Shown in pieces: positions 1 through 64,000 of a DNA stretch of 64,000 nucleotides. Numbering within the stretch: position 1 is the stretch's first letter; the number at the start of each line of letters is the position of its first letter. The stretch lies in NCBI GenBank assembly GCA_028279755.1, contig JANQNB010000010.1:92963-156962 (forward strand). Direction: 5' to 3'. The stretch comes from Candidatus Nanoarchaeia archaeon (GTDB taxonomy: Archaea; Nanobdellota; Nanobdellia; Woesearchaeales; UBA525). The notes below the pieces were generated by a model, which saw nothing but the letters and a program-made list of their open reading frames with translations, did not search any database and was not told the DNA's origin. The translations under genes were made by a program, and so were the position numbers.

Positions 1-812
1 TTCGTTGCGCCTTTGATGTAGCGCTTCATGATGCCTTCGTCGATGTCGTCCATCGTGGCAGCGAAGATCGTGTGCTTGCAATGCTCGCTCCACGTTTGTG
101 CAATACTTTCGAGCTCGATGTCTGTCGGTTTTCTCCCTTCTTTTGCGAAGTAGGCTTTGATCGCGGTGAGATAGTCAAGGTCAAGCGCCAAGGGGCCACG
201 ACGTTCTCCTGTTTCCGGGTCCTTGATGCCCTGCTTGCCGAGCGCGAGCAGCTCTGCTTCAGGCACGTCCAGGTCGATTTCGATGGCTTCCGGCTCTTTC
301 GTGAGCTTCACGAGCGGGGCGACCTTGTCGAGACCCTCCTCCTGCTTGTATTCAGTGTTGCTCTTGATATGATAGCGCTCGATCAGGATGTTGATGAGCT
401 CTCTTGCCATGTTCTCGACTTCTTCCCTGCTGAGCGCGCCGGTGAGGAAGAGCACTTTCGAGCTGAACACCCTGTTGCGGCCGAGTCGCATGCTGAGCAG
501 GTCGTCGATGATCTCTGTCGCGGTGTTCGCCACGTTGTCAGTCACGCCTGGGAGAAAACCGAGCTCCAGGGCCCAATCGAATGCGAGCGTGCTCGGCTCG
601 TTGATTCTCGCAGTCTCCGCTACAGGATTGTGCAGTGCCGCAGCGACCTTCTCCAGTTGTTCTGCTGTGAAATCCTGCCTGAGTGTGTATGCCTTGCTGA
701 TCCGTGCTTTGACCTGGTGACCTAACGCTGCCAGTTTCTTCTCGAGCACTTGCGCTTCTGAGCCTTGCTCCTTGGTATCGATCTCTATTCTATGGATTGT
801 CTCACTCGGCAT
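1..812 (-). CDS. purL: Phosphoribosylformylglycinamidine synthase PurL, 5' part (partial; C-terminus lies beyond the window start). N-terminal PurS-like domain(s) fused upstream of the FGAM-synthetase N-domain.
   Basis: Hand translation of the minus strand from the ATG at ~812 gives MPSETIHRIEIDTKEQG...PTDIELESIAQTWSEHCKHTIF. The 'SEHC(K/S)H/Y' motif is the PurL N-domain signature, and the first ~160 aa resemble PurS. The frame stays open to position 1. This gene is not in the ORF track because it is truncated; the plus-strand ORFs 72..725 and 388..720 are antisense to it. Confidence 0.7.
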   Translation of the reverse strand, partial: MPSETIHRIEIDTKEQGSEAQVLEKKLAALGHQVKARISKAYTLRQDFTAEQLEKVAAALHNPVAETARINEPSTLAFDWALELGFLPGVTDNVANTATEIIDDLLSMRLGRNRVFSSKVLFLTGALSREEVENMARELINILIERYHIKSNTEYKQEEGLDKVAPLVKLTKEPEAIEIDLDVPEAELLALGKQGIKDPETGERRGPLALDLDYLTAIKAYFAKEGRKPTDIELESIAQTWSEHCKHTIFAATMDDIDEGIMKRYIKGAT

Positions 813-984
813 CAGCGGCACCCTCGGCCTTTTAAAGCGCTCTCGTCAGAACCATGTGTCCAAGAAAAAGTATAGGGTATTACGAATCTCAACGCCACCC
901 CCCAAAAATGGCGAAAGCTCGGCAGCTTATAAAGATTCCTGTGCGAGAAGCTCTATATCCTGCCGCTAGCCGGTTTGTGGATAC

Positions 985-2148
985 TTAGCCGAAAATGCCG
1001 CGGAACCAGCCCAGGAGCTTCTGGAGCATGCCTTTGCTCTCTTCGATGTCCTTGTCCAGGCTCTTGCACTCGGCGTTGTAGCACTGATTACTGGCGCATT
1101 CGTAATCGTTCTGGCACGAGCTGGCGTCGCTCTTCTGCCCTGTGAAGCTGCCGTCGATCGAGCAATAGCTGCCATCAATCCTTGTGCCGTAGGGCAGGCA
1201 GCGCTCTCCTTGTTCGCAGCCGTCGCATTCCTGCACTGGTGGTTCGACTACAGGACAAGCCTCAAACTCGCAGCTCGGCCAGATCCTGGCGACAAAGCTG
1301 CCGTCAGGGCATTGCTTCATCTCCTCTGTGCATCCGGGCACGTCTGGGCATGGCCGGAACGCGCAGTTGTTGTCTGGATCCCGCCCGACGCTCGTGCCGT
1401 CAGGGCAGAGCTTTGCGTCAGCATCGCAGGCAACAGGCTCTGGACACGGCGCCCAGTCGCAATCAGGACCGACACGGCCGACAAAGCTGCCGTCCGGGCA
1501 CATCTTCGCGTCAGCAGTGCAGGCGACTGGGGGAGGATTCACAGGTTCATTTGAGTCTGTGAGCCATTGCAGCGAGATCTCAACCCTGCCTGGATCGCCA
1601 GGCATGATGTCAAAGATGGTGAGCATGATGTCGTCAGGGCTGACCCACTGTTCGCGTTCTTCGAGTGTGGGTGAGGCATGGCCGTTCAGGAGGAACTTAG
1701 CCTCTTTTCGCGTATCGTGGATGTAGGCCGGATTCGCTTCGACTTCGATGCCGTCAAGCCAGAAGACCTTGAGTTCGCCTTCTTCGAATTCAGAGCTTAT
1801 ATAGTGCGGGGCTGGTTGAACTGGAAGGCCGTCCACGCATTCTGTGCCGAAGAATTCGAAGGTGACCTTTCCTTCACGGGATGAGGGGTCGATATCAAGG
1901 ATGACGATTTTCGCACAATGGAGCATATCATACTGGCCTTCGCTTAATGAGCGGGTGACCTCGCCGTTGACCGTGAACTTGCATTCAGGATCCTCGACAG
2001 CAGGATCGCTTACGAAAATCAGGGTCAGCTCGAATTCCATCCCGTTCGAGGTATAGACGTTCGTCTCGCCTTCGCTCATCGTATCTTCGATCGCGAGGCT
2101 TGTTTGTGCGAGTATGACGCAGAGAAATATGATCATCAGTTTCTTCAT
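985..2148 (-). CDS. Secreted cysteine-rich repeat protein. Signal peptide, 3x 'DAKxCPDGSxVGR..PCP' repeats, C-terminal module shared with the 2307..5108 product.
   Basis: N-terminus MKKLMIIFLCVILAQTSLA is a signal peptide. Three tandem ~28-aa Cys repeats (…DAKMCPDGSFVGRVGPDCDWAPCPEP / DAKLCPDGTSVGRDPDNNCAFRPCPD / MKQCPDGSFVARIWPSCEFEACP). The C-terminal tail …CQNDYECASNQCYNAECKSLDKDIEESKGMLQKLLGWFRGIFG is paralogous to the C-terminus of the next gene. Confidence 0.6.
   Translation of the reverse strand: MKKLMIIFLCVILAQTSLAIEDTMSEGETNVYTSNGMEFELTLIFVSDPAVEDPECKFTVNGEVTRSLSEGQYDMLHCAKIVILDIDPSSREGKVTFEFFGTECVDGLPVQPAPHYISSEFEEGELKVFWLDGIEVEANPAYIHDTRKEAKFLLNGHASPTLEEREQWVSPDDIMLTIFDIMPGDPGRVEISLQWLTDSNEPVNPPPVACTADAKMCPDGSFVGRVGPDCDWAPCPEPVACDADAKLCPDGTSVGRDPDNNCAFRPCPDVPGCTEEMKQCPDGSFVARIWPSCEFEACPVVEPPVQECDGCEQGERCLPYGTRIDGSYCSIDGSFTGQKSDASSCQNDYECASNQCYNAECKSLDKDIEESKGMLQKLLGWFRGIFG
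1279..1554 (-). repeat. Coding tandem repeat (3 copies, ~28 aa each) of the CPDGS-type cysteine motif inside the 985..2148 CDS
   Basis: Repeated protein motif visible in the translation; repeated GC-rich DNA segments ('ctgccgtcagggca...', 'gcagagctttgcgtc') at ~1290-1330, ~1390-1430 and ~1480-1520. Confidence 0.5.
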
Positions 2149-2306
2149 GCTTTCACCCGTGACTCTTTTTTGCTTTACCTGTTAAAAAACTTGTCAAAAG
2201 AGTCGTACTCTTCCAGCTCGAGCATGACGAATTCGTACCAGTCCGTTGTTTCCATTTTCCTCTCCAAAAAATGTTGGGAAAAAGGTTTAGGGGTTTTCGG
2301 GGGAGT

Positions 2307-5108
2307 TCAGCCGAATATGTTCCTGATCCAGCTCGCGATGCGCTGGAGCAGGTTGGTGTTCTCTGCGATGTCCAGGTCGAGGCTCTTACAGACTGCGTTG
2401 TAGCATTGGTTGCTGACGCACTCGTAGTCGTTCTGGCATGCGCTGCCGTCCCGTTGCTGGTTCACGAACTCGCCGAAGATGCTGCAATAGGTCGCAACTC
2501 CATTCGCCAGCCGGGTTCCGTATGGGAGGCATCTGCCGTTTGATGCGCAGCCGTCCATGCATTCGGTGGTCGGCTCCTCGTCGTCAGGAGGTGGCATGTC
2601 ATTGTCGTAGCACACGCAGTTCTCGTAGCCCTGGCCGTAGCAGACGAGCTGTCCGTCACACTCAGGGGTTTGCTCCTCGTCGTAGTAGCAGTCGCAATGG
2701 CCCTGGCTGTCGCAATACAGAGTGCCGCCATCCTCGCATTCAGGCTCTGGAACAGCCGGGCAGGGGTAGAATGCGCAGTTGTTGTTCGGATCGCGTCCGA
2801 CAGAGCTGCCGTCAGGGCAGAGCTTTGCGTCGCTGGTGCAATAGGTCGGGTTTGGTGTGGTCCGGTGGCCAGTGATCCAGAACACGACAACGCGGTTGTC
2901 GATGTCCTTGACTGACAAGGCACCGCGGAAGTTGCCGCTGGTGAACCTGCTCGTGCCGCCTTCAGCCACTTGCACTCGTTGCCCGTTCACGCTGAACACG
3001 ACCTGATTGGGAGAAGGCAAGCACTTGCCTGCGCCGGTGCCTGGCTCGCAGTTCGCGACAAAGCCGTAGAACACGCCGTCCACGCACACCTTGAGCTCGT
3101 AGTCGTACAGCTCATAGGTCTCGCATTCGCCTTGCTTCAGCTTACCCTCGACGCCTTCATCAGTGGGCTCGTCGAACAGGGTGATCATGTTCTCAACGAG
3201 CAGGTACTTCCTGCTTGTGCCTGGATAGCCCCTTGAGATTGTCTCGAATCCGTCTCCACGGAGGTGGTGCCAGCCGACATTCGCGAGCTGGTGTTCCTCG
3301 CCGGACATCTTCTTGCCCTTGAGCAGCATGGCGTGCTTCTTGTACAGGACGAAGACCAATCCCGCGGTCAGCTCGCTGTCGTCAAGCTGCTCATACGCGT
3401 CGATGTCAAGCATTGCCATGCCGACCGCGATGGGGTTGACGACTTCCTCATCAGCATGGATAATATCCACTTCAGGTCCTGCTTCCTGGAGTGCTCGCGC
3501 AAGATCGATCGCGTCCAGGATGTCGCTGGTGGGCGCCTGGTGGCCGACAACGATGGTGACATCAGGTTCGTCATTCGGCACGATGTCTGGACACGCTTTT
3601 GGCCAGAGCTCGAAATGCGCAACGCCGACCTGCTCGTCAGCGCTCGGGCTGATGCCGTGGTCGATGCGTGTCACCTTGATGGTGCCGCACCGCAATTCCT
3701 GCTTCTCGCCGACGTGCAATGCGCGGGAGACTTGGCCTTCGAGCATGAACTTCGCGCTTGGCCTGTTATCAAGGCTTGGCGCGTCCTCTGCTGCGCCAGC
3801 ATACTTGTCTTCCCAGTACAGCGGGTTGCTCACCCAGGTGAGAGTGAGCTCGTAGTTGCGGTTGTTGTGCCAGTAGTTCTCAGTGTCGCCTTCTCTGAGG
3901 CTGTCTTCGATTGGCGCAGGCGTGCTGGTCGCGCTGAATTTGCCGATGACTGCCCAGCCAGTGACGTAGTCAGTGTCCAGGAGGTGGAATTTCATACCTT
4001 CTGCTTGACCGTACTGGCCGACACGTACAGTGACTTCCTGGCCCTCGTACTCGCTCGCCCAGACGCTGAACGTGGCGTGGTTCTGCTCTGCGTCTTCGAG
4101 CATGATCTGGTAGCGCTTCCCGTCCAAGTACACAGCGTGCACATCGCCTTCATAGAGTTTGACATAGCCGTGAGGCACAGTGCTGCAGCTGCGTGGCCAG
4201 AAGGTGAATTCTGCCTGTCCCTGGTCGCCGCTCGCTGTCACGCTGTTGCCGATGCTCTCGACCTTGATCGTGCCGCACTCTGTGCTGTCTCGCTCGCCAG
4301 GATGGAGCGCTGCTGTCAGCTCGTCGTTGATCACGAACTTCGCGCTCGGCTGGTTGTCGAGTGGTTGTGCATCAGCAGCCTGTCCGCTTTCATGTTCTTC
4401 ACCGTCTTCCCAGTAGAGGGCGTTGCTCACCCATGCGAGGGTGATCTCGTATTCTTCGCCGCCCCAGTGGTAGGTCTTGGTCTCGCCCTCGCGGAGCGTG
4501 TCCCGGAACGCGTCGTCCATTGGTGGCTCGTCATCGTCCAGCAAGGCTTCGATCTTCTCCTCGAAGGTGCTGTACGGGTGTGCGCCGCTGACAAGCTCGC
4601 CGTTGATGAAGAATGCCGGTGTTCCTCGTACGCCGCGGCCTTCGCCTTCTTCGATGTCATCCTCGACGTCTTCGGCAGTGGAATCCTTGTCCAGGCAATG
4701 GGCCATGCTGCTCTCGTCCATGCCGACCCAGCCAGCCCAGCGGAGATAGTAGTCATAGTCGAGCTGATCCTGGTTATTGTAGACATATTCGATGTATTCG
4801 TACATCACGTCCTTGTCTGCTGCGCATTCGATGGCTTTGGAAGCGTCGAACGCGTTCTGGTGGAAGCTCAGCGGGAAGTGTCGATAGACGATCTTCACGT
4901 CGCCGTCTTCTACGTAGTTCTCATAGATCTCTGGGAATGTGTCGCGGTACCATCTGCCGCAGAACGGGCATTCGGGATCGCTGTACCATTCGATCGTGAC
5001 CGGCGCGTCTTCGTCGCCGAGTGTCTTGTATTTCTCCTGGTATGCGAGCGCTGCTGGCGCGACCATGAGCGCCACTGCGATGAGTGCTATCCATTGTGTC
5101 CATTTCAT
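2307..5108 (-). CDS. Large secreted protein: signal peptide + DsbA/thioredoxin-like domain (CPFC) + two internal ~90-aa repeats + CPDGS cysteine repeat + shared C-terminal module
   Basis: MKWTQWIALIAVALMVAPAALA is a signal peptide. 'WYSDPECPFCGRWY…RHFPLSFHQNAFDA…GTPAFFINGELV' is a DsbA-family thioredoxin fold with a CxxC. Duplicated block (…LREGETKTYHWGGEEYEITLAWVSNALYWEDG…QPLDNQPSAKFVIN…ECGTIKVESIG vs …LREGDTENYWHNNRNYELTLTWVSNPLYWEDK…PSLDNRPSAKFMLE…RCGTIKVTRID). The C-terminus …SDAKLCPDGSSVGRDPNNNCAFYPCP…CQNDYECVSNQCYNAVCKSLDLDIAEN…WIRNIFG matches the 985..2148 product. Confidence 0.65.
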   Translation of the reverse strand: MKWTQWIALIAVALMVAPAALAYQEKYKTLGDEDAPVTIEWYSDPECPFCGRWYRDTFPEIYENYVEDGDVKIVYRHFPLSFHQNAFDASKAIECAADKDVMYEYIEYVYNNQDQLDYDYYLRWAGWVGMDESSMAHCLDKDSTAEDVEDDIEEGEGRGVRGTPAFFINGELVSGAHPYSTFEEKIEALLDDDEPPMDDAFRDTLREGETKTYHWGGEEYEITLAWVSNALYWEDGEEHESGQAADAQPLDNQPSAKFVINDELTAALHPGERDSTECGTIKVESIGNSVTASGDQGQAEFTFWPRSCSTVPHGYVKLYEGDVHAVYLDGKRYQIMLEDAEQNHATFSVWASEYEGQEVTVRVGQYGQAEGMKFHLLDTDYVTGWAVIGKFSATSTPAPIEDSLREGDTENYWHNNRNYELTLTWVSNPLYWEDKYAGAAEDAPSLDNRPSAKFMLEGQVSRALHVGEKQELRCGTIKVTRIDHGISPSADEQVGVAHFELWPKACPDIVPNDEPDVTIVVGHQAPTSDILDAIDLARALQEAGPEVDIIHADEEVVNPIAVGMAMLDIDAYEQLDDSELTAGLVFVLYKKHAMLLKGKKMSGEEHQLANVGWHHLRGDGFETISRGYPGTSRKYLLVENMITLFDEPTDEGVEGKLKQGECETYELYDYELKVCVDGVFYGFVANCEPGTGAGKCLPSPNQVVFSVNGQRVQVAEGGTSRFTSGNFRGALSVKDIDNRVVVFWITGHRTTPNPTYCTSDAKLCPDGSSVGRDPNNNCAFYPCPAVPEPECEDGGTLYCDSQGHCDCYYDEEQTPECDGQLVCYGQGYENCVCYDNDMPPPDDEEPTTECMDGCASNGRCLPYGTRLANGVATYCSIFGEFVNQQRDGSACQNDYECVSNQCYNAVCKSLDLDIAENTNLLQRIASWIRNIFG

Positions 5109-5267
5109 GCTTTCAACCTCGTATCCGTTGTACTGCTGATCTGTGCTGTACAGGGTGTTGGTGACCGCGTACTTAAACTCTCGCCGGTCACAGAGGTAGA
5201 AAAAAGGATAAAATAGTCCCCAAATAATAAAAATAGATAAAAATAATACCCAAAAGAAAGAAGAAGC

Positions 5268-6157
5268 TTATTTCTTTATCAATTCGACGCTTTTCTTCCC
5301 GTTATCGTCGATTTTCAGCAATAATCCGCGTTGCTCCAATCCTTCGAGCGTGCGCAACAGGCTGGTGCGTGGAATCCGGGTGGCGCTCTTGAGCGAGGCG
5401 ATCGTCGCCTTGCCGTCCTGGACGATGAGCTGGTCAGCGATCATGCGCTCTTTCGGCCGGAGCGCGTCGAGGTGGTGCTCAATGGCAAAGCGCTTCTTCG
5501 CCGGCTTCGGGACCTCATCGCCTGGCAGGTCGCTCCGCTTTGTCGTGAAATAGGCCGCTACAGCGAGCACCATGAGCAGCGCGAACACGTAGAAGCTCCA
5601 GTGCAGGCTTTCTTCCGGCGCTGGCGGTGCGCTCACGCTCTGGTTGATGGTCATCGTCGTCTGCAGCACCACGCCTTGTTCGATCACGATGTCGAGGCTG
5701 CCTGCCTTGCCCTGCGCTGCGCTGGTGATCACGCAGCTCTCAGCCGGCAGGAAGGTGCGGAAACGGCCGGTGCCGTCGGTCTCGACAGCGACCTGGCGCG
5801 AGGGGCAGTCGACGACCAAGGGCGTGTGGATGATGAGGTTGTCAGTCGCGTCCCGGAGCTCTCCGAGGAGCAGGCCTGCTGGATGCAAGATCAGCGCGGG
5901 CGGCACCTCGCCAGGAGGAATACGGGCGTAGTACTCGTACGTCTCGGACGCGTTCTCCCGGACGAGCACGAGGAGTTCGTGCGCAGTCTGGTTCGGTAGC
6001 ACTGCCGGTTGTCCAGGCTCGATAAGGTATTCAGTCGCAGTCGCACCCTCAATCCTGACGAAACCGGCAGTGATCTCGCTGCCAGTCTGCGCGTCGATCA
6101 AGACAGTGGCTTCAGCCAGTGGTGCTAAGAGTATGACAAACAGCAATGCGTAGCGCA
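5268..6157 (-). CDS. Membrane-anchored putative transcriptional regulator (signal/TM – extracytoplasmic domain – TM helix – cytoplasmic winged-helix)
   Basis: I start the gene at the internal Met (MRYALLFVILLAPLAEA…) because the longer track ORF (to 6575) runs through the ferritin gene. TM helix WSFYVFALLMVLAVAAYF, then …RMIADQLIVQDGKATIASLKSATRIPRTSLLRTLEGLEQRGLLLKIDDNGKKSVELIKK, a TrmB/MarR-like wHTH. Confidence 0.55.
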
Positions 6158-6202
6158 TTACAATCAAAGAAAGAAGTCGGAATAAAAAAGTTTCGTAGAA
6201 TG

Positions 6203-6706
6203 CTACTCCTTTCCACGCTTTCCGAGCTTGTGGTCGAACATCAGCAAGGAGCCGGCGCTGCCCTTGACCATCTTGAGCTTCTGCACGATCTCGTCCACGC
6301 TCGCCTCTTCCTCGACCTGCTCGTCGATAAACCACTGGAGCAGGCTTTGGCTCGCGTAGTCCTTGGCTTTGACTGCCATGTCCATGAGCTTGTTGATCCT
6401 GCCGGAGATGTACTGTTCGTGCTTGTAGCTGGCTTGGAACGCCGCTAAGGGGCTTTGCCAGCTCTTCGGCGGCGCCTTGATCGCAGTAAGCGTTGGCGTG
6501 CCGCCGCGCTCGACGATGTGTTCGAAGAACTTCATCGCGTGCTCGGTCTCCTCCTGCGCCTGTGCCCGCATCCATTGCGCAAATCCTGGGAAGTTCGCGC
6601 TCTCGAGCCAGGCAGCCATGCCGAGGTAGAGATAGGCTGATTCGAACTCTGCGTTGATCTGGTCATTCATCGCTTTTTCCATTGAAGTACTGAGTGCCAT
6701 GAGCAT
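6203..6706 (-). CDS. Ferritin (ferritin-like di-iron protein)
   Basis: …MNDQINAEFESAYLYLGMAAWLES…FAQWMRAQAQEETEHAMKFFEHIVERGG…ISGRINKLMDMA…LLQWFIDEQVEEE carries the ferritin ferroxidase-centre motifs (E…ExxH…E…QxxEE). The ATG is 3 nt inside the GTG-initiated track ORF. Confidence 0.8.
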   Translation of the reverse strand: MLMALSTSMEKAMNDQINAEFESAYLYLGMAAWLESANFPGFAQWMRAQAQEETEHAMKFFEHIVERGGTPTLTAIKAPPKSWQSPLAAFQASYKHEQYISGRINKLMDMAVKAKDYASQSLLQWFIDEQVEEEASVDEIVQKLKMVKGSAGSLLMFDHKLGKRGKE

Positions 6707-6882
6707 CACCTCTGTTGTACGGAAGGGTGTTGTATTTAAGAATATTTAGTTGAAGTGCGGAAATCGTCGGAGAATCTTCACGCGCGCGGACGCTCTCCGG
6801 ATTCCTGCCTGGCAAGCGAATCTGATCCGATCACGTGCAAGAATCTTCCGTTTTTCCCGTCGAAAGCGAGTTATAAGCTGGA

Positions 6883-8070
6883 ATGCATACGACAGGCATG
6901 GCAACGATCCTCCTGAACGGCATACCCGGCATGCGGAAAGGCGAGCTCGTGCGGCGAGTACAGGCAAACGCAACCCTGTTCGGCGTCGATCGCACGATCC
7001 ATTCGATCTCCCTCGGCGACATCGTCGGCAAGCGGGCGCAGCAGCTTTTCGGAACCCGTCCGGAAGACGTTTGCCGTGCAGACTATTCATATCAGCAAGC
7101 CCTTCGGCGCCTGGCGCAAAGAGAAGCCCTCGAACAATTGGCACGCCTGCCAAGCGATGATCACGTCCTCTTTGATCTGCCGTTCACGCTCTCGACAGAG
7201 CATGGCTCTGTCCCTGACCTTGTCTTCCACCAGGCAGAGATCCAGGAATGGCACGACGCGCGATCGATCGATCATGTCATCTCGCTGCTGGACATTCCTG
7301 AACGTGTCGCTGACCGCCTTGTCGGCACGATCTATCCGAATGATGCGACGAGCAATGCGGATGTCAACAAGATCCTCGATTGGATGGTGTACGACGGGCT
7401 CATGGCCCGCTCCTTGGCACCGTATGATCACACGACATACAATAGCGCGGTTCCAACGCTCGCGATCCCGCGCGACGAAGCAGAGATCACCTTGCTCAAG
7501 ATACTGCACGAAGACGAGCGCGGACAACGCATGCACCAGGATTATCCTGTTGTTTATCTCGCCGGTCCGATCTCGAAGCTGAAAGAGGACCAGAAGGACA
7601 GGCCAAAGGTTCGTGATGAGAAAGCCATGCTTCGCGCCCGTCTTGATCGTTTCCAGGCGAAGATGCAACGCTACGCCATCACGATCGTGCCGATGAAGAT
7701 CGCGGATGCGCGAGCCCACGACGCGACCCAGATCGCGAACACAGTCTATCGCGACAAGCACTTCTTCGTGACTGGCGCAACCTTCACGGTCGCGTACTAT
7801 CCGAGCGCGAACAAGAGCTATCAGAGCGCGGGAACCATGGAGGAGTTGCGCCACGGCCTCCGCCTGGGCAAGCCGGCTGTGCTGATCCATCCAGGCATCA
7901 AGGACGGCGTGACTGCAGACGGTGAGGTCTTCGGCGTCAGGCCGCGCTTATGCTTCCGTAACCAGACACGGTTCTTCGACGCGCTGGAAGAGCACGGGCT
8001 CTTGCAGTCAATGAAGTCAGAAGGGGCTCCGCGCTATGATTGCATGCGCGACGCGATGAGGGTTATATGA
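6883..8070 (+). CDS. Hypothetical protein. N-terminal P-loop-like segment; C-terminal half has a nucleoside 2-deoxyribosyltransferase-like 'VVYLAGPI' Rossmann motif.
   Basis: Long ORF with typical codon usage. 'ILLNGIPGMRKGELV' is a degenerate P-loop; 'YPVVYLAGPISKLKED' resembles the NDT/LOG-fold motif. The function call is an inference only. Confidence 0.5.
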   Translation: MHTTGMATILLNGIPGMRKGELVRRVQANATLFGVDRTIHSISLGDIVGKRAQQLFGTRPEDVCRADYSYQQALRRLAQREALEQLARLPSDDHVLFDLPFTLSTEHGSVPDLVFHQAEIQEWHDARSIDHVISLLDIPERVADRLVGTIYPNDATSNADVNKILDWMVYDGLMARSLAPYDHTTYNSAVPTLAIPRDEAEITLLKILHEDERGQRMHQDYPVVYLAGPISKLKEDQKDRPKVRDEKAMLRARLDRFQAKMQRYAITIVPMKIADARAHDATQIANTVYRDKHFFVTGATFTVAYYPSANKSYQSAGTMEELRHGLRLGKPAVLIHPGIKDGVTADGEVFGVRPRLCFRNQTRFFDALEEHGLLQSMKSEGAPRYDCMRDAMRVI

Positions 8071-9121
8071 TCTTCGAGATGATCCCTTTGTCAGCGTCAA
8101 CCGCGACCTTGTCGCCAGTCTTGAAGTTCCTGGTGGCGTTGAATGCCTGGATGATGCACGGCACGCCGAGCTCGCGCGAGACGACTGCGGCGTGGCTCAA
8201 GAACCCGCCTTGCTCAGCGACGATGGCGCTCGCTTTCTTGCAGAGCAGAATAATGTCAGGGCTGGTGGATTCTGCGATGAGGATGTCGCCTTCGTGCATG
8301 GTCTTGTTGGCTGCAGCGATAGCCTCCTCGTTGTTCAGCATCGGGACCACGACAGCACGGCCCTTCGCCACGCCCGGGTTCGCCGGCACACCCGTGATCT
8401 TGGATGCTGGCTCGTATTTCGTGAAGTCGTCGAACAGCTGCTGCGCTTCCGCTGAGGAGAAGTGGGTTATCTTCCCGTCGATGACTGTGGCTGCATAGCA
8501 TTCCTTGCGTTCCAGAATCAGCTGTTCTGGTGGTAGTTCGCCGCTGAAAAGCGCGAGCAGCTCTTCTCGGTAGAGGTAGCGCGCCCAGTCTTCCTTGAGA
8601 AAGGTCTTTGACAGGTATGCGAGGAGATTGTCGATCACCCCGTCCTTGAAGAAATACGCGTTCATGATTTCGCGCGCAGTGAACTTGAACGTGCTCATGC
8701 GCTCCAAGCGCTCCTTTATTCCCTCGTCTGCTACGCTATAGGCTTCATCAAGGTATGGGAACTCGGCAAAGCCGTAGTAGTACCAAAGCCTGCCGAGAAA
8801 TTCGGAGACAGAGGAGAATTCCTCGAGGGTCATTGTCTCAGGAACCGTGTTGTAGTGCGCGATGACCTCTTTGGCTTCTTCGACATAGTCTTGGAATTCC
8901 TGAAAGAGCGCTTCGAAGCGTTGGGGAGTTCCGTACAGCGCTATCCCTGCCTTGCCAAGCGCTGGCAATTGTTCGCTCTGAAAGAATATGTGATAGTCCT
9001 GGCCCTTGCTCACGAGCAGCAAGTGTGCCTTGGCGAGGCTGCTGTGCAGCAGGAAGTCGTTGTGCAGACAGCTCACTTGTGCTGCAATGCTGAAGAACTT
9101 GGTGTAGTCCGCAGGATCCAT
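8063..9121 (-). CDS. PEP-utilizer 'swivel' phospho-His domain protein, paralog 0 (unknown N-terminal helical domain + C-terminal PEP-utilizers mobile domain)
   Basis: C-terminus …GDILIAESTSPDIILLCKKASAIVAEQGGFLSHAAVVSRELGVPCIIQ matches the His-domain of PpsA/PPDK (E. coli PpsA: GDVLVT.MTDPDW…[29 protein letters not shown]). There is no ATP-grasp domain and no PEP-binding domain. The start overlaps the PCNA stop (ATGA). Confidence 0.7.
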   Translation of the reverse strand: MDPADYTKFFSIAAQVSCLHNDFLLHSSLAKAHLLLVSKGQDYHIFFQSEQLPALGKAGIALYGTPQRFEALFQEFQDYVEEAKEVIAHYNTVPETMTLEEFSSVSEFLGRLWYYYGFAEFPYLDEAYSVADEGIKERLERMSTFKFTAREIMNAYFFKDGVIDNLLAYLSKTFLKEDWARYLYREELLALFSGELPPEQLILERKECYAATVIDGKITHFSSAEAQQLFDDFTKYEPASKITGVPANPGVAKGRAVVVPMLNNEEAIAAANKTMHEGDILIAESTSPDIILLCKKASAIVAEQGGFLSHAAVVSRELGVPCIIQAFNATRNFKTGDKVAVDADKGIISKII

Positions 9122-9858
9122 CAGTCGTTGTCGACTCGTGGCGCCAGGATGAACATGAGCTGCATCTTGTCCTTGACCGTGTAGTCGAGCTTGAGCGGGT
9201 AGTCCTTGCTGAACTGGAGCGAGGCCGTATCTGCGAGCTTGGCACCTTGGATCATCTTCTTGAGATACTCGATCGAGTACTTGCTCTTGGTCTCTTCCTT
9301 GGCCTCGATAGAGGTGCTCTCGTCCGGCAGGATCTCGACTTCCGCCTTGCTCAGGTCAGAAGAGCTGCTGATCCGGAAAGCCTTGCTGTCAGCCATGAAC
9401 GCGACGCTCTCGCCAATGATGTCCACGTCTTCGACCGCGTCGTTGATCACAGCCGCGTCGGTCGAGACTTTTGCTGCGAACTCCAGCGAGGGCACTTTCT
9501 GCTCCTTCTCCTCGACGTCGATGAGCGGCAGCAGGAATTCTCGCTTGCTCTTGCCTTTCAGCGTGACTTTCAGCTTCGCCTCGGGATTCTCGAGCGTGAT
9601 CGTATCGCTCGGCTTCACTCTGCGCAGGACCTGCTTGAGATCGTTGAGATTGATCGCCAAGGTGCGCTCGGTCTTTGCGTCGTATTCGACGAAGCAGCTG
9701 CTCAGGAGCTTGTACACGACCATCGCGACATTCGCCGGGTCCATGGCGATGAGCTCCATGCCGTTCTTGGTCACCTGGAACCGTACTTCTGTGACAAGGT
9801 CTGCGATGATGCTGACGCTCTCCTTGAGAAATTTCGTATCTGCAAGCGTGAGTTTCAT
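9121..9858 (-). CDS. pcn: DNA polymerase sliding clamp PCNA
   Basis: 245 aa. MKLTLADTKFLKESVSIIADLVTEVRF…MELIAMDPANVAMVVYKL…KVSTDAAVINDAVE… has the archaeal PCNA fold signature and length. Confidence 0.85.
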   Translation of the reverse strand: MKLTLADTKFLKESVSIIADLVTEVRFQVTKNGMELIAMDPANVAMVVYKLLSSCFVEYDAKTERTLAINLNDLKQVLRRVKPSDTITLENPEAKLKVTLKGKSKREFLLPLIDVEEKEQKVPSLEFAAKVSTDAAVINDAVEDVDIIGESVAFMADSKAFRISSSSDLSKAEVEILPDESTSIEAKEETKSKYSIEYLKKMIQGAKLADTASLQFSKDYPLKLDYTVKDKMQLMFILAPRVDND

Positions 9859-9946
9859 TATTTCCCCCTCAGTTACCCTTAGAAGAGCGGAGCGCGCGAC
9901 GCTATTTAAAGGTTTTTACAGAATATAAAGCCACAAACGCGTCATC

Positions 9947-10333
9947 TCACTGGAAGAGCTGATCTAGTTCGTCTACGAGGTCACCTTTCTCTATCATGGT
10001 TTTGGGATTCAGGTTGTATTCCTGCGCGACTGCATTGTCGTTCTCAGAGATGTGATTGGACATGAGGATGATCCGCTCTTTGCCAACACCCTGCTCTATC
10101 AGGAATTTCCGCATCTCAGGACCGGCGCGGTAGCTTGGTCCATCTACCCGATCCAAATAGCCGCACATGTCAAGCAAATACAGATCGTACACGTCGCCCA
10201 TTTGCATGAAGAGGTCCTTGCCGGCGGCGACATCCGAGACGCCCGCGACGCTGGTATCAGTCCACCTCATCAACTCGCCAATAATGAAGATCCAATCAGG
10301 ATCATCATCTAGGACAAAAACGTCGATACTCAT
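9947..10333 (-). CDS. Stand-alone CheY-like response-regulator receiver domain protein
   Basis: Started at the internal Met MSIDVFVLDDDPD…, whose ATG overlaps the stop of 10330..11736 (ATGA). Receiver hallmarks present: DD pair (LDDD), phospho-acceptor Asp in 'LYLLDMCGY', S/T in 'ILMSNH', Lys in 'NLNPKT'. No output domain. Confidence 0.6.
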   Translation of the reverse strand: MSIDVFVLDDDPDWIFIIGELMRWTDTSVAGVSDVAAGKDLFMQMGDVYDLYLLDMCGYLDRVDGPSYRAGPEMRKFLIEQGVGKERIILMSNHISENDNAVAQEYNLNPKTMIEKGDLVDELDQLFQ

Positions 10334-11736
10334 ACGATCGCCACCGTACCGTTTTCCGCATCCACGCGGATCCTGTCGCCGTCCTTGATCAGCGTTGTCG
10401 CGTGTCTCGTGCCGATCACACACGGTTTCTTCAGCTCGCGCGCGACGATTGCTGCGTGGCAGGTGATCCCGCCTTCGTCAGTCACGAATGCTGCAGCGCG
10501 TTCCATGGCTGGCAGGTAATCAGGCGTGGTCATTGCGGTCACGAGAATCTCGCCTTTCTGCAAGCGCGCGTTCTCTTTCGGCTCCTGTATCAAGCGGGCG
10601 ACACCTTCAACTGTGCCTGGGAACGCGGTCTGGCCCTTGATCGCCTTGCCTTGCTGGACTTCTTCTCGCAAGGGCTTTGCCGGTGCGTAGATTTGGCGCT
10701 TTTGGATCGTGTTTGTGCCGCCAAAGCTCTGCTTGCGAGCTTCCTTCTTCTGCTCAAGAAGCGCGAGGTCTTGTTTATGGATCGTACAAAGCTCGTCGAA
10801 TGTCAGCCAGTGTATCTCCTGTGCTGGCCAGCCGATCTTCTTGCCGATGAGTTCCAACAATGGCAGGAGCTTGTACGCTGCGAGGTTGATGTTGTCCTTG
10901 ATGAACGTCGGGAAGAAGATCCATTCGCGATATTCCTTGATCAGCTGCTGCTCGTCCTCAGATAATGAGAGTTTTGCGATTGCTGCATTGATTTTTTCTT
11001 CAGTTTTTCTTGACCCTTCTTTGAATTCCTGCAGTTCTTTTTTCGGGTTTTGTATTCCTTTAGCTCTTTTTTTCAGTTCAGCCTGTGTCAACGGCGATCC
11101 CCTGAACCAGTGATAGTTGAGCCAATCAAAATCCCTGATGAACTGTGCATATCCTTCCTCGCTTGGCGCTATTGCGAGTCGCAGCAAGGCTTCTTTCTGC
11201 GCTGTCACGACGGTTTTCTTCAATGGCTCTTGGAACAAGCGCATTGTCGCGTCGAATTCTTCAAGGCGCTCTTGTTCTGCGAGACGTGTGGCGACGATCG
11301 CGCGCACTTGTTCGCCGAGCACTGCGCTCATCTGGACAGAGCCGCGATAGCTGATATAGCCGGTCATCCAGAGGAAGGCTTCGATTTCTTGCTTGAACAA
11401 TGCTGCGAGCTCCTTGAGCGTCTTGTCCTTATGCTGTGCTGGATCGAATGCATACCCCTCAATTGCTTTCACGCGCGCGTAGACTTTCGCAGCCATCTTT
11501 TTTGCATATGTTGTATCTTTCAGCATCAGACGCAGCTCGTCTTCGATCATCCTGATCTCTTCTGCGTCAAAGTAGATGTCGCCGTTCTCATACCTCGTTG
11601 CAGTCAGCCCTTGCGGGATCTCGAACTCCAGAGCACTACGACGCACGCTCTCGTTGTAGATCGACACTGAGAGCACGCTGTTTGTCTTGTTCATGGTCCA
11701 GTGCCATTGGAGCTCGTTTCCTAACGCATTCATCAT
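10330..11736 (-). CDS. PEP-utilizer 'swivel' phospho-His domain protein, paralog 1
   Basis: C-terminus …GEILVTAMTTPDYLPAMERAAAFVTDEGGITCHAAIVARELKKPCVIGTRHATTLIKDGDRIRVDAENGTVAIV. The ~330-aa N-terminus is helical with a W/Y-rich block (…NYHWFRGSPLT…) shared with the paralogs. Confidence 0.75.
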   Translation of the reverse strand: MMNALGNELQWHWTMNKTNSVLSVSIYNESVRRSALEFEIPQGLTATRYENGDIYFDAEEIRMIEDELRLMLKDTTYAKKMAAKVYARVKAIEGYAFDPAQHKDKTLKELAALFKQEIEAFLWMTGYISYRGSVQMSAVLGEQVRAIVATRLAEQERLEEFDATMRLFQEPLKKTVVTAQKEALLRLAIAPSEEGYAQFIRDFDWLNYHWFRGSPLTQAELKKRAKGIQNPKKELQEFKEGSRKTEEKINAAIAKLSLSEDEQQLIKEYREWIFFPTFIKDNINLAAYKLLPLLELIGKKIGWPAQEIHWLTFDELCTIHKQDLALLEQKKEARKQSFGGTNTIQKRQIYAPAKPLREEVQQGKAIKGQTAFPGTVEGVARLIQEPKENARLQKGEILVTAMTTPDYLPAMERAAAFVTDEGGITCHAAIVARELKKPCVIGTRHATTLIKDGDRIRVDAENGTVAIV

Positions 11737-11791
11737 GAAGAAGGAGTGGCATCCGAAACATTTATGTATTCGCTCTCCATTTTTAGAGAGT

Positions 11792-12535
11792 ATGGAGCCT
11801 TCTTTCCTCGAGGAACTCGGCCTGACGCCTGGCGAAGCAAGGATCTACCTCGCATTGCTCGAGCTTGGCGAGAGCAAGGTCGGCAAGGTGATCGAGAAGA
11901 CCGGCATGGCGAGCAGCGCTGTGCACAACGCGCTGAACACAATCGCGGAGAAAGGCCTTGTCACCCATATCCTGCGCGGCAAGATCAAGAATTACCGTGC
12001 AGTCCCGCCGAAACAGCTCCTCGACTATATCGACGACAAGCGGCGGCGCGTCAAGCAGCAGCTGCCTGCATTGCAGAGCCTGCACGCTGCCGCTGATCAG
12101 AAGACTGAAGCTGAGGTATATGAAGGCACGAAAGGCCTCATCACCATGCTCCACGACCTGATCAGCGAGATGACCAAGAAGGACACCTATCGCTTCTTCG
12201 CGCTCGAGCAGGCTGGTCGCAATGAAGAGATCCAGCGCTTCTTCCGGCGCTATGATGTGCTCCGCGCAGAGCGGTGCAAGGCAGTGAAGGGCATCGCGCC
12301 GAGAAAGATCAAGCGCGTTTTCGAAAAGCGGCCACACCTCACAATGCGCTATACAGAGGAAGCCTTGCCGAACAACATGATCATCTGCCGCGACAAGATG
12401 GCCTTCATCAACTGGGATGACAAGCCCAGCGGCGTGCTGATCAGGTCAGCGCAGCTCGCTGCGAAGTACACGCGCTTCTTCGACGCGATGTGGACTAGGC
12501 GATCTTCACGCGCTCGCCGTTCTTCACGATCCTGA
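11792..12535 (+). CDS. TrmB-family transcriptional regulator, divergently transcribed from the PEP-utilizer gene at 11736
   Basis: Started at MEPSFLEELGLTPGEARIYLALLELGESKVGKVIEKTGMASSAVHNALNTIAEKGLV…, the TrmB N-terminal wHTH. The upstream part of the track ORF (from 11687) is a likely over-extension. The 55-bp divergent intergenic region has AT-rich TATA-like sequence. Confidence 0.7.
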   Translation: MEPSFLEELGLTPGEARIYLALLELGESKVGKVIEKTGMASSAVHNALNTIAEKGLVTHILRGKIKNYRAVPPKQLLDYIDDKRRRVKQQLPALQSLHAAADQKTEAEVYEGTKGLITMLHDLISEMTKKDTYRFFALEQAGRNEEIQRFFRRYDVLRAERCKAVKGIAPRKIKRVFEKRPHLTMRYTEEALPNNMIICRDKMAFINWDDKPSGVLIRSAQLAAKYTRFFDAMWTRRSSRARRSSRS

Positions 12536-13922
12536 TCTGGTTGGGCTTGTAGCCGACCTCTTTCGCGAGTTCCTTGAACGCCACGAGTTGTTTCATCTCG
12601 CCGTGCGTCGGGATGATGTTCTTCGGCTTGAGCATGTTCAGGAAGTCGCGGCCGTCCTCGCGCGCGCCGTGCCCGCTGACGTGGATATTGTCGAAGATGC
12701 GCACGTGACGCGATTGCAGCTTCGCGTCCAATCGCTTCCTGTTCTCCAGGCTCACCGGCACCGGAATCGTCTTTGAGGAGAACACGACCATGTCGTTGTC
12801 AGTCAAGCGCAGCAGGTTCTCGTTCACGATGCGTGACAAGACCGCTTTCGGCTCGCCCTGGTGCCCGGTCGCGACGAAGAGGAATTTGCCCGGATCGGTG
12901 ATCTTCTTCAGGTAGCTCTTCACCTTGCTGCCGTAGCGCACCTTCTCCACATCTGAGAAGTCTGCGAGGTCGACTGCTTCGGCTGCGTCGGTGTACTTCG
13001 AGAGCGAGCGTCCCAAGAACACTGTCTGTCGTTTCATCATCTTCGCCACGTTCACGATCGCGCGCAAGCGTGCGATATGGCTCGAAAATGTCGAGACGAT
13101 GATCGTCGCGTCACGCGATTGCGTCCCCAGAAGCACGTCTTTCAGCATCTCCTCAGCGATCTTTTCAGAAGGCGTCTTGATTGGCTGGTCTGCGTACAAG
13201 GTGTCGAGGATCAAATAGTCCACTTGCCCTTCGAGCTCGCGCAGGCGTGCATAGTTCGGCTTTGGTCCTAAGGTGGGATTGTTGTCGAACTTGAAGTCGT
13301 TCGCGTACAGCACCTTACCATAGGGTGTGTGCACCAAGGCCATCACGGTGTGCGGTGCGCTGTGCGTGATGTAGATGAACTCGATCTCGAATTTCGTTCC
13401 GACGCGGAAGCGGTCGTTCACGTCGTGCTCGACCAGCGTGCCCCGTGGCATGCGCTTCTCGTCGTCGTACATGCGGTCGACGAGCTCGATCGTGAATGGC
13501 GCTGCGTGGATGTCGCAGTCGAACTTGTTCGCGATGTATGGCACTGAGCCGATGTGGTCCAGGTGCGCGTGCGTGAGCACGATGCCGACCACATTCTTCT
13601 TCAGCTTTCCCAGGATGTCGACGTTCGGCGCCGCCCCGATCTCGATCAGTTTCCTTCCTGAGATCTCAACGAACTCGTCAGTGTCGGTGTATTCGATGTA
13701 CTTGTCCATCATGAGCCCGAGATCGAGCACCACGACTTCGTCGTCTGCGCGGATCGCGACGCTGTTGCGGCCGATCTCTGAGAAGCCTCCTAATGGGATG
13801 ATCTCCATCTTGGCCTTGCTGTTCTCGATCGCTTTTGTTGTCAGTTCTTTGATCCGTTTCTTGAACGGACGTCTTTTAGTCTTCTTTCTATGTGGTTTCT
13901 GTCTATTTCTTTGTCTATTCAT
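12495..13922 (-). CDS. rnj: Ribonuclease J (archaeal beta-CASP metallo-beta-lactamase RNase) with an unusual ~38-aa Lys/Arg-rich N-terminal extension
   Basis: …MEIIPLGGFSEIGRNSVAIRADDEVVVLDLG…VLTHAHLDHIGSVPY…YITHSAPH…ATGHQGEP…HVSGHGARED… carries MBL motifs 1-4 and the beta-CASP A/B/C motifs. N-terminal MNRQRNRQKPHRKKTKRRPFKKRIKELTTKAIENSKAK precedes the canonical MEIIPLGG start. Confidence 0.8.
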   Translation of the reverse strand: MNRQRNRQKPHRKKTKRRPFKKRIKELTTKAIENSKAKMEIIPLGGFSEIGRNSVAIRADDEVVVLDLGLMMDKYIEYTDTDEFVEISGRKLIEIGAAPNVDILGKLKKNVVGIVLTHAHLDHIGSVPYIANKFDCDIHAAPFTIELVDRMYDDEKRMPRGTLVEHDVNDRFRVGTKFEIEFIYITHSAPHTVMALVHTPYGKVLYANDFKFDNNPTLGPKPNYARLRELEGQVDYLILDTLYADQPIKTPSEKIAEEMLKDVLLGTQSRDATIIVSTFSSHIARLRAIVNVAKMMKRQTVFLGRSLSKYTDAAEAVDLADFSDVEKVRYGSKVKSYLKKITDPGKFLFVATGHQGEPKAVLSRIVNENLLRLTDNDMVVFSSKTIPVPVSLENRKRLDAKLQSRHVRIFDNIHVSGHGAREDGRDFLNMLKPKNIIPTHGEMKQLVAFKELAKEVGYKPNQIRIVKNGERVKIA

Positions 13923-14100
13923 TTTCTAACTCCGAGAGAATCCGAATGGTTTAGGTGCTTCAAAAGCCGCCCAGGCCTCCCGGGCTTTACCCCTATGGGT
14001 TCTCTCTCACAGCGATGCTGTGTATTGCGCTGGAAAAACTGCCAGTCCTTTATAAACCTATGCTTTTTATCGCTTGGAACCTATGTTTTGAAGAATAATT

Positions 14101-14110
14101 TTCTATATAG
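14101..14110. promoter_or_regulatory. Perfect palindrome TCTATATAGA embedded in an extended AT-rich near-palindrome (GAATAATTTTCTATATAGAAATTTATTTC); candidate TATA/operator element between PEP-utilizer paralog 2 and rnj
   Basis: Seen directly. The same 10-mer, in a ~25-bp similar context, recurs at 45955..45964. Confidence 0.35.
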
Positions 14111-14114
14111 AAAT

Positions 14115-15359
14115 TTATTTCAGCTTACGCACAATGCCCTTCTCAGCGTCGACTTCGATCATCTCGCCGTCTTTGAAGGCCCGTGTCGCTAGCTCTGTAC
14201 CGATAATGCAAGGCTTCTGCATCTCCCGTGCAACGATCGCAGCGTGACAGAGAATGCCTCCCTCGTCAGTCACGAACGCAGCAGCGCGATGCATAGCCCC
14301 GATCAGCTCCGGTGTGGTATTGCCTGTGACGAGGATTTCGCCTTCTCGCAACGCGTTCGCATCAGCCTGCGATAACACGATCCTGGCCTTTCCCTGCACC
14401 TTGCCGGCAAAAGCAGGCTCTCCACGCACTTCATCAACAGCCACTGGATCATATTCGGTAAGCTGTTCGTCAGCGATCAACTGCTCCACAGCATCCTTGC
14501 CTTCACAGGTGGAATAGGTATCATCACGCAAGAGGATTCCGTAGTGCTCGCTACGAATCTTATTCTGCGGAAGCCCGCCGCCATCAAGCCACGCGAAGAA
14601 TTCGTCCTCGAAGCAATTCATCACTGCTTCCTCATCCAGGTTCATCGCTTCCAAGGTCTTGCGCATCGCCCAGCTCGCGCGCACCACAGCGGCCTTTCCC
14701 TGATCAAGCACGTACAATGATTTCTGTGCGCACTGCACAAGCCACGAATCCTCTTTGCCATCTTCTTCATGCACGTGTTTCTTGACACTTTGCAGAGCTG
14801 CCGTGTACTCTTCGATACCCCATTCCTGTGCCATATATTCGGAGTGCAACCAGCCAAAACGGGAAGCCAAGGATGCGACATCATCTTTGTCCGCATCAAT
14901 GATTGCCTGGTGTTCCTGTTGCACCATGGTTGACTTGAACGGACGAGCCAAACGAAGATTAATATCGCTTGGACACCCAGGTTCTTGTTTGACCAAAGCA
15001 ACAAAATCCTTACCAATCCAATGGCCCATTGCCATGACTGCCATGACCCGACCAAATGTTTCGTAACAGACACGAATATGTTCTTTGTCCTTTCCTGGTT
15101 TGAGCTTGAGCACTTCTTCGATGAATTTCATGTGGTGATCGAAAAACGCGTCAACATCTTCTTGAGAAGAGGTTGTGATATTTGACACAGTATTTCTCTC
15201 AGGATAGAACATAATGCTCGCGCTCTGGTTCTTCACCACAAGCCCGTGCTTGATTTGCCAGAAGACAGGGTCATGCTTGTTTCCCTTGCGGGATTCGATA
15301 AGAAACTTATGCCATTGCAGCGGATAGATATTCCGTTGCACCACCTTAATCCATTTCAC
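14115..15359 (-). CDS. PEP-utilizer 'swivel' phospho-His domain protein, paralog 2
   Basis: C-terminus …GEILVTGNTTPELIGAMHRAAAFVTDEGGILCHAAIVAREMQKPCIIGTELATRAFKDGEMIEVDAEKGIVRKLK. The 5' end overlaps the stop of paralog 3 by 4 nt. Confidence 0.75.
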   Translation of the reverse strand: MKWIKVVQRNIYPLQWHKFLIESRKGNKHDPVFWQIKHGLVVKNQSASIMFYPERNTVSNITTSSQEDVDAFFDHHMKFIEEVLKLKPGKDKEHIRVCYETFGRVMAVMAMGHWIGKDFVALVKQEPGCPSDINLRLARPFKSTMVQQEHQAIIDADKDDVASLASRFGWLHSEYMAQEWGIEEYTAALQSVKKHVHEEDGKEDSWLVQCAQKSLYVLDQGKAAVVRASWAMRKTLEAMNLDEEAVMNCFEDEFFAWLDGGGLPQNKIRSEHYGILLRDDTYSTCEGKDAVEQLIADEQLTEYDPVAVDEVRGEPAFAGKVQGKARIVLSQADANALREGEILVTGNTTPELIGAMHRAAAFVTDEGGILCHAAIVAREMQKPCIIGTELATRAFKDGEMIEVDAEKGIVRKLK

Positions 15360-16654
15360 AGCTTCTTCACCACTCCCTTACTTGCATCGAGTAGGAGTGT
15401 ATCGCCATTCTTGAAGATTCCGGTCGCATCTTTCGTGCCGATCACGCACGGTTTGCGCATCTCGCGGGAAACAATCGCTGCGTGGCAGGTGATTCCGCCT
15501 TCGTCTGTGACGAACGCAGCTGCCTTGTGCATCGCCGGCATCATGTCAGGGGTTGTCATGCTTGTCACGAGGATCTCGCCGTCCTGGACCTGTGCCAAGT
15601 CCTTGTGCGAAAAGATGAGCCGTGCTGTACCGCGGATCGTGCCAGGGTAGGTGCCCCGTCCCTCAACCTTGTTGCCCGTGGCGCTGCTCTTGAACAAGAC
15701 TTTAATCTCCTTGTTCTCTTTCCCGGTGAGGATGGTCATCTGGTGCTCTTCGCCGATGAACGCGAATTCCTCCTGGCGTTCCTTGAGGTCTTTCGGCGGG
15801 GTTTCGAGCTCGTCCACCATGCAATGCAAGAGCTCGTCATAGGTCAGGTCTTTCTCTTTCGCGATCACTTTGAGCTTGTCTGCGTACTCATAAGCGACGC
15901 GGTTCATCACGTCGGTGCGTTGCGTCCGGTAATAGATGAAGAACTGCATCAGGTCGACAAGGAAGGCCTTGTCGCCCATCACGCTTTTCGCTTTCGCGAT
16001 CGCAGCGGTGATCGCCGCTTTTTCCTTCTCCTGCGTTTCGAGATAGTTCGAGGCTTTGAGATCCTTCAGCAGGATCTCTGCATCGTTCTCAGTGAGTTCG
16101 ACGATGCGGCCGTAGCGTGAGTGGAGAAACGGAAATTGCTCCATGAATGCTTGCTTGTCCTTGAGAATGAGCTGGTTCGCGAGCTTGTGATAGTTATCAA
16201 GAAGCGGCGTTGACAGCAATGTCATGAGCTCTGCAATCGTTTCCTCATCGAAATGCGGGCTGAGCAGGCTTTTCACCTTATTCTCGATCTGGCTGTCGCA
16301 GATGAAATAGACGCCTAAGCAGGGGATATACTCCCGATATGCCTGGCAGAAGGTCTGCAGATCCTCCTTCACCGCTGCGAGCAACGCGGCTTCTTTCTTG
16401 AGCGTGACTTTTTTCAGCATCTGCCAGAACTCTTCGTTCTTGAACAGCCTGACCTTCAGCTTCTTGGGAAATTCTTGCATGTAATAGCGCGTGTAGTACC
16501 AGACCCGGTCGATATTGATCAGATCGTTCACGACTTCATCGATGTCGAACGCTTGCCAGATTTCCCTGCTCTGATACGCTTGGAAGATGAGCGAGATATA
16601 GAACGGCGGATACGGGCGCCTGACCGTCTTCTGGAACTTCGCAGGATCAACCAA
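15356..16654 (-). CDS. PEP-utilizer 'swivel' phospho-His domain protein, paralog 3
   Basis: C-terminus …GEILVTSMTTPDMMPAMHKAAAFVTDEGGITCHAAIVSREMRKPCVIGTKDATGIFKNGDTLLLDASKGVVKKL. The 5' end overlaps paralog 4 by 8 nt. Confidence 0.75.
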   Translation of the reverse strand: MVDPAKFQKTVRRPYPPFYISLIFQAYQSREIWQAFDIDEVVNDLINIDRVWYYTRYYMQEFPKKLKVRLFKNEEFWQMLKKVTLKKEAALLAAVKEDLQTFCQAYREYIPCLGVYFICDSQIENKVKSLLSPHFDEETIAELMTLLSTPLLDNYHKLANQLILKDKQAFMEQFPFLHSRYGRIVELTENDAEILLKDLKASNYLETQEKEKAAITAAIAKAKSVMGDKAFLVDLMQFFIYYRTQRTDVMNRVAYEYADKLKVIAKEKDLTYDELLHCMVDELETPPKDLKERQEEFAFIGEEHQMTILTGKENKEIKVLFKSSATGNKVEGRGTYPGTIRGTARLIFSHKDLAQVQDGEILVTSMTTPDMMPAMHKAAAFVTDEGGITCHAAIVSREMRKPCVIGTKDATGIFKNGDTLLLDASKGVVKKL

Positions 16655-18068
16655 TGCGCCTCACCACACCTTTCTCTGCATCGACCTCGACAAGATCGCC
16701 GTCTTTGAAGACTTCTGTCGCGATCCTTGTCGCGATCACGCAGGGCTTCTTCAGTTCGCGCGCGACGATGGCTGCGTGGCACGTGATGCCGCCTTCGTCT
16801 GTGACGATGGCTGCCGCTCTTTTCATCGCTGGCACGTATTCCGGCAAGGTCATGCCGCAAATCAAGATGTCGCCATCTTCGACCTTCGCGAGCGCTTCTC
16901 TGGCGCCAGCGCAGACTTTTGCTGTTCCTCGAGCCGCGCCAGGGCTTGCACTCTCTCCTTTCACTTCTGTGATCGTATCATCGACTGAGGGCACGACCTC
17001 TTCTTTCTTGCGAAGCGCTTCTTCGCCACTCCATCGCTCGATAGCGCCTTTTGACGCGATCCCACCAACAGCCTTTTTGCGAATCTCGATTTCATTCGTG
17101 TCAGTCTTCCCGGTTCTCATGAGTTCCAAGAGTTCATCATGCCACAACCATTCAAGGTCATCATGTTCGAAGCCATGACGGCGCGCAGTTTCAGTCACGA
17201 ACAAATCAGTTGCGTGCACAGTCTTGCATTGCATCTCTTTGCGCATGTCGTGCCAGTAGGTATACTCTTCAAACAAGTCTATTTGGTATTGTGTTTCTTC
17301 AGAAAGCTTGTATTGCTCAAACAGTGTTCGCTTTTCTTTCTTGATCCGCTCGACGTATCCTTGAATCTCCTCAAGTTCTGTTGTGCCAGTCTTCTCAATT
17401 TCTTTGATCTGCGCAAGATAGCTTCCTTTGGTGTTCAGCGCAAGCGTTTCCCATCCGAGCACTGTCCACCAGTATTTCTCGACGATCTCATTGATCTTTT
17501 TGTAGTCTTTGCTCTGCGCGACTTCGAGCAGCATCTTTTTTTCCGCTTGCAGATAACTTTCATATGCTGGCGAGCTCAAGACACGCCAGAGTTTGACAAA
17601 CTCTTCCTCGCTCACGCCCAATTCTCGTTTGACGCGCGCTTTCAATCGCTCTGCTGGCAAGATGTCAACAGCGTCAACGTCACTGTTGAGGAATCCGTGC
17701 GGTGGCCAGACCGCTTCAAGGAATGCTTCATATGCACTGGCGAGTTCTTCATCACTGAGACTTGTCAAGTCCATTGCGCGGATCTTCTCAACAGCTGCAA
17801 CTGCCTGGTCAAAGGCTTGCTGCATCTTGGCAAAGTGTCGCTTTCGCTTCTCTGGCGTGCTCGTCTGCGCAAGAATGTGTTTTCCTGTCGCTTCGAGCTC
17901 GTCACGGTCCCAGGCAAACCACATCTTCGGCCCAAGGTTGCAATAGAACGTGCTTCCTGCTTCACCACCATTATACTCTGCGCCGTACTTGGCCGCGCCA
18001 AACAACACCATGCTCAGCTTGATCGGATGGATGGTTCCACGGGTGTACATCTCCCAGTTATGTTTCAT
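16647..18068 (-). CDS. PEP-utilizer 'swivel' phospho-His domain protein, paralog 4
   Basis: C-terminus …GDILICGMTLPEYVPAMKRAAAIVTDEGGITCHAAIVARELKKPCVIATRIATEVFKDGDLVEVDAEKGVVRRIG. The N-domain shares the 'LSDEELA..' and 'KYWWTVLGW' blocks with paralog 5. Confidence 0.75.
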   Translation of the reverse strand: MKHNWEMYTRGTIHPIKLSMVLFGAAKYGAEYNGGEAGSTFYCNLGPKMWFAWDRDELEATGKHILAQTSTPEKRKRHFAKMQQAFDQAVAAVEKIRAMDLTSLSDEELASAYEAFLEAVWPPHGFLNSDVDAVDILPAERLKARVKRELGVSEEEFVKLWRVLSSPAYESYLQAEKKMLLEVAQSKDYKKINEIVEKYWWTVLGWETLALNTKGSYLAQIKEIEKTGTTELEEIQGYVERIKKEKRTLFEQYKLSEETQYQIDLFEEYTYWHDMRKEMQCKTVHATDLFVTETARRHGFEHDDLEWLWHDELLELMRTGKTDTNEIEIRKKAVGGIASKGAIERWSGEEALRKKEEVVPSVDDTITEVKGESASPGAARGTAKVCAGAREALAKVEDGDILICGMTLPEYVPAMKRAAAIVTDEGGITCHAAIVARELKKPCVIATRIATEVFKDGDLVEVDAEKGVVRRIG

Positions 18069-19471
18069 ACGCGCCTCACCACGCCTTTTGTCGTATCTAC
18101 TTCAATAGTGTCGCCGTCCTTGAAGATCTTCGTCGCGACGCGCGTGCCGACGATGCAGGGCAAGCCGAGTTCGCGGGAAACGATCGCAGCGTGCGACGTC
18201 ATTCCGCCTTCGTCTGTCACGATCGCACTTGCTTTCCGCATCGCGACCACGTAGTCAGGCGAAGTCATCGGCGCGAGCAAGATCTCGCCGTCTTTCATCT
18301 TTTCCACATTGCGCGGCGTGAGCAGAATCCGCGCCTTTCCCTGCACGATCCCTGTGCCCTGACTCACCACGATGCCGGAAGCTTCGTCTTCGTTTTCGAT
18401 CTCGACTTCCTGGTATGGCTCGATCATCCGTCGCGCTTCGTTACCCACATGATAGGTGAGGGTATCACCTTCGTCGTAATGGCAGAGATAGCCACGATAG
18501 CGTTCTTGCGCATTCTCCACTGTTTCTCCCTTGTTGGCGAGCGCTGAAATCTCTGGCACGTTGTAATAGCAGAGCTCCTTGAACGGAATGCCTTTACGTT
18601 TGCCCAGTTCTTCGAGAATCTTCGAAACGACGTGGTTGCTGATGAAGATGAACTGCTTGCGATAGTCCTGCCACCAGATGCTGTAGCTCAAGCGGCGCGC
18701 GACCTCATAGACCTCGTCAGCGATATTGTACTTCTCCCTGACTCTCTCTTTTTCCTCAAGAACCTTGACTTTATATTCTTCGATCGCTGCGACTTTCTTT
18801 TTCGCTTCGTTCAGGGAGATATTGTTAAGCTCTTCCTGGAATTCCTCTTTTGTCTTCTCAAACGTGAATCCATAGCTGTTCCTGATCCAGTAGTATTTCT
18901 TCTGGTGCTCTTCAAGCGTCGTCTCGCCGAGCTTCACCTTGAGCAAGTCCAGCTCTTCTGTCTGGTAAAAACTCAAATCCTCAGGTGTTGACAGTTTCTC
19001 GAATAGTTCGATAAAGGCCTCATGCCCTTCCAACAATCGTTTCAGTTTTTGTTCCCCGCCCCAGTTGGAGAATTCAGGCAATAAGCCGGTGATCCAGAAG
19101 TCCATGTCCCAGTCGCAGAGATTGTTCCACACGCCAGCGAGCTCTTCGTCAGACAGTCTTGTCAGGTCTGCATTGACTTGCTCTTCAAGTTCACGGAGAC
19201 GAACCAAAGTTGCTTCCCACTTCTTGAAATGCTGCTCTGCACTTTCCTTGTCCATGAGATGCGCGTTGAACAGTTTCTCACCGTAGTCGCGCAGCTTCCA
19301 GTATTCGACCACGAAGAGCACCTTGTCATCTTCGAAATACGCGAAGGATTCAGGCCAGGGGACTTCCCATACTTTGCCGTACTTGGGAAAGCTGTGGTTG
19401 AAGAAGTCTGGATAGATCGGCCGGCCGTCGATAGGCCCCCATTTGAAGAGTTCCTTGTTTAGGTCGATCAT
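18065..19471 (-). CDS. PEP-utilizer 'swivel' phospho-His domain protein, paralog 5
   Basis: C-terminus …[74 protein letters not shown]. The N-domain has …[13 protein letters not shown]… and …[12 protein letters not shown]…. Confidence 0.75.
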   Translation of the reverse strand: [468 protein letters not shown]

Positions 19472-19504
19472 GCGTCGGAGGAGAAAAAAGACTGTTTTAA
19501 ATCT

Positions 19505-20001
19505 TTAGTCTTTGGGCAAGTGTTCTGCAAACAACCCTGTATACTCGCTGAGATGACTGAGCTGCCATCCGGGAAGCGTCAGCATGCTGCGGGACATGGG
19601 GACGAGCAGTCCGGGCAGTCCCCTGACCAGTTCTGCAATGCCCCATTCGTCAGCGATCAGGCGCGCGCACTCGTTCGTCTTGGCAAGCGCTTGTGAGAAT
19701 ACCTGTTCGTGCAGGCTGCCGTCTTTGCTGACGAGCAGATGGGCAGTTCCCCGCAGATTCACCTCGCTGATTCTCTCTCCAGAAAAGCTGAGGAGTGTCG
19801 GTTGCCAGCTATAGTAATGGTCCACTCCTCTCGCTGTAATGGTTTTGTGAAGGTAAGGCATCAGGACCTGGTTTGTCACTGTCTGCAGCCGGGCGAAGAG
19901 CTGCGGAGCATTTGCCGGCGGTCTCCTTTCCAGTGAGTCGGCGAGCCCCTGACTATATATTGTGCTCGCGAAGGAATACGTTAAATCCCGTGGATTAATG
20001 T
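19505..20001 (-). CDS. Hypothetical protein (~165 aa)
   Basis: Started at MSEDINPRDLTYSF…, because the longer track ORF (to 20188) would run through the tRNA gene at 20093..20194. No recognisable motif. Confidence 0.4.
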
Positions 20002-20092
20002 CTTCTGACATGCTATGCCTCCTCCAGAACTCGCTGGAGTGATTGCTCACCCCCTCTTTTTGGTCAGGAATCTGTTTGGAGTATTTAATACA

Positions 20093-20194
20093 TGAGGGGA
20101 CTGGGATTCGAACCCAGGTAGGCACTAAGCCGACGGCTTGCACATCAATAACCGACTTTGAGGCCGTTCCGTTTGACCGCTCCGGCATCCCCTC
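20093..20194 (-). tRNA. tRNA, type II (long variable arm), predicted anticodon CAA (Leu), with a predicted ~18-nt intron 3' of position 37; CCA not encoded
   Basis: Minus-strand read: GAGGGGA-UG-CCG(GAGCGGUCAAA)CGG-A-ACGGC-CUCAAA[GUCGGUUAUUGAUGUGCA]A-GCCGU-(15-nt variable)-CUGGG-UUCGAAU-CCCAG-UCCCCUC-A. The 7-bp acceptor stem is perfect (GAGGGGA/UCCCCUC), the T-loop UUCGAAU is canonical, the D-stem has 3 bp with GG in the loop, and the discriminator is A73. The anticodon stem ACGGC/GCCGU only forms if 18 nt are removed; the intron contains UUG, complementary to the anticodon CAA as expected for a bulge-helix-bulge. Confidence 0.6.
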
Positions 20195-20259
20195 ATGGTT
20201 TTGACCACTTCGCTACCCCCACGAAGTTCTATGGAGAATCAGAAGGTGTTTTATAAATA

Positions 20260-20644
20260 TTACAGCTTGCTCAACCGTTCGTTGATGTTCGCGAGCGCGC
20301 GTTCGAGTCGTTCCGCTTCTGTGGCTGAGTCGACCGGTGCAGGCGCTTCCTCAGCAGCCTTCTCCAACGAGCTCTTCTTCGCTTTCTTGGCCTTTTTCGG
20401 CGCTTTTGGCAGGAACTCTTCGACTTCCTTCAGCGATTTCTCAGGCATGAGCTTCTCCAGCTGCGCGCACAGGCGCGCGAGCTCGCCCATGGTGTCGCTC
20501 AGCGCTTCTGCTGTCTCTTTCTTCTGGTCGCGGATCTCGAGCAGCTCGTGATAGCTCTTCAGGCTGTGCAGCAGGTCCTTGCTGCTTTCCAGCACGCGCT
20601 TGCGCATCGCGACTGGCTCGTTGATCCGGACGAAGTATGTCATT
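20260..20644 (-). CDS. Hypothetical coiled-coil, Lys-rich protein (~127 aa), third gene of a 3-gene minus-strand operon
   Basis: Started at MTYFVRINEPVAMRKRVLESSKDLLHSLKSYHELLEIRDQKK…KAPKKAKKAKK…; its ATG overlaps the stop of the 71-aa ORF (ATGA). Confidence 0.45.
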
Positions 20645-20855
20645 TGAACAGGCTTGCGTGCAGTTCGCCGCTGCGGGCTTTCACGTCCTCGAGCGAGGCT
20701 TCCCACGCTGCTATCTGTGCATCCTCTTGCTGCTTCAGTTTCTGGAGCTGCTCGAGCTGCTTGCTCGCTTCCTTGATCTTCTCGTCCACTTGCGAGAGGA
20801 CTTCGGTGAGCTCCTTGTACTTGTCGATCTTGACGAAGAGTGGCGCTTCTTCCAT
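20640..20855 (-). CDS. Small coiled-coil protein (71 aa)
   Basis: MEEAPLFVKIDKYKELTEVLSQVDEKIKEASKQLEQLQKLKQQEDAQIAAWEASLEDVKARSGELHASLFK. Spacing is tight: 4 nt after the 297-aa gene, ATGA into the next. Confidence 0.4.
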   Translation of the reverse strand: MEEAPLFVKIDKYKELTEVLSQVDEKIKEASKQLEQLQKLKQQEDAQIAAWEASLEDVKARSGELHASLFK

Positions 20856-20859
20856 GCGT

Positions 20860-21753
20860 TCACCTCGTGGCTAGGGTGTTGTCCAACTGGACAAGCTGTT
20901 CTTGTATTGTGTTGAGCGTATCTGCATACTTGCCGAACTTCTCCTTGTGCTGCGCGATGCTCTGGTTGAGCTTGTCCATCGCGGCATCGCCTTTCTGTGC
21001 TGCTTTCTTCAGATCACGGACTGTCGTGAGCGCTTCCCGATAGCCGATGGCAGGAACATACAGGGATTCCATGGTGAGCTTGGGCGGCAAGGTCATGTCG
21101 TCCAGGCTGGGAAGCTCTTCCTGCCTGTGCACTGGCTCGACTGGCTGGCTCATCTTCTCTGCAGCTTCGATCTCTGCCTCGCTGAAGTCCGGGAGTTCGA
21201 CTGGCGCGGGTTTCTTCTCTTCCACGACTGGCTCTGGCTTGTCGTCGCCGATCGGCAAAGCGCTGTCGTCGCTTTCCATAATCCCTGGCGCGTCCCAACG
21301 ATCAGGCAAATCTGTTGCGGCGCTCACCGGAGCGGCAGGAGGTTTCTCAGGCGCTGGGCTAGTTTCAGGGAGTGGAGCATCGCTTGTGTCCGCAGGCGCA
21401 GCCAGTTGGTCCGGCGCTGTTGGCGCATCTGTTGGAGGTGATTCTGGTGCAGGCGGCTTGAACTCTGAGAGATCGTCGTCGTTGTGCACGTCGTCGTGAA
21501 CCGGGAGCTCGTCCGGCGCTATGGGGTGATCAGGCGTTTTCGGCGTGTCAGCTCCGAGCTCGCCGAAGCTGTCATCAGGGATTTCCGGAGTTTGTGAGAC
21601 TTCAGGGCTGGCCGGGGGAGTATCTGGCACGCTGGGCGCTGGTTGCGGATCGCCAGGTGGTGGAGGAATCGACGGTTGCAGATTTTCCGGAGGCTTTGCT
21701 GGGGCGATTATGTCATCCTCCGGCTTCTTGTTCAAGAATCCAAAAAATCCCAT
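20860..21753 (-). CDS. Pro/Asp/Glu-rich low-complexity protein with N-terminal amphipathic segment (MGFFGFLNKK) and C-terminal helical domain
   Basis: 297 aa. Central region is PxxP-rich (PPPGDPQPAPSVPDTPPASPE…); the C-terminal ~90 aa are predicted helical (…YREALTTVRDLKKAAQKGDAAMDKLNQSIAQHKEKFGKYADTLNTIQEQLVQLDNTLATR). A TATA-like 'AAATATATAAAAAAG' lies ~35-45 bp upstream. Confidence 0.5.
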   Translation of the reverse strand: MGFFGFLNKKPEDDIIAPAKPPENLQPSIPPPPGDPQPAPSVPDTPPASPEVSQTPEIPDDSFGELGADTPKTPDHPIAPDELPVHDDVHNDDDLSEFKPPAPESPPTDAPTAPDQLAAPADTSDAPLPETSPAPEKPPAAPVSAATDLPDRWDAPGIMESDDSALPIGDDKPEPVVEEKKPAPVELPDFSEAEIEAAEKMSQPVEPVHRQEELPSLDDMTLPPKLTMESLYVPAIGYREALTTVRDLKKAAQKGDAAMDKLNQSIAQHKEKFGKYADTLNTIQEQLVQLDNTLATR

Positions 21754-21784
21754 GACTCACCCCCTCGGCGTGAAGGCTTCGTTG

Positions 21785-21799
21785 AAATATATAAAAAAG
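21785..21799 (-). promoter_or_regulatory. TATA-box-like element upstream of the 20860..21753 operon
   Basis: 'aaatatataaaaaag' sits 30-45 bp upstream of the ATG at 21753, between two minus-strand operons. Confidence 0.3.
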
Positions 21800-21830
21800 T
21801 TTCTCACTATTTTGGAATGGTTACTCTGAA

Positions 21831-22691
21831 TTATCGTCGAGAAGCGAGTTCGCGTCCGAGTGTTCTGGGGTCGCGAATTCCCTGCTCGGTGATGACCGCT
21901 GTGACAAAGCTCGGATTGAGGAATTCGAACGCGTTGTTCAGCACGGTCACGTTCTTCGGCGCTTTGTCCCAGACCTCATCGCTGCTCCTGATCTCAAGGT
22001 GCTTCTTGTAGTGCGCTGCGTCTGCGTGCGCATATTTCCACGAGGAAGCGAGCACGTACACCGGGATGTCGCGTTCGTGGGCGAGCTCTGCGATGACTTC
22101 GCTGCCGATCTTGTTGACGATCTTGCCGTCGCTCAGGAGCGCGTCTGCGCCGATGAGCACTGCCTTGCAGTTCTTGACCGCTACCCGTGCAGCGCTGTCG
22201 ACCATGTGCACGACAGGGATGCCGGCTTTTGCAAGGTCCTTTGCTGTTTGCCGTCCCTGGAAACGCGGCCGAGTCTCGGTGTTGTGCACCTCAAAGCGCT
22301 TCCCTTGCTTTTTTGCAGTGAGAAAGGCGTGCACGACCGTGCTGCTGTGGCAGTGTGTGAAGTATGTGCCCTTGTTCTTGATCAGATGGCTGGCGAAATC
22401 AGCGATGCGTTTGTCAGCGCGATCGAATTGTGTCAGCAAGTGCGCCAGGATTTTGTCCGCGTTCTTCGGTTCCGCGTGCTTCAAGAAGTACTCGATCGCG
22501 TTCTGCATCATCGGCTCTGTGCTGCGCGTCTTGAGCAATTGGTTCACGAATTTTTTCGGCACTGCTTTCTTCGTTTCTTTCAGGTATCGTGCGAGCCCCT
22601 TGACAGCGGCGCGCGCGATGTTCTCAGCGCCTTGGATCTTGAGCGACTTGATGTCTGCGACGAGCTGGTCAAACCATTTCACATGCATCAC
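21831..22691 (-). CDS. Ribose-1,5-bisphosphate isomerase (eIF-2B alpha/beta/delta-like; AMP-salvage pathway)
   Basis: …HCHSSTVVHAFL…GIPVVHMVDSAARVAVKNCKAVLIGADALLSDGKIVNKIGS…IPVYVLASSWKY… is the e2b2/MtnA-family fold. It lies directly downstream of AMP phosphorylase and RuBisCO; the start overlaps the deoA stop. Confidence 0.8.
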   Translation of the reverse strand: MMHVKWFDQLVADIKSLKIQGAENIARAAVKGLARYLKETKKAVPKKFVNQLLKTRSTEPMMQNAIEYFLKHAEPKNADKILAHLLTQFDRADKRIADFASHLIKNKGTYFTHCHSSTVVHAFLTAKKQGKRFEVHNTETRPRFQGRQTAKDLAKAGIPVVHMVDSAARVAVKNCKAVLIGADALLSDGKIVNKIGSEVIAELAHERDIPVYVLASSWKYAHADAAHYKKHLEIRSSDEVWDKAPKNVTVLNNAFEFLNPSFVTAVITEQGIRDPRTLGRELASRR

Positions 22692-24178
22692 CGAATCGTG
22701 TAGGGTTCCAGTTCCTTATCGTATTTCTTCACGTGCCGGATCTTCTCGGCGCTGTCAGCGTAGGCGGTGTATATCGGCTCGCCCTTCCTGACCTTGTCGC
22801 CGACGATCTTGTGCAAATACAATCCCGCGCCTTTCGTGATCGGCGCGCCAGCCATGCGCGCGAGCTTTGAGATCGCCTTGTTGTGGATGGCGATGACTGT
22901 CCCTTTTTTCGCCGCTTTCAGCACGAGCCGTTTGCGTCCGAGCCGAAACTGCTCTTTCGGCGGCCCCTGCGCGTCGATGATCTCCTGCATCTTCTTCCAC
23001 GCGCTGCCGCTCTCGAGGATATCCTTCGCAACCTCGTAGCTCGCCTTCTTCGACAGCCTGCCAGCGAATTCCAGGAGCTCTGCCGCGAGCAGTAAGGCTT
23101 TCTCTTTCAGGCGCTGCGGCGCATTCTCCTTGTTCTGCAGCACGGCAAGGACGTCCTTGGCCTCGAGCACCGGACCGATGCCGCGCCCGATCGGCTGGTT
23201 GCCATCGGTGATCATCACGTTGACCTTCATGCCAAGCAGGGTCCCGAGGGACAAGAAGTGCTGCTTGAGCTCCTCTGCTTCGAAGCGCTTCTCTGCCTTG
23301 GCGTGCCTGCCATACGGGATGTCGATGAGCACGTGCGTCGCGCCAACGCTGAACTTCTTAGCCATCACGCTGGAAAGCATCAGGCCCATTGCGTCGATGC
23401 TCATCGGCTTCTCGATCCTGATGATTTTGTCGTCAGCAGGCGCAAGTCCTAATGAGCCGCCCCAGGTCATGCACGCGCCGGTCTTCGCGACAACGTGCTC
23501 CATCTCCTCGAGAGTGAGCTCGACGTTCGTCAATGTTTCCATCGTGTCCGCAGTCCCTGCAGGCGAGGTGATGGCGCGACTGCTTGTCTTCGGCACCGTC
23601 AGTCCGAAGGCTGCGAGTATTGGGATGACGATCATGGTCGTCCGGTTCCCGGGCACGCCGCCGATGCTGTGCTTGTCCACGACTGGCCGTTTCCGCGTCT
23701 TGAAACGCGAGCCGTGGCGCGCGACCGCTTTAGTCAGGCCGGTGATCTCTTCAAGATTGAGTTCCTGCATCGCCACTGCCGCGACAAAATACGTGAGCTC
23801 GATCTCTGTGAGCATGTCGTCCACGATATCCTTGACGATCTTGCTCAGCTCGTTGCTCGTCAGCGTCTTGCCTTCCATCTTCTTCTTGATGAAACGCAGG
23901 CTGTCGGGCTTCGGCGCGGGGTGGAGGTCGACGATATCGTTGTTGTGCGCGCCGAGCGCGTTCGCAGCCTCGAAGAGCACGCCGACCTCGCCGGGCTTGA
24001 CGTTCTCGTCGGTCTTGATCACGTCCACGACCGCGATGATCTTTTTCTTCTTCCCGATTGTCTCGACCATGACACGGTCGCGTGGGTGCAGGTCGTACTT
24101 GATCGCGTCGCGATGGTTGATGATCACGACTTCAGTGAAGCCTGTCTCGATCCTGACATTCCGAACCTTGAGTTTCAT
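22688..24178 (-). CDS. deoA: AMP phosphorylase (thymidine phosphorylase family, DeoA-like)
   Basis: 496 aa. …DKHSIGGVPGNRTTMIVIPILAAFGLTVPKTSSRAITSPAGTADTMETL… is the phosphate-binding/glycosyltransferase family-3 core, with an N-terminal extension typical of archaeal AMPpase. Confidence 0.85.
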   Translation of the reverse strand: MKLKVRNVRIETGFTEVVIINHRDAIKYDLHPRDRVMVETIGKKKKIIAVVDVIKTDENVKPGEVGVLFEAANALGAHNNDIVDLHPAPKPDSLRFIKKKMEGKTLTSNELSKIVKDIVDDMLTEIELTYFVAAVAMQELNLEEITGLTKAVARHGSRFKTRKRPVVDKHSIGGVPGNRTTMIVIPILAAFGLTVPKTSSRAITSPAGTADTMETLTNVELTLEEMEHVVAKTGACMTWGGSLGLAPADDKIIRIEKPMSIDAMGLMLSSVMAKKFSVGATHVLIDIPYGRHAKAEKRFEAEELKQHFLSLGTLLGMKVNVMITDGNQPIGRGIGPVLEAKDVLAVLQNKENAPQRLKEKALLLAAELLEFAGRLSKKASYEVAKDILESGSAWKKMQEIIDAQGPPKEQFRLGRKRLVLKAAKKGTVIAIHNKAISKLARMAGAPITKGAGLYLHKIVGDKVRKGEPIYTAYADSAEKIRHVKKYDKELEPYTIR

Positions 24179-24182
24179 GCCG

Positions 24183-25568
24183 TCATCTCCGCTTCTTCTT
24201 CACCTTCTTTTTGACTTTCTTGGCCTTTTTCTTGATTTTTTTCTTGGGTTGTTCAACGCGCCGCTTGGCTTTGCCCCATTTCATCAATGCGCGTGCCAGT
24301 TCCTGGTGGTCTTTCGCGTACTGGCTCAGGGAGATGCCTTTCTCTGTCGCTTCCCAGGCCTGCCTGATCGCTTTCGCGCCTGCGAACGTGCCGTCCGGGT
24401 GCCCGTGGCAGCCCCCGCCGAACTGCATGACGATGTCAGTGCCCATAAGCCTGACGATCTTGGGAATGCTGAGCGGGCTCAAGCCCCCTGAGGCGACTGC
24501 AAGCACTGGCTTGATCTTGCCCCATTTCTGGTGCAGCACGTGGTGGAACTCGTCAGCGAACACTTCCTGCTTCTCGACCATGCGTTCGATAGCCAAGACT
24601 TCGTCGGGCGCGCCTTCCATCTTGCCGATGTTCGCCGTGCCGATGTGCAATTGGTCGACGCCGATGAGCCGTGAGATCTTCGCGATGGCGAACATGTCGA
24701 TGCCATGGCGCTTGTCGCGCGTGAGCGCGCCGTGCATCGCCCGGTGCGCGTGGATCGCCATCTTGTGCTTCTGGCACCAGTCACGCATGGTCTGCACTGC
24801 AGCCCAGCCCACTGTCAAGATGTCGATCATGATGTACTCGCCGCCGAGCTTCTTCACGAGCTTTGCGCGTCGTTTCATTTCCTCGGTTTCGGCAGTGACG
24901 TTGCACAGGTAGATTTTGATCTCGTTCGTCACCCGTTCTGCTCTGTCTCGTGCCGCGAACGTGAGCTTTGCGCGTTTCTTGAACCGGTTGAAGGACATGC
25001 TCGTGAGGTTCTCGTCGTCCTTCACCACGTCGAGGCCGCCGGTCCATGCTTGCCACGCGACGTCTGCGTGCTGCTCGCTCGTGAGCCCGACTTTTGGCTT
25101 GACGATCGTGCCGAGCAATGGCCGATTCTTCACTTTCGTGATTTTCCTGATGCCTTCGATGCCGAACTGCGGCCCTTTGAAGCTCTTCAGGATCGTGTCG
25201 GTGAACCTGATGTCTTCCAATCGGAGTTTCGCGAGCTCTTTCATGCCGTAGATGTTGCCGGCGATGCTGCTCAGTATACCGGGCATGTTGCCGGGCTCGA
25301 ACAAGTGCTCTGGATACGCGATCTTGACTTCGCCGTTCTTCTTGATCGAGTAGACGTGCGGTTTGAGCGTTTTTGCGATGGTCGGGTTCATGGTCTGGAT
25401 CTTGGTCCACGTGCCGATCGAGCTTTCGCCGGCGATGTATTCTGCCGCGCGCTCTATCGTCGTTCCTTTGATTGGCGTGACGATGTAATTGAGCAGCACG
25501 TCGGTCTTTTTCGGTTTGTATTGTTTGTCCACGAAATCCAGATTGCCGTAGATGGTCATGATTCTCAC
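24183..25568 (-). CDS. rbcL: Ribulose-1,5-bisphosphate carboxylase large subunit, form III (archaeal type), with a 25-residue poly-Lys C-terminal tail
   Basis: …GTIVKPKVGLTSEQHADVAWQAWTGGLDVVKDDENLTS… (active-site Lys in KDDE), …MAIHAHRAMHGALTR…, …VASGGLSPLSIPKIVRLMGTDIVMQFGGGCHGHPDG…; the C-terminus is …QPKKKIKKKAKKVKKKVKKKRR. Confidence 0.9.
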   Translation of the reverse strand: MRIMTIYGNLDFVDKQYKPKKTDVLLNYIVTPIKGTTIERAAEYIAGESSIGTWTKIQTMNPTIAKTLKPHVYSIKKNGEVKIAYPEHLFEPGNMPGILSSIAGNIYGMKELAKLRLEDIRFTDTILKSFKGPQFGIEGIRKITKVKNRPLLGTIVKPKVGLTSEQHADVAWQAWTGGLDVVKDDENLTSMSFNRFKKRAKLTFAARDRAERVTNEIKIYLCNVTAETEEMKRRAKLVKKLGGEYIMIDILTVGWAAVQTMRDWCQKHKMAIHAHRAMHGALTRDKRHGIDMFAIAKISRLIGVDQLHIGTANIGKMEGAPDEVLAIERMVEKQEVFADEFHHVLHQKWGKIKPVLAVASGGLSPLSIPKIVRLMGTDIVMQFGGGCHGHPDGTFAGAKAIRQAWEATEKGISLSQYAKDHQELARALMKWGKAKRRVEQPKKKIKKKAKKVKKKVKKKRR

Positions 25569-25569
25569 C

Positions 25570-26874
25570 TCATAGTTCTATTTCATCTCCGAGTTCCGGG
25601 CCGTACACCTTGAAGGGTGTCTCTTTCTTCGCCCATGCAAGCATGTTGGTGACGCTTTCCTCATCCCCGTGCTGGATGATGAGTGTTTCCGGCTCGATCT
25701 GCCAGATGGTCTTCTTGATGTCTTCGATGTCTGCGTGTCCTGAAAAATCGAACTTCTTCACCTCGCATTTCACCGGGGTCTTCCAGCCGTCGATGTGCAC
25801 ATAGCCTTCGTCGATCAGGTGCCGGCCGTTCGTGCCCTCTACTTGATACCCTGTCAGGAAGACCGCGTTCTTCGGGTCGTGCCACATGTGCTTTATGTAG
25901 CCCACGGCTGGCCCGCCCTGCATCATGCCGCTGGTGGTGACGAAGATGGCTGGCTGCTGCTGCGCGATTTGCATCCGCCGTTCCTGGCTGGAGATGAGCT
26001 CGACGCGTTCGAACAGCATCTTGTGCAATTTGTCCTTATTGATGACGTAGTCGCTCCTGTTCGCGAGGATCTTTCTCGTGATCTCCTTGCACATCCCGTC
26101 GAAGTAGATCGGGCAGCCGAAATCCTCGTCGGCAAGCATGATGAGTATCTCCTGCGATCGCCCGAGCGCGAACACGGGGACGAGGACCGAGCCGCCGCGT
26201 TGCAGGACTTTCTTGATCTCCTGGACAAAGGTCTGCTCCAAGCCTTTGCGTGGCGGCAGCTTCCTATGGCCGTACGTGCTTTCGGTGATGAAGATGTCGA
26301 TTGGCCCATGCTCGTTCTTGATTTGCTCGCCGTTCGCCGGTTCCATCAGTCTCGTTGTGCGGGTGTTGAAGTCGCCAGTATACAGGATGCGCTTTCCTTC
26401 TGCTTCGCAGAGGATCATCGCGCTTCCCGGGATGTGGCCTGCGTTGAGGAACATGAATTTCAAGTGCCGGTGCTTGTACCAGCGGTTGTAGCTGACCCGG
26501 TGCGCGTCTTTCTGGACTTCTTTCAGGTCGCGCTTGCCCCATGCTGGGTGGAGATGTTTGACATGCGCGATCTTATAGCTGTCCTTGAGCAGGATCTTGG
26601 TGATCGCCAAGGTCTCGTGCGTGAGGAAGATCGGGCAGACGAGGTTGTAGTGCTCCATGAAGGGCAGCGCGCCGGTGTGGTCAAGGTGCGCGTGGCTGAT
26701 GAGCACGCCGTCGATCTTGGGCACGTCGAAGACCTTGTCCGGGTATTTGTAGCCGTGGGTGCAGAACTTGACCCCGCAGTCGAGCAGGTAGCGGTCGCCG
26801 TGCGTCTGTATCTCGATGCAGCTTCTGCCGACTTCTCGCGCTGCGCCATGGAAAATGAGCTTCACACCCTGCAC
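25570..26874 (-). CDS. Metallo-beta-lactamase / beta-CASP family nuclease (aCPSF2-like), first gene of the rbcL operon
   Basis: …LISHAHLDHTGALPF… (HxHxDH), …GHIPGSAMI…, …ILYTGDF…, …FSGHADIEDI…HGDE… are beta-CASP motifs A-C. It ends 1 nt before the rbcL start. Confidence 0.75.
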   Translation of the reverse strand: MQGVKLIFHGAAREVGRSCIEIQTHGDRYLLDCGVKFCTHGYKYPDKVFDVPKIDGVLISHAHLDHTGALPFMEHYNLVCPIFLTHETLAITKILLKDSYKIAHVKHLHPAWGKRDLKEVQKDAHRVSYNRWYKHRHLKFMFLNAGHIPGSAMILCEAEGKRILYTGDFNTRTTRLMEPANGEQIKNEHGPIDIFITESTYGHRKLPPRKGLEQTFVQEIKKVLQRGGSVLVPVFALGRSQEILIMLADEDFGCPIYFDGMCKEITRKILANRSDYVINKDKLHKMLFERVELISSQERRMQIAQQQPAIFVTTSGMMQGGPAVGYIKHMWHDPKNAVFLTGYQVEGTNGRHLIDEGYVHIDGWKTPVKCEVKKFDFSGHADIEDIKKTIWQIEPETLIIQHGDEESVTNMLAWAKKETPFKVYGPELGDEIEL

Positions 26875-26963
26875 CTCTCACGTGCATCCACGAGGAAGAG
26901 GGTATTTAAAGCTTCCGTAGGTAGAAGGGTAAAAAGTGTTTAGTGAGGCAATTCCATGGCAAA

Positions 26964-27109
26964 AGGCTTAGACTGCGTATTGGCTGTTGAACACGACGCC
27001 GCTGTAGTTCGCGATCTGGTCCGGATCCTCGCTGTACTTCTCAGCGTTGATGCGCGCCCGGTCTTCCATCAGGTCGTACGGGCTCTGGCGTGGTTCGCGT
27101 CGTGTCATC
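26964..27109 (-). CDS. Candidate small ORF (48 aa) with upstream TATA-like box (not in ORF track)
   Basis: Hand translation: MTRREPRQSPYDLMEDRARINAEKYSEDPDQIANYSGVVFNSQYAV*. 'AAAAATATAAAG' lies ~35 nt upstream. Speculative. Confidence 0.2.
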
Positions 27110-27148
27110 GTCAGCTCTGTGTTCGCTTGTTTTCTTTATATTTTTCGC

Positions 27149-27424
27149 TTATACGTTCGGTCCTGGGACTGGTCGTGGCAATTCATAATTGCCAGAACCG
27201 AATGCGGGATCTGTAGGCGAGCGTGGCGCTGCCGTGCGTGCGCGAAGCGACTGGAAGACTGCGGCTCGTGCTCGATGGTCTCGCCGCGTGAGCACTTCTC
27301 CGAAGGCAGGTTCCATCGAGCCTCCGATGATCTCATCGTCGAGCGTTAATCCGCCGCCTGATCCTGCGCCACTGTCTGCTGCGTAAAACACTGTTGGGCG
27401 ATATCCAAGGTTGTGTCCGATCAT
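27149..27424 (-). CDS. Candidate small ORF (91 aa), Gly/Ser-rich, preceded by GGAGGA Shine-Dalgarno-like sequence
   Basis: MIGHNLGYRPTVFYAADSGAGSGGGLTLDDEIIGGSMEPAFGE…; 'ggaggaatacATG' context. It is low complexity with no known motif, in an otherwise ~670-bp gene-poor gap. Confidence 0.25.
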   Translation of the reverse strand: MIGHNLGYRPTVFYAADSGAGSGGGLTLDDEIIGGSMEPAFGEVLTRRDHRARAAVFQSLRARTAAPRSPTDPAFGSGNYELPRPVPGPNV

Positions 27425-27542
27425 GAGTATTCCTCCAGCTCAGCTTGAGCTAGGTATGAGAGTTTCTCCACAGACATATTAACTTAATGTTATTATATTT
27501 ACAGAAAAGCTTATAAAGTGTTAGTATTCTCTTCATACTGAT

Positions 27543-28196
27543 ATGGCCAGTATTGCGCAGATTGTCGAGGAACTCGTGCTCCAGCAGCCCTTCCTGGCCG
27601 ACGCGCTCCAGCGCGGCATCGTGAACTACGGCGCAGTCGCTGAGGAATTGCTCCCCCGAGTCCAGCGCGAGACCAAGCGCCTGGTGAAGCACGCTGCTGT
27701 CATGATGGCCTTGCGCCGCTTCAGCGAGAAGCTCGAACAGCAGGAGCTGAAGGCTCCAAGGTTCGACCGCAGCGACATCACGATCAAGAGCAACCTGTTC
27801 GAGCTCACGGTCGCGAACACTAAGACAGCGTTCGACGCAGTGCACAGCTTCCGCGACAAGATCAGGCATGAGCAAGGCGAGTTCCTTACTGTGACGCACG
27901 GGCTCTACGAGCTCACGATCATCAGCAATAAGAGCCATTACGAGGACCTGCAACACTTGCTCAAGAACGAGACTGTGAAGAACACCATTGCCGATCTCAG
28001 CTTGCTCACTGTGCACATTCCTGAAGATGCCATCGGCACGCCCGGCTATTTCTACGCGCTGACAAAGGCGCTCGCATGGGAGAACATCACTGTGCTCGAG
28101 ATCGTCAGCACGTTCACAGAATTGACGTTCGCGCTCCACGACAAGGACGTGCCCAGAGCCTACCGCATCGTGAAAGACGTCGTGGCTGGCGAGTAA
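27543..28196 (+). CDS. Hypothetical protein (217 aa), possible ACT-like C-terminal fold
   Basis: Clean ORF with an AT-rich promoter-like region upstream ('gcttataaagtg' ~45 bp 5'). No confident motif; the C-terminal half has alternating beta-alpha pattern (…ITVLEIVSTFTELTFAL…). Confidence 0.5.
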   Translation: MASIAQIVEELVLQQPFLADALQRGIVNYGAVAEELLPRVQRETKRLVKHAAVMMALRRFSEKLEQQELKAPRFDRSDITIKSNLFELTVANTKTAFDAVHSFRDKIRHEQGEFLTVTHGLYELTIISNKSHYEDLQHLLKNETVKNTIADLSLLTVHIPEDAIGTPGYFYALTKALAWENITVLEIVSTFTELTFALHDKDVPRAYRIVKDVVAGE

Positions 28197-28229
28197 TTTT
28201 ATAAACATGGTTTTCTTCCACAACGCGGG

Positions 28230-30491
28230 GTGATGCGGATGCGTCGTGTAATCATTGCATTGTTCATACTTCTCTCATTGCTTGTTTCCTGCTCCTGTGG
28301 TGGACCTGACGCAGGCGGCGGCGTATGGGCTGGTGGTGACGACGAAGAATGGTTGTTCGACGACGAAGCGGAGTATGACGAGCCTGACGATGGCAAGTCC
28401 CGCATTGTCGAAGCCCTGGAGAACGAGGAGATCACTGAAGACGAATATCTGCTCCTCCGTTTCCAGGAGGCATACGAACCGGAAAGCCTTCCTGAAGAGT
28501 ACCAAAGCGAGGACGAGACGACAGCGGTGGACGAGACCTTCCTCTTCTACATGCTGAATCATCGTTGGGATGAACTCGATAGCGCGACCCAGGCTGCGCT
28601 GGAGCAGTATCACCTTCCGGGCTGGGATCCTGGCAGCTATTGGTATGACCCTGAGATGGAAAACGACGAAACCCTGATGGGGACATTTGGCGAAGAAAGC
28701 GAACTCGCTGGCACTGTCGAGAAAACCATCGACTGGCTCACCATCGTGCCGGCAGTGGAAGCGGTGCAGAACAAGCATCCGAGCGGCACGGATTATATGA
28801 TCCGTTTTCAGACAGGCTACAACGCACAAGCACTGATCGTCAAGGCGGCGATGGACAAGGCTTATGCCAAGTTTAAGGCGGCAGGCTTCAAGGAACCGAA
28901 GGATTGGATCTGGGTCCGTCTCCAGGATATCAGCGACGGCAGCCTCGGCGTGGAAGAGCTGGACAACATCATGAATGACGGCGTGCAGCGCTGCACGATC
29001 CGCATCGAGCGAGACTTGTCGAAGAAGCGCATGGAGTCAGTCACTGCGCATGAACTGTTCCATTGCTTCCAGGAATACATGGACCTCATGCCGTATAGCA
29101 GTGAGGAATGGATCTGGGAAAGCACTGCCGTGTGGAGCGAGGAGTTTGTCTATCCTGAGAACAACCGGGAGCATGAATACGATTCCGACATTTTCCCGAA
29201 GCTGAACGCGTGGTTCTTCGACCGGCAAGGCGTTCGGCATTACGGCGCCTATATCTGGTGGTACTATCTCTACCAGGAGGCAGGCAAGAGCCATGTGCCG
29301 ATCAAGAGCATGCTCGAAGCAGCGAAAAAGCCGAACGGCCAGCTGAAAGCGCACAAGGCACGCCCGAAATTCTACGAAGAGCACAAGGAATGGGCCCTCT
29401 GGAATTTGAACATGGAGGCGTTCTACAAGTTCTACAAGGACCATGCGAACATGCCGACGTATATTCCGCAACCTCCCTCTTTGGATAAATCGCGGTTGTA
29501 CAACGACATCACCATGCCGCAGGATCTTGCTGTCGACGCTGGCGGTATGCACTACTACACGTATCGCGTGAACAACGACGTGGACAAGGTGAAGATCAAG
29601 CTCGAAGGCGCGAACAAGAAAGTACACGAGCAGCTCGGCGTCCAATTATTGTACAAGATCGACGACAACTGGCTGTACCTCGACGTCTCTGAGGAAGATG
29701 AGGTAGTATTCTGCAGGAAGCGCGCGAGCGAGCGGGTCAAGTTCCTGATCCTGATCTTCAACAACGCAGACCTTGACGACATGTTCTTCAGCCAGTTCGA
29801 AGTGGATGGGACTGACAAATGTGCGCCAGAATGGAGCGGCTACACCCGCGTGACCTGGACAGACGCAGGATCGGCGAACGACCTGCCGACGCTGTCCGGC
29901 GATCCGACCTCCGGCAATTGGCACGAGCGGGGCTCGTTGACGATCAGGGACACGCTCGTGTACGACAGCGAGAACGACGAGTTCCTCATCAAGAAGACGC
30001 ACTACAGCTATTCGCACAGCGAAAAGCAGACCATCACGTATTCGCGCGATTGCGGCCTGCAGCACGAGATCGATTACGACTCCTACCAGGGCGCTGGCTC
30101 GAAAGAATGGGAGATCGACCCTGGCAAGCTCTGGCAGAGCAATGCACCGACACGTCTGGAGAATTCTGGCGAGGGCCCTGGGGTCTACGAACTGGACCTG
30201 GATCCTGCTGTCGGAACATTCACCAGCTATAGCTTCAAGATCGACCAGCAGAAGACCTGCCCGTTCTGGGGCATCGCGACGCCGGTCGGCGCTGAATTGC
30301 AGCGTCAGGAATGGCACGACACCCACAACTCTGAAGAGGAAACTGTGTTCGGCCCTGATCCGAACATGTACGAATACCGGGTGCAATTGAGCGAGGACCG
30401 GAAGCGGCTCACTGGTCGCGGCGAAGCGAACTTTGTTTACGACGGCAGAGAAGTGCCGGTGTACATCGATGTGGATTACAGCTATGGTTAA
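28230..30491 (+). CDS. Secreted putative zinc metalloprotease (HExxH) / lipoprotein-like large protein
   Basis: N-terminus MRRVIIALFILLSLLVSCSCGG is a signal peptide with a Cys near the cleavage site. 'VTAHELFHCFQEY' is an HExxH zinc-binding motif. An acidic region follows the signal peptide. Confidence 0.6.
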   Translation: MMRMRRVIIALFILLSLLVSCSCGGPDAGGGVWAGGDDEEWLFDDEAEYDEPDDGKSRIVEALENEEITEDEYLLLRFQEAYEPESLPEEYQSEDETTAVDETFLFYMLNHRWDELDSATQAALEQYHLPGWDPGSYWYDPEMENDETLMGTFGEESELAGTVEKTIDWLTIVPAVEAVQNKHPSGTDYMIRFQTGYNAQALIVKAAMDKAYAKFKAAGFKEPKDWIWVRLQDISDGSLGVEELDNIMNDGVQRCTIRIERDLSKKRMESVTAHELFHCFQEYMDLMPYSSEEWIWESTAVWSEEFVYPENNREHEYDSDIFPKLNAWFFDRQGVRHYGAYIWWYYLYQEAGKSHVPIKSMLEAAKKPNGQLKAHKARPKFYEEHKEWALWNLNMEAFYKFYKDHANMPTYIPQPPSLDKSRLYNDITMPQDLAVDAGGMHYYTYRVNNDVDKVKIKLEGANKKVHEQLGVQLLYKIDDNWLYLDVSEEDEVVFCRKRASERVKFLILIFNNADLDDMFFSQFEVDGTDKCAPEWSGYTRVTWTDAGSANDLPTLSGDPTSGNWHERGSLTIRDTLVYDSENDEFLIKKTHYSYSHSEKQTITYSRDCGLQHEIDYDSYQGAGSKEWEIDPGKLWQSNAPTRLENSGEGPGVYELDLDPAVGTFTSYSFKIDQQKTCPFWGIATPVGAELQRQEWHDTHNSEEETVFGPDPNMYEYRVQLSEDRKRLTGRGEANFVYDGREVPVYIDVDYSYG

Positions 30492-30493
30492 GA

Positions 30494-30921
30494 TGAGAGT
30501 ATGTTTGGGACTCCTGGCGATCGCACTACTTGCAGGATGTGTCGATCCCTGTGCTGACGAGCGGCAGGTATTCGATGATTTTGTGAGCGATCCGAACAGC
30601 TTCACCACCTTCAGTGCTGTCGTGACAGTGCATGGTTATTCTCGCGGCTGCCTGTTCGGCGGGTCTGGGGTTGGTGAATGCACGCATGCGCTTGACGTGC
30701 AAGGCCTGAAGGAAAACGCGGGGATATCTCTCACGTCCACAGCATGCAAGTCTTTCGGTCCGTGCACAGACTACAATACGCACATCAACGAGTCGATCGT
30801 CGGCAAGACAGCGAGAATCACGTGCGATACTGAGAACGCTTTGAAGTATTTCAGGCAGCCAATGTCTGACAAGAATCTCATCGCGCGATCGTGCGACACC
30901 CTCGAGATCATTGAGTGCTAA
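30494..30921 (+). CDS. Small secreted cysteine-rich lipoprotein-like protein (~143 aa)
   Basis: Started at MRVCLGLLAIALLAGCVDPC (LAGC lipobox-like), immediately after the stop of the metalloprotease gene. It has 12 Cys. The overlapping minus ORF 30526..31020 is rejected. Confidence 0.5.
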
Positions 30922-30963
30922 CCTCTCGTAAAACATAAATATGTCGGAGTATTCCTGAGCTGC

Positions 30964-31245
30964 ATGGTAGTCACTTCCATACCTCTGGTTTTTCGGGAGA
31001 ATCGTCGCGTGCTTTCTCATCTAACCCGCACGATGGCAGCACGGCCTGAAGGCGTGACACGGGAAGAATTGACTTACCGACTCGAAGAGCAAACAGGATC
31101 CACTCACATTGATGGCACTGCAACAGTCGGAGATCATTTGAAAGGTCTGGAACACGCAGGAGTGTTATATTGCCGTGCAGGAGTGTATCGCCTGAACGAT
31201 CCGGTCCCGACACCACGGCGACGCGTGTTAAGAATTCCACAATAG
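30964..31245 (+). CDS. Small putative winged-helix DNA-binding protein
   Basis: …VLSHLTRTMAARPEGVTREELTYRLEEQTGSTHIDGTATVGDHLKGLEHAGVLYCRAGVYRLND is a MarR/PadR-like wing pattern. Start uncertain (M1 or M24). Confidence 0.4.
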   Translation: MVVTSIPLVFRENRRVLSHLTRTMAARPEGVTREELTYRLEEQTGSTHIDGTATVGDHLKGLEHAGVLYCRAGVYRLNDPVPTPRRRVLRIPQ

Positions 31246-31941
31246 GTTGAAATAGTTCAGATGACTCTTGGTTATTTCTTTGTTCTCTATCTTTATCGCT
31301 AAAGGCTCTTTTGACCATTGAATCAAAAGTGTTGTGTCGCCGTAGATGATCGTTGTTGTGGGATTCGTGAACGCGTCGTCGACGAACTTGTACGAGAGTA
31401 GTTTGCGTTCCTTCACTTTTTCCTTCATGCTTCTGGGAAATATCGAGCATTGCTTGATACCTTTCTCTGCCCGTTCCTTATGCCATAATTCGAAATATGG
31501 CCCGAAGAGCTTCTTGAACTGTAGTTCTGCAGCCATAATGGAGATTGGTTTCTTCTTTTGCAGGATTTCCTCAAAGAGCATCCTCAGTCCTTTCTTGCCG
31601 ACGAATATATTCGCTTCGAGTGGAGGACTGTGTGAAGGTTTCAAGGCTTTGATTTCCTTTTGCAGATTTTTCTTACTCCTTTCCAACTCATCCTTCTGGT
31701 TGTCAAGCAGAGTCAGAAGAGATTCCGGCGCCTTCGCTTCAAACCATTTGACTTTGTTTCTCGTGACAAAGGAAACAACTCCCTTGCGTATCAGCCTATC
31801 AAGCGCCTCATAGACATTTGTCCGGTTCAGCTTTGTCTCAGTGCTCAACTTGTTGGCATAGCTCTTGCCGTTGCTGAGCAGGTGCAGGTAGAGCTCGCGT
31901 TCCGATGGTGAGAAACCGAGATGCGCAAGGCTGTTTTGCAT
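31228..31941 (-). CDS. TrmB-family transcriptional regulator (second copy in the window)
   Basis: Started at MQNSLAHLGFSPSERELYLHLLSNGKSYANKLSTETKLNRTNVYEALDRLIRKGVV… (TrmB wHTH), with a C-terminal TrmB-like effector domain. Lower-GC DNA. Confidence 0.65.
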   Translation of the reverse strand: MQNSLAHLGFSPSERELYLHLLSNGKSYANKLSTETKLNRTNVYEALDRLIRKGVVSFVTRNKVKWFEAKAPESLLTLLDNQKDELERSKKNLQKEIKALKPSHSPPLEANIFVGKKGLRMLFEEILQKKKPISIMAAELQFKKLFGPYFELWHKERAEKGIKQCSIFPRSMKEKVKERKLLSYKFVDDAFTNPTTTIIYGDTTLLIQWSKEPLAIKIENKEITKSHLNYFNLLWNS

Positions 31942-32026
31942 GAGATCGGGATCCTGGGAGAAATTAAAAGTGTTGTGGTGTAGAACCACATCTACTCTTT
32001 AAGAACTTGGAAGCATCCTCCTCCGC

Positions 32027-32992
32027 ATGAACAAAAAAATTGCGATAGGGGCTATCGCTGTTGTGCTTATTATAGCACTATATCTCTTCTACCAGCCAGC
32101 CGATACTGAACCTGCCATGACAGTGGGCTACCTTCCTGTACTCGTCAACCTTCCACTCTTTGTCGCGTTGGAGCAAGGGTACTTTTCACAGCAAGGCATC
32201 GTTGTTGAGGCAGTAGAGGCGCAGTCACCGAACCACGTGGTAGAAGGTATCATCTCTGGCCACCTGGATGGCGCAGGTATACTCGCGTATCCCATACTGT
32301 TCGCTGCGGAAGAAAAGTATCCGGGCGAGCTCAAACTGTTCGCTTCAACTGATGAAACCAACAATGAGTATGTGGCGGCGATCATCGTCCGGAACGACTC
32401 GGGGATAAAAGATATCGCTGATCTGGAAGGAAAGCGCGTGGGAGTATACACAGGATTGGTGCAGGTTCTCTTCCTGAAAGGAATCCTTGCCGGGATGGGC
32501 TTTGATCCTGAATATGTGGAAATCGTCCAGATATCTCCTCGTCTGCAACTCCAAGGCCTTGAAGCCGGACAATATGATGCATTATCGACTGTCGAACCCT
32601 TTGTGACCATTGCGAGAAACAAGAACATCGGACGAGTCCTGGTGAGCAACCCAAGAGTCGTGTATATCCAGGAACCCTTCCCCTCAGTCGCCACTCCATT
32701 ATCAGCAGAGTTCATTGAAGAACACCCGGACATCGCAAAAGCCTATCTCCTGGCGTACCGTGATGCGGTAGAGTATATTCGACAGTATCCTGTTGAGGCC
32801 AAGGGAGTTCTCGCGAAATACACGCCAATCGAAGAAGCTGTTGCCCAGGACGTGCGGCTGCCGAGATTCAATCAGTACGGGGAAGAAGACCGGGAAAATG
32901 TCCAGAAGTATGCGGATTGGATGCTTGAGAATGGCTTATTGGAAAAGAGAATCAACGTCACTTCTCTGTTCGGCACTATGATTCTGGACTGA
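32027..32992 (+). CDS. ABC transporter substrate-binding protein, NMT1/THI5 – SsuA/TauA-like (nitrate/sulfonate/taurine class)
   Basis: N-terminal TM/signal MNKKIAIGAIAVVLIIALYL; …TVGYLPVLVNLPLFVALEQGYF…VEAVEAQSPNHVVEGIISGHLDGA… is the SsuA-type periplasmic binding fold. Confidence 0.75.
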   Translation: MNKKIAIGAIAVVLIIALYLFYQPADTEPAMTVGYLPVLVNLPLFVALEQGYFSQQGIVVEAVEAQSPNHVVEGIISGHLDGAGILAYPILFAAEEKYPGELKLFASTDETNNEYVAAIIVRNDSGIKDIADLEGKRVGVYTGLVQVLFLKGILAGMGFDPEYVEIVQISPRLQLQGLEAGQYDALSTVEPFVTIARNKNIGRVLVSNPRVVYIQEPFPSVATPLSAEFIEEHPDIAKAYLLAYRDAVEYIRQYPVEAKGVLAKYTPIEEAVAQDVRLPRFNQYGEEDRENVQKYADWMLENGLLEKRINVTSLFGTMILD

Positions 32993-32999
32993 GGCGCAC

Positions 33000-33737
33000 A
33001 TGTCATTGCTGGCTGTTTCCAAAGTATGGAAGAGTTTCCCGAAGAAACCAGTCTTGAGGAACATAGATATTGAGATCAAGAAAGGAGAATTTGCCACCTT
33101 GTTCGGTCCAAATGGCTGCGGCAAGACAACTTTATTGAATCTCATTGCCGGAATACTTGAACCGGACAAAGGAGATATTGCAATAGATAACAAGTTGCCA
33201 CAAGAGCAAGTTGTTGGCTATGTCTTCCAGAATTACCGTGATTCTCTGCTTCCCTGGAGGACAAACCTGGAGAACATCGCGTTCCCGCTGGAATTGCAAG
33301 GGGTCGCTCAGGAGGAACGAGCCAGAAAAGTGAAGAAATTAGTGAGAAGCCTGGAGTTAAAAATCCCCTTGCACAACTACCCGTATCAGAGCAGTGGAGG
33401 CGAGCAACAGCTTGTCGCGTTCTTGAGAGAGATCATCACCCAGCCGAAACTCATTCTCATGGACGAGCCATTCTCCTCTTTGGATGCTGAAAGCAGGGCA
33501 TATCTGCGGGTGAAGATACAGGAGATAAGCGAAAAAATGGATCTTACCATTCTCTTTGTCTCTCACGACATCGATGAAACGATCCAATTGGGCGACACTA
33601 TCCTCCTCTTCGACGCCAAGAAGAGAACCATTGCCAAGAAGCTGAGCGTCACTCTTGGCAGACCGAGAACTGAAGAGATCATCTACACAGAACCTTTTCA
33701 CAGGATGAAGAAGATACTGCAACGGTATGAAGAATGA
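33000..33737 (+). CDS. ABC transporter ATP-binding protein (SsuB/TauB-like)
   Basis: Walker A 'GPNGCGKTTLLN', signature 'LSGGEQQ', Walker B 'LILMDEPFSSLD', H-loop 'VSHD'. Confidence 0.85.
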   Translation: MSLLAVSKVWKSFPKKPVLRNIDIEIKKGEFATLFGPNGCGKTTLLNLIAGILEPDKGDIAIDNKLPQEQVVGYVFQNYRDSLLPWRTNLENIAFPLELQGVAQEERARKVKKLVRSLELKIPLHNYPYQSSGGEQQLVAFLREIITQPKLILMDEPFSSLDAESRAYLRVKIQEISEKMDLTILFVSHDIDETIQLGDTILLFDAKKRTIAKKLSVTLGRPRTEEIIYTEPFHRMKKILQRYEE

Positions 33738-34480
33738 AAAAATTCGCTGGTTTGGTAGCGATTCTAATCATATGGTTGATTGCCGTCCAGCTTGAGCTCG
33801 TGAAACCCATTTTTCTTCCACCCTTATCTGACGTTGCACTCTCAGTCAAAGAGTCTGTACTGACACTTAATGGTGTGATAACGATTTTCCAGACACTGAA
33901 GAGAACTATTATCGGTTTCTTCTTCGGGCTCTTGTTCGGAATATCCTTTGGTATGTTTCTCGGGCTGAACAAGAAGCTATACGAAACGTGCGAGTGGTTT
34001 GTCGATTTCTTCAGATCAGTCCCAGTAACAGCAATGTTTCCCTTGTTCTTGATTTTCTTCGGTTTCGGAGACCTGTCAAAAATCGCGATGGGTGCGTGGG
34101 CAAGCGGTTTTGTCATCCTGGTAAACACGATCCATGGCGTCTGGAACGTCAAAAAGAATAGGAAACTAATGGCAATGACCAAAGGCGCGTCCAGGACTCA
34201 GATTCTGACAAAGATAACACTCTTTGAAACCTTACCCTACACGTTCGCAGGAGCGAGAATCGGCATTTCCTGGAATCTCATTGTTGTCATTGTGGCAGAG
34301 ATGTTCATAGGGACGGAACAAGGTATAGGCAAGCAGATCTATGATGCAAGCGTGATATTCGATACTGCAACAGTGCTGGGAATGATATTTGTTATTGGGA
34401 TGATAGGCTATGGTCTTAACCAGATGATGCTCTCGCTGGAAAAGAGAGTCGTGCACTGGGAAGGAAATCCTGCTGCTTGA
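33734..34480 (+). CDS. ABC transporter permease (binding-protein-dependent inner-membrane component)
   Basis: 6 predicted TM segments; the start overlaps the ATPase stop (ATGA). Confidence 0.8.
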   Translation: MKKFAGLVAILIIWLIAVQLELVKPIFLPPLSDVALSVKESVLTLNGVITIFQTLKRTIIGFFFGLLFGISFGMFLGLNKKLYETCEWFVDFFRSVPVTAMFPLFLIFFGFGDLSKIAMGAWASGFVILVNTIHGVWNVKKNRKLMAMTKGASRTQILTKITLFETLPYTFAGARIGISWNLIVVIVAEMFIGTEQGIGKQIYDASVIFDTATVLGMIFVIGMIGYGLNQMMLSLEKRVVHWEGNPAA

Positions 34481-34520
34481 AGAGCGCAAACTATTAGAAT
34501 CCTGACGTCTTCACACGCTC

Positions 34521-35534
34521 ATGCACGAAGCGCTCCATTGGAAAGCGGATGGTGAGACAATCACCTGCGAGCTCTGTCCGCGTTTGTGCGTCTTGAAGGA
34601 TGAGCAGATCGGTGCGTGCGGCGTGCGCCAGGTTCGCGATGGGAAACTGTACGCGATGACGTATGCGAAGCCGTGCGCGATCCACGTCGATCCAGTGGAG
34701 AAGAAACCCTTGTATCATTTCTATCCTGGCGAGCCGATACTTTCCCTTGCAACAATTGGCTGCAATTTGTTCTGCGATTTCTGCCAGAACTGGCAGATTA
34801 GTAAAGAAAGATATGATGATATGTTCGACCAGGAAGAAGTTTCGCCAGAAAAGATCATTCAAATGACAAAAGACGCGGGCTGTCGCCTGATCGCGTTCAC
34901 GTACACTGAACCGACTGTCTATTACGAATACATGCTTGACATCGCGAAATTGGCAAAGAAAGAAGGTATGGAGTGTGTGATAGTCAGTAATGGGTATATT
35001 AGTGAAAAACCCCTCAAGGAATTGATCCCATACATTTCTGCAGCCAACATTGACATGAAAGGCACGAAGGAATTCTACAAGAAACGCTGCAAGGTTCCGG
35101 ATTATGAATTCATCAGGAAAACGATTTTGACATTGAAAGGAGCGGGCGTGCATGTCGAGATGACCAACCTGATCATTCCAGAAGAGAACGACAGCGATGA
35201 AGAAATCGAAAAGATGGCACAATGGGTCGCTGAAAATGTCGGGAAAGACACGCCTTTGCATTTCAGCGCGTTCCATCCCGACTACAAGATGATGGACACG
35301 CCGCACACGCCACCTGCAACTTTGATGAAAGCGCGGAAGATTGCTGCAAAACATGTCGATTACATCTATCTCGGCAACATCACTGGTGCTGACAACGATA
35401 CGATCTGCCCGAAATGCGGCGAACTCTGCATCGAACGCCCAGTCTATGGCGGCACAAGCCATCTGAAAAACGGCGAATGTCCGAAATGCGGGCTTGAGAT
35501 TAACGGACGTTTTTCCGGCAAAGGGAAAAAGTGA
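34521..35534 (+). CDS. AmmeMemoRadiSam-system-type radical SAM enzyme (PflA-like activase family)
   Basis: N-terminal Cys cluster 'CELCPRLCVLKDEQIGACGVRQVRDGKLY' and radical-SAM 'CNLFCDFCQNW' (CxxxCxxC). Length and layout match the TIGR04337-type family. No AMMECR1/MEMO1 partner genes are adjacent. Confidence 0.75.
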   Translation: MHEALHWKADGETITCELCPRLCVLKDEQIGACGVRQVRDGKLYAMTYAKPCAIHVDPVEKKPLYHFYPGEPILSLATIGCNLFCDFCQNWQISKERYDDMFDQEEVSPEKIIQMTKDAGCRLIAFTYTEPTVYYEYMLDIAKLAKKEGMECVIVSNGYISEKPLKELIPYISAANIDMKGTKEFYKKRCKVPDYEFIRKTILTLKGAGVHVEMTNLIIPEENDSDEEIEKMAQWVAENVGKDTPLHFSAFHPDYKMMDTPHTPPATLMKARKIAAKHVDYIYLGNITGADNDTICPKCGELCIERPVYGGTSHLKNGECPKCGLEINGRFSGKGKK

Positions 35535-35592
35535 TTCTGTAGCGCGCAGCGCTTTCGTTTTTTCTTCACAAAGCCATTTCTAAGCTTTCGCA

Positions 35593-37614
35593 ATGCAACT
35601 CCGCATGCGTGCCAGCATACTCTTCGGACTGCTCATCCTGACCGAGCCAATAAGCGCGATGCAGTTCACTGAAGTCATGTACGATCCGCCAGGCAGCGAC
35701 AACAATAAGGAATTCATAGAAATCCACGGCGAGAGCAATCTTTCCGGCTGGATCATCGGCGATCTCGCGAGCAACGACACGCTTGTTCCACTGTTCATCA
35801 ACGCCTCCAGCAACTACTCGATTATTGTTGAAGAAGGCTTTGAGTATGAGAATTTATCCTGTAACGTGTATTCGGCTGGCGCAACGATCGGCAACAACCT
35901 GAACAACGCTGGCGACGCGATCAGGCTCTACGCGCCGAATGGTTCGCTCGCGCTGGAATTCTGGTTCGATGACAGCCTGGCGAAGAACAATGGTATGGCG
36001 CTTGCGCTGCTGAATGGCACGTGGCAGGAAGCGCTGCCAACACCCTGTGTTTTAAATATTTACTATATGGAAAATAATTCAAATATCACAGATTCCAGCG
36101 CGTATGACCTCAGTTTGACCCCCGCATTACCCACGACCATATACGCCGGTGTCTCGTACGACAGCTTGTTTCGCATCAGGAACGAGCTGTACGAGACCGG
36201 CGTTTCGGGCTATGTGAACGCTTCTGCGGTCTACAATCTCTCCCAGAACGGCTCAGTGCTGGTGAATGGCAGCTTCTCTGTAGTCCTCAAGAGCTACAAG
36301 ACAGCAGGCACAGGCAGGCTTCAGATCAATGCCACGGGAAATTACACGCTCTGCGCGAGGATCGCTTGGACCAATGTCACTGATGAGAACCCTGAGAACG
36401 ACGCGATCTGCCAGGAAATCACTGTGCTGGATCCTTTTGCTCAACCCTGCAACGTTTCCCTAGAACTCCAAATCAAAGAACCACAGCTATACTATGAATC
36501 AGGAAATAAAATAAAATTCTGGAACAAGTTATTGCGACATGACAACAATACAGAACTCCCACCCTATATTATCCGCTACGAGATCCAGGACTTGCAAGGC
36601 AAAACAGTGCGAGTCACAACGACAGAAAACCAGAACCTGAAGACCTGGACACCGAAGTTGAAAGATGCATTAGGAGTATTCATACTCACAAACCAATTCG
36701 ACATGCTTGCGTGCAACAATAGTAACAATGACACTCAAAACAAACAACTCATAGTGGTTCAGGGAGAAAAAGTAATTCCTGAGAATGAATCTTCAATTGA
36801 AATCACCAATCTGCACATTCCGAAAAAAGGGTATCGGTTCGGCGACATCGTGAAAGTGAGTATGCATGCCTACAAAGGCAATACTTCAAAGTATAGTATC
36901 AAACTCTACGTCGAGGATGTGAAAGGCCGCAAGGTTTCAAGCACGACATCGTTCCATGCCAAGCAGAAATTCCAAGATTATCAAGTAACTATGCCGATTG
37001 TACTCAAAGATTCGACAAAAAGCGGCCAGCACAAGGTCGTGATTGAAGGTTTAGGCAAACAACGCAGCAAGAATCTATGGATAAAGACGAAGGAAATCAA
37101 AATTGTACAAAATGTAACTGCTCACAAACCCAAGAAACAATTTTCAATCGCGTCTTTCTACACAAGGAGTAAAAAGGCGAACAAGAAAATCAACGTGTAT
37201 GCGAGAATCAAGGGAAAAGGCAACGCAACGCTTGAATTGGTCGGACTTGAAGATCACGATAGCGTTCCAATCAGTATCAACAAGTCATTTTCGTACAAAA
37301 AAGAGGTCGCAATGCAAAACGGTCCAAATGTTTTCCTCCTCAAAATACTCGAAAAAGAAAAAATCCTCGATCAAAGAACTCTCTTGCTCGAAATGGACAC
37401 AGAGATACAAGAAGTCCAGTTCTTTTCAGGAAAAAGAAAAACACTGACTCGCCCCAATTCCCCGAGCCAAGCAACAAACTCCACACCGAACAAGACCTCT
37501 CTCCTCACAGGCGCCGCCACCTACACGACAAAGAGCACGACACGCACCGTGCCAATCCTGCTCGGCATCATCGGCACGCTCCTGCTCGGCATCATCCTTC
37601 AACACAAGCGTTAA
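35593..37614 (+). CDS. Cell-surface protein: signal peptide + lamin-tail-domain (LTD)-like N-terminus + long Asn-x-Ser/Thr-rich region + C-terminal TM anchor
   Basis: MQLRMRASILFGLLILTEPISA is a signal peptide. 'FTEVMYDPPGSDNNKEFIEIHG' is the LTD consensus (…NP.G.D…EFIEL.N). There are more than 30 N-glycosylation sequons. The C-terminal TVPILLGIIGTLLLGIILQHKR is a TM anchor plus basic tail. Confidence 0.6.
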   Translation: MQLRMRASILFGLLILTEPISAMQFTEVMYDPPGSDNNKEFIEIHGESNLSGWIIGDLASNDTLVPLFINASSNYSIIVEEGFEYENLSCNVYSAGATIGNNLNNAGDAIRLYAPNGSLALEFWFDDSLAKNNGMALALLNGTWQEALPTPCVLNIYYMENNSNITDSSAYDLSLTPALPTTIYAGVSYDSLFRIRNELYETGVSGYVNASAVYNLSQNGSVLVNGSFSVVLKSYKTAGTGRLQINATGNYTLCARIAWTNVTDENPENDAICQEITVLDPFAQPCNVSLELQIKEPQLYYESGNKIKFWNKLLRHDNNTELPPYIIRYEIQDLQGKTVRVTTTENQNLKTWTPKLKDALGVFILTNQFDMLACNNSNNDTQNKQLIVVQGEKVIPENESSIEITNLHIPKKGYRFGDIVKVSMHAYKGNTSKYSIKLYVEDVKGRKVSSTTSFHAKQKFQDYQVTMPIVLKDSTKSGQHKVVIEGLGKQRSKNLWIKTKEIKIVQNVTAHKPKKQFSIASFYTRSKKANKKINVYARIKGKGNATLELVGLEDHDSVPISINKSFSYKKEVAMQNGPNVFLLKILEKEKILDQRTLLLEMDTEIQEVQFFSGKRKTLTRPNSPSQATNSTPNKTSLLTGAATYTTKSTTRTVPILLGIIGTLLLGIILQHKR

Positions 37615-37639
37615 AAACACCACGTTCTTCGCACTTGTC

Positions 37640-38395
37640 ATGAAGGACTTCGCAGTCGAAGTGGCCAAGAAAGCCGGGAAGTACCTGCTCGACAACTTCC
37701 GGAACGACGAGACCCTGCTGAAAGAGCGCGGCAGCTCGAAGGAAGTCGTGACGAAATACGACAAGGAAGCGGATAAGATCATCGTTGATGCAATCAAGGA
37801 AAAATACCCTGAACATAATCTCCTCACCGAGGAAAGTGGCAGTATCAAGAACGACAGCGAGTATATCTGGATCGTCGATTCCCTGGACGGCTCTGGCAAT
37901 TTCAGCGCCGGTAACCCATACTTCAGCGTCTCGATCGCACTCATGAAGGATAACGAGCTCGTCCTCGGCGTCATCTACGCTCCCTACCTCAACGAACTCT
38001 ATGTCGCGGAGAAAGGCAAGGGCGCGACCATGAACGGAACATCAATCACTGTTTCTGACATCGCTGACTTGGCGCACGCGTACGTCGTCACGTGCGAAGG
38101 CAATAACAACAAACATGATCGCATGGCCGATGCCTACGCAAAACTCGTGCCGAAAACAAAGGATTACCGCAAGATCGGCTCTGCAGCGCTGGAATGCTGC
38201 ATGGTCGCGTGCGGACGCGCGGACGCGTACGTCACCTTTGAGATTGACCCCTGGGATGTCGCTGCTGGACTGCTCATCGCGCAAGAAGCTGGTGCCAAAG
38301 CTTCGGATTTCAGCGGCAATCCCTGGAAGCCAGAGCGGCAAGACTTGGTTGTCACGAACGGCAACGTGCATGAAGAATTCTTAGCAGGGCTGTAA
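37640..38395 (+). CDS. suhB: Inositol monophosphatase family protein (archaeal IMPase/FBPase-type)
   Basis: …LLTEESG… / …IWIVDSLDGSGNF… / …GSAALE…WDVAAG… are the IMPase metal-binding motifs. Confidence 0.8.
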   Translation: MKDFAVEVAKKAGKYLLDNFRNDETLLKERGSSKEVVTKYDKEADKIIVDAIKEKYPEHNLLTEESGSIKNDSEYIWIVDSLDGSGNFSAGNPYFSVSIALMKDNELVLGVIYAPYLNELYVAEKGKGATMNGTSITVSDIADLAHAYVVTCEGNNNKHDRMADAYAKLVPKTKDYRKIGSAALECCMVACGRADAYVTFEIDPWDVAAGLLIAQEAGAKASDFSGNPWKPERQDLVVTNGNVHEEFLAGL

Positions 38396-38396
38396 C

Positions 38397-38861
38397 ATGG
38401 ACGTTTTCGCGCATGCGCTGTGGACCTATCTCTTCTTCAACAATCAGGAATGGGTCTGGATCGGCGTGCTTGTCAGCTTCCTCATCGATGCGATCACTTT
38501 CGTGCCGATCATGATCGCGATGTGGATCCGCGGCGACAAGATGCGCGGGCCGCCGACACTGAAAGGCACCTTCGCAAAGCGATGGGCAAAACTCTACAAC
38601 GCCACGCACAGCCTGATCGTCTTGGCTGCTGTCGGGCTCATCATCTACGTCATCACTGGCTCGCTCTGGGGACCGCTCCTGGCATGGCTGGTGCACATCA
38701 TCATGGACATCCCCACGCATTCCAAGGAATTCTTCCCCACGCCGATCTTCTGGCCGATCAGCTCGTGGACCTTTCCTGGCTTCAGCTGGGCGCAACCGTG
38801 GTTCATGGCGCTCAACTACGGCGCGCTCATCCTCGGCTTTGTCTGGTTGCTCCTAGCGTAA
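38397..38861 (+). CDS. Integral membrane protein (4 TM), hypothetical
   Basis: Hydrophobic segments WVWIGVLVSFLIDAITFVPIMIAMWI, LIVLAAVGLIIYVITG, LLAWLVHIIMDI, ALNYGALILGFVWLLLA. Confidence 0.55.
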   Translation: MDVFAHALWTYLFFNNQEWVWIGVLVSFLIDAITFVPIMIAMWIRGDKMRGPPTLKGTFAKRWAKLYNATHSLIVLAAVGLIIYVITGSLWGPLLAWLVHIIMDIPTHSKEFFPTPIFWPISSWTFPGFSWAQPWFMALNYGALILGFVWLLLA

Positions 38862-38894
38862 CCTTTTTAAGCGCTGCCACGTGACGTTCTCAGC

Positions 38895-39569
38895 ATGTTC
38901 TTCAAGAAGAAGAAAGAGGAAGAGCCTGAGGTGGACCCTGTCGACGCTCCTGAGGAGCAGAAGGGCCCTGAGACCCTGACTGAGTCGAAAGTCAAGGAGA
39001 AGCTCGCAGACGGCTGGATACGCGCTTTGGTGACGTTCGAGCTGGTGGGCAAGCCCCGCGAGCATATTGAAAACACGTTGAAATCCTATCTCGCGAACAT
39101 CAAGAACGACTCGCGCATCATGACGATCAGGGAGGAATTCGCAGACGCGATCGAGCAGGACGACGGCTTCTTCAGCGCGTTCTGCGAATACGAATGCGTT
39201 GTCGAAACAATGGAAGTCATGACCTGGCTCGCGATCAACTTCATGCCAGCAAGCATCGAGATCCTCGATCCTGAGCACATCAAGCTCGAAGGCCGGATCA
39301 TTGGCAATTGGTTCAACGACCTCTTAGCAAAATTGCACGAGGTCTCGAACGTGCTGCGCGAAGAGCGTGGCGTGAATGCGCACATCACCCAGGGCATGAA
39401 CGCCCTGATCAAGAACGCGATCGTCCTCGCGCTCAAAGGCGGCGAGAAGACCTCGAAGCAACTCGAGAAAGTGCTTGGCATCCCTGCGAAGCAGCTTGAG
39501 CCATTCCTCACCCATCTTGTGGACAAAGGCGGTATCATCCAGAAAAACAATAAGTATGCGCTCCCATGA
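38895..39569 (+). CDS. Hypothetical protein with C-terminal winged-helix; possible ScpA-like kleisin partner of the downstream ScpB
   Basis: Overlaps the scpB start by 4 nt. The C-terminal 'TSKQLEKVLGIPAKQLEPFLTHLVDKGGIIQKN' is a wH. I see no canonical ScpA N-motif, so assignment rests on synteny only. Confidence 0.35.
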   Translation: MFFKKKKEEEPEVDPVDAPEEQKGPETLTESKVKEKLADGWIRALVTFELVGKPREHIENTLKSYLANIKNDSRIMTIREEFADAIEQDDGFFSAFCEYECVVETMEVMTWLAINFMPASIEILDPEHIKLEGRIIGNWFNDLLAKLHEVSNVLREERGVNAHITQGMNALIKNAIVLALKGGEKTSKQLEKVLGIPAKQLEPFLTHLVDKGGIIQKNNKYALP

Positions 39570-40555
39570 CACTCAAGAATCAAGTCGAAGCGCTCCTCTT
39601 TTCCAGCGGCAAAGCCATGGAGGAGGAGCAGCTCGCCTCGCTCACTGAGAATGAGAAACGCGACGTGCGCAACGCGCTCAAGACTCTGCAGAAGGAGTAT
39701 GCAGCGCACGAAGGCGCGCTGAAGGTCTTCAATGAAGGCTCGCTGTGGAAATTATTGGTGAAAGACGACTACATCTCGCTTGTGCGACGCATTATTGCCG
39801 ATACAGAACTGACAAAGGCGACGTTGGAGACGCTCGCTGTTGTCGCGTACAACCAGCCGAAGGTCTTGCAGTCGAAAGTCGTGGAGATGCGCGGCGGGAA
39901 CGCGTACGAGCATGTCAAGGAATTGCTCGAGCTCGGCTTCATCACCAAGCAGAAAGAAGGACGAAGCTTTGCGATCAGGCTCACTGAGAAGTTCTATGAA
40001 TACTTCGATGTCGAAGGCCAGGATTCCATCAGGCGCGTGTTCAAGGACGCGAAGCACCCGGTGCCGAAGGAATTGCAGCAGCAATTGGGTAAATTGCAGG
40101 TTGTTGACGAGCTGCCGGTCAAGCCGAACGGCAAGATCACCCGGCCTGGCGAAGACAAGCTGGCTGGCTTGGAAGTGATCGACGAGCCGGAACAGGAAGA
40201 AGCGCCTGAGGAAGAGACCCAGCCGCGCCGCCTGGAAGTCACTGAGGAAGAAGTGAAGGAGAACAACGACTTCCTGTCGAAGATCGAGAACCAGATCGAA
40301 CAGCTTGCGGGCAAGAACGACGAGCGCGACAGCGACGACGACTTCAAGCCAGCGAGCAGGGATGAAGAAGAGACTGCAGAAGGAAGTGAAGAAGGCGCAC
40401 GTGAGGAGTCTACCGAAGAGACAGCGGAAGAAACAGGAACAGAAACTCCTGAAACCCAAGACTCTGAACCGGAAGAACTAACTGACGATCAAGAAAGCGA
40501 AGAACCATCTGAAGATCAAGAAACTCCAGAACTTGAAGAACCTAAAACCGCTTGA
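39566..40555 (+). CDS. scpB: Segregation and condensation protein B (ScpB) with a ~150-aa acidic C-terminal extension
   Basis: N-terminus MTLKNQVEALLFSSGKAMEEEQLASL… and …ETLAVVAYNQPKVLQSKVVEMRGGNAYEHVKELLELGFI…GRSFAIRLTEKFYEYFDV align with ScpB (cf. B. subtilis …VEALLYAAGDEGLSL… / …[23 protein letters not shown]…). The tail is E/D/T-rich (…EETAEGSEEGAREESTEETAEETGTETPETQDSEPEELTDDQESEEPSEDQETPELEEPKTA). Confidence 0.8.
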   Translation: MTLKNQVEALLFSSGKAMEEEQLASLTENEKRDVRNALKTLQKEYAAHEGALKVFNEGSLWKLLVKDDYISLVRRIIADTELTKATLETLAVVAYNQPKVLQSKVVEMRGGNAYEHVKELLELGFITKQKEGRSFAIRLTEKFYEYFDVEGQDSIRRVFKDAKHPVPKELQQQLGKLQVVDELPVKPNGKITRPGEDKLAGLEVIDEPEQEEAPEEETQPRRLEVTEEEVKENNDFLSKIENQIEQLAGKNDERDSDDDFKPASRDEEETAEGSEEGAREESTEETAEETGTETPETQDSEPEELTDDQESEEPSEDQETPELEEPKTA

Positions 40556-40558
40556 GGG

Positions 40559-41347
40559 GTGAGACTCATGGAACGCGTCGAATACGACAACGGCAACGGC
40601 GGCAAGCTCGTCGGCGTCTTGGACATGCCGAGCAATCATTCTCCGATCGTCATTCTCTGCCACGGCCTGGGCAGCTCGAAGGATTCAGCGACCTATCGCG
40701 GCATCCAGCACGGGCTCGAGCTCCACGGTATCGGCACGATCCGCTTCGACTTCTACGCCCACGGCGAAAGCGACGGGCATTTCGATCATCTCACCCTGAC
40801 AGAAGGCATCCGGAACATCAAAGCCACGTATGATTATCTCAAATCTCGCTATCCGCACAGCCACATCGGCATCCAAGGCTCGAGCTACGGCGGCGCAGCA
40901 GCATTCTTCGCTGCTCCTGACCTGAAACTCGAAGGCGTGGCGCTCTGCTGTCCAGCCTTGTATTACCAGAAAGGCAAGAAGAAGCGCATGGGCCCTGCGA
41001 AGATGAAGGAATGGGAGAAAAAAGGCTTTGTGTACTACACCAACTTCGCTGGCCGCAAACTGAAGCTTGGTTATGGCTTCTACGAAGACCTTGCAGACTA
41101 TGATCCTGAAAAGGTCACATTCGACGCGCCCTTCATGATTGTGCACGGCGACAAGGACCAGAACTGGCCAGTCACGGATTCGAAGAAGATCGCCAAGCTG
41201 CGAAAAGCCAAGATGCATGTGATCAAAGGAGCAGACCACAACTACACCGGCAAAGGCCAGAAGGACAAGATGATCGACCACGTCGTGCACTTCTTCATGG
41301 ACATCTTCGCCATGGATCCCGAACATACGCACGGGCATAAGTTGTGA
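40559..41347 (+). CDS. Alpha/beta-hydrolase fold protein (dienelactone hydrolase/esterase-like)
   Basis: Nucleophile elbow 'GIQGSSYGG' (GxSxG); …IVILCHGLGSS…; …MIVHGDKDQ…; …GADHNY… is a Ser-Asp-His arrangement. Confidence 0.7.
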   Translation: MRLMERVEYDNGNGGKLVGVLDMPSNHSPIVILCHGLGSSKDSATYRGIQHGLELHGIGTIRFDFYAHGESDGHFDHLTLTEGIRNIKATYDYLKSRYPHSHIGIQGSSYGGAAAFFAAPDLKLEGVALCCPALYYQKGKKKRMGPAKMKEWEKKGFVYYTNFAGRKLKLGYGFYEDLADYDPEKVTFDAPFMIVHGDKDQNWPVTDSKKIAKLRKAKMHVIKGADHNYTGKGQKDKMIDHVVHFFMDIFAMDPEHTHGHKL

Positions 41348-42073
41348 TTATTTCACGATCACCATCCCAAGATTCGTTCTCGGTTGATCATAGTCTCCCG
41401 CGATGAACTTGTCCATAATCCATTTCTGGTAATACTGATATGCAAGACGATCTGCGTTGAACATTTCAGGCGCTGCAGTCACAAAGGCGAACTCTTCAAG
41501 GGTGTAAGGGGTGCCGATCTCGATGCGTTTGGGAAGCGTGAGGAGTTTCCCCGCTTGTCGAGCGATGTATCCTGGTCCGAAACGACGCAGCCGGTCCAGT
41601 GTGAGTCGTTGCCTGAACTGTCCCATCAAGACATGCTGTGTTTCGCTCTGAACTGCGCGCCTGAATGCAGCATTTGACTGGTACAGTGCATGATGATATG
41701 CCAGCTGTTTCTGATATTCTGGGTGTTGCTCAATTTCTGGCCAGCGATGCACGGTGAACTTCTTTGGGAGTTCTCCGCTATAGAGTTTCTTTGCCATGTT
41801 GATGAGCCGGTTTCCTTCTAAACGCGCTTTTGCTGCGATGGGTTTGCTGATGCCAATCGCGCGATAGGTATGCTCTGTTGGTGTGTCAGGGATAAAGAGT
41901 TCTATACGATCAAACAAGCAATCAGCTATGTCCAAGAAGGCTGCAACCCTATCTCGCTTGAAGTAACCGTTGCCAGGGCACAAGGGAACAAGCCCAACGC
42001 CCTTGTTATTGATGATGTCATAGCCTGTCTCGTAAGCTGGCCCTCGCAATCCGCACATAACATCTATAGTCAT
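41348..42073 (-). CDS. tRNA-dependent cyclodipeptide synthase (CDPS, AlbC-like) homolog; Cys at the position of the catalytic Ser
   Basis: Started at the ATG (MTIDVMCGLRG…) inside the GTG-initiated track ORF. '…GVGLVPLCPGNGYFKRDRVAAFLDIADCLFDRIELFIPDT…' parallels AlbC '…ALIGISAGNSYFSQKNTVMLLQWAGQRFERTDVVYVDT…'. '…EEFAFVTAAPEMFNAD…' parallels AlbC '…YVLAEAPLFADS…'. Size (~240 aa) fits the family. AT-rich gene next to an Lrp regulator. Confidence 0.5.
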   Translation of the reverse strand: MTIDVMCGLRGPAYETGYDIINNKGVGLVPLCPGNGYFKRDRVAAFLDIADCLFDRIELFIPDTPTEHTYRAIGISKPIAAKARLEGNRLINMAKKLYSGELPKKFTVHRWPEIEQHPEYQKQLAYHHALYQSNAAFRRAVQSETQHVLMGQFRQRLTLDRLRRFGPGYIARQAGKLLTLPKRIEIGTPYTLEEFAFVTAAPEMFNADRLAYQYYQKWIMDKFIAGDYDQPRTNLGMVIVK

Positions 42074-42137
42074 TACTGAATAGTAGATATTCGACACTAT
42101 AATAAATATTTCATTCGAAAATACGACAAATGAGGAA

Positions 42138-42150
42138 TTTTTATATAATA
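42138..42150 (+). promoter_or_regulatory. TATA-box-like element (TTTTTATATAATA) ~25 bp upstream of the Lrp-family gene start; the intergenic region is shared divergently with the CDPS-like gene
   Basis: Seen directly; matches the archaeal TATA consensus. Confidence 0.4.
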
Positions 42151-42170
42151 AATGCTATATTAATCGTAAA

Positions 42171-43184
42171 ATGGACAAGCGAGACCTCCAATTGATGGAA
42201 ATCCTCGCGCAAAACTGCCGGATTTCCCACACCACACTAGCACAAGCGCTCAGAGTCTCGAAAGACACAGTCGCATACAAGATCAAGAAGCTGGAGGAAA
42301 CTGATTACCTTACCCAATACGTCCTGTTCATTGATGCGCGCGTCCTCGGACTAACAAGATATCACTTGCTGATCCAGTTCGACGCAGGTATAGACAAGCA
42401 AGCAACGTACGACAAGATCATCAACCATAAAAATGTCATGTGGGTGAACACCTTCATCGGTCGCTTCGACATCCAGATCATAGTCGATGCTCATGACGGC
42501 TTTCATCTCAACAAGATACGGGAAGAGCTCTTCGAACTCTGCGAACATAAGGTGAAGGAATACATTGTGTTGACCTGTCTCTACGATCTCGAATTCACGC
42601 AGCTCAACCCAGTGCTTGATCTGAAAACACCTTTCCAAAAAAAACTTGATCATTCTTTCAGCGAACTCCTCACGACAAGGAATTTTCCTGTCAAACCCAC
42701 GTTTGTCAAATACACACCAACAAAGACTGAAACTGAAATCCTGAAAATCCTAGCAGATAATCCTCGTGAATCATTGACAAACATCAGCAGACAACTGAAA
42801 ATCGACAGGAACACAGTAAAACAGCGTATCATCAATCTGATCAAGAATAAAGTCATCATCAACTTTGGCGCAATTCCAAACTTGTCAAAGCTGGGTTTCG
42901 TAACATATTACATGCTGGTGAGAATTGCGCAAGATACTCCTTATGAGGTCTTCAAGAAGCCCTTTACCAAGCTGCAGAACATCTTCTACGCTGGCAGGAT
43001 GATTGGTGATTATGACATGATCCTCTATCTCAACGCACGAACTCCTGAAGAGCTCAACTCCAGCATCGAATTGTTCAAAGCAGAGATAGAACAGCACATT
43101 GTCCACTACGACCTCCTTGTCCAAGACAAAGTGCATTACTGGCGCCAGTTCACGCCCGGAATCTATGAAGGATTGCAACATTAA
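42171..43184 (+). CDS. Tandem Lrp/AsnC-family transcriptional regulator (two HTH+RAM modules fused)
   Basis: Module 1: MDKRDLQLMEILAQNCRISHTTLAQALRVSKDTVAYKIKKLEETDYL… + RAM-like. Module 2: …TETEILKILADNPRESLTNISRQLKIDRNTVKQRIINLIKNKVI… + RAM-like. Both are AsnC-type HTH signatures. Confidence 0.75.
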   Translation: MDKRDLQLMEILAQNCRISHTTLAQALRVSKDTVAYKIKKLEETDYLTQYVLFIDARVLGLTRYHLLIQFDAGIDKQATYDKIINHKNVMWVNTFIGRFDIQIIVDAHDGFHLNKIREELFELCEHKVKEYIVLTCLYDLEFTQLNPVLDLKTPFQKKLDHSFSELLTTRNFPVKPTFVKYTPTKTETEILKILADNPRESLTNISRQLKIDRNTVKQRIINLIKNKVIINFGAIPNLSKLGFVTYYMLVRIAQDTPYEVFKKPFTKLQNIFYAGRMIGDYDMILYLNARTPEELNSSIELFKAEIEQHIVHYDLLVQDKVHYWRQFTPGIYEGLQH

Positions 43185-43237
43185 GCACTGGTCATCCACG
43201 CGGAGCACATATAAACATCCATGCTTTTGTTCTCGTC

Positions 43238-43393
43238 ATGTTCCTCGTGAAGTGTCCGCGCTGCGGCAAGAACCAGAAGTGCCAGCCAAAGCCAGGCCTC
43301 GTCACAACGAAAAGCAAGCGCTGCGTCTACTGCGGACGAACATTCAAGATCCATTCTAACTTAGAAAAGAGCAGGATTGTGAGAAAGCTCTAA
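43238..43393 (+). CDS. Candidate small zinc-ribbon protein (51 aa; not in ORF track)
   Basis: Hand translation: [51 protein letters not shown] has two CxxC pairs (CPRC…CVYC). TATA-like 'catataaaca' ~20 bp upstream. The 3' end overlaps the gyrA stop convergently. Confidence 0.35.
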
Positions 43394-45876
43394 GCCTCTG
43401 TTTCCTGTATCTCTTCGCCTTCTTCTTTGGCGATCTTGGCGCACGCGACGACCTGGTCGCCGCTGTTGAGGTTCATGACTCGGACTCCTTGGGTGTTGCG
43501 TCCGATCACGCGAATATCCTTTGTATCGGTTCGTATCACGATGCCGTTCTTGGTGCTGAGCATGATGCCGTCGCCGCCGTTCGTGCTCCGGATCGCGACG
43601 ACGTCGCCGTTCCTGCTGGAGCAGATGATGTTGCGCACGCCAAGCCCACCACGATTGATCAGTCGGTAATCAGCGATCGGCGATCGCTTGCCATAACCGT
43701 TCGCAGTCACGGTCAAGACGCTCATCTCGTCAGCTGCCTTGATCGCGCCGACGACGTGGTCGCCAGGCCGTAATTTGATGCCGCGCACGCCGGTCGCGGC
43801 GCGTCCCATGGCCCTGACATCGGTCTCGTGGAACTTGACTGCCTGCCCTTTCGCGCTGCCAAGCAATATCTGGTCGCCGCCGCTGGTCTTGAGCACAGTA
43901 ACGAGCGAATCGCCCTGCGCGAGATTGATCGCGATGATCCCGCCCTCGCGTGGCCGGGAATAATCAGACAATGGCGTCTTCTTCACTGTGCCCTTCCTGG
44001 TCGCGAACAAGAGATACTCTGTTGCGCTGAACTGCTTGATCGGGATCACGGCATTGACAAGCTCGCCAGGCTGCAGCTTCACGAGATTGATGATAGCTTT
44101 GCCTTTGCTCTGCCTGCTCGCTTCTGGCAGGAAGTAGACTTTTTTCCAGTAGACCTTGCCTTTGTCAGTGAAGATCATGAGGTAATCGTGCGTGTTCGCG
44201 ACAAAGAGGTGCTCGATGAAGTCGTCTTCGCGCGTTGTCGCGCCGATCACGCCTTTCCCGCCGCGTCGCTGTTCGCGATAGAGTGAGATTGGCATGCGCT
44301 TGGCATAGCCAGCATGAGAAATTGTAACGACCTGCTCCTGCGGATCGATCAGGTCCTCGAGGTCAAGCTCTTCGTCTTCGACGTCGACGATCTGGGTCTT
44401 GCGCTCGTCGCCGTATTTCTCGACCAGTTCCTGCAGTTCTTTCTTGATGATGGTCAGGATCTTGGCTTCGTCAGCCAGGATCGCGTTGAGTTGCGCGATG
44501 CGCGCTTTCAGTTCCTCGAGCTCTTGCTTGATCTTCTCGCGCTCAAGCGCTGCGAGCTTCTGCAGCTTCATGTCGAGGATGGCGTTCGCCTGGATCTCAG
44601 TCAATTGGTAGCCTGACATCAGGCCGGCGCGTGCTGCCGCAACGTCTTTCGCTTTCTTGATCAGTGCGACGACCGCGTCGATGTTCTGCAGCGCGATCGT
44701 CAAGCCTTCGAGGATGTGCGCCCGCTCTTTGGCTTTCTTGAGCTCATATTCTGTTCGTCGACGAACGACCTTGCGCCGGTGCAGGACATACTGCTCCAGT
44801 ATCGGCTTCAGACCAAGCGTCTTCGGCTTGCCGTCCACGAGCGCGACCATGTTGATGCCGAAGGTCACCTGCAAGCGCGTGTGCATGAACAATTGGTTCT
44901 CAACGATCTCAGGATTCGCGTCTTTCTTCAGTTCGACGACAATGCGCATGCCTTTGCGATCGCTCTCGTCGCGCAGGTCAGAAATCCCGTCAACGCGTTT
45001 TTCACGGACACAGTCTGCGATCTGTTCGACCAGGTGCGATTTGTTCACAAGATAGGGGATTTCACTGACAACAAGGCGCTTCTTCCCGGCTTTCTCTTCC
45101 AGCTCGACAACGCTCTTCACCCGGATCCTGCCGCGACCTGAGCCGTACGCTTGCGCGATCCCTGCCTTGCCAGCAATGATGCCGCCTGTGGGGAAGTCTG
45201 GGCCGTGGACATGCTCGAGCAGTTCTGTCGCTTCGAGCTGCGGATTCTCGATGAGCGCGATGACTGCCTTGCTCACTTCTTGGAGATTATGCGGTGGAAT
45301 GTTGGTTGCCATGCCGACTGCGATGCCTGCTGAGCCGTTGATGAGCAGGTTTGGCAGTTTCGCTGGCAGCACGCTTGGCTCTTGGAGCGAGCCGTCGAAG
45401 TTCTCCTGGAAGTCCACCGTGTCCTTGTCGATGTCCTGGAGCAGCTCTTCGCTGATCTTCGCCAGTCGCGCTTCGGTATATCGCATTGCTGCTGCAGAAT
45501 CGCCGTCCACGCTGCCGAAGTTGCCCTGGCCATGGATCAGCGGGTATCGCAATGAGAAGTCCTGTGCCATGCGGACGAGGGTGTCGTACACTGCTGAATC
45601 GCCGTGTGGGTGGTACTTACCAAGGACCTCACCCACGATACGGGCGCATTTCTTGAACGGCGCGCTGTGCTTCATGCCCAGCTCGTTCATCGCGTAGAGG
45701 ATGCGGCGGTGCACTGGCTTGAGGCCGTCGCGCACGTCTGGCAATGCGCGGCCGACGATGACGCTCATGGCATAGTCCATATAGGAGCGTTTCATCTCGT
45801 CTTCGATGACTTGCGGGACGACTTTTTCGTCCGGTTCGCTGGCTGCTTCGTATTCCTTGTCTGCCATGGTGCGCAC
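43390..45876 (-). CDS. gyrA: DNA gyrase subunit A
   Basis: …[29 protein letters not shown]… (active-site Tyr region); 828 aa with C-terminal beta-pinwheel repeats. gyrB is not in the window. Confidence 0.9.
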
Positions 45877-45954
45877 AGGAGAATTTTTCTCTGTTTCTCG
45901 ACGATAAAGAGGGTCGTAAATTTGTTTATAATGCTTTGGATTTGTGAATAATTA

Positions 45955-45964
45955 TCTATATAGA
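45955..45964. promoter_or_regulatory. Second copy of the palindrome TCTATATAGA in an AT-rich context (AATTATCTATATAGAAAATAATAAC), in the divergent gyrA / membrane-protein intergenic region; separate TATA-like 'TTTATAAT' (45925-45932) and 'AATTTAAAAA' (~45990) flank it
   Basis: Seen directly; compare 14101..14110. Confidence 0.35.
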
Positions 45965-46055
45965 AAATAATAACTTTCTTCACACCAAAATTTAAAAACA
46001 CCGCCAGGATGAACCCTTGTAGAAACCTGGTTATTCCAGGGAGTGGGGTGATTGC

Positions 46056-46601
46056 GTGACATTTGGAAAGATATTCAGTAACTTCTTCGGCATGGTCAAG
46101 CTGGAAGACGCAGCCTATGACGAGACCACGAAGGCGAACTTTGGCATGGCAGCATTGAACCTTGTTATGGTGGCAGTGGCCATGGCCCTGGGCACCTTCT
46201 GGGTGATGGGAGGAGCTTTAAGCTTGATCACCAACCTGGTCGGCACCTTTATCGGGTTGCTCCTGGGATACTTTATCCTGACCCTGGTGTTCTGGGTCTT
46301 TGCCAAGATCTTCGGCGGCACTGGCGGCTACATGCCACACTACATCGGCCTGACTTTCGTGGGCCTCTGGGGTCTCCTGTACATCATTCCCTGGGTTGGC
46401 ACCTATCTGGCAAGCCTTGGCGGCCTGTGGGGCATCGTCATGAACATCCTGTATGTCAGGAAGCTCCACCAGATCTCGACAGGCAAGGCGGTTGCAGCTG
46501 TGCTGATCCCGTACGCGCTGATCATCATCCTCGTGGTGATCATCATGGTCGCGGTGCTGGCAACGATGTTCGCAGGCTTGGGTATGGCTGGCGGCTTCTA
46601 G
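46056..46601 (+). CDS. Integral membrane protein, Yip1-like (5 TM)
   Basis: Hydrophobic profile; Gly-rich TM helices (…GGALSLITNLVGTFIGLLLGYFILTLVFWVFAKIFGG…). Confidence 0.5.
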   Translation: MTFGKIFSNFFGMVKLEDAAYDETTKANFGMAALNLVMVAVAMALGTFWVMGGALSLITNLVGTFIGLLLGYFILTLVFWVFAKIFGGTGGYMPHYIGLTFVGLWGLLYIIPWVGTYLASLGGLWGIVMNILYVRKLHQISTGKAVAAVLIPYALIIILVVIIMVAVLATMFAGLGMAGGF

Positions 46602-46636
46602 CAAGATTTTTAAACCCCTTTTCTCAGATTCTTTCA

Positions 46637-47113
46637 ATGCAAGTCAACGACAAGCTCAAGACGAAAGGCTGGTCTGCCAAGGAGATCAAGCACGCACACC
46701 GTGTGTTAAAACGGGCTGACAAGAAGAAGCACCCGGCCTACAAGTTCTTGGAAGTGGCGGTCTTCTGGGCCCTGCTCTTCATCACCGTGCTCGGCATGTT
46801 CCTGATCAGCCTGGTCATCATGCCCCTGCTTCTCGTGCTGCCGCTCGGCCTGCTCATCCTCATCCTTGCCATCTTCGGATTGTGCCTCGGCTCCTTGTTC
46901 GCCATCCTCATTCCTGATATCGAATGGCTCGAGAAGAAGCATCACGCGTTTAACATCATCATCCTGGCGGCGCTTGCCGTGCTGAACGTCTGGCTGATCG
47001 TCACGAAAGTGGACGCGATCGCCGGCAGCGAGCATCCCGGCCTGCTCCTGGGCGCGATCTTCGCCCTGGCTCTCTTGCTCCCCTACATATTCCATCTCTG
47101 CACGCGAAAATGA
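46637..47113 (+). CDS. Small membrane protein (3-4 TM), hypothetical
   Basis: Started at the internal Met MQVNDKLKTKGWSAKEIKHAH…; the upstream part of the track ORF overlaps the previous gene and is Arg/His-rich junk. Confidence 0.45.
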   Translation: MQVNDKLKTKGWSAKEIKHAHRVLKRADKKKHPAYKFLEVAVFWALLFITVLGMFLISLVIMPLLLVLPLGLLILILAIFGLCLGSLFAILIPDIEWLEKKHHAFNIIILAALAVLNVWLIVTKVDAIAGSEHPGLLLGAIFALALLLPYIFHLCTRK

Positions 47114-47502
47114 CACTCACTGACTGGGCGACCGCCTATATCAAGCACCGCGACCTGTTCGAGCGGAAAATCGCACGCATCGAGCAAAAGGAACAGGAAC
47201 TCCTCATAACGCACAAAGACGACTCTGTCCATCCCTGTTTTGTCCTCGACACCCTCGACGAACCCATACTGGAGAAACTCGGCAGAATCCACATCGTCAC
47301 CAAGAACCTGAAAGACAACGTCGCGTTCGTCGCGAAGCACTGGAAGGAATTCTCGCAGCACGAAGGACTCAAGCTCATCTTCGCGAACGAAGCGCGCAAT
47401 GAGAAATGGGTTCTGATCCCGCACGGCCATGCCAAGATTGCCGATCCGGCAAGCCTGAAAACTGGTCTCTTAGCGATGCACGACGCAGTGCCAGAAGGCT
47501 AA
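47110..47502 (+). CDS. Hypothetical cytoplasmic protein (130 aa)
   Basis: ATGA overlap with the preceding gene; no recognisable motif. Confidence 0.45.
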   Translation: MTLTDWATAYIKHRDLFERKIARIEQKEQELLITHKDDSVHPCFVLDTLDEPILEKLGRIHIVTKNLKDNVAFVAKHWKEFSQHEGLKLIFANEARNEKWVLIPHGHAKIADPASLKTGLLAMHDAVPEG

Positions 47503-48404
47503 TTCTCCAGGCTGGAGTCATGCACTGGGAGTTCTGGCTGTGGTGGCTCTCGTGGCGGCGCCTGCCTCTTCTTCTCGAAGATGAAGGCGAGCACAGCCAC
47601 GATGATGAAAGCCGCGATGAGTCCCATCCAGAGAATCATGCGCAGCTGGCTTTTCTCAGGTGCTTCAACAGGGGTTTCGATCTCGTCAACAACGCTTCCG
47701 GTCGACGCTTCCGGCGCAGTCTCCTCTGGCGGCGCCACGATGATCGTCTCGTTCGGCTCTGGCTCAGTCTCGTTCGTTGGCCATTCGAACTGCTCTTCCA
47801 GCTCTTCCATCTCGAAGTCAGCGCCAGCCTGATCGACCTTGATGACCCTGATGAGGATATCGTTGACTGTGTCAGCGTCGAGATCGACCTCCTTCTCCTC
47901 ACCTTCAGCAACCTCAACCTCAAGCGGCTCTGATTCGAACAGGAACGTAACGACCTTGTTCACGATGCGCTTGATCGTCACCCGATGGCTGTGCGTGCCG
48001 ACAGTGAAATCCCTGCTGGTCTGCAACGAGAGCCGCACCGGCGCAGGCGTCTCGCTCAGCACGAGATCTGCGAATTCAGCGCCGCCTCCACCCCCACCAC
48101 CCCCGCTGGGGATGTCGACAGTCTGGTTGGAGTCATTCGTGGGGCTCGCAGTCGCGAGCGCGGTGAGGAAACCGACTGTGCCTTCATACCCGCCACCGCT
48201 GCCGATCGCGACAGGGCTTGTCGTGAAACTGTAGCGCCCGGTGTAATTGCTGCTGTTCAGCTCGCCGCCAGACAAGGAAGTGGTGAACAAAGGGACTGTG
48301 TAATTGCCCCCGCTCGCGTTGATCGCAGTCGCGACAGGAAGCGCAAGAAGGAAGAGAAGCACAATGATTACACGCATGTTCCGTTGCCCCCGATCACCTC
48401 CCAC
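47499..48404 (-). CDS. Secreted, C-terminally membrane-anchored protein with poly-Gly stretch and acidic region
   Basis: Signal-like MRVIIVLLFLLALPVATA (internal to M1). N-glyc sequons, 'GGGGGGGG', and a C-terminal TM LRMILWMGLIAAFIIVAVLAFIF + KKRQ. Immediately downstream of the giant surface-protein gene. Confidence 0.5.
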   Translation of the reverse strand: MGGDRGQRNMRVIIVLLFLLALPVATAINASGGNYTVPLFTTSLSGGELNSSNYTGRYSFTTSPVAIGSGGGYEGTVGFLTALATASPTNDSNQTVDIPSGGGGGGGGAEFADLVLSETPAPVRLSLQTSRDFTVGTHSHRVTIKRIVNKVVTFLFESEPLEVEVAEGEEKEVDLDADTVNDILIRVIKVDQAGADFEMEELEEQFEWPTNETEPEPNETIIVAPPEETAPEASTGSVVDEIETPVEAPEKSQLRMILWMGLIAAFIIVAVLAFIFEKKRQAPPREPPQPELPVHDSSLEN

Positions 48405-51400
48405 GCGGTGCTGTTGTAGAAGCAGAGGGCGTTGGAACTGTCGACATAAAGATCGCCCAGACCACCGGCTCCTGGAGCGCTAGCACGTGGCGTCAGGGAA
48501 AGCACATCGTTGATTGTCACATTATTTGTTGAATTGATCATTCCCGTCGAATTGGTCCAGCCGGCAGCGCTGCTCTGATACGGCACGCTCGTCAGGTAGG
48601 TCGCGTTGCCGAGTGTTTCGTTCCATGCGAGCACGCCGCTGTTGTTGTAGAGCCATTCGCTTCCTGTGATGCTCCATTTGCTGCCGCTGCCACCGACGGT
48701 GCTGAGGCAAGTCGTGCTGTTGATGCAGATGTCACTTGTCGCGTTGATGACGCCCACGACATGCAATGCAGTCTGCGGGGAAAAGGTGCCGATGCCGACA
48801 TTCCCGCCAAGCACAGTCAGGTTACCAGTGCTGATGTTCACGTCAAGATTTGTCCAGATCTGCGTCGTCGTGTTCGACCAGCCAGCTGCACTGTTCTGGT
48901 ATGGCACGCTCGTGAGATAGGTGCTGTTCGCGAGCGTTTCGTTCCATTCGAGTATTCCTGAGTTGTTGATGAGCCATTCGCTTGTGCTGATGTCCCAGAC
49001 AGTGTCTGTGCTGCCGCTTTGGTTGCAGAGTCCGTTAGTTGGTGTGCATACTTGGCTGCCGTTGACTGTCAGGTTCTGTGTGAATGCCCAGGTTCCAGTG
49101 ATGTTCTCGTTCTGTGCGAGGAATGGCACGAGGCTGAGATTTGCTGCCCATAATGGGTCGCTTTCTGTGTAGCTGGTGAGGTATCCTGCTGCGCTGTGGT
49201 TGCCCCACGCGTATGCCGTGTCCCAGCTTGTCTTGTTGTAGCCGGAATAGTTCGCTGCCCAGAGCGGGTCGCTTTCTGTGTAGCTCGTCAAGTAGGTTGC
49301 GTTTCCTCGTGTGTAGTTCCAGTCGAGGACACCGCTGTTGTTGATGAGCCAGCCGCTTGTGGTGATGTTCCATTTGCTGCCGCTGCCACCGACGGTGCTC
49401 AGACAGGTCGTGCTGTTGATGCAGATGTCGCCTGTCGCGTTGATCGTGCCGATGACATGCAACGTACTGTTTGGGTCCGACGTACCGACTCCGATGAAAT
49501 TACTGCCGTTCTCGAAACTGAGCACGTCGTAATTGGAAGCATTCTTCACGAGTAGGTCGCCGTTGATCGTCTGGAACTCCCATTCCTGGTTCCCACCTGA
49601 CATGAAGGTGAGACCGTGGCCATTGTTGGCGCTGTTCGCATCGATGAGGACATAGACGCTGCCAGCCGAGCTGAAGAAGCGATGATTGAGACCCTGCACA
49701 TCGAGTTCGTAGCTTGGCGTGTTGGTGTTGATTCCCACCCTGCCGTTTTTGTTGTCGACGAACAGATTTGGTTCCAGCAAGCTACCATCAAAGCCGATGC
49801 TGACATTGGTCGAGTTGCTGACAAGCGAAATCAATGAGCTCGTGTTCTGCCAACCGCCGGTGCCGTCTGCGCTTCCTCCGCTTGCGTTAATCTCGATGGT
49901 GCTGCCGCTTCTCGTGACTGTCACGCCAGAGCCGCCGGTAAGGTTGACGGTCGTACCGTTGGTGATGCTTGTGCTGCCACTCGTGCCGCTAGCTGCGAGG
50001 AGCCAGCCTGTGTAGTTGCCGCCTCCGCCGCTTCCGTTGCACAGGCCGTTGTTCTGCGTGCACACTTGGCTGTCGTTGACGTAGAGCGTTCCGGTGATGT
50101 TTGTTGTGCTTGCGTTGAGGTAGATGTCGCCGCCTGCTGAATAGATCGCCCAGTTGTTGTCTGCGCCTGCGACGTTGTCGAGGTAGATGCCGTAGAGGTT
50201 GTGCGTGCCAGCGCCGGCGTTGTCGATGTGACCGATGTTGAGGTGCAGCCCGTAAGTGTTGATCGTTCCGCCGGTCGCGCCGGTGCGGTTCGTAACGCTA
50301 GCGCGAAGTGCGTAGGTGTTATCAGTCCCTGAAGAGATTGGCGCCCTATTGACGACGTAGAAGTGTCCGGCTGATGTATTGCCATTCCCAATCGTGGAGC
50401 TGCCCCTGTCGGCCCACGCCTGAATGCCTGTTGTTGTATCATTCGCGTCCCAAGCTGCAGCTCTGATACCGTAGATATCGTCGACAGAACCGCTGCCTGT
50501 ATTTGCGGCAAAGCTGTCCATGGCATACATGATGGTGACATTGCCAGAGCCTTGGTGCCGGATGTCGTTGTAGATGCCCGCGATCTCGCCGATGTTCTGC
50601 GAGTTTGCGCTGTGTGTGAAGATCTCATTGTCGATGCCGAAGAAGCTCTGCGCCGTAGCGTCAGCTTGTGGACTGAGCAGGTGGTAATTGATGATGCCTT
50701 CTGTGTACCCGGCAGTGAGGTTTGTGTGGTTCTCACCAATATTCAGCGTGACATCCACAACGCCAGGCCAGAGGACCAAGATTTGATCGATCGATGCGTC
50801 GCTACCGAGCGCCATGTGCTCGGCCACGTCGAGCGTGCCGTTGATGCTGACGTTCAGACTCGTATTGGTCTGTGTCGAGCCGTTTGTCCAGCCGCCGGTG
50901 CCGTTTGCGGAGCCGCCGCTGCACAAGCCATTGCTTGCGGTGCAGACGCGGTTGCCTGATTCCACAAAGAGCGAGCCTGAAGCGTTGACATACGCCACGG
51001 TGGTGTTCGTGCCGTTCTTCCACTCAGTCAGATTGGCGGCTTGAGAAGCAACACCCCTGATGGCAAGAGGTACGACAGTAGTATTCATCGTCTCGATCTC
51101 TACTTGCGCGGTAGGAGCGGTTTCGACCACGCCCAGCTTACCATCACTGAGCACGGTGAGATACCTATCAGTTCCGACGTATGGTCGTATCTGGAAAAGC
51201 TCTGCTGTTTGTCCATTCGCTCCGCGAATAACAAAGGTTTTCTTTGACACATTCGTCGAGCCTGCAGTTGTTCTCGCATCGCTGACTGGAGTCGTGCTTC
51301 CCAAGCCAATTCTGTTATTGATGGGATCTACGAAGAGTAAATCGAAGTCATCGTGGCTGCTGAACACCAGCCCTCCAGTGTTTTGTTGGTGGAGCGCGAC

Positions 51401-52453
51401 GAAATCATCGCTGCCGGATTGTGCGTTCTTGAACACTACTGACCAATACGACTGGCTGGGCACCTCAAAGGCTGCGACGGTACCGATGCCGCCCCAACTT
51501 CCATTTGTTCGGTTAACATGCAAGCCTCCCTGAGGATTAGACGTGCCGATACCGACATTCAAGGTTGTTGATGTGTTCTGGCTGCTGTTGGTCCATCCGC
51601 CGGTGCCGTCTGCGCTGCCACCTGATTGGTTGCACAAGCCGTTTGCTGGCGTGCAGACTTGCGAGCCGTTCACCCAGAGCCGTGAGTTGTTGCCTGAGAA
51701 GTTGCCAGAACCGACCACGTGGAGTGCTTGAGTCGGACTGCTCGTGTTGATGCCTACTCTACCTGTTCCTGATTCGAGGAAGAGCACTGTGCCAGCGCTG
51801 CCGAAGATGTCTTGAAATGTCAGATGCCGGTTTCCAGCATAGATTCTCCATTCCTCTGCCGCTGCCCCGTAGAGTCTGAACCCGTGCCCGTTGTTTGCGC
51901 TGCCTGATTCAATCGAAATGTACGCGCTGCCAGTCGGCGATAAAACCTGGATCTGATTGAACGTGTCGCCCTGGAATGTTAGGAGATTGCTACCTCCCCC
52001 GTTCACTGTGACTTCTCCAGTGATGTTCACGTCCTGCGTTGTTGTCGTCATGGTCCCGTTCGTGCTCCAGCCTGTGACTGTGCTCTCGTTCACCAGACTC
52101 TGATTGTTGATCAAGCCAAGGGAGGAATACCAGGTGAGCCGTTCGCTGCCGTCGAAGTCAAGATCGGTGCCGTCGATCGCGTAATCCTTCCAGTACTGCT
52201 TGCCGAACTCAGCATTAGTCAAATTTACCTGTACGTTCCACGAGCCATTCACGATCGCGCCAGTATAGGTGTTATTGAAGAGCGCAGTCCCGCCAGTGGC
52301 CGCATCCCAGAGTGTGATGGTCAAATCTGCGCTCGCCACTGTCGTGCCGTTGAGCGTCACGCCGCTGCCTTGGTCAGTGAAGAAGACATCGAGCGCCATG
52401 ACAGGCGTCACGAGCATGAGAAACATGAAGAGTATCCAGAGCTGTCTCACCAT
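48368..52453 (-). CDS. Giant (1361 aa) secreted repeat-rich cell-surface protein (possible S-layer/adhesin-like)
   Basis: Signal peptide MVRQLWILFMFLMLVTPVMA. Dispersed repeats '…V(N/E)GSQVCTP(A/T)NGLCNQSGG(S/T)(A)DGTGGWTN(S/G)S…' and '…LHV(V/I)G.(I/G)N(A/F)…' occur at least 4 times, with abundant NxS/T sequons and very high Thr/Asn/Gly/Ser content. Confidence 0.65.
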   Translation of the reverse strand: MVRQLWILFMFLMLVTPVMALDVFFTDQGSGVTLNGTTVASADLTITLWDAATGGTALFNNTYTGAIVNGSWNVQVNLTNAEFGKQYWKDYAIDGTDLDFDGSERLTWYSSLGLINNQSLVNESTVTGWSTNGTMTTTTQDVNITGEVTVNGGGSNLLTFQGDTFNQIQVLSPTGSAYISIESGSANNGHGFRLYGAAAEEWRIYAGNRHLTFQDIFGSAGTVLFLESGTGRVGINTSSPTQALHVVGSGNFSGNNSRLWVNGSQVCTPANGLCNQSGGSADGTGGWTNSSQNTSTTLNVGIGTSNPQGGLHVNRTNGSWGGIGTVAAFEVPSQSYWSVVFKNAQSGSDDFVALHQQNTGGLVFSSHDDFDLLFVDPINNRIGLGSTTPVSDARTTAGSTNVSKKTFVIRGANGQTAELFQIRPYVGTDRYLTVLSDGKLGVVETAPTAQVEIETMNTTVVPLAIRGVASQAANLTEWKNGTNTTVAYVNASGSLFVESGNRVCTASNGLCSGGSANGTGGWTNGSTQTNTSLNVSINGTLDVAEHMALGSDASIDQILVLWPGVVDVTLNIGENHTNLTAGYTEGIINYHLLSPQADATAQSFFGIDNEIFTHSANSQNIGEIAGIYNDIRHQGSGNVTIMYAMDSFAANTGSGSVDDIYGIRAAAWDANDTTTGIQAWADRGSSTIGNGNTSAGHFYVVNRAPISSGTDNTYALRASVTNRTGATGGTINTYGLHLNIGHIDNAGAGTHNLYGIYLDNVAGADNNWAIYSAGGDIYLNASTTNITGTLYVNDSQVCTQNNGLCNGSGGGGNYTGWLLAASGTSGSTSITNGTTVNLTGGSGVTVTRSGSTIEINASGGSADGTGGWQNTSSLISLVSNSTNVSIGFDGSLLEPNLFVDNKNGRVGINTNTPSYELDVQGLNHRFFSSAGSVYVLIDANSANNGHGLTFMSGGNQEWEFQTINGDLLVKNASNYDVLSFENGSNFIGVGTSDPNSTLHVIGTINATGDICINSTTCLSTVGGSGSKWNITTSGWLINNSGVLDWNYTRGNATYLTSYTESDPLWAANYSGYNKTSWDTAYAWGNHSAAGYLTSYTESDPLWAANLSLVPFLAQNENITGTWAFTQNLTVNGSQVCTPTNGLCNQSGSTDTVWDISTSEWLINNSGILEWNETLANSTYLTSVPYQNSAAGWSNTTTQIWTNLDVNISTGNLTVLGGNVGIGTFSPQTALHVVGVINATSDICINSTTCLSTVGGSGSKWSITGSEWLYNNSGVLAWNETLGNATYLTSVPYQSSAAGWTNSTGMINSTNNVTINDVLSLTPRASAPGAGGLGDLYVDSSNALCFYNSTAWEVIGGNGTCV

Positions 52454-52539
52454 ACCAACCCATGCGTTTTCCGCATCACGCCTTTATATAGTTATCCACC
52501 CTGACAAACTATTTAAACGCCCTGGTGTAGGGGTGCTGC

Positions 52540-53862
52540 ATGGCCTATGACATCGTTGTCGGGCGCAACAAGCGCGACACGAAGAAATACGGGACTGAAG
52601 GCACGATCTATCTCGGCAAGCACTACGTGAAGATGGGCCGAACTACGAGCTTGAGCAATAAGGTCTATCTCGACATGATACGCAGCCACGTCGTGTTCGT
52701 CTGCGGCAAGCGCGGCGGCGGCAAGAGCTACACGATGGGTGTCATCGCCGAAGGCATGGCTGACCTGCCAGAGCACATCAGGCAGAACATCAGTATCATC
52801 ATGCTGGACACGATGGGCATCTACTGGACCATGAAGTACCAGAACATGAAAGACAAAGAACTGCTTGGTGAGTGGGATCTCAAGCCGCACCAGCTCGATC
52901 CGATGATCTTCACGCCGAAAGGCTTCTACAACAAGTACAAGGAGGAAGGCATTCCGACAGACAAGCCCTTCAGCATCAAGCCAAGCGAGCTCCAAGGCAC
53001 TGACTGGACAACGACGTTCGACGTCAACCCGAACGATCCCATCGGCGTGCTGATCCAGCGGACGATCCACGCGTTCCGGGACGCGGACGATAACGATTAC
53101 GACATCGACGACCTCATCGCTGCTATTGAGAAAGATCCTGACGCGTCCAAGGACGTGAAGAACGCCGCGAAAACGCACTTCGAGGCAGCGAAAGGCTGGG
53201 GCGTGTTCGACCGGCAAGGCACAACGCTGAAAGAGCTGGCAGCGCCAGGCCAGATCACAGTCCTTGATGTGAGCTGCTACGCGACTGAAGAGAACGGCTG
53301 GGCGATCAAGGCCTTGGTGATCGGGCTCGTCGCGCAAAAATTGTTCAATCAGCGCATGCTCGCGCGAAAAGACGAGGAATTCCAGGATGTGGAAGAGCAG
53401 ACCAGCTATTTCTCAGAGGAGAAAGGCGACAAGCAGGACTTTCCCATGGTCTGGCTTGTTGTGGATGAAGCGCATGAGTTCATGCCGAACAAAGGAAAGA
53501 CTCTCGCGACCGATCCGCTCGTCACGATCCTGCGCGAAGGCCGGCAGCCAGGCATCTCCTTGATCCTCGCGACCCAGCAGCCGGGCAAGATCCACACCGA
53601 TGTCATGACGCAATCTGATACGATTATCGCCCATAGAATTACTGCGAAGCTCGACACTGACGCCTTGGGCATGCTGATGCAGAGCTACATGCGCTCGGGT
53701 TTGGACGTCGAGCTTGATAATCTCCCAAGAACCAAGGGCGCTGCTCTCATTCTCGACGACAATAACGAGAAGATGTACCCGATACAGATCCGGCCGAGAT
53801 TCACCTGGCACGGCGGCGAAGCCCCGACCGCGCTGAAGAAGAAAAAAGAACTGTTTGATTAA
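52540..53862 (+). CDS. HerA/FtsK-superfamily P-loop ATPase (DUF87-type)
   Basis: Walker A 'VFVCGKRGGGKSYTMG' at ~aa 55; Walker B 'VWLVVDEAHEF' at ~aa 300 (the long A-B spacing is typical of HerA/VirB4-like ATPases); 'ILATQQP' is sensor-like. Confidence 0.7.
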   Translation: MAYDIVVGRNKRDTKKYGTEGTIYLGKHYVKMGRTTSLSNKVYLDMIRSHVVFVCGKRGGGKSYTMGVIAEGMADLPEHIRQNISIIMLDTMGIYWTMKYQNMKDKELLGEWDLKPHQLDPMIFTPKGFYNKYKEEGIPTDKPFSIKPSELQGTDWTTTFDVNPNDPIGVLIQRTIHAFRDADDNDYDIDDLIAAIEKDPDASKDVKNAAKTHFEAAKGWGVFDRQGTTLKELAAPGQITVLDVSCYATEENGWAIKALVIGLVAQKLFNQRMLARKDEEFQDVEEQTSYFSEEKGDKQDFPMVWLVVDEAHEFMPNKGKTLATDPLVTILREGRQPGISLILATQQPGKIHTDVMTQSDTIIAHRITAKLDTDALGMLMQSYMRSGLDVELDNLPRTKGAALILDDNNEKMYPIQIRPRFTWHGGEAPTALKKKKELFD

Positions 53863-54152
53863 CGAACTGCACGCTTTGGCGGATACGCAGTCGCGGGTGA
53901 TGGTCTGTCCCGTATTAGCTGCCTTTCGCGGTCCAGTCGTCCTTTCGCTGCCTGCCACGCTTCCCGTAATTCTGGACTATAGGGCCGATCCCAGAAGGCT
54001 CGTTCTGCGTGATGTGCTGTAACTACTGCTGTTCGATATGCATCCATGTTTTCCCCCCGTGTTACTGTGGCTGCGCGGACTTGCTGGTCATTTATATATT
54101 TGTCTAACAATTGACTTGGCGAAGCGTCCACAGCGCTCAAGGAATTGTTTGA

Positions 54153-54986
54153 CTAGGCGAGCTCGACGAGCCTGACCAGGTCATCGAGCGGAACGCGTGC
54201 TACCAATTCACCAAAGAACTGGAGGCTTCTGGCGTGGTCGAGTGTCTGCAACTGCTGTGAATCGACCACCACTGAGGTGATGAGATTTCTGAGATTGGTG
54301 ACTTCTGAGATGATGCGTTCCGGGCTCATGAGATTAAGGCTGCAGACGATGATGCTATGTGCGGCGCGTGCGTCTTTTGGCAGGTCAGCGTGTTCACTGC
54401 CGAGCCTGTCTTCTACGTATCCTGCTGTCTGTTCGAGCAGCCTGTCCATGTCGAGAAAGTCGCTGAGGGGAAACAGTCCGAGCCTGCCATTCATGGCGCC
54501 GGTTCTCATGTACTCGGCGATGTTGCCAGCCCATCGTTGCGCTTTGTAGGGAAGCGTCAATGCGCTGATCCTCGGCCCGAGCTCTTGCGGCAGTGTCGTG
54601 GTGAAATAGTATGTGAAGGTGCGGAGCGATTCCTGCGCCAGTATGGTATCGCGACCGGCTCCGTGGAGAAGACGCCATGCGCTTCGTTTCAGCTCTCGCA
54701 AAGCCGTGATGTTTGTTGGCATCCCGTACTCTTCGTGAACAGTTCGTGTCACTTGGTATGCAGCCCATGCTTGATCATTTTCACGGTCCAAGGTGTCCTG
54801 TTTGATTGCCCTTGCCACACCTTGCGCATCTATGAACATGTTCCGCAATTCCAAGATATCGAACGCGCGTATATCATAGGGCCTGTTCATTTCAGCGTTC
54901 GCGAACAAGCCGTTCAGCCTGCTTGCCGCGACTTTCATGTCCAAGGCATACCGCCCTGCATCGACCCCCATGACCGTAGGAGCCAC
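54153..54986 (-). CDS. Hypothetical protein (277 aa)
   Basis: Clean ORF, no recognised motif. Confidence 0.45.
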   Translation of the reverse strand: MAPTVMGVDAGRYALDMKVAASRLNGLFANAEMNRPYDIRAFDILELRNMFIDAQGVARAIKQDTLDRENDQAWAAYQVTRTVHEEYGMPTNITALRELKRSAWRLLHGAGRDTILAQESLRTFTYYFTTTLPQELGPRISALTLPYKAQRWAGNIAEYMRTGAMNGRLGLFPLSDFLDMDRLLEQTAGYVEDRLGSEHADLPKDARAAHSIIVCSLNLMSPERIISEVTNLRNLITSVVVDSQQLQTLDHARSLQFFGELVARVPLDDLVRLVELA

Positions 54987-55072
54987 CTTGGTGTTTTAAT
55001 GCTTTACCATTCCGGAGGGTTGACAATATAAACGGCCAAAGCTTTATTAAAAATCCCAATATCCCCCAGGCT

Positions 55073-55372
55073 ATGGCATTCAGCAGACGCTTTCCGCGCG
55101 ATGTCAAGGGCTCACCCTATCCGGTCTGGGAAGAAGTCTATCTTTCAGCAGAGGAAGAGCGAAAGCTGGAGGAAGACGCTCGAAAAGAGAACCTGAAGAT
55201 CATGCAGGAATGCCTGGCCGACGCGAAGACGATCGCCTCGGAAAAGCATGACGAAGAGGACATCGTCGCGCTCGCCATCGCCTTGTTCGAGAAGCGAGCG
55301 AGCCACGCCGTCTACTGGAAGGAAGAGGCGGTCAAGGAGAAGTTCGATAAGGCCTATCGTCCTAGTTCTTGA
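55073..55372 (+). CDS. Small hypothetical protein (99 aa), charged/helical
   Basis: ORF in an otherwise non-coding gap; weak. Confidence 0.3.
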   Translation: MAFSRRFPRDVKGSPYPVWEEVYLSAEEERKLEEDARKENLKIMQECLADAKTIASEKHDEEDIVALAIALFEKRASHAVYWKEEAVKEKFDKAYRPSS

Positions 55373-56378
55373 GCTTGAACGCGCGTAAGTGCTCGCTGGC
55401 GTATTCGCTGATGATCGCGTTCTTCGCGTGCATCGCAACCAGGTCCTGTTCCTTGATGATGCTGCGATGCTCTTTCAGGTATTTCTTCAGCTTGTCGATA
55501 TATTCGAAGCAGGAATGGACGAGGTCTGTCTGCGTGAGGAAGCCGACGACCTTCTTGTCGTCGACGACAAGCAGGCGACGCACCTTCTCGAAGAGCATGA
55601 TCATGTTCGCGTCGAAGATGTTGATGTCTGACGGGATGACTTTCACTGGTGATTTCATGACTTCCGGCAGTGTCTGGATGTCGATCTTGCCGCCAGTGTC
55701 GTAGAACTGCGCCACGACATCGTATTCTGTGAAGATCCCGACGACCTCGCCTTTGTCCGTCACCGGCAGGCTGCTCATGTTCTTCTTGGTCAGCAAGGCT
55801 TTTGCCGTGGTGAACCCCTTGCCCTTGTCGATCGTTTGGAACTTGGGGTTCATCACGTCCTTGACCAGGAAGGGCACTTTATCCATGCGCGCAACCGCGT
55901 GCACACGCTCGTAGATGGCTTTGCTCAGGTCGGTCTGCGTCACGATGCCCGCGATTCTGCCATCCTTATCCACGATCACGAGCTTCCTGATGTGCTTGTC
56001 CTTGAGGATGGCCTTGGCTTCGAGCAGGCTCGCTTCCGGCGGCATGGCCTCGACTGCGCAGTCCTTGCGGACCTTCTCGCCGCCGCGATACATGCAACTC
56101 ATGATATCCTTGACTTTCAGCTTGAAGACCGCGCTGCTCAAGGGCACTTTGGTGATGAAATCGCGCTCGGTGAGGATGCCGATCGGTTTGCCCTCAGCCT
56201 CGACCACCAGACCAGAAACAGCTTCGCCGATCATCACAGACGCGGCGTCGATCACGCTCTTGTCAGCGCCGATCGTGACGACATAATCGGTCATGATCTC
56301 GCCGGCAGGCGTGGTGAGCAGGTTCTCCACGCCTTTGTGTGCCTTGCGCAGGAGTTTTCGTCGGCGGATACCAAACAT
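55362..56378 (-). CDS. CBS-domain protein (four CBS motifs)
   Basis: Repeated '…IMT..V.T…GLVV…G..G.G(I/F).T..D…' CBS pairs across 338 aa. Confidence 0.75.
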   Translation of the reverse strand: MFGIRRRKLLRKAHKGVENLLTTPAGEIMTDYVVTIGADKSVIDAASVMIGEAVSGLVVEAEGKPIGILTERDFITKVPLSSAVFKLKVKDIMSCMYRGGEKVRKDCAVEAMPPEASLLEAKAILKDKHIRKLVIVDKDGRIAGIVTQTDLSKAIYERVHAVARMDKVPFLVKDVMNPKFQTIDKGKGFTTAKALLTKKNMSSLPVTDKGEVVGIFTEYDVVAQFYDTGGKIDIQTLPEVMKSPVKVIPSDINIFDANMIMLFEKVRRLLVVDDKKVVGFLTQTDLVHSCFEYIDKLKKYLKEHRSIIKEQDLVAMHAKNAIISEYASEHLRAFKLKN

Positions 56379-56424
56379 AGTCCTGTCTGCGGATCAGTGG
56401 TATTTAAGAATATTGAAAAATGGT

Positions 56425-57252
56425 TTACGGAGCAGTCACGTCCGCGTCCTTCACGAAGTTGTACGCGATGTCGTGGTACTCGACGCCACCCTCGAGGTCA
56501 GTGCGCGCCTCGTCAGCGTAGTATGCGACGTGCATCGGGACACCCATGAAGGGATCGAGGTACACCTCGTAGTACGAGCCGTCCATCTCGAATTGCACTA
56601 CTTTGACTTCGCGGCTCTCGTGCTGGCGTGTCTCCTTGATGAAGGCGCTGTTCGGGATCCTATCGACCCAGTCAAGGGGGTACTCGATGTCGTAGTCGCT
56701 GAACTTGGCGGTGCGTTCTTCCCCAGGCGTGGAGCAGATGCTTGACCGGTCGCTGAGACAGTAGGCCTTGACTGTCTTGGTCGCCAGGTTCAGGTAGATG
56801 GTGTCGACATGCGTCTCCCTGTCGTATTTCGGCGGCAGGATGGTCTCGACCTTGACCAGGTCTCCCCTGACTGAATACGTGTCGCGGGCGAGCGTCACGA
56901 TCCCGGTTGAGGTCACCTCGATCGGCGCGTGGACGAACTGCATGCTCTGCACTGTCCCGGCCTTGTCGAGCAGGTCGCCGATCACCGGATCCATGGAGCT
57001 GGGAGCGGCGTCCTGATCACCCGTCGAGTCATCTGAATCGTCAGTGCCAGCGTCATCGCTCGGCAGGTCGCTGAAGTCTGTCGGCAGGTTCTCCATCTGC
57101 CGCTCGAGCTCGTCAAGCTGTTCCTGCGCCTGCTGCACCATCGGGCAGTCCTCAGCCTTCTTCACGAATGAGCCGTCCGGGCATCTCGTCGGTTTGACAA
57201 CGCAGGCTGTCACGAAGAGCGCAATAACCAGTAATGCTATGATCGCTTTCAT
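56425..57252 (-). CDS. Secreted lipoprotein-like protein carrying one 'CPDGSFV' cysteine motif
   Basis: Started at MKAIIALLVIALFVTAC (lipobox-like) inside the GTG track ORF. '…KPTRCPDGSFVKKAEDCPM…' shares the CPDGS motif with the 985..2148 and 2307..5108 products; an acidic Asp/Ser-rich linker follows. Confidence 0.55.
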   Translation of the reverse strand: MKAIIALLVIALFVTACVVKPTRCPDGSFVKKAEDCPMVQQAQEQLDELERQMENLPTDFSDLPSDDAGTDDSDDSTGDQDAAPSSMDPVIGDLLDKAGTVQSMQFVHAPIEVTSTGIVTLARDTYSVRGDLVKVETILPPKYDRETHVDTIYLNLATKTVKAYCLSDRSSICSTPGEERTAKFSDYDIEYPLDWVDRIPNSAFIKETRQHESREVKVVQFEMDGSYYEVYLDPFMGVPMHVAYYADEARTDLEGGVEYHDIAYNFVKDADVTAP

Positions 57253-57297
57253 ACAATCCACCCCCTGAGAAGACTATAGAATGCGGAGCCCTTTATA

Positions 57298-57543
57298 TTA
57301 CTTTTTGCGATGCTCAGCGCGCCGCACTTTGGGATGGTGCACCGCGAGCTCGACCAACTCTTCCTCGCTCGTGCCCGCGCCTGACATGCTGACAAGGCTT
57401 GCGATGAAGAGGATGATGAAGAAGATGAGCAGCGTGACGCCCCAGGTCTTGTTCCAGCCGTAGACCTGGAACACGGTGACGAAGAAGCCGATGATGCTGA
57501 TCAACATCCACTCGTGCGGGAGCGGAGCCATCTTCAAAGCCAT
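57298..57543 (-). CDS. Small membrane protein (~81 aa, 2 TM)
   Basis: Started at the internal Met MALKMAPLPHEWMLISIIGFFVTVFQVYGW…LLIFFIILFIASLVSM…; the longer track ORF overlaps the convergent + gene. Confidence 0.4.
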   Translation of the reverse strand: MALKMAPLPHEWMLISIIGFFVTVFQVYGWNKTWGVTLLIFFIILFIASLVSMSGAGTSEEELVELAVHHPKVRRAEHRKK

Positions 57544-57645
57544 GGTGCACCTCTCTCTATGATGGATAAGGATTTGGAGGGTTTTAATGATTTTCGGTTT
57601 CCACAACGCACTGTGCATAAGAAGCCAGGAGTCCTTTTTCAGGGC

Positions 57646-58137
57646 ATGGCGACCCTGATAAACATCCACGGACCTGTCGCTGTCGGCAAGAGCACGACAG
57701 TCGAGAAACTGCTTCCTCAGCTGAAAAACTATGTGTTCATCGACCGCGCCTACATCAAGCATCACCTCAGCGCACTTGGGAGAGAGGAACGCAAAGTCGT
57801 GTCGAAGAAAGCGGTGTACCTCCTACTTGAGCAATGTATTTACCGTGATGCAAATATTCTCACTCAAGAACTGAATCCTGAGAGCCTTTACAGACATGTT
57901 GGCTTGCTGCTCGAAAAGCACAAATATCGCTTCCTCAGCTTTCGCCTTGCAGCCCGGTGGGAAACAACCATCGCGAGAAGCAGGGCCAGGCAGAAGAACG
58001 CTCACGAGGGACGGATGCGCAAGATCTGGGACAGTTATCCGCAGCCCTCAAAGTTTGACATCATCATCGACACTGAACAGCTTTCCGAGGAGGAAGTGGT
58101 CGAGCGGATCCTCGCTCACACCTTGTACACAGTGTAG
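57646..58137 (+). CDS. P-loop NTPase / small-molecule kinase-like protein (AAA_33/zeta-toxin-like fold)
   Basis: Started at MATLINIHGPVAVGKSTTVEKL (Walker A GPVAVGKST); …FIDRAY… is Walker-B-like; 164 aa. Confidence 0.5.
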   Translation: MATLINIHGPVAVGKSTTVEKLLPQLKNYVFIDRAYIKHHLSALGREERKVVSKKAVYLLLEQCIYRDANILTQELNPESLYRHVGLLLEKHKYRFLSFRLAARWETTIARSRARQKNAHEGRMRKIWDSYPQPSKFDIIIDTEQLSEEEVVERILAHTLYTV

Positions 58138-59297
58138 CTCCAGATTGCGTAGACGCCCATGATCGCGCCGATAATGATGAAGAGCGTGTTCATCGGCAGG
58201 AAGAACAGGACCAGGCCGCCGATGAGCTTGCCGAGCATGGAGAACACCTGCGTGTGGGTCATGAACGGCCCGTAAAAGCGATTCTCCTCTTCCTGGCTCA
58301 CCGTCCGGAAGAAGTAGGTCTCGCGCGTTCCCTCGATGAAGGCAGCGCCGATGCTGGCGATGATGAAGAAAGTGATGACCATGAAAACAGAGGAAGCGAT
58401 GCCGGCGAGATAGGCGAAAACGGCGATGATGCCATAGCCTGCGATGAACATCCAGCGGATGGTGTGCTTGTTCGTGACGCGACCGATCGGATATTCCAGC
58501 AGCACGAGGGGCACGACCACGCCGAAGAGCGTGTACCCAACCCATTCCCCGCCAAGGCCGTTCCGGATGATGACAAGCGGCAGGTAGATGTAAACGATCG
58601 CCCAGTAGATGTTGATGCCGCCGGCGATCGCGTAGGCGTTGAGCCGCTCTTTTTTCCTGAAGAACTCGACGAGGTGGCCGAGGCATCGCTTCAATGTCGA
58701 GTAGTCGCCCTTGTGATGGTGGAAGTCCCTGATCTTCAATGCCCTGTACATCAGCACGGTGAGCAATGCGAAGAGCGCCGAAAACAGGAAGGTGGCATTC
58801 GTGCTGTAGCGGGCGATGACAAAGCCGCCGAGCAAGGGGCCGACGAGCCAGCCCACGTTGCTCATGACGTATCTGATGCCTTCAGCGCTTCCCAGCTCGT
58901 CGCTCGACGAGCTGTCCCGCACGAGCACGCCGAGCGTTGCTGAATAGATCGTCTGGCAGAAGACTGTGAAGACCGCGACGATGAGCAGGACGATGATGTT
59001 GTGGGTGAAGGCGAACGCGACATAGCCCAGCACCAAACCGAGGAGACTTGTGCCGATGATCCTTGTTTGCGCATTCCGTTCGAGGAGCGGCGCTGCGAAG
59101 ATGTAGTAGAGCAAGGCCAGGAGGTTCAGGGAGCCGCTGACCAGGCCGACGAGCGAAGCGTTGTGCAGGAAGGAATCGAGATGCACTGCCCAGACCGCGT
59201 CGAAGATGGCGAAGCCGATGCAGACGAACAAATGTGCCACTGACACCCTGAAGAACTGGCTCTGCAAGACGCGTCGTTTGTGCAGATTTGGGATCAT
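58116..59297 (-). CDS. MFS transporter
   Basis: 12 predicted TM segments; …GPLLGGFVIARYS… resembles MFS signature motif A. Confidence 0.8.
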   Translation of the reverse strand: MIPNLHKRRVLQSQFFRVSVAHLFVCIGFAIFDAVWAVHLDSFLHNASLVGLVSGSLNLLALLYYIFAAPLLERNAQTRIIGTSLLGLVLGYVAFAFTHNIIVLLIVAVFTVFCQTIYSATLGVLVRDSSSSDELGSAEGIRYVMSNVGWLVGPLLGGFVIARYSTNATFLFSALFALLTVLMYRALKIRDFHHHKGDYSTLKRCLGHLVEFFRKKERLNAYAIAGGINIYWAIVYIYLPLVIIRNGLGGEWVGYTLFGVVVPLVLLEYPIGRVTNKHTIRWMFIAGYGIIAVFAYLAGIASSVFMVITFFIIASIGAAFIEGTRETYFFRTVSQEEENRFYGPFMTHTQVFSMLGKLIGGLVLFFLPMNTLFIIIGAIMGVYAIWSYTVYKV

Positions 59298-59401
59298 CCG
59301 CGCAGTCCTTGTTCTTGCTCCTTATAAGGTTTATTCAATTCGTTCAAGCACATTTCCTTTGTCTTATGTCTAGCGAAAATAATTAATACACAAGCTGACG
59401 A

Positions 59402-59815
59402 TTGCTCATTATGAAAAACAAACTCATCATTGAAAAGGCGTCTGCGGAAGACCTCGGATGGGTTCGGACGAAGCTCCGGGAGAATGAGTGGGGATATGAC
59501 AGCTTGGATCACGTGTTTGTTGCGAAAACAGACGGGAAACTGATAGGTATGGCCCGGGTGGAATTCTTCCGGAACAAAGCGTTAGCGACAATTGCAGGGG
59601 TGTATGTCGAGCCGGAAGCGAGAGGAAATGATATTGGCTTTCAGCTTATACATGCAATTCTTGAAGCGTTTCCGGAAGTGATTGAATGGTATTTGGCAGG
59701 TCACTCCTGGATCGAGGCCTATTACTCAAAAATGGGATTTGTAAAGATCCAAGCAGTGATTCCTGAGCTGAAAAGAAGCTTCGATAATCAGGTTTTCATG
59801 GTTTTAAGGAGATGA
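59402..59815 (+). CDS. GNAT-family N-acetyltransferase
   Basis: …KLIGMARVEF…IAGVYVEPEARGNDIGFQLIHAILE… is the acetyl-CoA-binding motif A (Q/RxxGxG/A pattern). Confidence 0.7.
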   Translation: MLIMKNKLIIEKASAEDLGWVRTKLRENEWGYDSLDHVFVAKTDGKLIGMARVEFFRNKALATIAGVYVEPEARGNDIGFQLIHAILEAFPEVIEWYLAGHSWIEAYYSKMGFVKIQAVIPELKRSFDNQVFMVLRR

Positions 59816-59833
59816 GAGTGTCCTTAGCTATTC

Positions 59834-60970
59834 TCAACTGAACTCTTCAGGAGTCGCCAGGTATTTCTTCAGGTTCTTCCGCGCTGCTTCGCGCTTCTTC
59901 TGGTGGTTCGACAGGCAGACGTTGAGCTTGTCGATGAGGATGGTTTTCAGCTCGCCGGAGAGGAGCTTTCCTGCCTTGTAGTCCTTGTAGTATTGTTCGA
60001 GTTTCTTGTCATCTTCTTCGAAGAATGTGAGGTATTGATACGCGACGTCGATGTCAGGGTTGCCGCCTTTCTTCCGGTGTTCCTCGACTGTGTCCTTGCC
60101 GCCGGAGAACGCGTACTTGTTGATCTTCTTCTTCACTGTCTTCGGATCATCCGTCGTCCAGATCACCTGGGTGTCAGGATCGCCGTCAGTCGTGCTCATC
60201 TTGCCCTCGGCGCTTTGCAGTCCAGGCAGGAAGCGCGCGTGCAATATTGCCGGCTTGGGATAGCCGACTTTCTGGATGATGTCCCGTGTCACTCTGAAAT
60301 GCGGATCCTGGTCGATCGCGAGCGGGATCAGGCAGGGTAATTTCTTTTTTGCCGCAATGCTCGGCAGAAAGGCGGGTACCGCTTGCATGCACGTGTAGAA
60401 GATGCTGCCCACGTTGGTGCTGTTGTCGAAGCCGAACACCGCTTTGGTCGTGGAAAACGTCAAGCGCTTCGCGATCTTGATCGCTTCCGGGTACATGACG
60501 CCGCTCATCTTGGTGTCGATGATGATGCGCAACTGCTCTGGCGTAAACCCGAGCGCGATGATGTCGAGCGCGTTCTCAAGCGCGTAATTCGTCGCTTCCT
60601 CAAGGGACAGGCCTTCCTTGAACAGGAACTTCTCGTCGTCAGTCATCTGGAAGTACAGCTTCAGTTTCAGCTTTTCAGCCAGCCACTTGGTGAGGATCCA
60701 GGGGATCATATGCCCCAGGTGGGTCTTGCCGCTCGGGCCGCGCCCGGTATAGAGGAATCCCTTGTTGCCTTTCTCGTATTCCTTCAGGAACCAGTCCAGA
60801 TCACGATGAGAAAAGAAGACCTTGCGGCGAATGAGGTGGTGCAGCTCGCCGGTGTGCTTCTCCAGGCGTTTGAGCAGCTTGGCATCGAGTTCTTGCGTGC
60901 CGAATTCCTTCACCAGCCGCTTATAATCGATCTCGCCTGAGACCTCCCACGGCGTTACAACAAAGGCCAT
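59834..60970 (-). CDS. trpS: Tryptophanyl-tRNA synthetase (archaeal/eukaryotic type)
   Basis: 'GRGPSGKTHLGHMIPWILTKWLAEKLKLKLYFQMTDDEKFLFK' carries the HIGH-class motif plus the QMTDDEK block characteristic of euk/archaeal TrpRS (human: …[36 protein letters not shown]). KMSKS-like 'KMSTT'. Confidence 0.85.
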   Translation of the reverse strand: MAFVVTPWEVSGEIDYKRLVKEFGTQELDAKLLKRLEKHTGELHHLIRRKVFFSHRDLDWFLKEYEKGNKGFLYTGRGPSGKTHLGHMIPWILTKWLAEKLKLKLYFQMTDDEKFLFKEGLSLEEATNYALENALDIIALGFTPEQLRIIIDTKMSGVMYPEAIKIAKRLTFSTTKAVFGFDNSTNVGSIFYTCMQAVPAFLPSIAAKKKLPCLIPLAIDQDPHFRVTRDIIQKVGYPKPAILHARFLPGLQSAEGKMSTTDGDPDTQVIWTTDDPKTVKKKINKYAFSGGKDTVEEHRKKGGNPDIDVAYQYLTFFEEDDKKLEQYYKDYKAGKLLSGELKTILIDKLNVCLSNHQKKREAARKNLKKYLATPEEFS

Positions 60971-61000
60971 AGTTCTCGAGTCGTGTGGGAGAATAAAAAG

Positions 61001-61747
61001 TTATTCCTTCTTGAACAGCGTGCTCTCAGTAACTGGCGGCGGCGCTTCCTTCGCCAGCTTCTCACGCTCTTTCTTGCTGCCTTTGTACTTGGGCTCGAGC
61101 AGGTGGATGATGCCGAAGCAGAAGCGCAGCACGACAAAGAGGACGATGGCCGCGAGCAGGGTATACCAGTCGACCGGGACAGGATCCGCGCCGGCGTTAT
61201 GGCTGTACACGATGGCGATGCCGACATAGGCGAGGAGATGGATCTGCAGGTTGCCGCTGATGAAGAACGCGAACCTCTTGGGCAGCCAGTGCAGGAAGTC
61301 GAGGAAGAGCAACAATAAGCCGTAGATGCCGATCGCGGCTGCGATCAGGGTGCTGACAGCGCCGCCAGTCTCTGCGCTGAAATGCGTGATGTTGAACCAG
61401 ATATCGCTGAGCATCGTGCTCGGCGCCACGCCGGGATAGATCGTCTTGAGCAAGTCAACGCTAACGAAAATAAGCACGAGCGCGTGGCCCACTGCTGAGT
61501 TCCAGCCAAGCTCTTCCTTCGTGTACCGGCCTTCGTAGAGCTCCAGAACGACGAGCGTGATGATCATGGGCAGGATGATGTAGAACATCTGCGGGTGGAG
61601 GAATGGCGCGAAGAGGAGGTCGACGATCCGCTCGCCGAGGATAGCGAAGAAGCCGCTCACTGTGCCGGTCGAGACGACGGGTGCTGTTGCATTGATTGTC
61701 GCATTCAAGGTTTCGTTCAGTGCCATTTTGTTCTCGGATTTCACCAC
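61001..61747 (-). CDS. Integral membrane protein, hypothetical (6 TM)
   Basis: Hydrophobicity pattern; N-terminal NxT-rich segment. Confidence 0.5.
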   Translation of the reverse strand: MVKSENKMALNETLNATINATAPVVSTGTVSGFFAILGERIVDLLFAPFLHPQMFYIILPMIITLVVLELYEGRYTKEELGWNSAVGHALVLIFVSVDLLKTIYPGVAPSTMLSDIWFNITHFSAETGGAVSTLIAAAIGIYGLLLLFLDFLHWLPKRFAFFISGNLQIHLLAYVGIAIVYSHNAGADPVPVDWYTLLAAIVLFVVLRFCFGIIHLLEPKYKGSKKEREKLAKEAPPPVTESTLFKKE

Positions 61748-61791
61748 CTTGGCGCGGCATACGAAGTGAGAGCGCCGTGGTGAAATCCGTC

Positions 61792-62307
61792 CTATTCATC
61801 ACCCAGTATCTCGCGCGCGACCGCGACGCAGCTGTCCCAGTTCTTCGGATATGCTGCCAGGTTGATGCGCGCCATAACCTTCTCCGCAGTGCCACCTAAT
61901 AAGAGTTTTCCTTCTGCTAATGCTTTCTTGTCAAATTTCAGTTTCAGTTTTCCTTCACTGTCGAGATTGTTCTCGATATTATTCAAGAGGCCCTGGCGCG
62001 CATCCTTTGGAAGCTCTTGTACCTTATCAACAAAAGCCTTGACATCCCGTTGCTTGTCGAAGCGATACGTGTGCACTGTCAACGCGCCGTCCTCGCCTGG
62101 CGTCTCGCTCTCGACGTAAAGTATGCCTTTCTTCTGCAGATCGTAGACTTTCGTGTGCTTTTTCTCCGGATGCCACTTCCACTGCGTTTCGAGCACAATT
62201 TTCATCGGCACTGGCGCGAAGAAATCGAGACAGCGATACGCGCTTGCGACAGAATCATGCGCTTTGGTGAAGACTTCGAGTGTGACATGATGCGCCAGTT
62301 TTGGCAT
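61792..62307 (-). CDS. 2H-phosphoesterase superfamily protein (LigT/ThpR-like 2'-5' RNA ligase / cyclic phosphodiesterase)
   Basis: Two H-x-T-x motifs ('LAHHVTLE' and 'LTVHTYRF') at the expected ~80-aa spacing; 171 aa. Confidence 0.6.
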   Translation of the reverse strand: MPKLAHHVTLEVFTKAHDSVASAYRCLDFFAPVPMKIVLETQWKWHPEKKHTKVYDLQKKGILYVESETPGEDGALTVHTYRFDKQRDVKAFVDKVQELPKDARQGLLNNIENNLDSEGKLKLKFDKKALAEGKLLLGGTAEKVMARINLAAYPKNWDSCVAVAREILGDE

Positions 62308-62381
62308 GGATTTGTCCAGGTTGGCGGGTTAATAAATATTTGGACAGAAGTATTATAAACGCTGGCCTGGCTTGAACACGC

Positions 62382-63437
62382 ATGAAACACCCGGTCAAGA
62401 TCACGCTCGTGCTTCTCGGATTGTTCGTGGTTTCGCAGCTCGTCGGCCTCGCGCTCATCAGCAGCTCAGTCACCGGCGTCGTCGTCGAGGACGACAGGGC
62501 GCGCTTGTCGCACAAAGTGACTGCGTTGGGTGAGACCCCTGATTTCATCGGCCAGCACACTGTGCCAGTCACTGTAGAAAACGGCACGGTCAGTGTCGAG
62601 AACCGGACCACGATCGAGATCGTGGTCGAGGAATACGACGATCCCTGGCCGATCCTCTACCTGATCATCGGCGTCACGATCGGCACGCTCTTATTGCTCG
62701 TGCTCATCAAGTTCCGCCAGATACAGTTGTGGAAGCTCTGGTTCTTCCTCGCCGTCTTCCTCGCGCAGGCGGTCGCGTTCGGCGTGGTCCTCTCGCAGCT
62801 TGTCGCGTTGATACTGGCGTTTGTCCTTGGCTTGCTGAAGGTGTACAAGCCCAACCCCTGGGTGCATAACATCACTGAAGTCTTCATGTATGCGGGCATC
62901 GCGGTCCTGCTCGTGCCGAACTTCACACCGTTCTGGGTGATCTCCCTGCTGCTCGTTGTGAGCCTCTACGACGCCTGGGCGGTGTGGCGCTCGCGGCACA
63001 TGATCAAGCTCGCCGAGTTCCAGAAGAGCAGCGATGTTTTTGCCGGCTTGCTCGTCCCCAAAAAAACCAAAATCCCCAAACCAATCAAGAAATCAGCGAG
63101 TAAGACAGCGAAGAAAGTCAAGATACCACCGCAGCACGTGCCTCCGCCAAAGATGGGTGGCCACGCCATCCTCGGCGGCGGCGACATCGCCTTCCCGCTC
63201 ATCTTCGCTGGCGTGTTCGTCGAGGACATGCTCTTGAAAGGCGCGGTCGCTTCGGGATTGACGATCACGAGCAGCGTGCGCAATCTTGCGCTTGTGCACG
63301 GCGCAGTCATCCTGCTCGGCGCGCTTGTCGCGCTCGCTCTCCTGTTCTTCTACGCCAAGAAAGACCGATACTATCCAGCCATGCCCTACATCACCGCGGG
63401 TTGCCTTGCTGGCTGGCTGGTGACGTTCTTACTGTAA
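62382..63437 (+). CDS. Presenilin/signal-peptide-peptidase-family intramembrane aspartyl protease (A22-like)
   Basis: Multi-TM protein with 'SLYDAWAV' (YD), 'AILGGGDIAFP' (GxGD) and a C-terminal 'YPAMPY' (PAL-like). The Lys/Pro-rich loop sits between the YD and GxGD helices, as in presenilin homologs. Confidence 0.6.
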   Translation: MKHPVKITLVLLGLFVVSQLVGLALISSSVTGVVVEDDRARLSHKVTALGETPDFIGQHTVPVTVENGTVSVENRTTIEIVVEEYDDPWPILYLIIGVTIGTLLLLVLIKFRQIQLWKLWFFLAVFLAQAVAFGVVLSQLVALILAFVLGLLKVYKPNPWVHNITEVFMYAGIAVLLVPNFTPFWVISLLLVVSLYDAWAVWRSRHMIKLAEFQKSSDVFAGLLVPKKTKIPKPIKKSASKTAKKVKIPPQHVPPPKMGGHAILGGGDIAFPLIFAGVFVEDMLLKGAVASGLTITSSVRNLALVHGAVILLGALVALALLFFYAKKDRYYPAMPYITAGCLAGWLVTFLL

Positions 63438-64000
63438 TGCCGTGCGGTACACTTCGACACGGCGCTCGCTGATGTGCGGGACTGCGACTGCAGTGCCGTC
63501 CTGGCTCACTGCCGGACTGCGGAGATAGACAGGCACGTGCGGATCAGGCCGCATCGAGATGCGGACAGCCCGGCAATTCTCCTTGGTATCAGTGCGCCAC
63601 GCGCTCACTTCATCGCCTCGTCCGTCGAGTGCAGGCGCGACAGTCCAGAGCAACTTGCCGTCTTCATCGAGCGCGAACCGGGTGGGCATATTTTTGAGCT
63701 TTCTCTCCGAGACGACAACTCGGGGTGATGGCGTGCCGAGTTGGTGACGGACAATGCCGCCATTGTGCTTGTAGTAGATGTTCGGCTGCTCTGGCGACGT
63801 GAATTGCCGCTCAAGTCCTCTGTCTACCTGGACTGATTGCCCGCCGAGGGCGTCGCGTATCATCTGTTGCCCGATGTCAACAGTGCTGTAATAGCCGTCC
63901 TCGACTGCGAGGACAAGCCATTTCGGTGTATGGTCTTCTCTGAAGTCAGCGAACTCAAAATCGTCAAAATCATCATTTTTCCAGCGTCGCAGCACCAGGT
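63429..64000 (-). CDS. Hypothetical protein, partial (N-terminus probably beyond window end)
   Basis: Open frame to the window edge; the track start is a GTG. Confidence 0.4.
   Translation of the reverse strand, partial: LVLRRWKNDDFDDFEFADFREDHTPKWLVLAVEDGYYSTVDIGQQMIRDALGGQSVQVDRGLERQFTSPEQPNIYYKHNGGIVRHQLGTPSPRVVVSERKLKNMPTRFALDEDGKLLWTVAPALDGRGDEVSAWRTDTKENCRAVRISMRPDPHVPVYLRSPAVSQDGTAVAVPHISERRVEVYRTALQ

Follow-up and report, generated by a model that had tools for sequence, protein, structure and literature searches.

We propose that nucleotides 47499-52453 of the DNA analyzed here (a stretch of 64,000 nucleotides, hereafter the window) encode a strain-specific two-gene surface module, in which a secreted fibre would be tethered to the cell by a co-encoded membrane anchor and project outward for attachment. 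We put the probability of this reading at about 60%. The organism is a small-genome DPANN (Woesearchaeota-like) archaeon and, judging from its taxon only, probably lives as a symbiont. To our knowledge, little is understood of how DPANN archaea recognize and attach to their hosts, and only a minority of their large surface proteins carry an annotation. The ORFs named in an initial annotation of this DNA were all recovered in our ORF map, at precisely the coordinates given.

The larger gene (48368-52453, minus strand; its features tile 48371-52453) encodes a protein of 1361 amino acids. Residues 1-20 (MVRQLWILFMFLMLVTPVMA, 52394-52453) constitute a signal peptide that aligns with those of homologues and is the sole hydrophobic segment, the hydrophobicity profile displaying no further transmembrane (TM) segment. 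It is followed by a family-specific, Ig-like N-terminal domain (the N-domain, amino acids 21-119, 52097-52393), proposed to be the cell-proximal docking domain, by a mosaic fibre body (amino acids 120-1317, 48503-52096) delineated by internal repeats and by PDB, phage and HMMER matches, and by a conserved C-terminal motif shared with homologues, LSLTPRASAP...GDLYVDSSNALCFYNSTAWEVIGGNGTCV (amino acids 1318-1361, 48371-48502), which carries Cys1344 and Cys1360; all of these lie on the minus strand. The body combines shaft motifs of the form GxVGI[GN]TxxPxxxL[HD]V with Cys loops and the modules GTGGWxN, YLTSYTESDPLWAAN and SQAANLTEWKN, and its central part (amino acids ~541-790) is occupied by ‘xYG[IL]...’ repeats. 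The strict shaft pattern GxVGI[GN]TxxP matches three times, besides degenerate copies, and the protein contains seven Cys pairs, four copies of VC[TS]xxNGLC, two of CINSTTC, three of GG[SA][AD][DN]GTGGW[TQ]N and four YLTS modules. Chunked blastp returned many internal pairs with E values down to 2e-31 (whole-protein self-blastp gave the identity alignment only), and the gene itself contains an internal DNA repeat of 212 nt that is 80% identical.

The signal peptide, the repeats and the internal blastp pairs agree with the initial annotation, which had described a secreted protein built from dispersed repeats. Its mention of dozens of N-glycosylation sequons also held: we counted 78 N-x-S/T sites, compared to 31.1 ± 4.8 expected from 1000 composition-preserving shuffles, an excess of about 9.7 standard deviations. 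The notion of a giant surface protein of a small-genome archaeon is thereby supported in the form of a sequon-loaded secreted protein of a DPANN archaeon. An AF2 monomer prediction from a six-sequence alignment had a pLDDT below 40 at amino acids 100-300, so that only the N-domain was modelled with confidence.

Fragments of the fibre body are shared with receptor-binding fibres of very different origin. A phmmer search of the PDB matched the Bd3182 fibre of Bdellovibrio bacteriovorus (8ojn) at GRVGI(G/N)TxxPTxALHVxG, a weak match to a short motif, with an overall E value of 5e-4 and i-E values of 0.09 and 0.8 for the individual stretches. Bd3182 is a mosaic adhesive trimer (MAT), one of a class of intertwined trimeric β-prism adhesins (PMC10769870). 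In tblastn searches, cyanophage tail-fibre genes matched amino acids 1030-1192 with an E value of 8e-10, and an exhaustive HMMER search found 2041 representative proteins that match the 1361-aa protein piecewise, in multiple stretches. Among these homologues, P0138 carries Peptidase_S74 and YadA_head domains, P0223 carries Peptidase_S74 and P0137 collagen; homologues from a separate search contain collagen domains or, in one case, Mtd_N. Scanned against Pfam, NCBIfam, PHROG and PADLOC, the 1361-, 301-, 277-, 93-, 99- and 130-aa proteins matched essentially nothing except phrog_5906, a family of unknown function and the sole family-profile match of the 1361-aa protein. As Pfam detects no Peptidase_S74 domain in the latter, S74 being seen only in some homologues, it would be of the non-S74 type among MAT-type fibres. 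Taken together, these alignments show the repeats of the fibre body, at the level of sequence, to be modules that recur in the tail fibres of phages and in the MAT adhesins of Bdellovibrio.

The two termini of the protein tell a different story from its middle. Pfam contains no entry for the N-domain or for the C-terminal Cys motif; both recur in further proteins, the named ones of which all belong to Woesearchaeota or Pacearchaeota, and the N-domain was encountered in DPANN proteins only. The N-domain is present in 25 metagenome loci besides the window, with a GC content of 31-62%, where it heads proteins of 270-2233 amino acids whose passenger regions are unrelated. The Cys motif is common to a subset of this family: it closes P0003, P0004, P0005 and P0006, and tblastn detects it in three genes of L007 as well as in L029 and L032. 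L007, a single Woesearchaeota genome, encodes three tandem paralogues of 1051-1693 amino acids that share both termini. Our literature searches found no account of the N-domain and anchor family.

The second gene of the module (47499-48404, minus strand) lies directly downstream and encodes 301 amino acids if read from a GTG codon, in which case it overlaps the fibre gene by 37 nt. Start-codon context indicates that translation probably begins at the ATG at 48377 (MRVIIVLLF..., 292 amino acids), which reduces the overlap to 10 nt (ATGCGTGTAA). The hydrophobicity profile displays an N-terminal signal (48324-48377) and a C-terminal TM helix (amino acids 256-276, 47577-47639), which identifies the product as a predicted type-I membrane protein. 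From the N to the C terminus, the signal is followed by a conserved motif, ASGGNYTV...YEGTVGF (48168-48317), a G8 linker (amino acids 101-108, 48081-48104), a β-rich body, an acidic Pro-rich stalk, the TM helix and a basic cytoplasmic tail, all on the minus strand. The signal, the TM helix and the overlap conform to the earlier description of a secreted, TM-anchored protein directly downstream; the epithet ‘poly-Gly’, however, applies to one G8 run, as Gly accounts for 9% of the residues overall and Glu is the commonest.

To find relatives of this protein, we compared the window with a set of non-redundant loci, in which an HMM of four anchor N-termini matched exactly five ORFs, that of the window included. 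All five lie on the same strand as, and downstream of, an N-domain gene; four of them are adjacent to it or overlap it, and the fifth is the last of a five-gene same-strand cluster. The homologues downstream of N-domain genes are those of L007, L015, L021 and L032, the L032 match being independent of the HMM training set (E 4.9e-07). Among nine N-domain loci in which the gene is complete, four have no recognizable anchor gene downstream; in one of these four, L014, the contig ends soon after the N-domain gene. Single-protein searches of GTDB genomes for the anchor returned nothing, and a two-sequence alignment found nothing in JGI metagenomes and only an already known Woesearchaeota contig in GTDB genomes. 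Since the anchor family stands downstream of N-domain proteins at all five loci found, the pairing of the two genes is genuine, as the initial annotation had supposed in grouping them, and they probably represent a fibre and its putative anchor.

Comparison with the closest relative, L001 (ATPase 91% identical at the amino acid level, flanks 66-82% identical at the nucleotide level in blastn), delimits this pair. Window positions 47502-52537 stand in place of 195 bp in L001, and positions 53856-55072 in place of 95 bp, so that the fibre/anchor pair and a 277-aa gene are missing from the syntenic site of an otherwise collinear locus. The blastn alignment thus displays the fibre/anchor pair as a 4.8-kb insertion that holds these two genes only, and places the 277-aa gene in a separate insertion of ~1.1 kb. 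No capsid, terminase, integrase or att-like repeat was detected at the insertion; in L001 the empty site is bordered by a direct repeat of 15 nt, AGCCCGAAGAGCCCG, which has no counterpart in the window. The GC3 of the fibre and anchor genes (0.69-0.70) is close to that of the flanking core genes (0.71-0.81). An independent assembly, contig L011 of the Logan set for SRR20820740, is 100% identical to window positions 49370-60431, and the ATPase-side junctions are therefore not an assembly artefact; L011 ends within the internal repeat of the 1361-aa gene, and the junction at 47500 is outside its coverage.

Upstream of the fibre gene, across a divergent intergenic region of 86 nt (52454-52539), lies a 440-aa ATPase gene (52540-53862, plus strand). 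Inspection of this region reveals two boxes, CTTTATATAG and CTATTTAAAC, that are A/T-rich and TATA-like and may be promoter elements; scans for σ70 promoters and terminators gave numbers at or below shuffle expectation. The Walker A motif (GKRGGGKS, amino acids 56-63, 52705-52728) and the Walker B motif (VWLVVDEAH, amino acids 304-312, 53449-53475) are about 246 residues apart, the long HerA/VirB4-like spacing that had been recognized from the outset. The protein matches PF01935 (DUF87/HerA central domain) with an E value of 1.5e-10 as well as the PADLOC HerA and mad8 profiles, and in Foldseek its AF2 model (pTM 0.76) is closest to archaeal HerA (9x1l and 4d2i, E ~1e-13, TM 0.53-0.58), with 17-19% sequence identity. 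All HerA-type NCBIfam matches are far below cut-off (NF040819, 44.6 bits against 970; NF040937, 40.9 bits against 800). The model depicts a compact HerA-superfamily NTPase, presumably hexameric, whose most plausible role is that of a DNA translocase or helicase. It resembles archaeal HerA, a helicase of double-strand break repair (4D2I, 9X1L), and anti-phage HerA in its fold, its DUF87 domain and its Walker spacing, but it differs from them in that it is only 440 amino acids long, has no NurA, Mre11, Rad50, Sir2 or DUF4297 neighbor and belongs to a highly conserved DPANN clade of its own, of which our literature searches likewise found no account.

This clade is large: the ATPase has more than 5,800 DPANN homologues, the best 120 of which are 65-91% identical to it. 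In L001-L005 it is followed each time by a 99-aa companion, 52-74% identical to the protein encoded at 55073-55372 (plus strand), which delimits the 1.1-kb insertion on the right. Its synteny is conserved in three lineages, and in L001 and more distant lineages the flanks are kept without the fibre, anchor and 277-aa genes. The ATPase is absent from the 25 other N-domain loci and from L007-L010, and the N-domain gene is absent from the ATPase loci of three other lineages. Pfam and PADLOC scans of the neighbors found no Sir2, DUF4297 or NurA partner, in agreement with the initial annotation; there is no NurA-like sequence in the window, a faint NurA-like gene in L003 is ~9 kb from the ATPase and not adjacent to it, and the ATPase was not found next to nurA elsewhere, an arrangement singled out beforehand as one to look for. 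The conserved identity, the conserved flanks and the 99-aa neighbor argue that the ATPase is a vertically inherited DPANN core gene and not a defence gene or a fibre partner, and we regard it as functionally unconnected to the fibre module and to the 277-aa protein.

The 277-aa protein (54153-54986, minus strand) is encoded convergently with the ATPase. It matched only itself among 5.8 billion proteins, had no match in Pfam, NCBIfam, PHROG, PADLOC, the PDB or phages, and its gene is absent from relatives. Its composition favors helices (L 13%, A 11%, R 9%), and the coding-like GC1/2/3 pattern suggests that it is a real gene. A 93-aa ORF between it and the ATPase (53859-54140, minus strand), which does not figure in the initial annotation, is probably spurious, because its GC3 is 0.415 compared to 0.65-0.84 in the other ORFs measured and the Logan gene caller does not call it; it has no family matches.

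Combining the observed anatomy, module homology, gene pairing and insertion status, we propose the following model for the surface module. The fibre protein, which has no membrane anchor of its own, would be exported via its class-I signal peptide. It is probably heavily N-glycosylated and stabilized by short disulfide loops, and most likely elongated and probably trimeric, being assembled from modules of the phage-tail-fibre or MAT type. Considering the 10-37-nt overlap, the anchor gene is probably co-transcribed and translationally coupled with the fibre gene. The anchor would display its conserved N-terminal motif on the flexible Gly linker and the acidic stalk, and this motif would capture the Ig-like N-domain and thereby hold the fibre at the cell. 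The shaft and tip, which are mosaic and variable, would point outward, where they could bind a ligand, be it on a host cell, a partner cell or a surface. A role in attachment to a host, as put forward in the initial annotation, or to another partner is a plausible inference, as the modules are common to phage and Bdellovibrio receptor-binding fibres and the insertion is strain-variable.

A broader form of this model, which we offer tentatively, is that the N-domain and the type-I membrane protein constitute an undescribed display system of Woesearchaeota and Pacearchaeota, in which one stalk serves many passengers. Exchange of these passengers among strains, and with viruses, would redirect the recognition of hosts or partners. 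The stalk motif S..Y.V....G..GG...S.SY..RF...Y.G..GFF would capture the shared N-domain, perhaps by strand complementation, and the passengers would be phage-fibre-like shafts or dockerin- or LamG-bearing proteins.

Two other readings start from the gene neighborhood. The fibre, anchor, ATPase and 277-aa genes might be a single system, in which the ATPase powers fibre export or assembly or, with the 277-aa protein acting as effector, provides HerA-based defence. Although the genes are adjacent, share the 86-nt divergent region and include an ATPase with PADLOC HerA and mad8 matches, the ATPase keeps its flanks without the other three genes, is near no other N-domain gene, behaves as a core gene and scores far below the NCBIfam HerA-type cut-offs, while the 277-aa gene is a convergent ORFan devoid of any Sir2, DUF4297 or NurA signal. 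Furthermore, the anti-phage systems Sir2-HerA and DUF4297-HerA feature a co-directional effector and a patchy distribution, neither of which is seen for this ATPase. We consider a single system very improbable, and the significance that had been attached to the fibre/ATPase adjacency and to a defensive HerA component does not survive these comparisons. The insertion could also be what remains of a virus or tailocin that had integrated and left a tail fibre or receptor-binding protein behind. Modules are indeed shared with phage fibres such as cyanomyovirus tail fibre proteins (at amino acids 1030-1192) and Peptidase_S74-chaperoned fibres, phrog_5906 is matched, the architecture is similarly modular and recombining, and homologues carry collagen or S74. 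The gene pair, however, resides on a cellular chromosome in a two-gene insertion free of virion genes, lacks S74, has a host-like GC3 and encodes a Sec-type (class-I) signal peptide and a TM-anchored partner, as befits a cellular surface protein; moreover, the N-domain and anchor are absent from the 2.9 million IMG/VR contigs searched. A viral origin of this kind is thus improbable.

The topology of the pair permits yet another interpretation, a two-component S-layer with the 1361-aa glycoprotein as the canopy and the 301-aa protein as the stalk. In the SlaA/SlaB arrangement of Sulfolobales (PMC11329633), too, a large N-glycoprotein that is secreted and devoid of TM segments precedes a smaller protein with its TM anchor at the C terminus, and the logic of an anchor holding a canopy or passenger is likely the same; the extreme sequon density of the 1361-aa protein fits as well. 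Against this stand (i) the absence of sequence similarity, neither protein retrieving a SlaA or SlaB entry in phmmer searches of all PDB chains and the repeats matching no known S-layer domain, (ii) the trimeric-fibre type of the modules, with S74, collagen and YadA_head in homologues, and an anchor in which no coiled-coil stalk is evident, (iii) the variation within the family, with its 270-2233-aa members and unrelated passengers, and (iv) the three tandem paralogues in one Woesearchaeota genome and the patchy presence between close relatives, the gene missing at the syntenic site of L001, where an S-layer calls for one or two lattice proteins per genome that close relatives conserve. An S-layer is hence unlikely. 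Diversity-generating retroelements are common in DPANN archaea, and the internal repeats might be the template and variable repeats of such an element; one homologue has an Mtd_N domain and the 212-nt repeat is 80% identical. We rejected this candidate as scarcely credible, as none of the ORFs of the window that were scanned with Pfam matched a reverse transcriptase, the repeat is coding in both copies and the mismatches, half of which fall on third codon positions, have no adenine-specific pattern.

The tethered fibre that we favor can be compared to the non-S74 subfamily of Bdellovibrio MAT fibres (PMC10769870; Bd3182, PDB 8OJN/8ONB/8ONC). Both are secreted mosaics, of about 1000 amino acids in the case of MAT fibres, with the shaft motif GRVGIGTxxPTxALHVxG, and to judge by description, in each an invariant N-terminal domain is proposed to lie beside the producer's surface. 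They also have in common the expansion of paralogues with module swapping and a producer that depends on contact with other cells. They differ in that the producer here is an archaeon, the sequon load is heavy, variation is found in the middle and conservation at the C-terminal end whereas MAT fibres vary at their tips, and a TM anchor candidate is co-encoded whereas MAT fibres have no known surface receptor.

For DPANN biology, removing the ATPase as a false lead leaves a remarkably conserved core ATPase that is worth studying in its own right. The fibre locus itself offers a testable anatomy, consisting of a putative docking domain, a mosaic fibre drawn from a phage and predator module pool and a dedicated candidate membrane anchor, and the signatures of the N-domain and the anchor motif lend themselves to HMM-based mapping of similar modules in DPANN genomes.

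The 1361-aa protein encoded at 48368–52453 (minus strand), termed here the fibre protein, has a high content of G, T, S and N, and its sole hydrophobic segment is the N-terminal signal. The coordinates of this gene and of its three neighbours in the initial annotation are exactly borne out, as are the dozens of sequons attributed to the protein (78 N-x-S/T against 31.1 ± 4.8 in composition-preserving shuffles) and its dispersed repeats, many of which were recovered by self-comparison in chunks with E-values down to 2e-31. The repeat copies are 62–84% identical at the DNA level, and an independent assembly (Logan, SRR20820740) is 100% identical across 49370–60431, ending within the gene's internal repeat. 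A DGR target was considered and rejected: none of the window ORFs scanned against Pfam matched a reverse transcriptase, and the mismatch spectrum is contrary to such an origin. The 14 cysteines fall into seven pairs, of which four form CTxxNGLC loops, two form CINSTTC loops and one lies at the C-terminus. Relevant to these loops is a 933-aa protein encoded elsewhere in the window (2307–5108, minus strand), which begins with a DsbA/thioredoxin domain (E 7e-29), is otherwise unannotated and could be a catalyst of disulfide formation outside the cell.

A Pfam scan of the fibre protein returned no domain match. In an exhaustive HMMER search, residues 163–1361 retrieved 2041 representatives at E ≤ 1e-3; of these, 482 reached E ≤ 1e-10 and 52 reached E ≤ 1e-30. 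Every one of them matches piecewise, in up to 24 stretches. Some of these homologues carry Peptidase_S74 together with YadA_head, Peptidase_S74 alone, or collagen repeats, features that typify trimeric fibres. Modules of the type YLTSYTESDPLWAAN (residues 1030–1192) are shared with cyanophage tail-fibre genes (best E 8e-10). The motif GRVGI(G/N)TxxPTxALHVxG aligns with the shaft of Bd3182 (PDB 8ojn), a Bdellovibrio “mosaic adhesive trimer” fibre, which has been described as an intertwined trimeric β-prism adhesin whose N-domain is invariant and cell-proximal (PMC10769870). Because the matches are piecewise and include this motif, tail fibres and proteins with trimeric-fibre domains, the archaeal protein is a mosaic built from fibre modules.

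The specific parts of the protein are its two ends. Named proteins of Woesearchaeota and Pacearchaeota share the conserved Ig-like N-domain (residues 21–119), with 29 invariant columns in a 300-aa alignment, and the domain also occurs in 25 metagenome loci with a GC content of 31–62%, where it heads proteins of 270–2233 aa with very dissimilar bodies (LamG, dockerin-like, Hint, YadA-like). Its AlphaFold2 model is a β-sandwich (pLDDT of 64–82 per 10 residues) with only generic Ig/FN3-like structural neighbours. The final 44 residues (LxxTPxxxAPxxxxxGDxYxDSxxxxLCxYNSTxW...GxC) also end a subset of the family proteins.

Directly downstream lies the gene of the 301-aa probable anchor protein (47499–48404, minus strand). 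Its description as a secreted, TM-anchored poly-Gly protein holds for the N-terminal signal and the C-terminal TM helix (residues 256–276), but the poly-Gly is a single G8 run in a mainly acidic protein. The proposed overlap of the two genes is confirmed: the ATG at 48377, the likely start (MRVIIVLLF...), overlaps the fibre stop codon within ATGCGTGTAA and is preceded by a Shine-Dalgarno-like GGAGGTGATC.

On a Woesearchaeota contig (locus L007), a 383-aa homologue of the anchor (35% identity, E 2.6e-18) directly follows three tandem giant paralogues and matches it in architecture, with a signal, a conserved motif, a Gly/Ser linker, a body, a TM helix and a basic tail. Two further N-domain loci carry members of the anchor family, in L015 16 nt after the N-domain gene and in L021 downstream of it, closing a five-gene same-strand cluster. 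An HMM built from these three members and that of the window was scanned against the window and the non-redundant loci, and added a single ORF of the same architecture (L032, E 4.9e-07), about 25 nt after an N-domain gene. All five anchor genes are downstream of an N-domain gene. Nine loci hold a complete N-domain gene, and in five of them it is accompanied by an anchor gene. Neither family has a Pfam match and, as far as could be found, the pairing is undescribed. The L015 anchor (11916–13361 of that locus) has a cytoplasmic PRC-barrel after its TM helix (E 4e-7), and it shares with the L032 anchor a Cys-rich module (CxYNWxC...C...TC.N.G.C.G.E.KP) that the window anchor lacks. The three tandem paralogues (1631, 1693 and 1051 aa; contig JAPPOH010000014.1, L007/L008) have N- and C-termini in common. 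The island around them resembles a variable or mobile region and also encodes a ParE-like toxin pair, two Fic proteins, a Bro-N protein and AAA_14/DUF4143 ATPases.

The initial annotation implied a link between the giant protein and the adjacent HerA-like ATPase (440 aa, 52540–53862, plus strand), which synteny contradicts. In the closest relative found, L001, whose ATPase is 91% identical, the gene order is gyrA, three small genes, ATPase, a 101-aa gene and a CBS-domain gene, followed further on by a tRNA synthetase. By blastn, window positions 46647–47501, 52538–53855 and 55073–56294 correspond to L001 positions 8919–9803, 9999–11316 and 11411–12662; the fibre and anchor genes therefore form a segment of about 4.8 kb in place of 195 bp. 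A second segment of about 1.1 kb, containing a 93-aa ORF and a 277-aa gene, replaces 95 bp, and a third, strain-specific one (57529–59852, about 2.2 kb) replaces 118 bp; the latter holds an MFS transporter and a 163–207-aa ORF with a lower GC3 (0.61). In more distant lineages (ATPase 68–71% identical) the arrangement is still ATPase, MFS, 101-aa gene, CBS, TyrRS/TrpRS, and no giant protein is present. No ATPase homologue occurs in the 25 N-domain loci or in L007–L010, and no N-domain gene in the ATPase loci. The adjacency of fibre and ATPase genes is an accident of insertion. At the empty site (L001 9801–9969), a 15-nt direct repeat (AGCCCGAAGAGCCCG) flanks a palindrome (CCAAGTTTGCC...GGCGTCAGCCAAACTTGG), and the whole might represent a small element involved in mobility or recombination; no counterpart was found in the window.

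The ATPase itself (Walker A at residues 56–63, Walker B at 304–312) matches DUF87, as expected, and falls far below the NCBIfam cut-offs for HerA, CedB and VirB4. More than 5,800 DPANN homologues were retrieved at E ≤ 1e-10, and the best 120 are 65–91% identical and about 440 aa long; 32 of these 120 align with a mean column identity of 70%. The nearest named homologues of both the ATPase and the fibre protein are annotated as Candidatus Woesearchaeota, Nanoarchaeota or Pacearchaeota. The AlphaFold2 model of the ATPase (pTM 0.76) is closest to the archaeal HerA of T. kodakarensis (9x1l) and S. solfataricus (4d2i), with E ~1e-13, TM-scores of 0.53–0.58 and 17–19% identity; anti-phage HerAs rank lower. 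No NurA or Sir2 neighbour was found, as initially noted, and no DUF4297 neighbour either. The only consistent companion across the compared loci is a downstream helical protein of 99–101 aa (55073–55372); in two lineages an MFS gene, of the kind also present in the third segment, directly follows the ATPase and separates it from this companion, with a 2-nt gap. We interpret the enzyme as a compact HerA-clade ATPase that belongs to the core genes of Woesearchaeota-like archaea, a clade with no function described in the literature, and most plausibly as a hexameric DNA translocase or helicase. Of the roles suggested earlier, defence is argued against because the gene is conserved and syntenic.

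The 277-aa protein (54153–54986, minus strand) is not a HerA partner. It is an ORFan that matches only itself among 5.8 billion proteins and nothing in any library, the PDB or phage genomes, and its gene is convergent with that of the ATPase and missing from relatives. The 93-aa ORF between them (53859–54140, minus strand) is probably spurious because its GC3 is 0.42 and independent annotation does not call it.

The DNA of the window is chromosomal and comes from a DPANN archaeon, with genes for GyrA, PCNA, ScpB and an aminoacyl-tRNA synthetase and a form-III RuBisCO/AMP-salvage cluster (21831–25568, minus strand: IF-2B-family ribose-1,5-bisphosphate isomerase, AMP/thymidine phosphorylase-like enzyme and form-III-type RuBisCO large subunit). 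Rfam places a tRNA at 20093–20194 (minus strand, 102-nt span, 45.7 bits, full model), overlapping a mechanical ORF (19505–20188); ARAGORN found no tRNA in the window, and the Rfam feature probably represents an archaeal tRNA with an intron. At 8063–19471 (minus strand), six paralogues of 352–473 aa all have a PEP-utilising-enzyme mobile domain at the C-terminus (PF00391, E 1e-23 to 1e-28), with no N-terminal domain recognised, an unusual tandem expansion broken only by PCNA (9121–9858), short unannotated ORFs and an RNase J-like β-CASP gene (12495–13922). A cyclodipeptide synthase (41348–42097, minus strand; PF16715, E 7e-17), unexpected in a reduced DPANN genome, adjoins a double-HTH Lrp/AsnC-type regulator (42171–43184). 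Proteins of 753 aa (28230–30491, plus strand) and 673 aa (35593–37614, plus strand) match weakly to DUF6055 and a lamin-tail domain, respectively, both typical of secreted or surface proteins, and candidate surface proteins are numerous in the region.

An S-layer pair of the SlaA/SlaB type would have the same topology as the fibre and anchor proteins (PMC11329633), but the fibre modules, tandem paralogues and variable presence disfavour it. The shared tail-fibre modules might instead recall a viral remnant, a reading likewise disfavoured, as virion and integration genes are lacking and neither the N-domain nor the anchor was found on viral contigs in IMG/VR searches. A combined ATPase–fibre or HerA-defence system is contradicted by synteny. 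The earlier surface-protein interpretation is supported and can be sharpened to a fibre with a dedicated anchor.

We propose that the fibre is exported, N-glycosylated, disulfide-stabilised and probably trimeric. No TM segment, lipobox or archaeosortase signal is present in it, so some other component must retain it; the obvious candidate is the anchor, a type-I membrane protein whose gene is translationally coupled to that of the fibre. Displayed by a flexible G8 linker and an acidic, Pro-rich stalk, the conserved N-terminal motif of the anchor would bind the fibre N-domain, leaving the variable shaft and tip to touch a ligand on a surface or on another cell. In DPANN archaea, surface proteins evolve fast and are suspected to act in host recognition (PMC6142677). 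The analysis shows directly the anatomy of the two proteins, the homology of the fibre modules, the pairing of the genes and the variability of the locus between strains, whereas trimerisation, docking, glycosylation and a role in attachment are inferred. Our results support a DPANN-specific family of fibres with dedicated anchors and uncharacterised docking elements, a variation on the known theme of tail-fibre-like adhesins that may serve in attachment.
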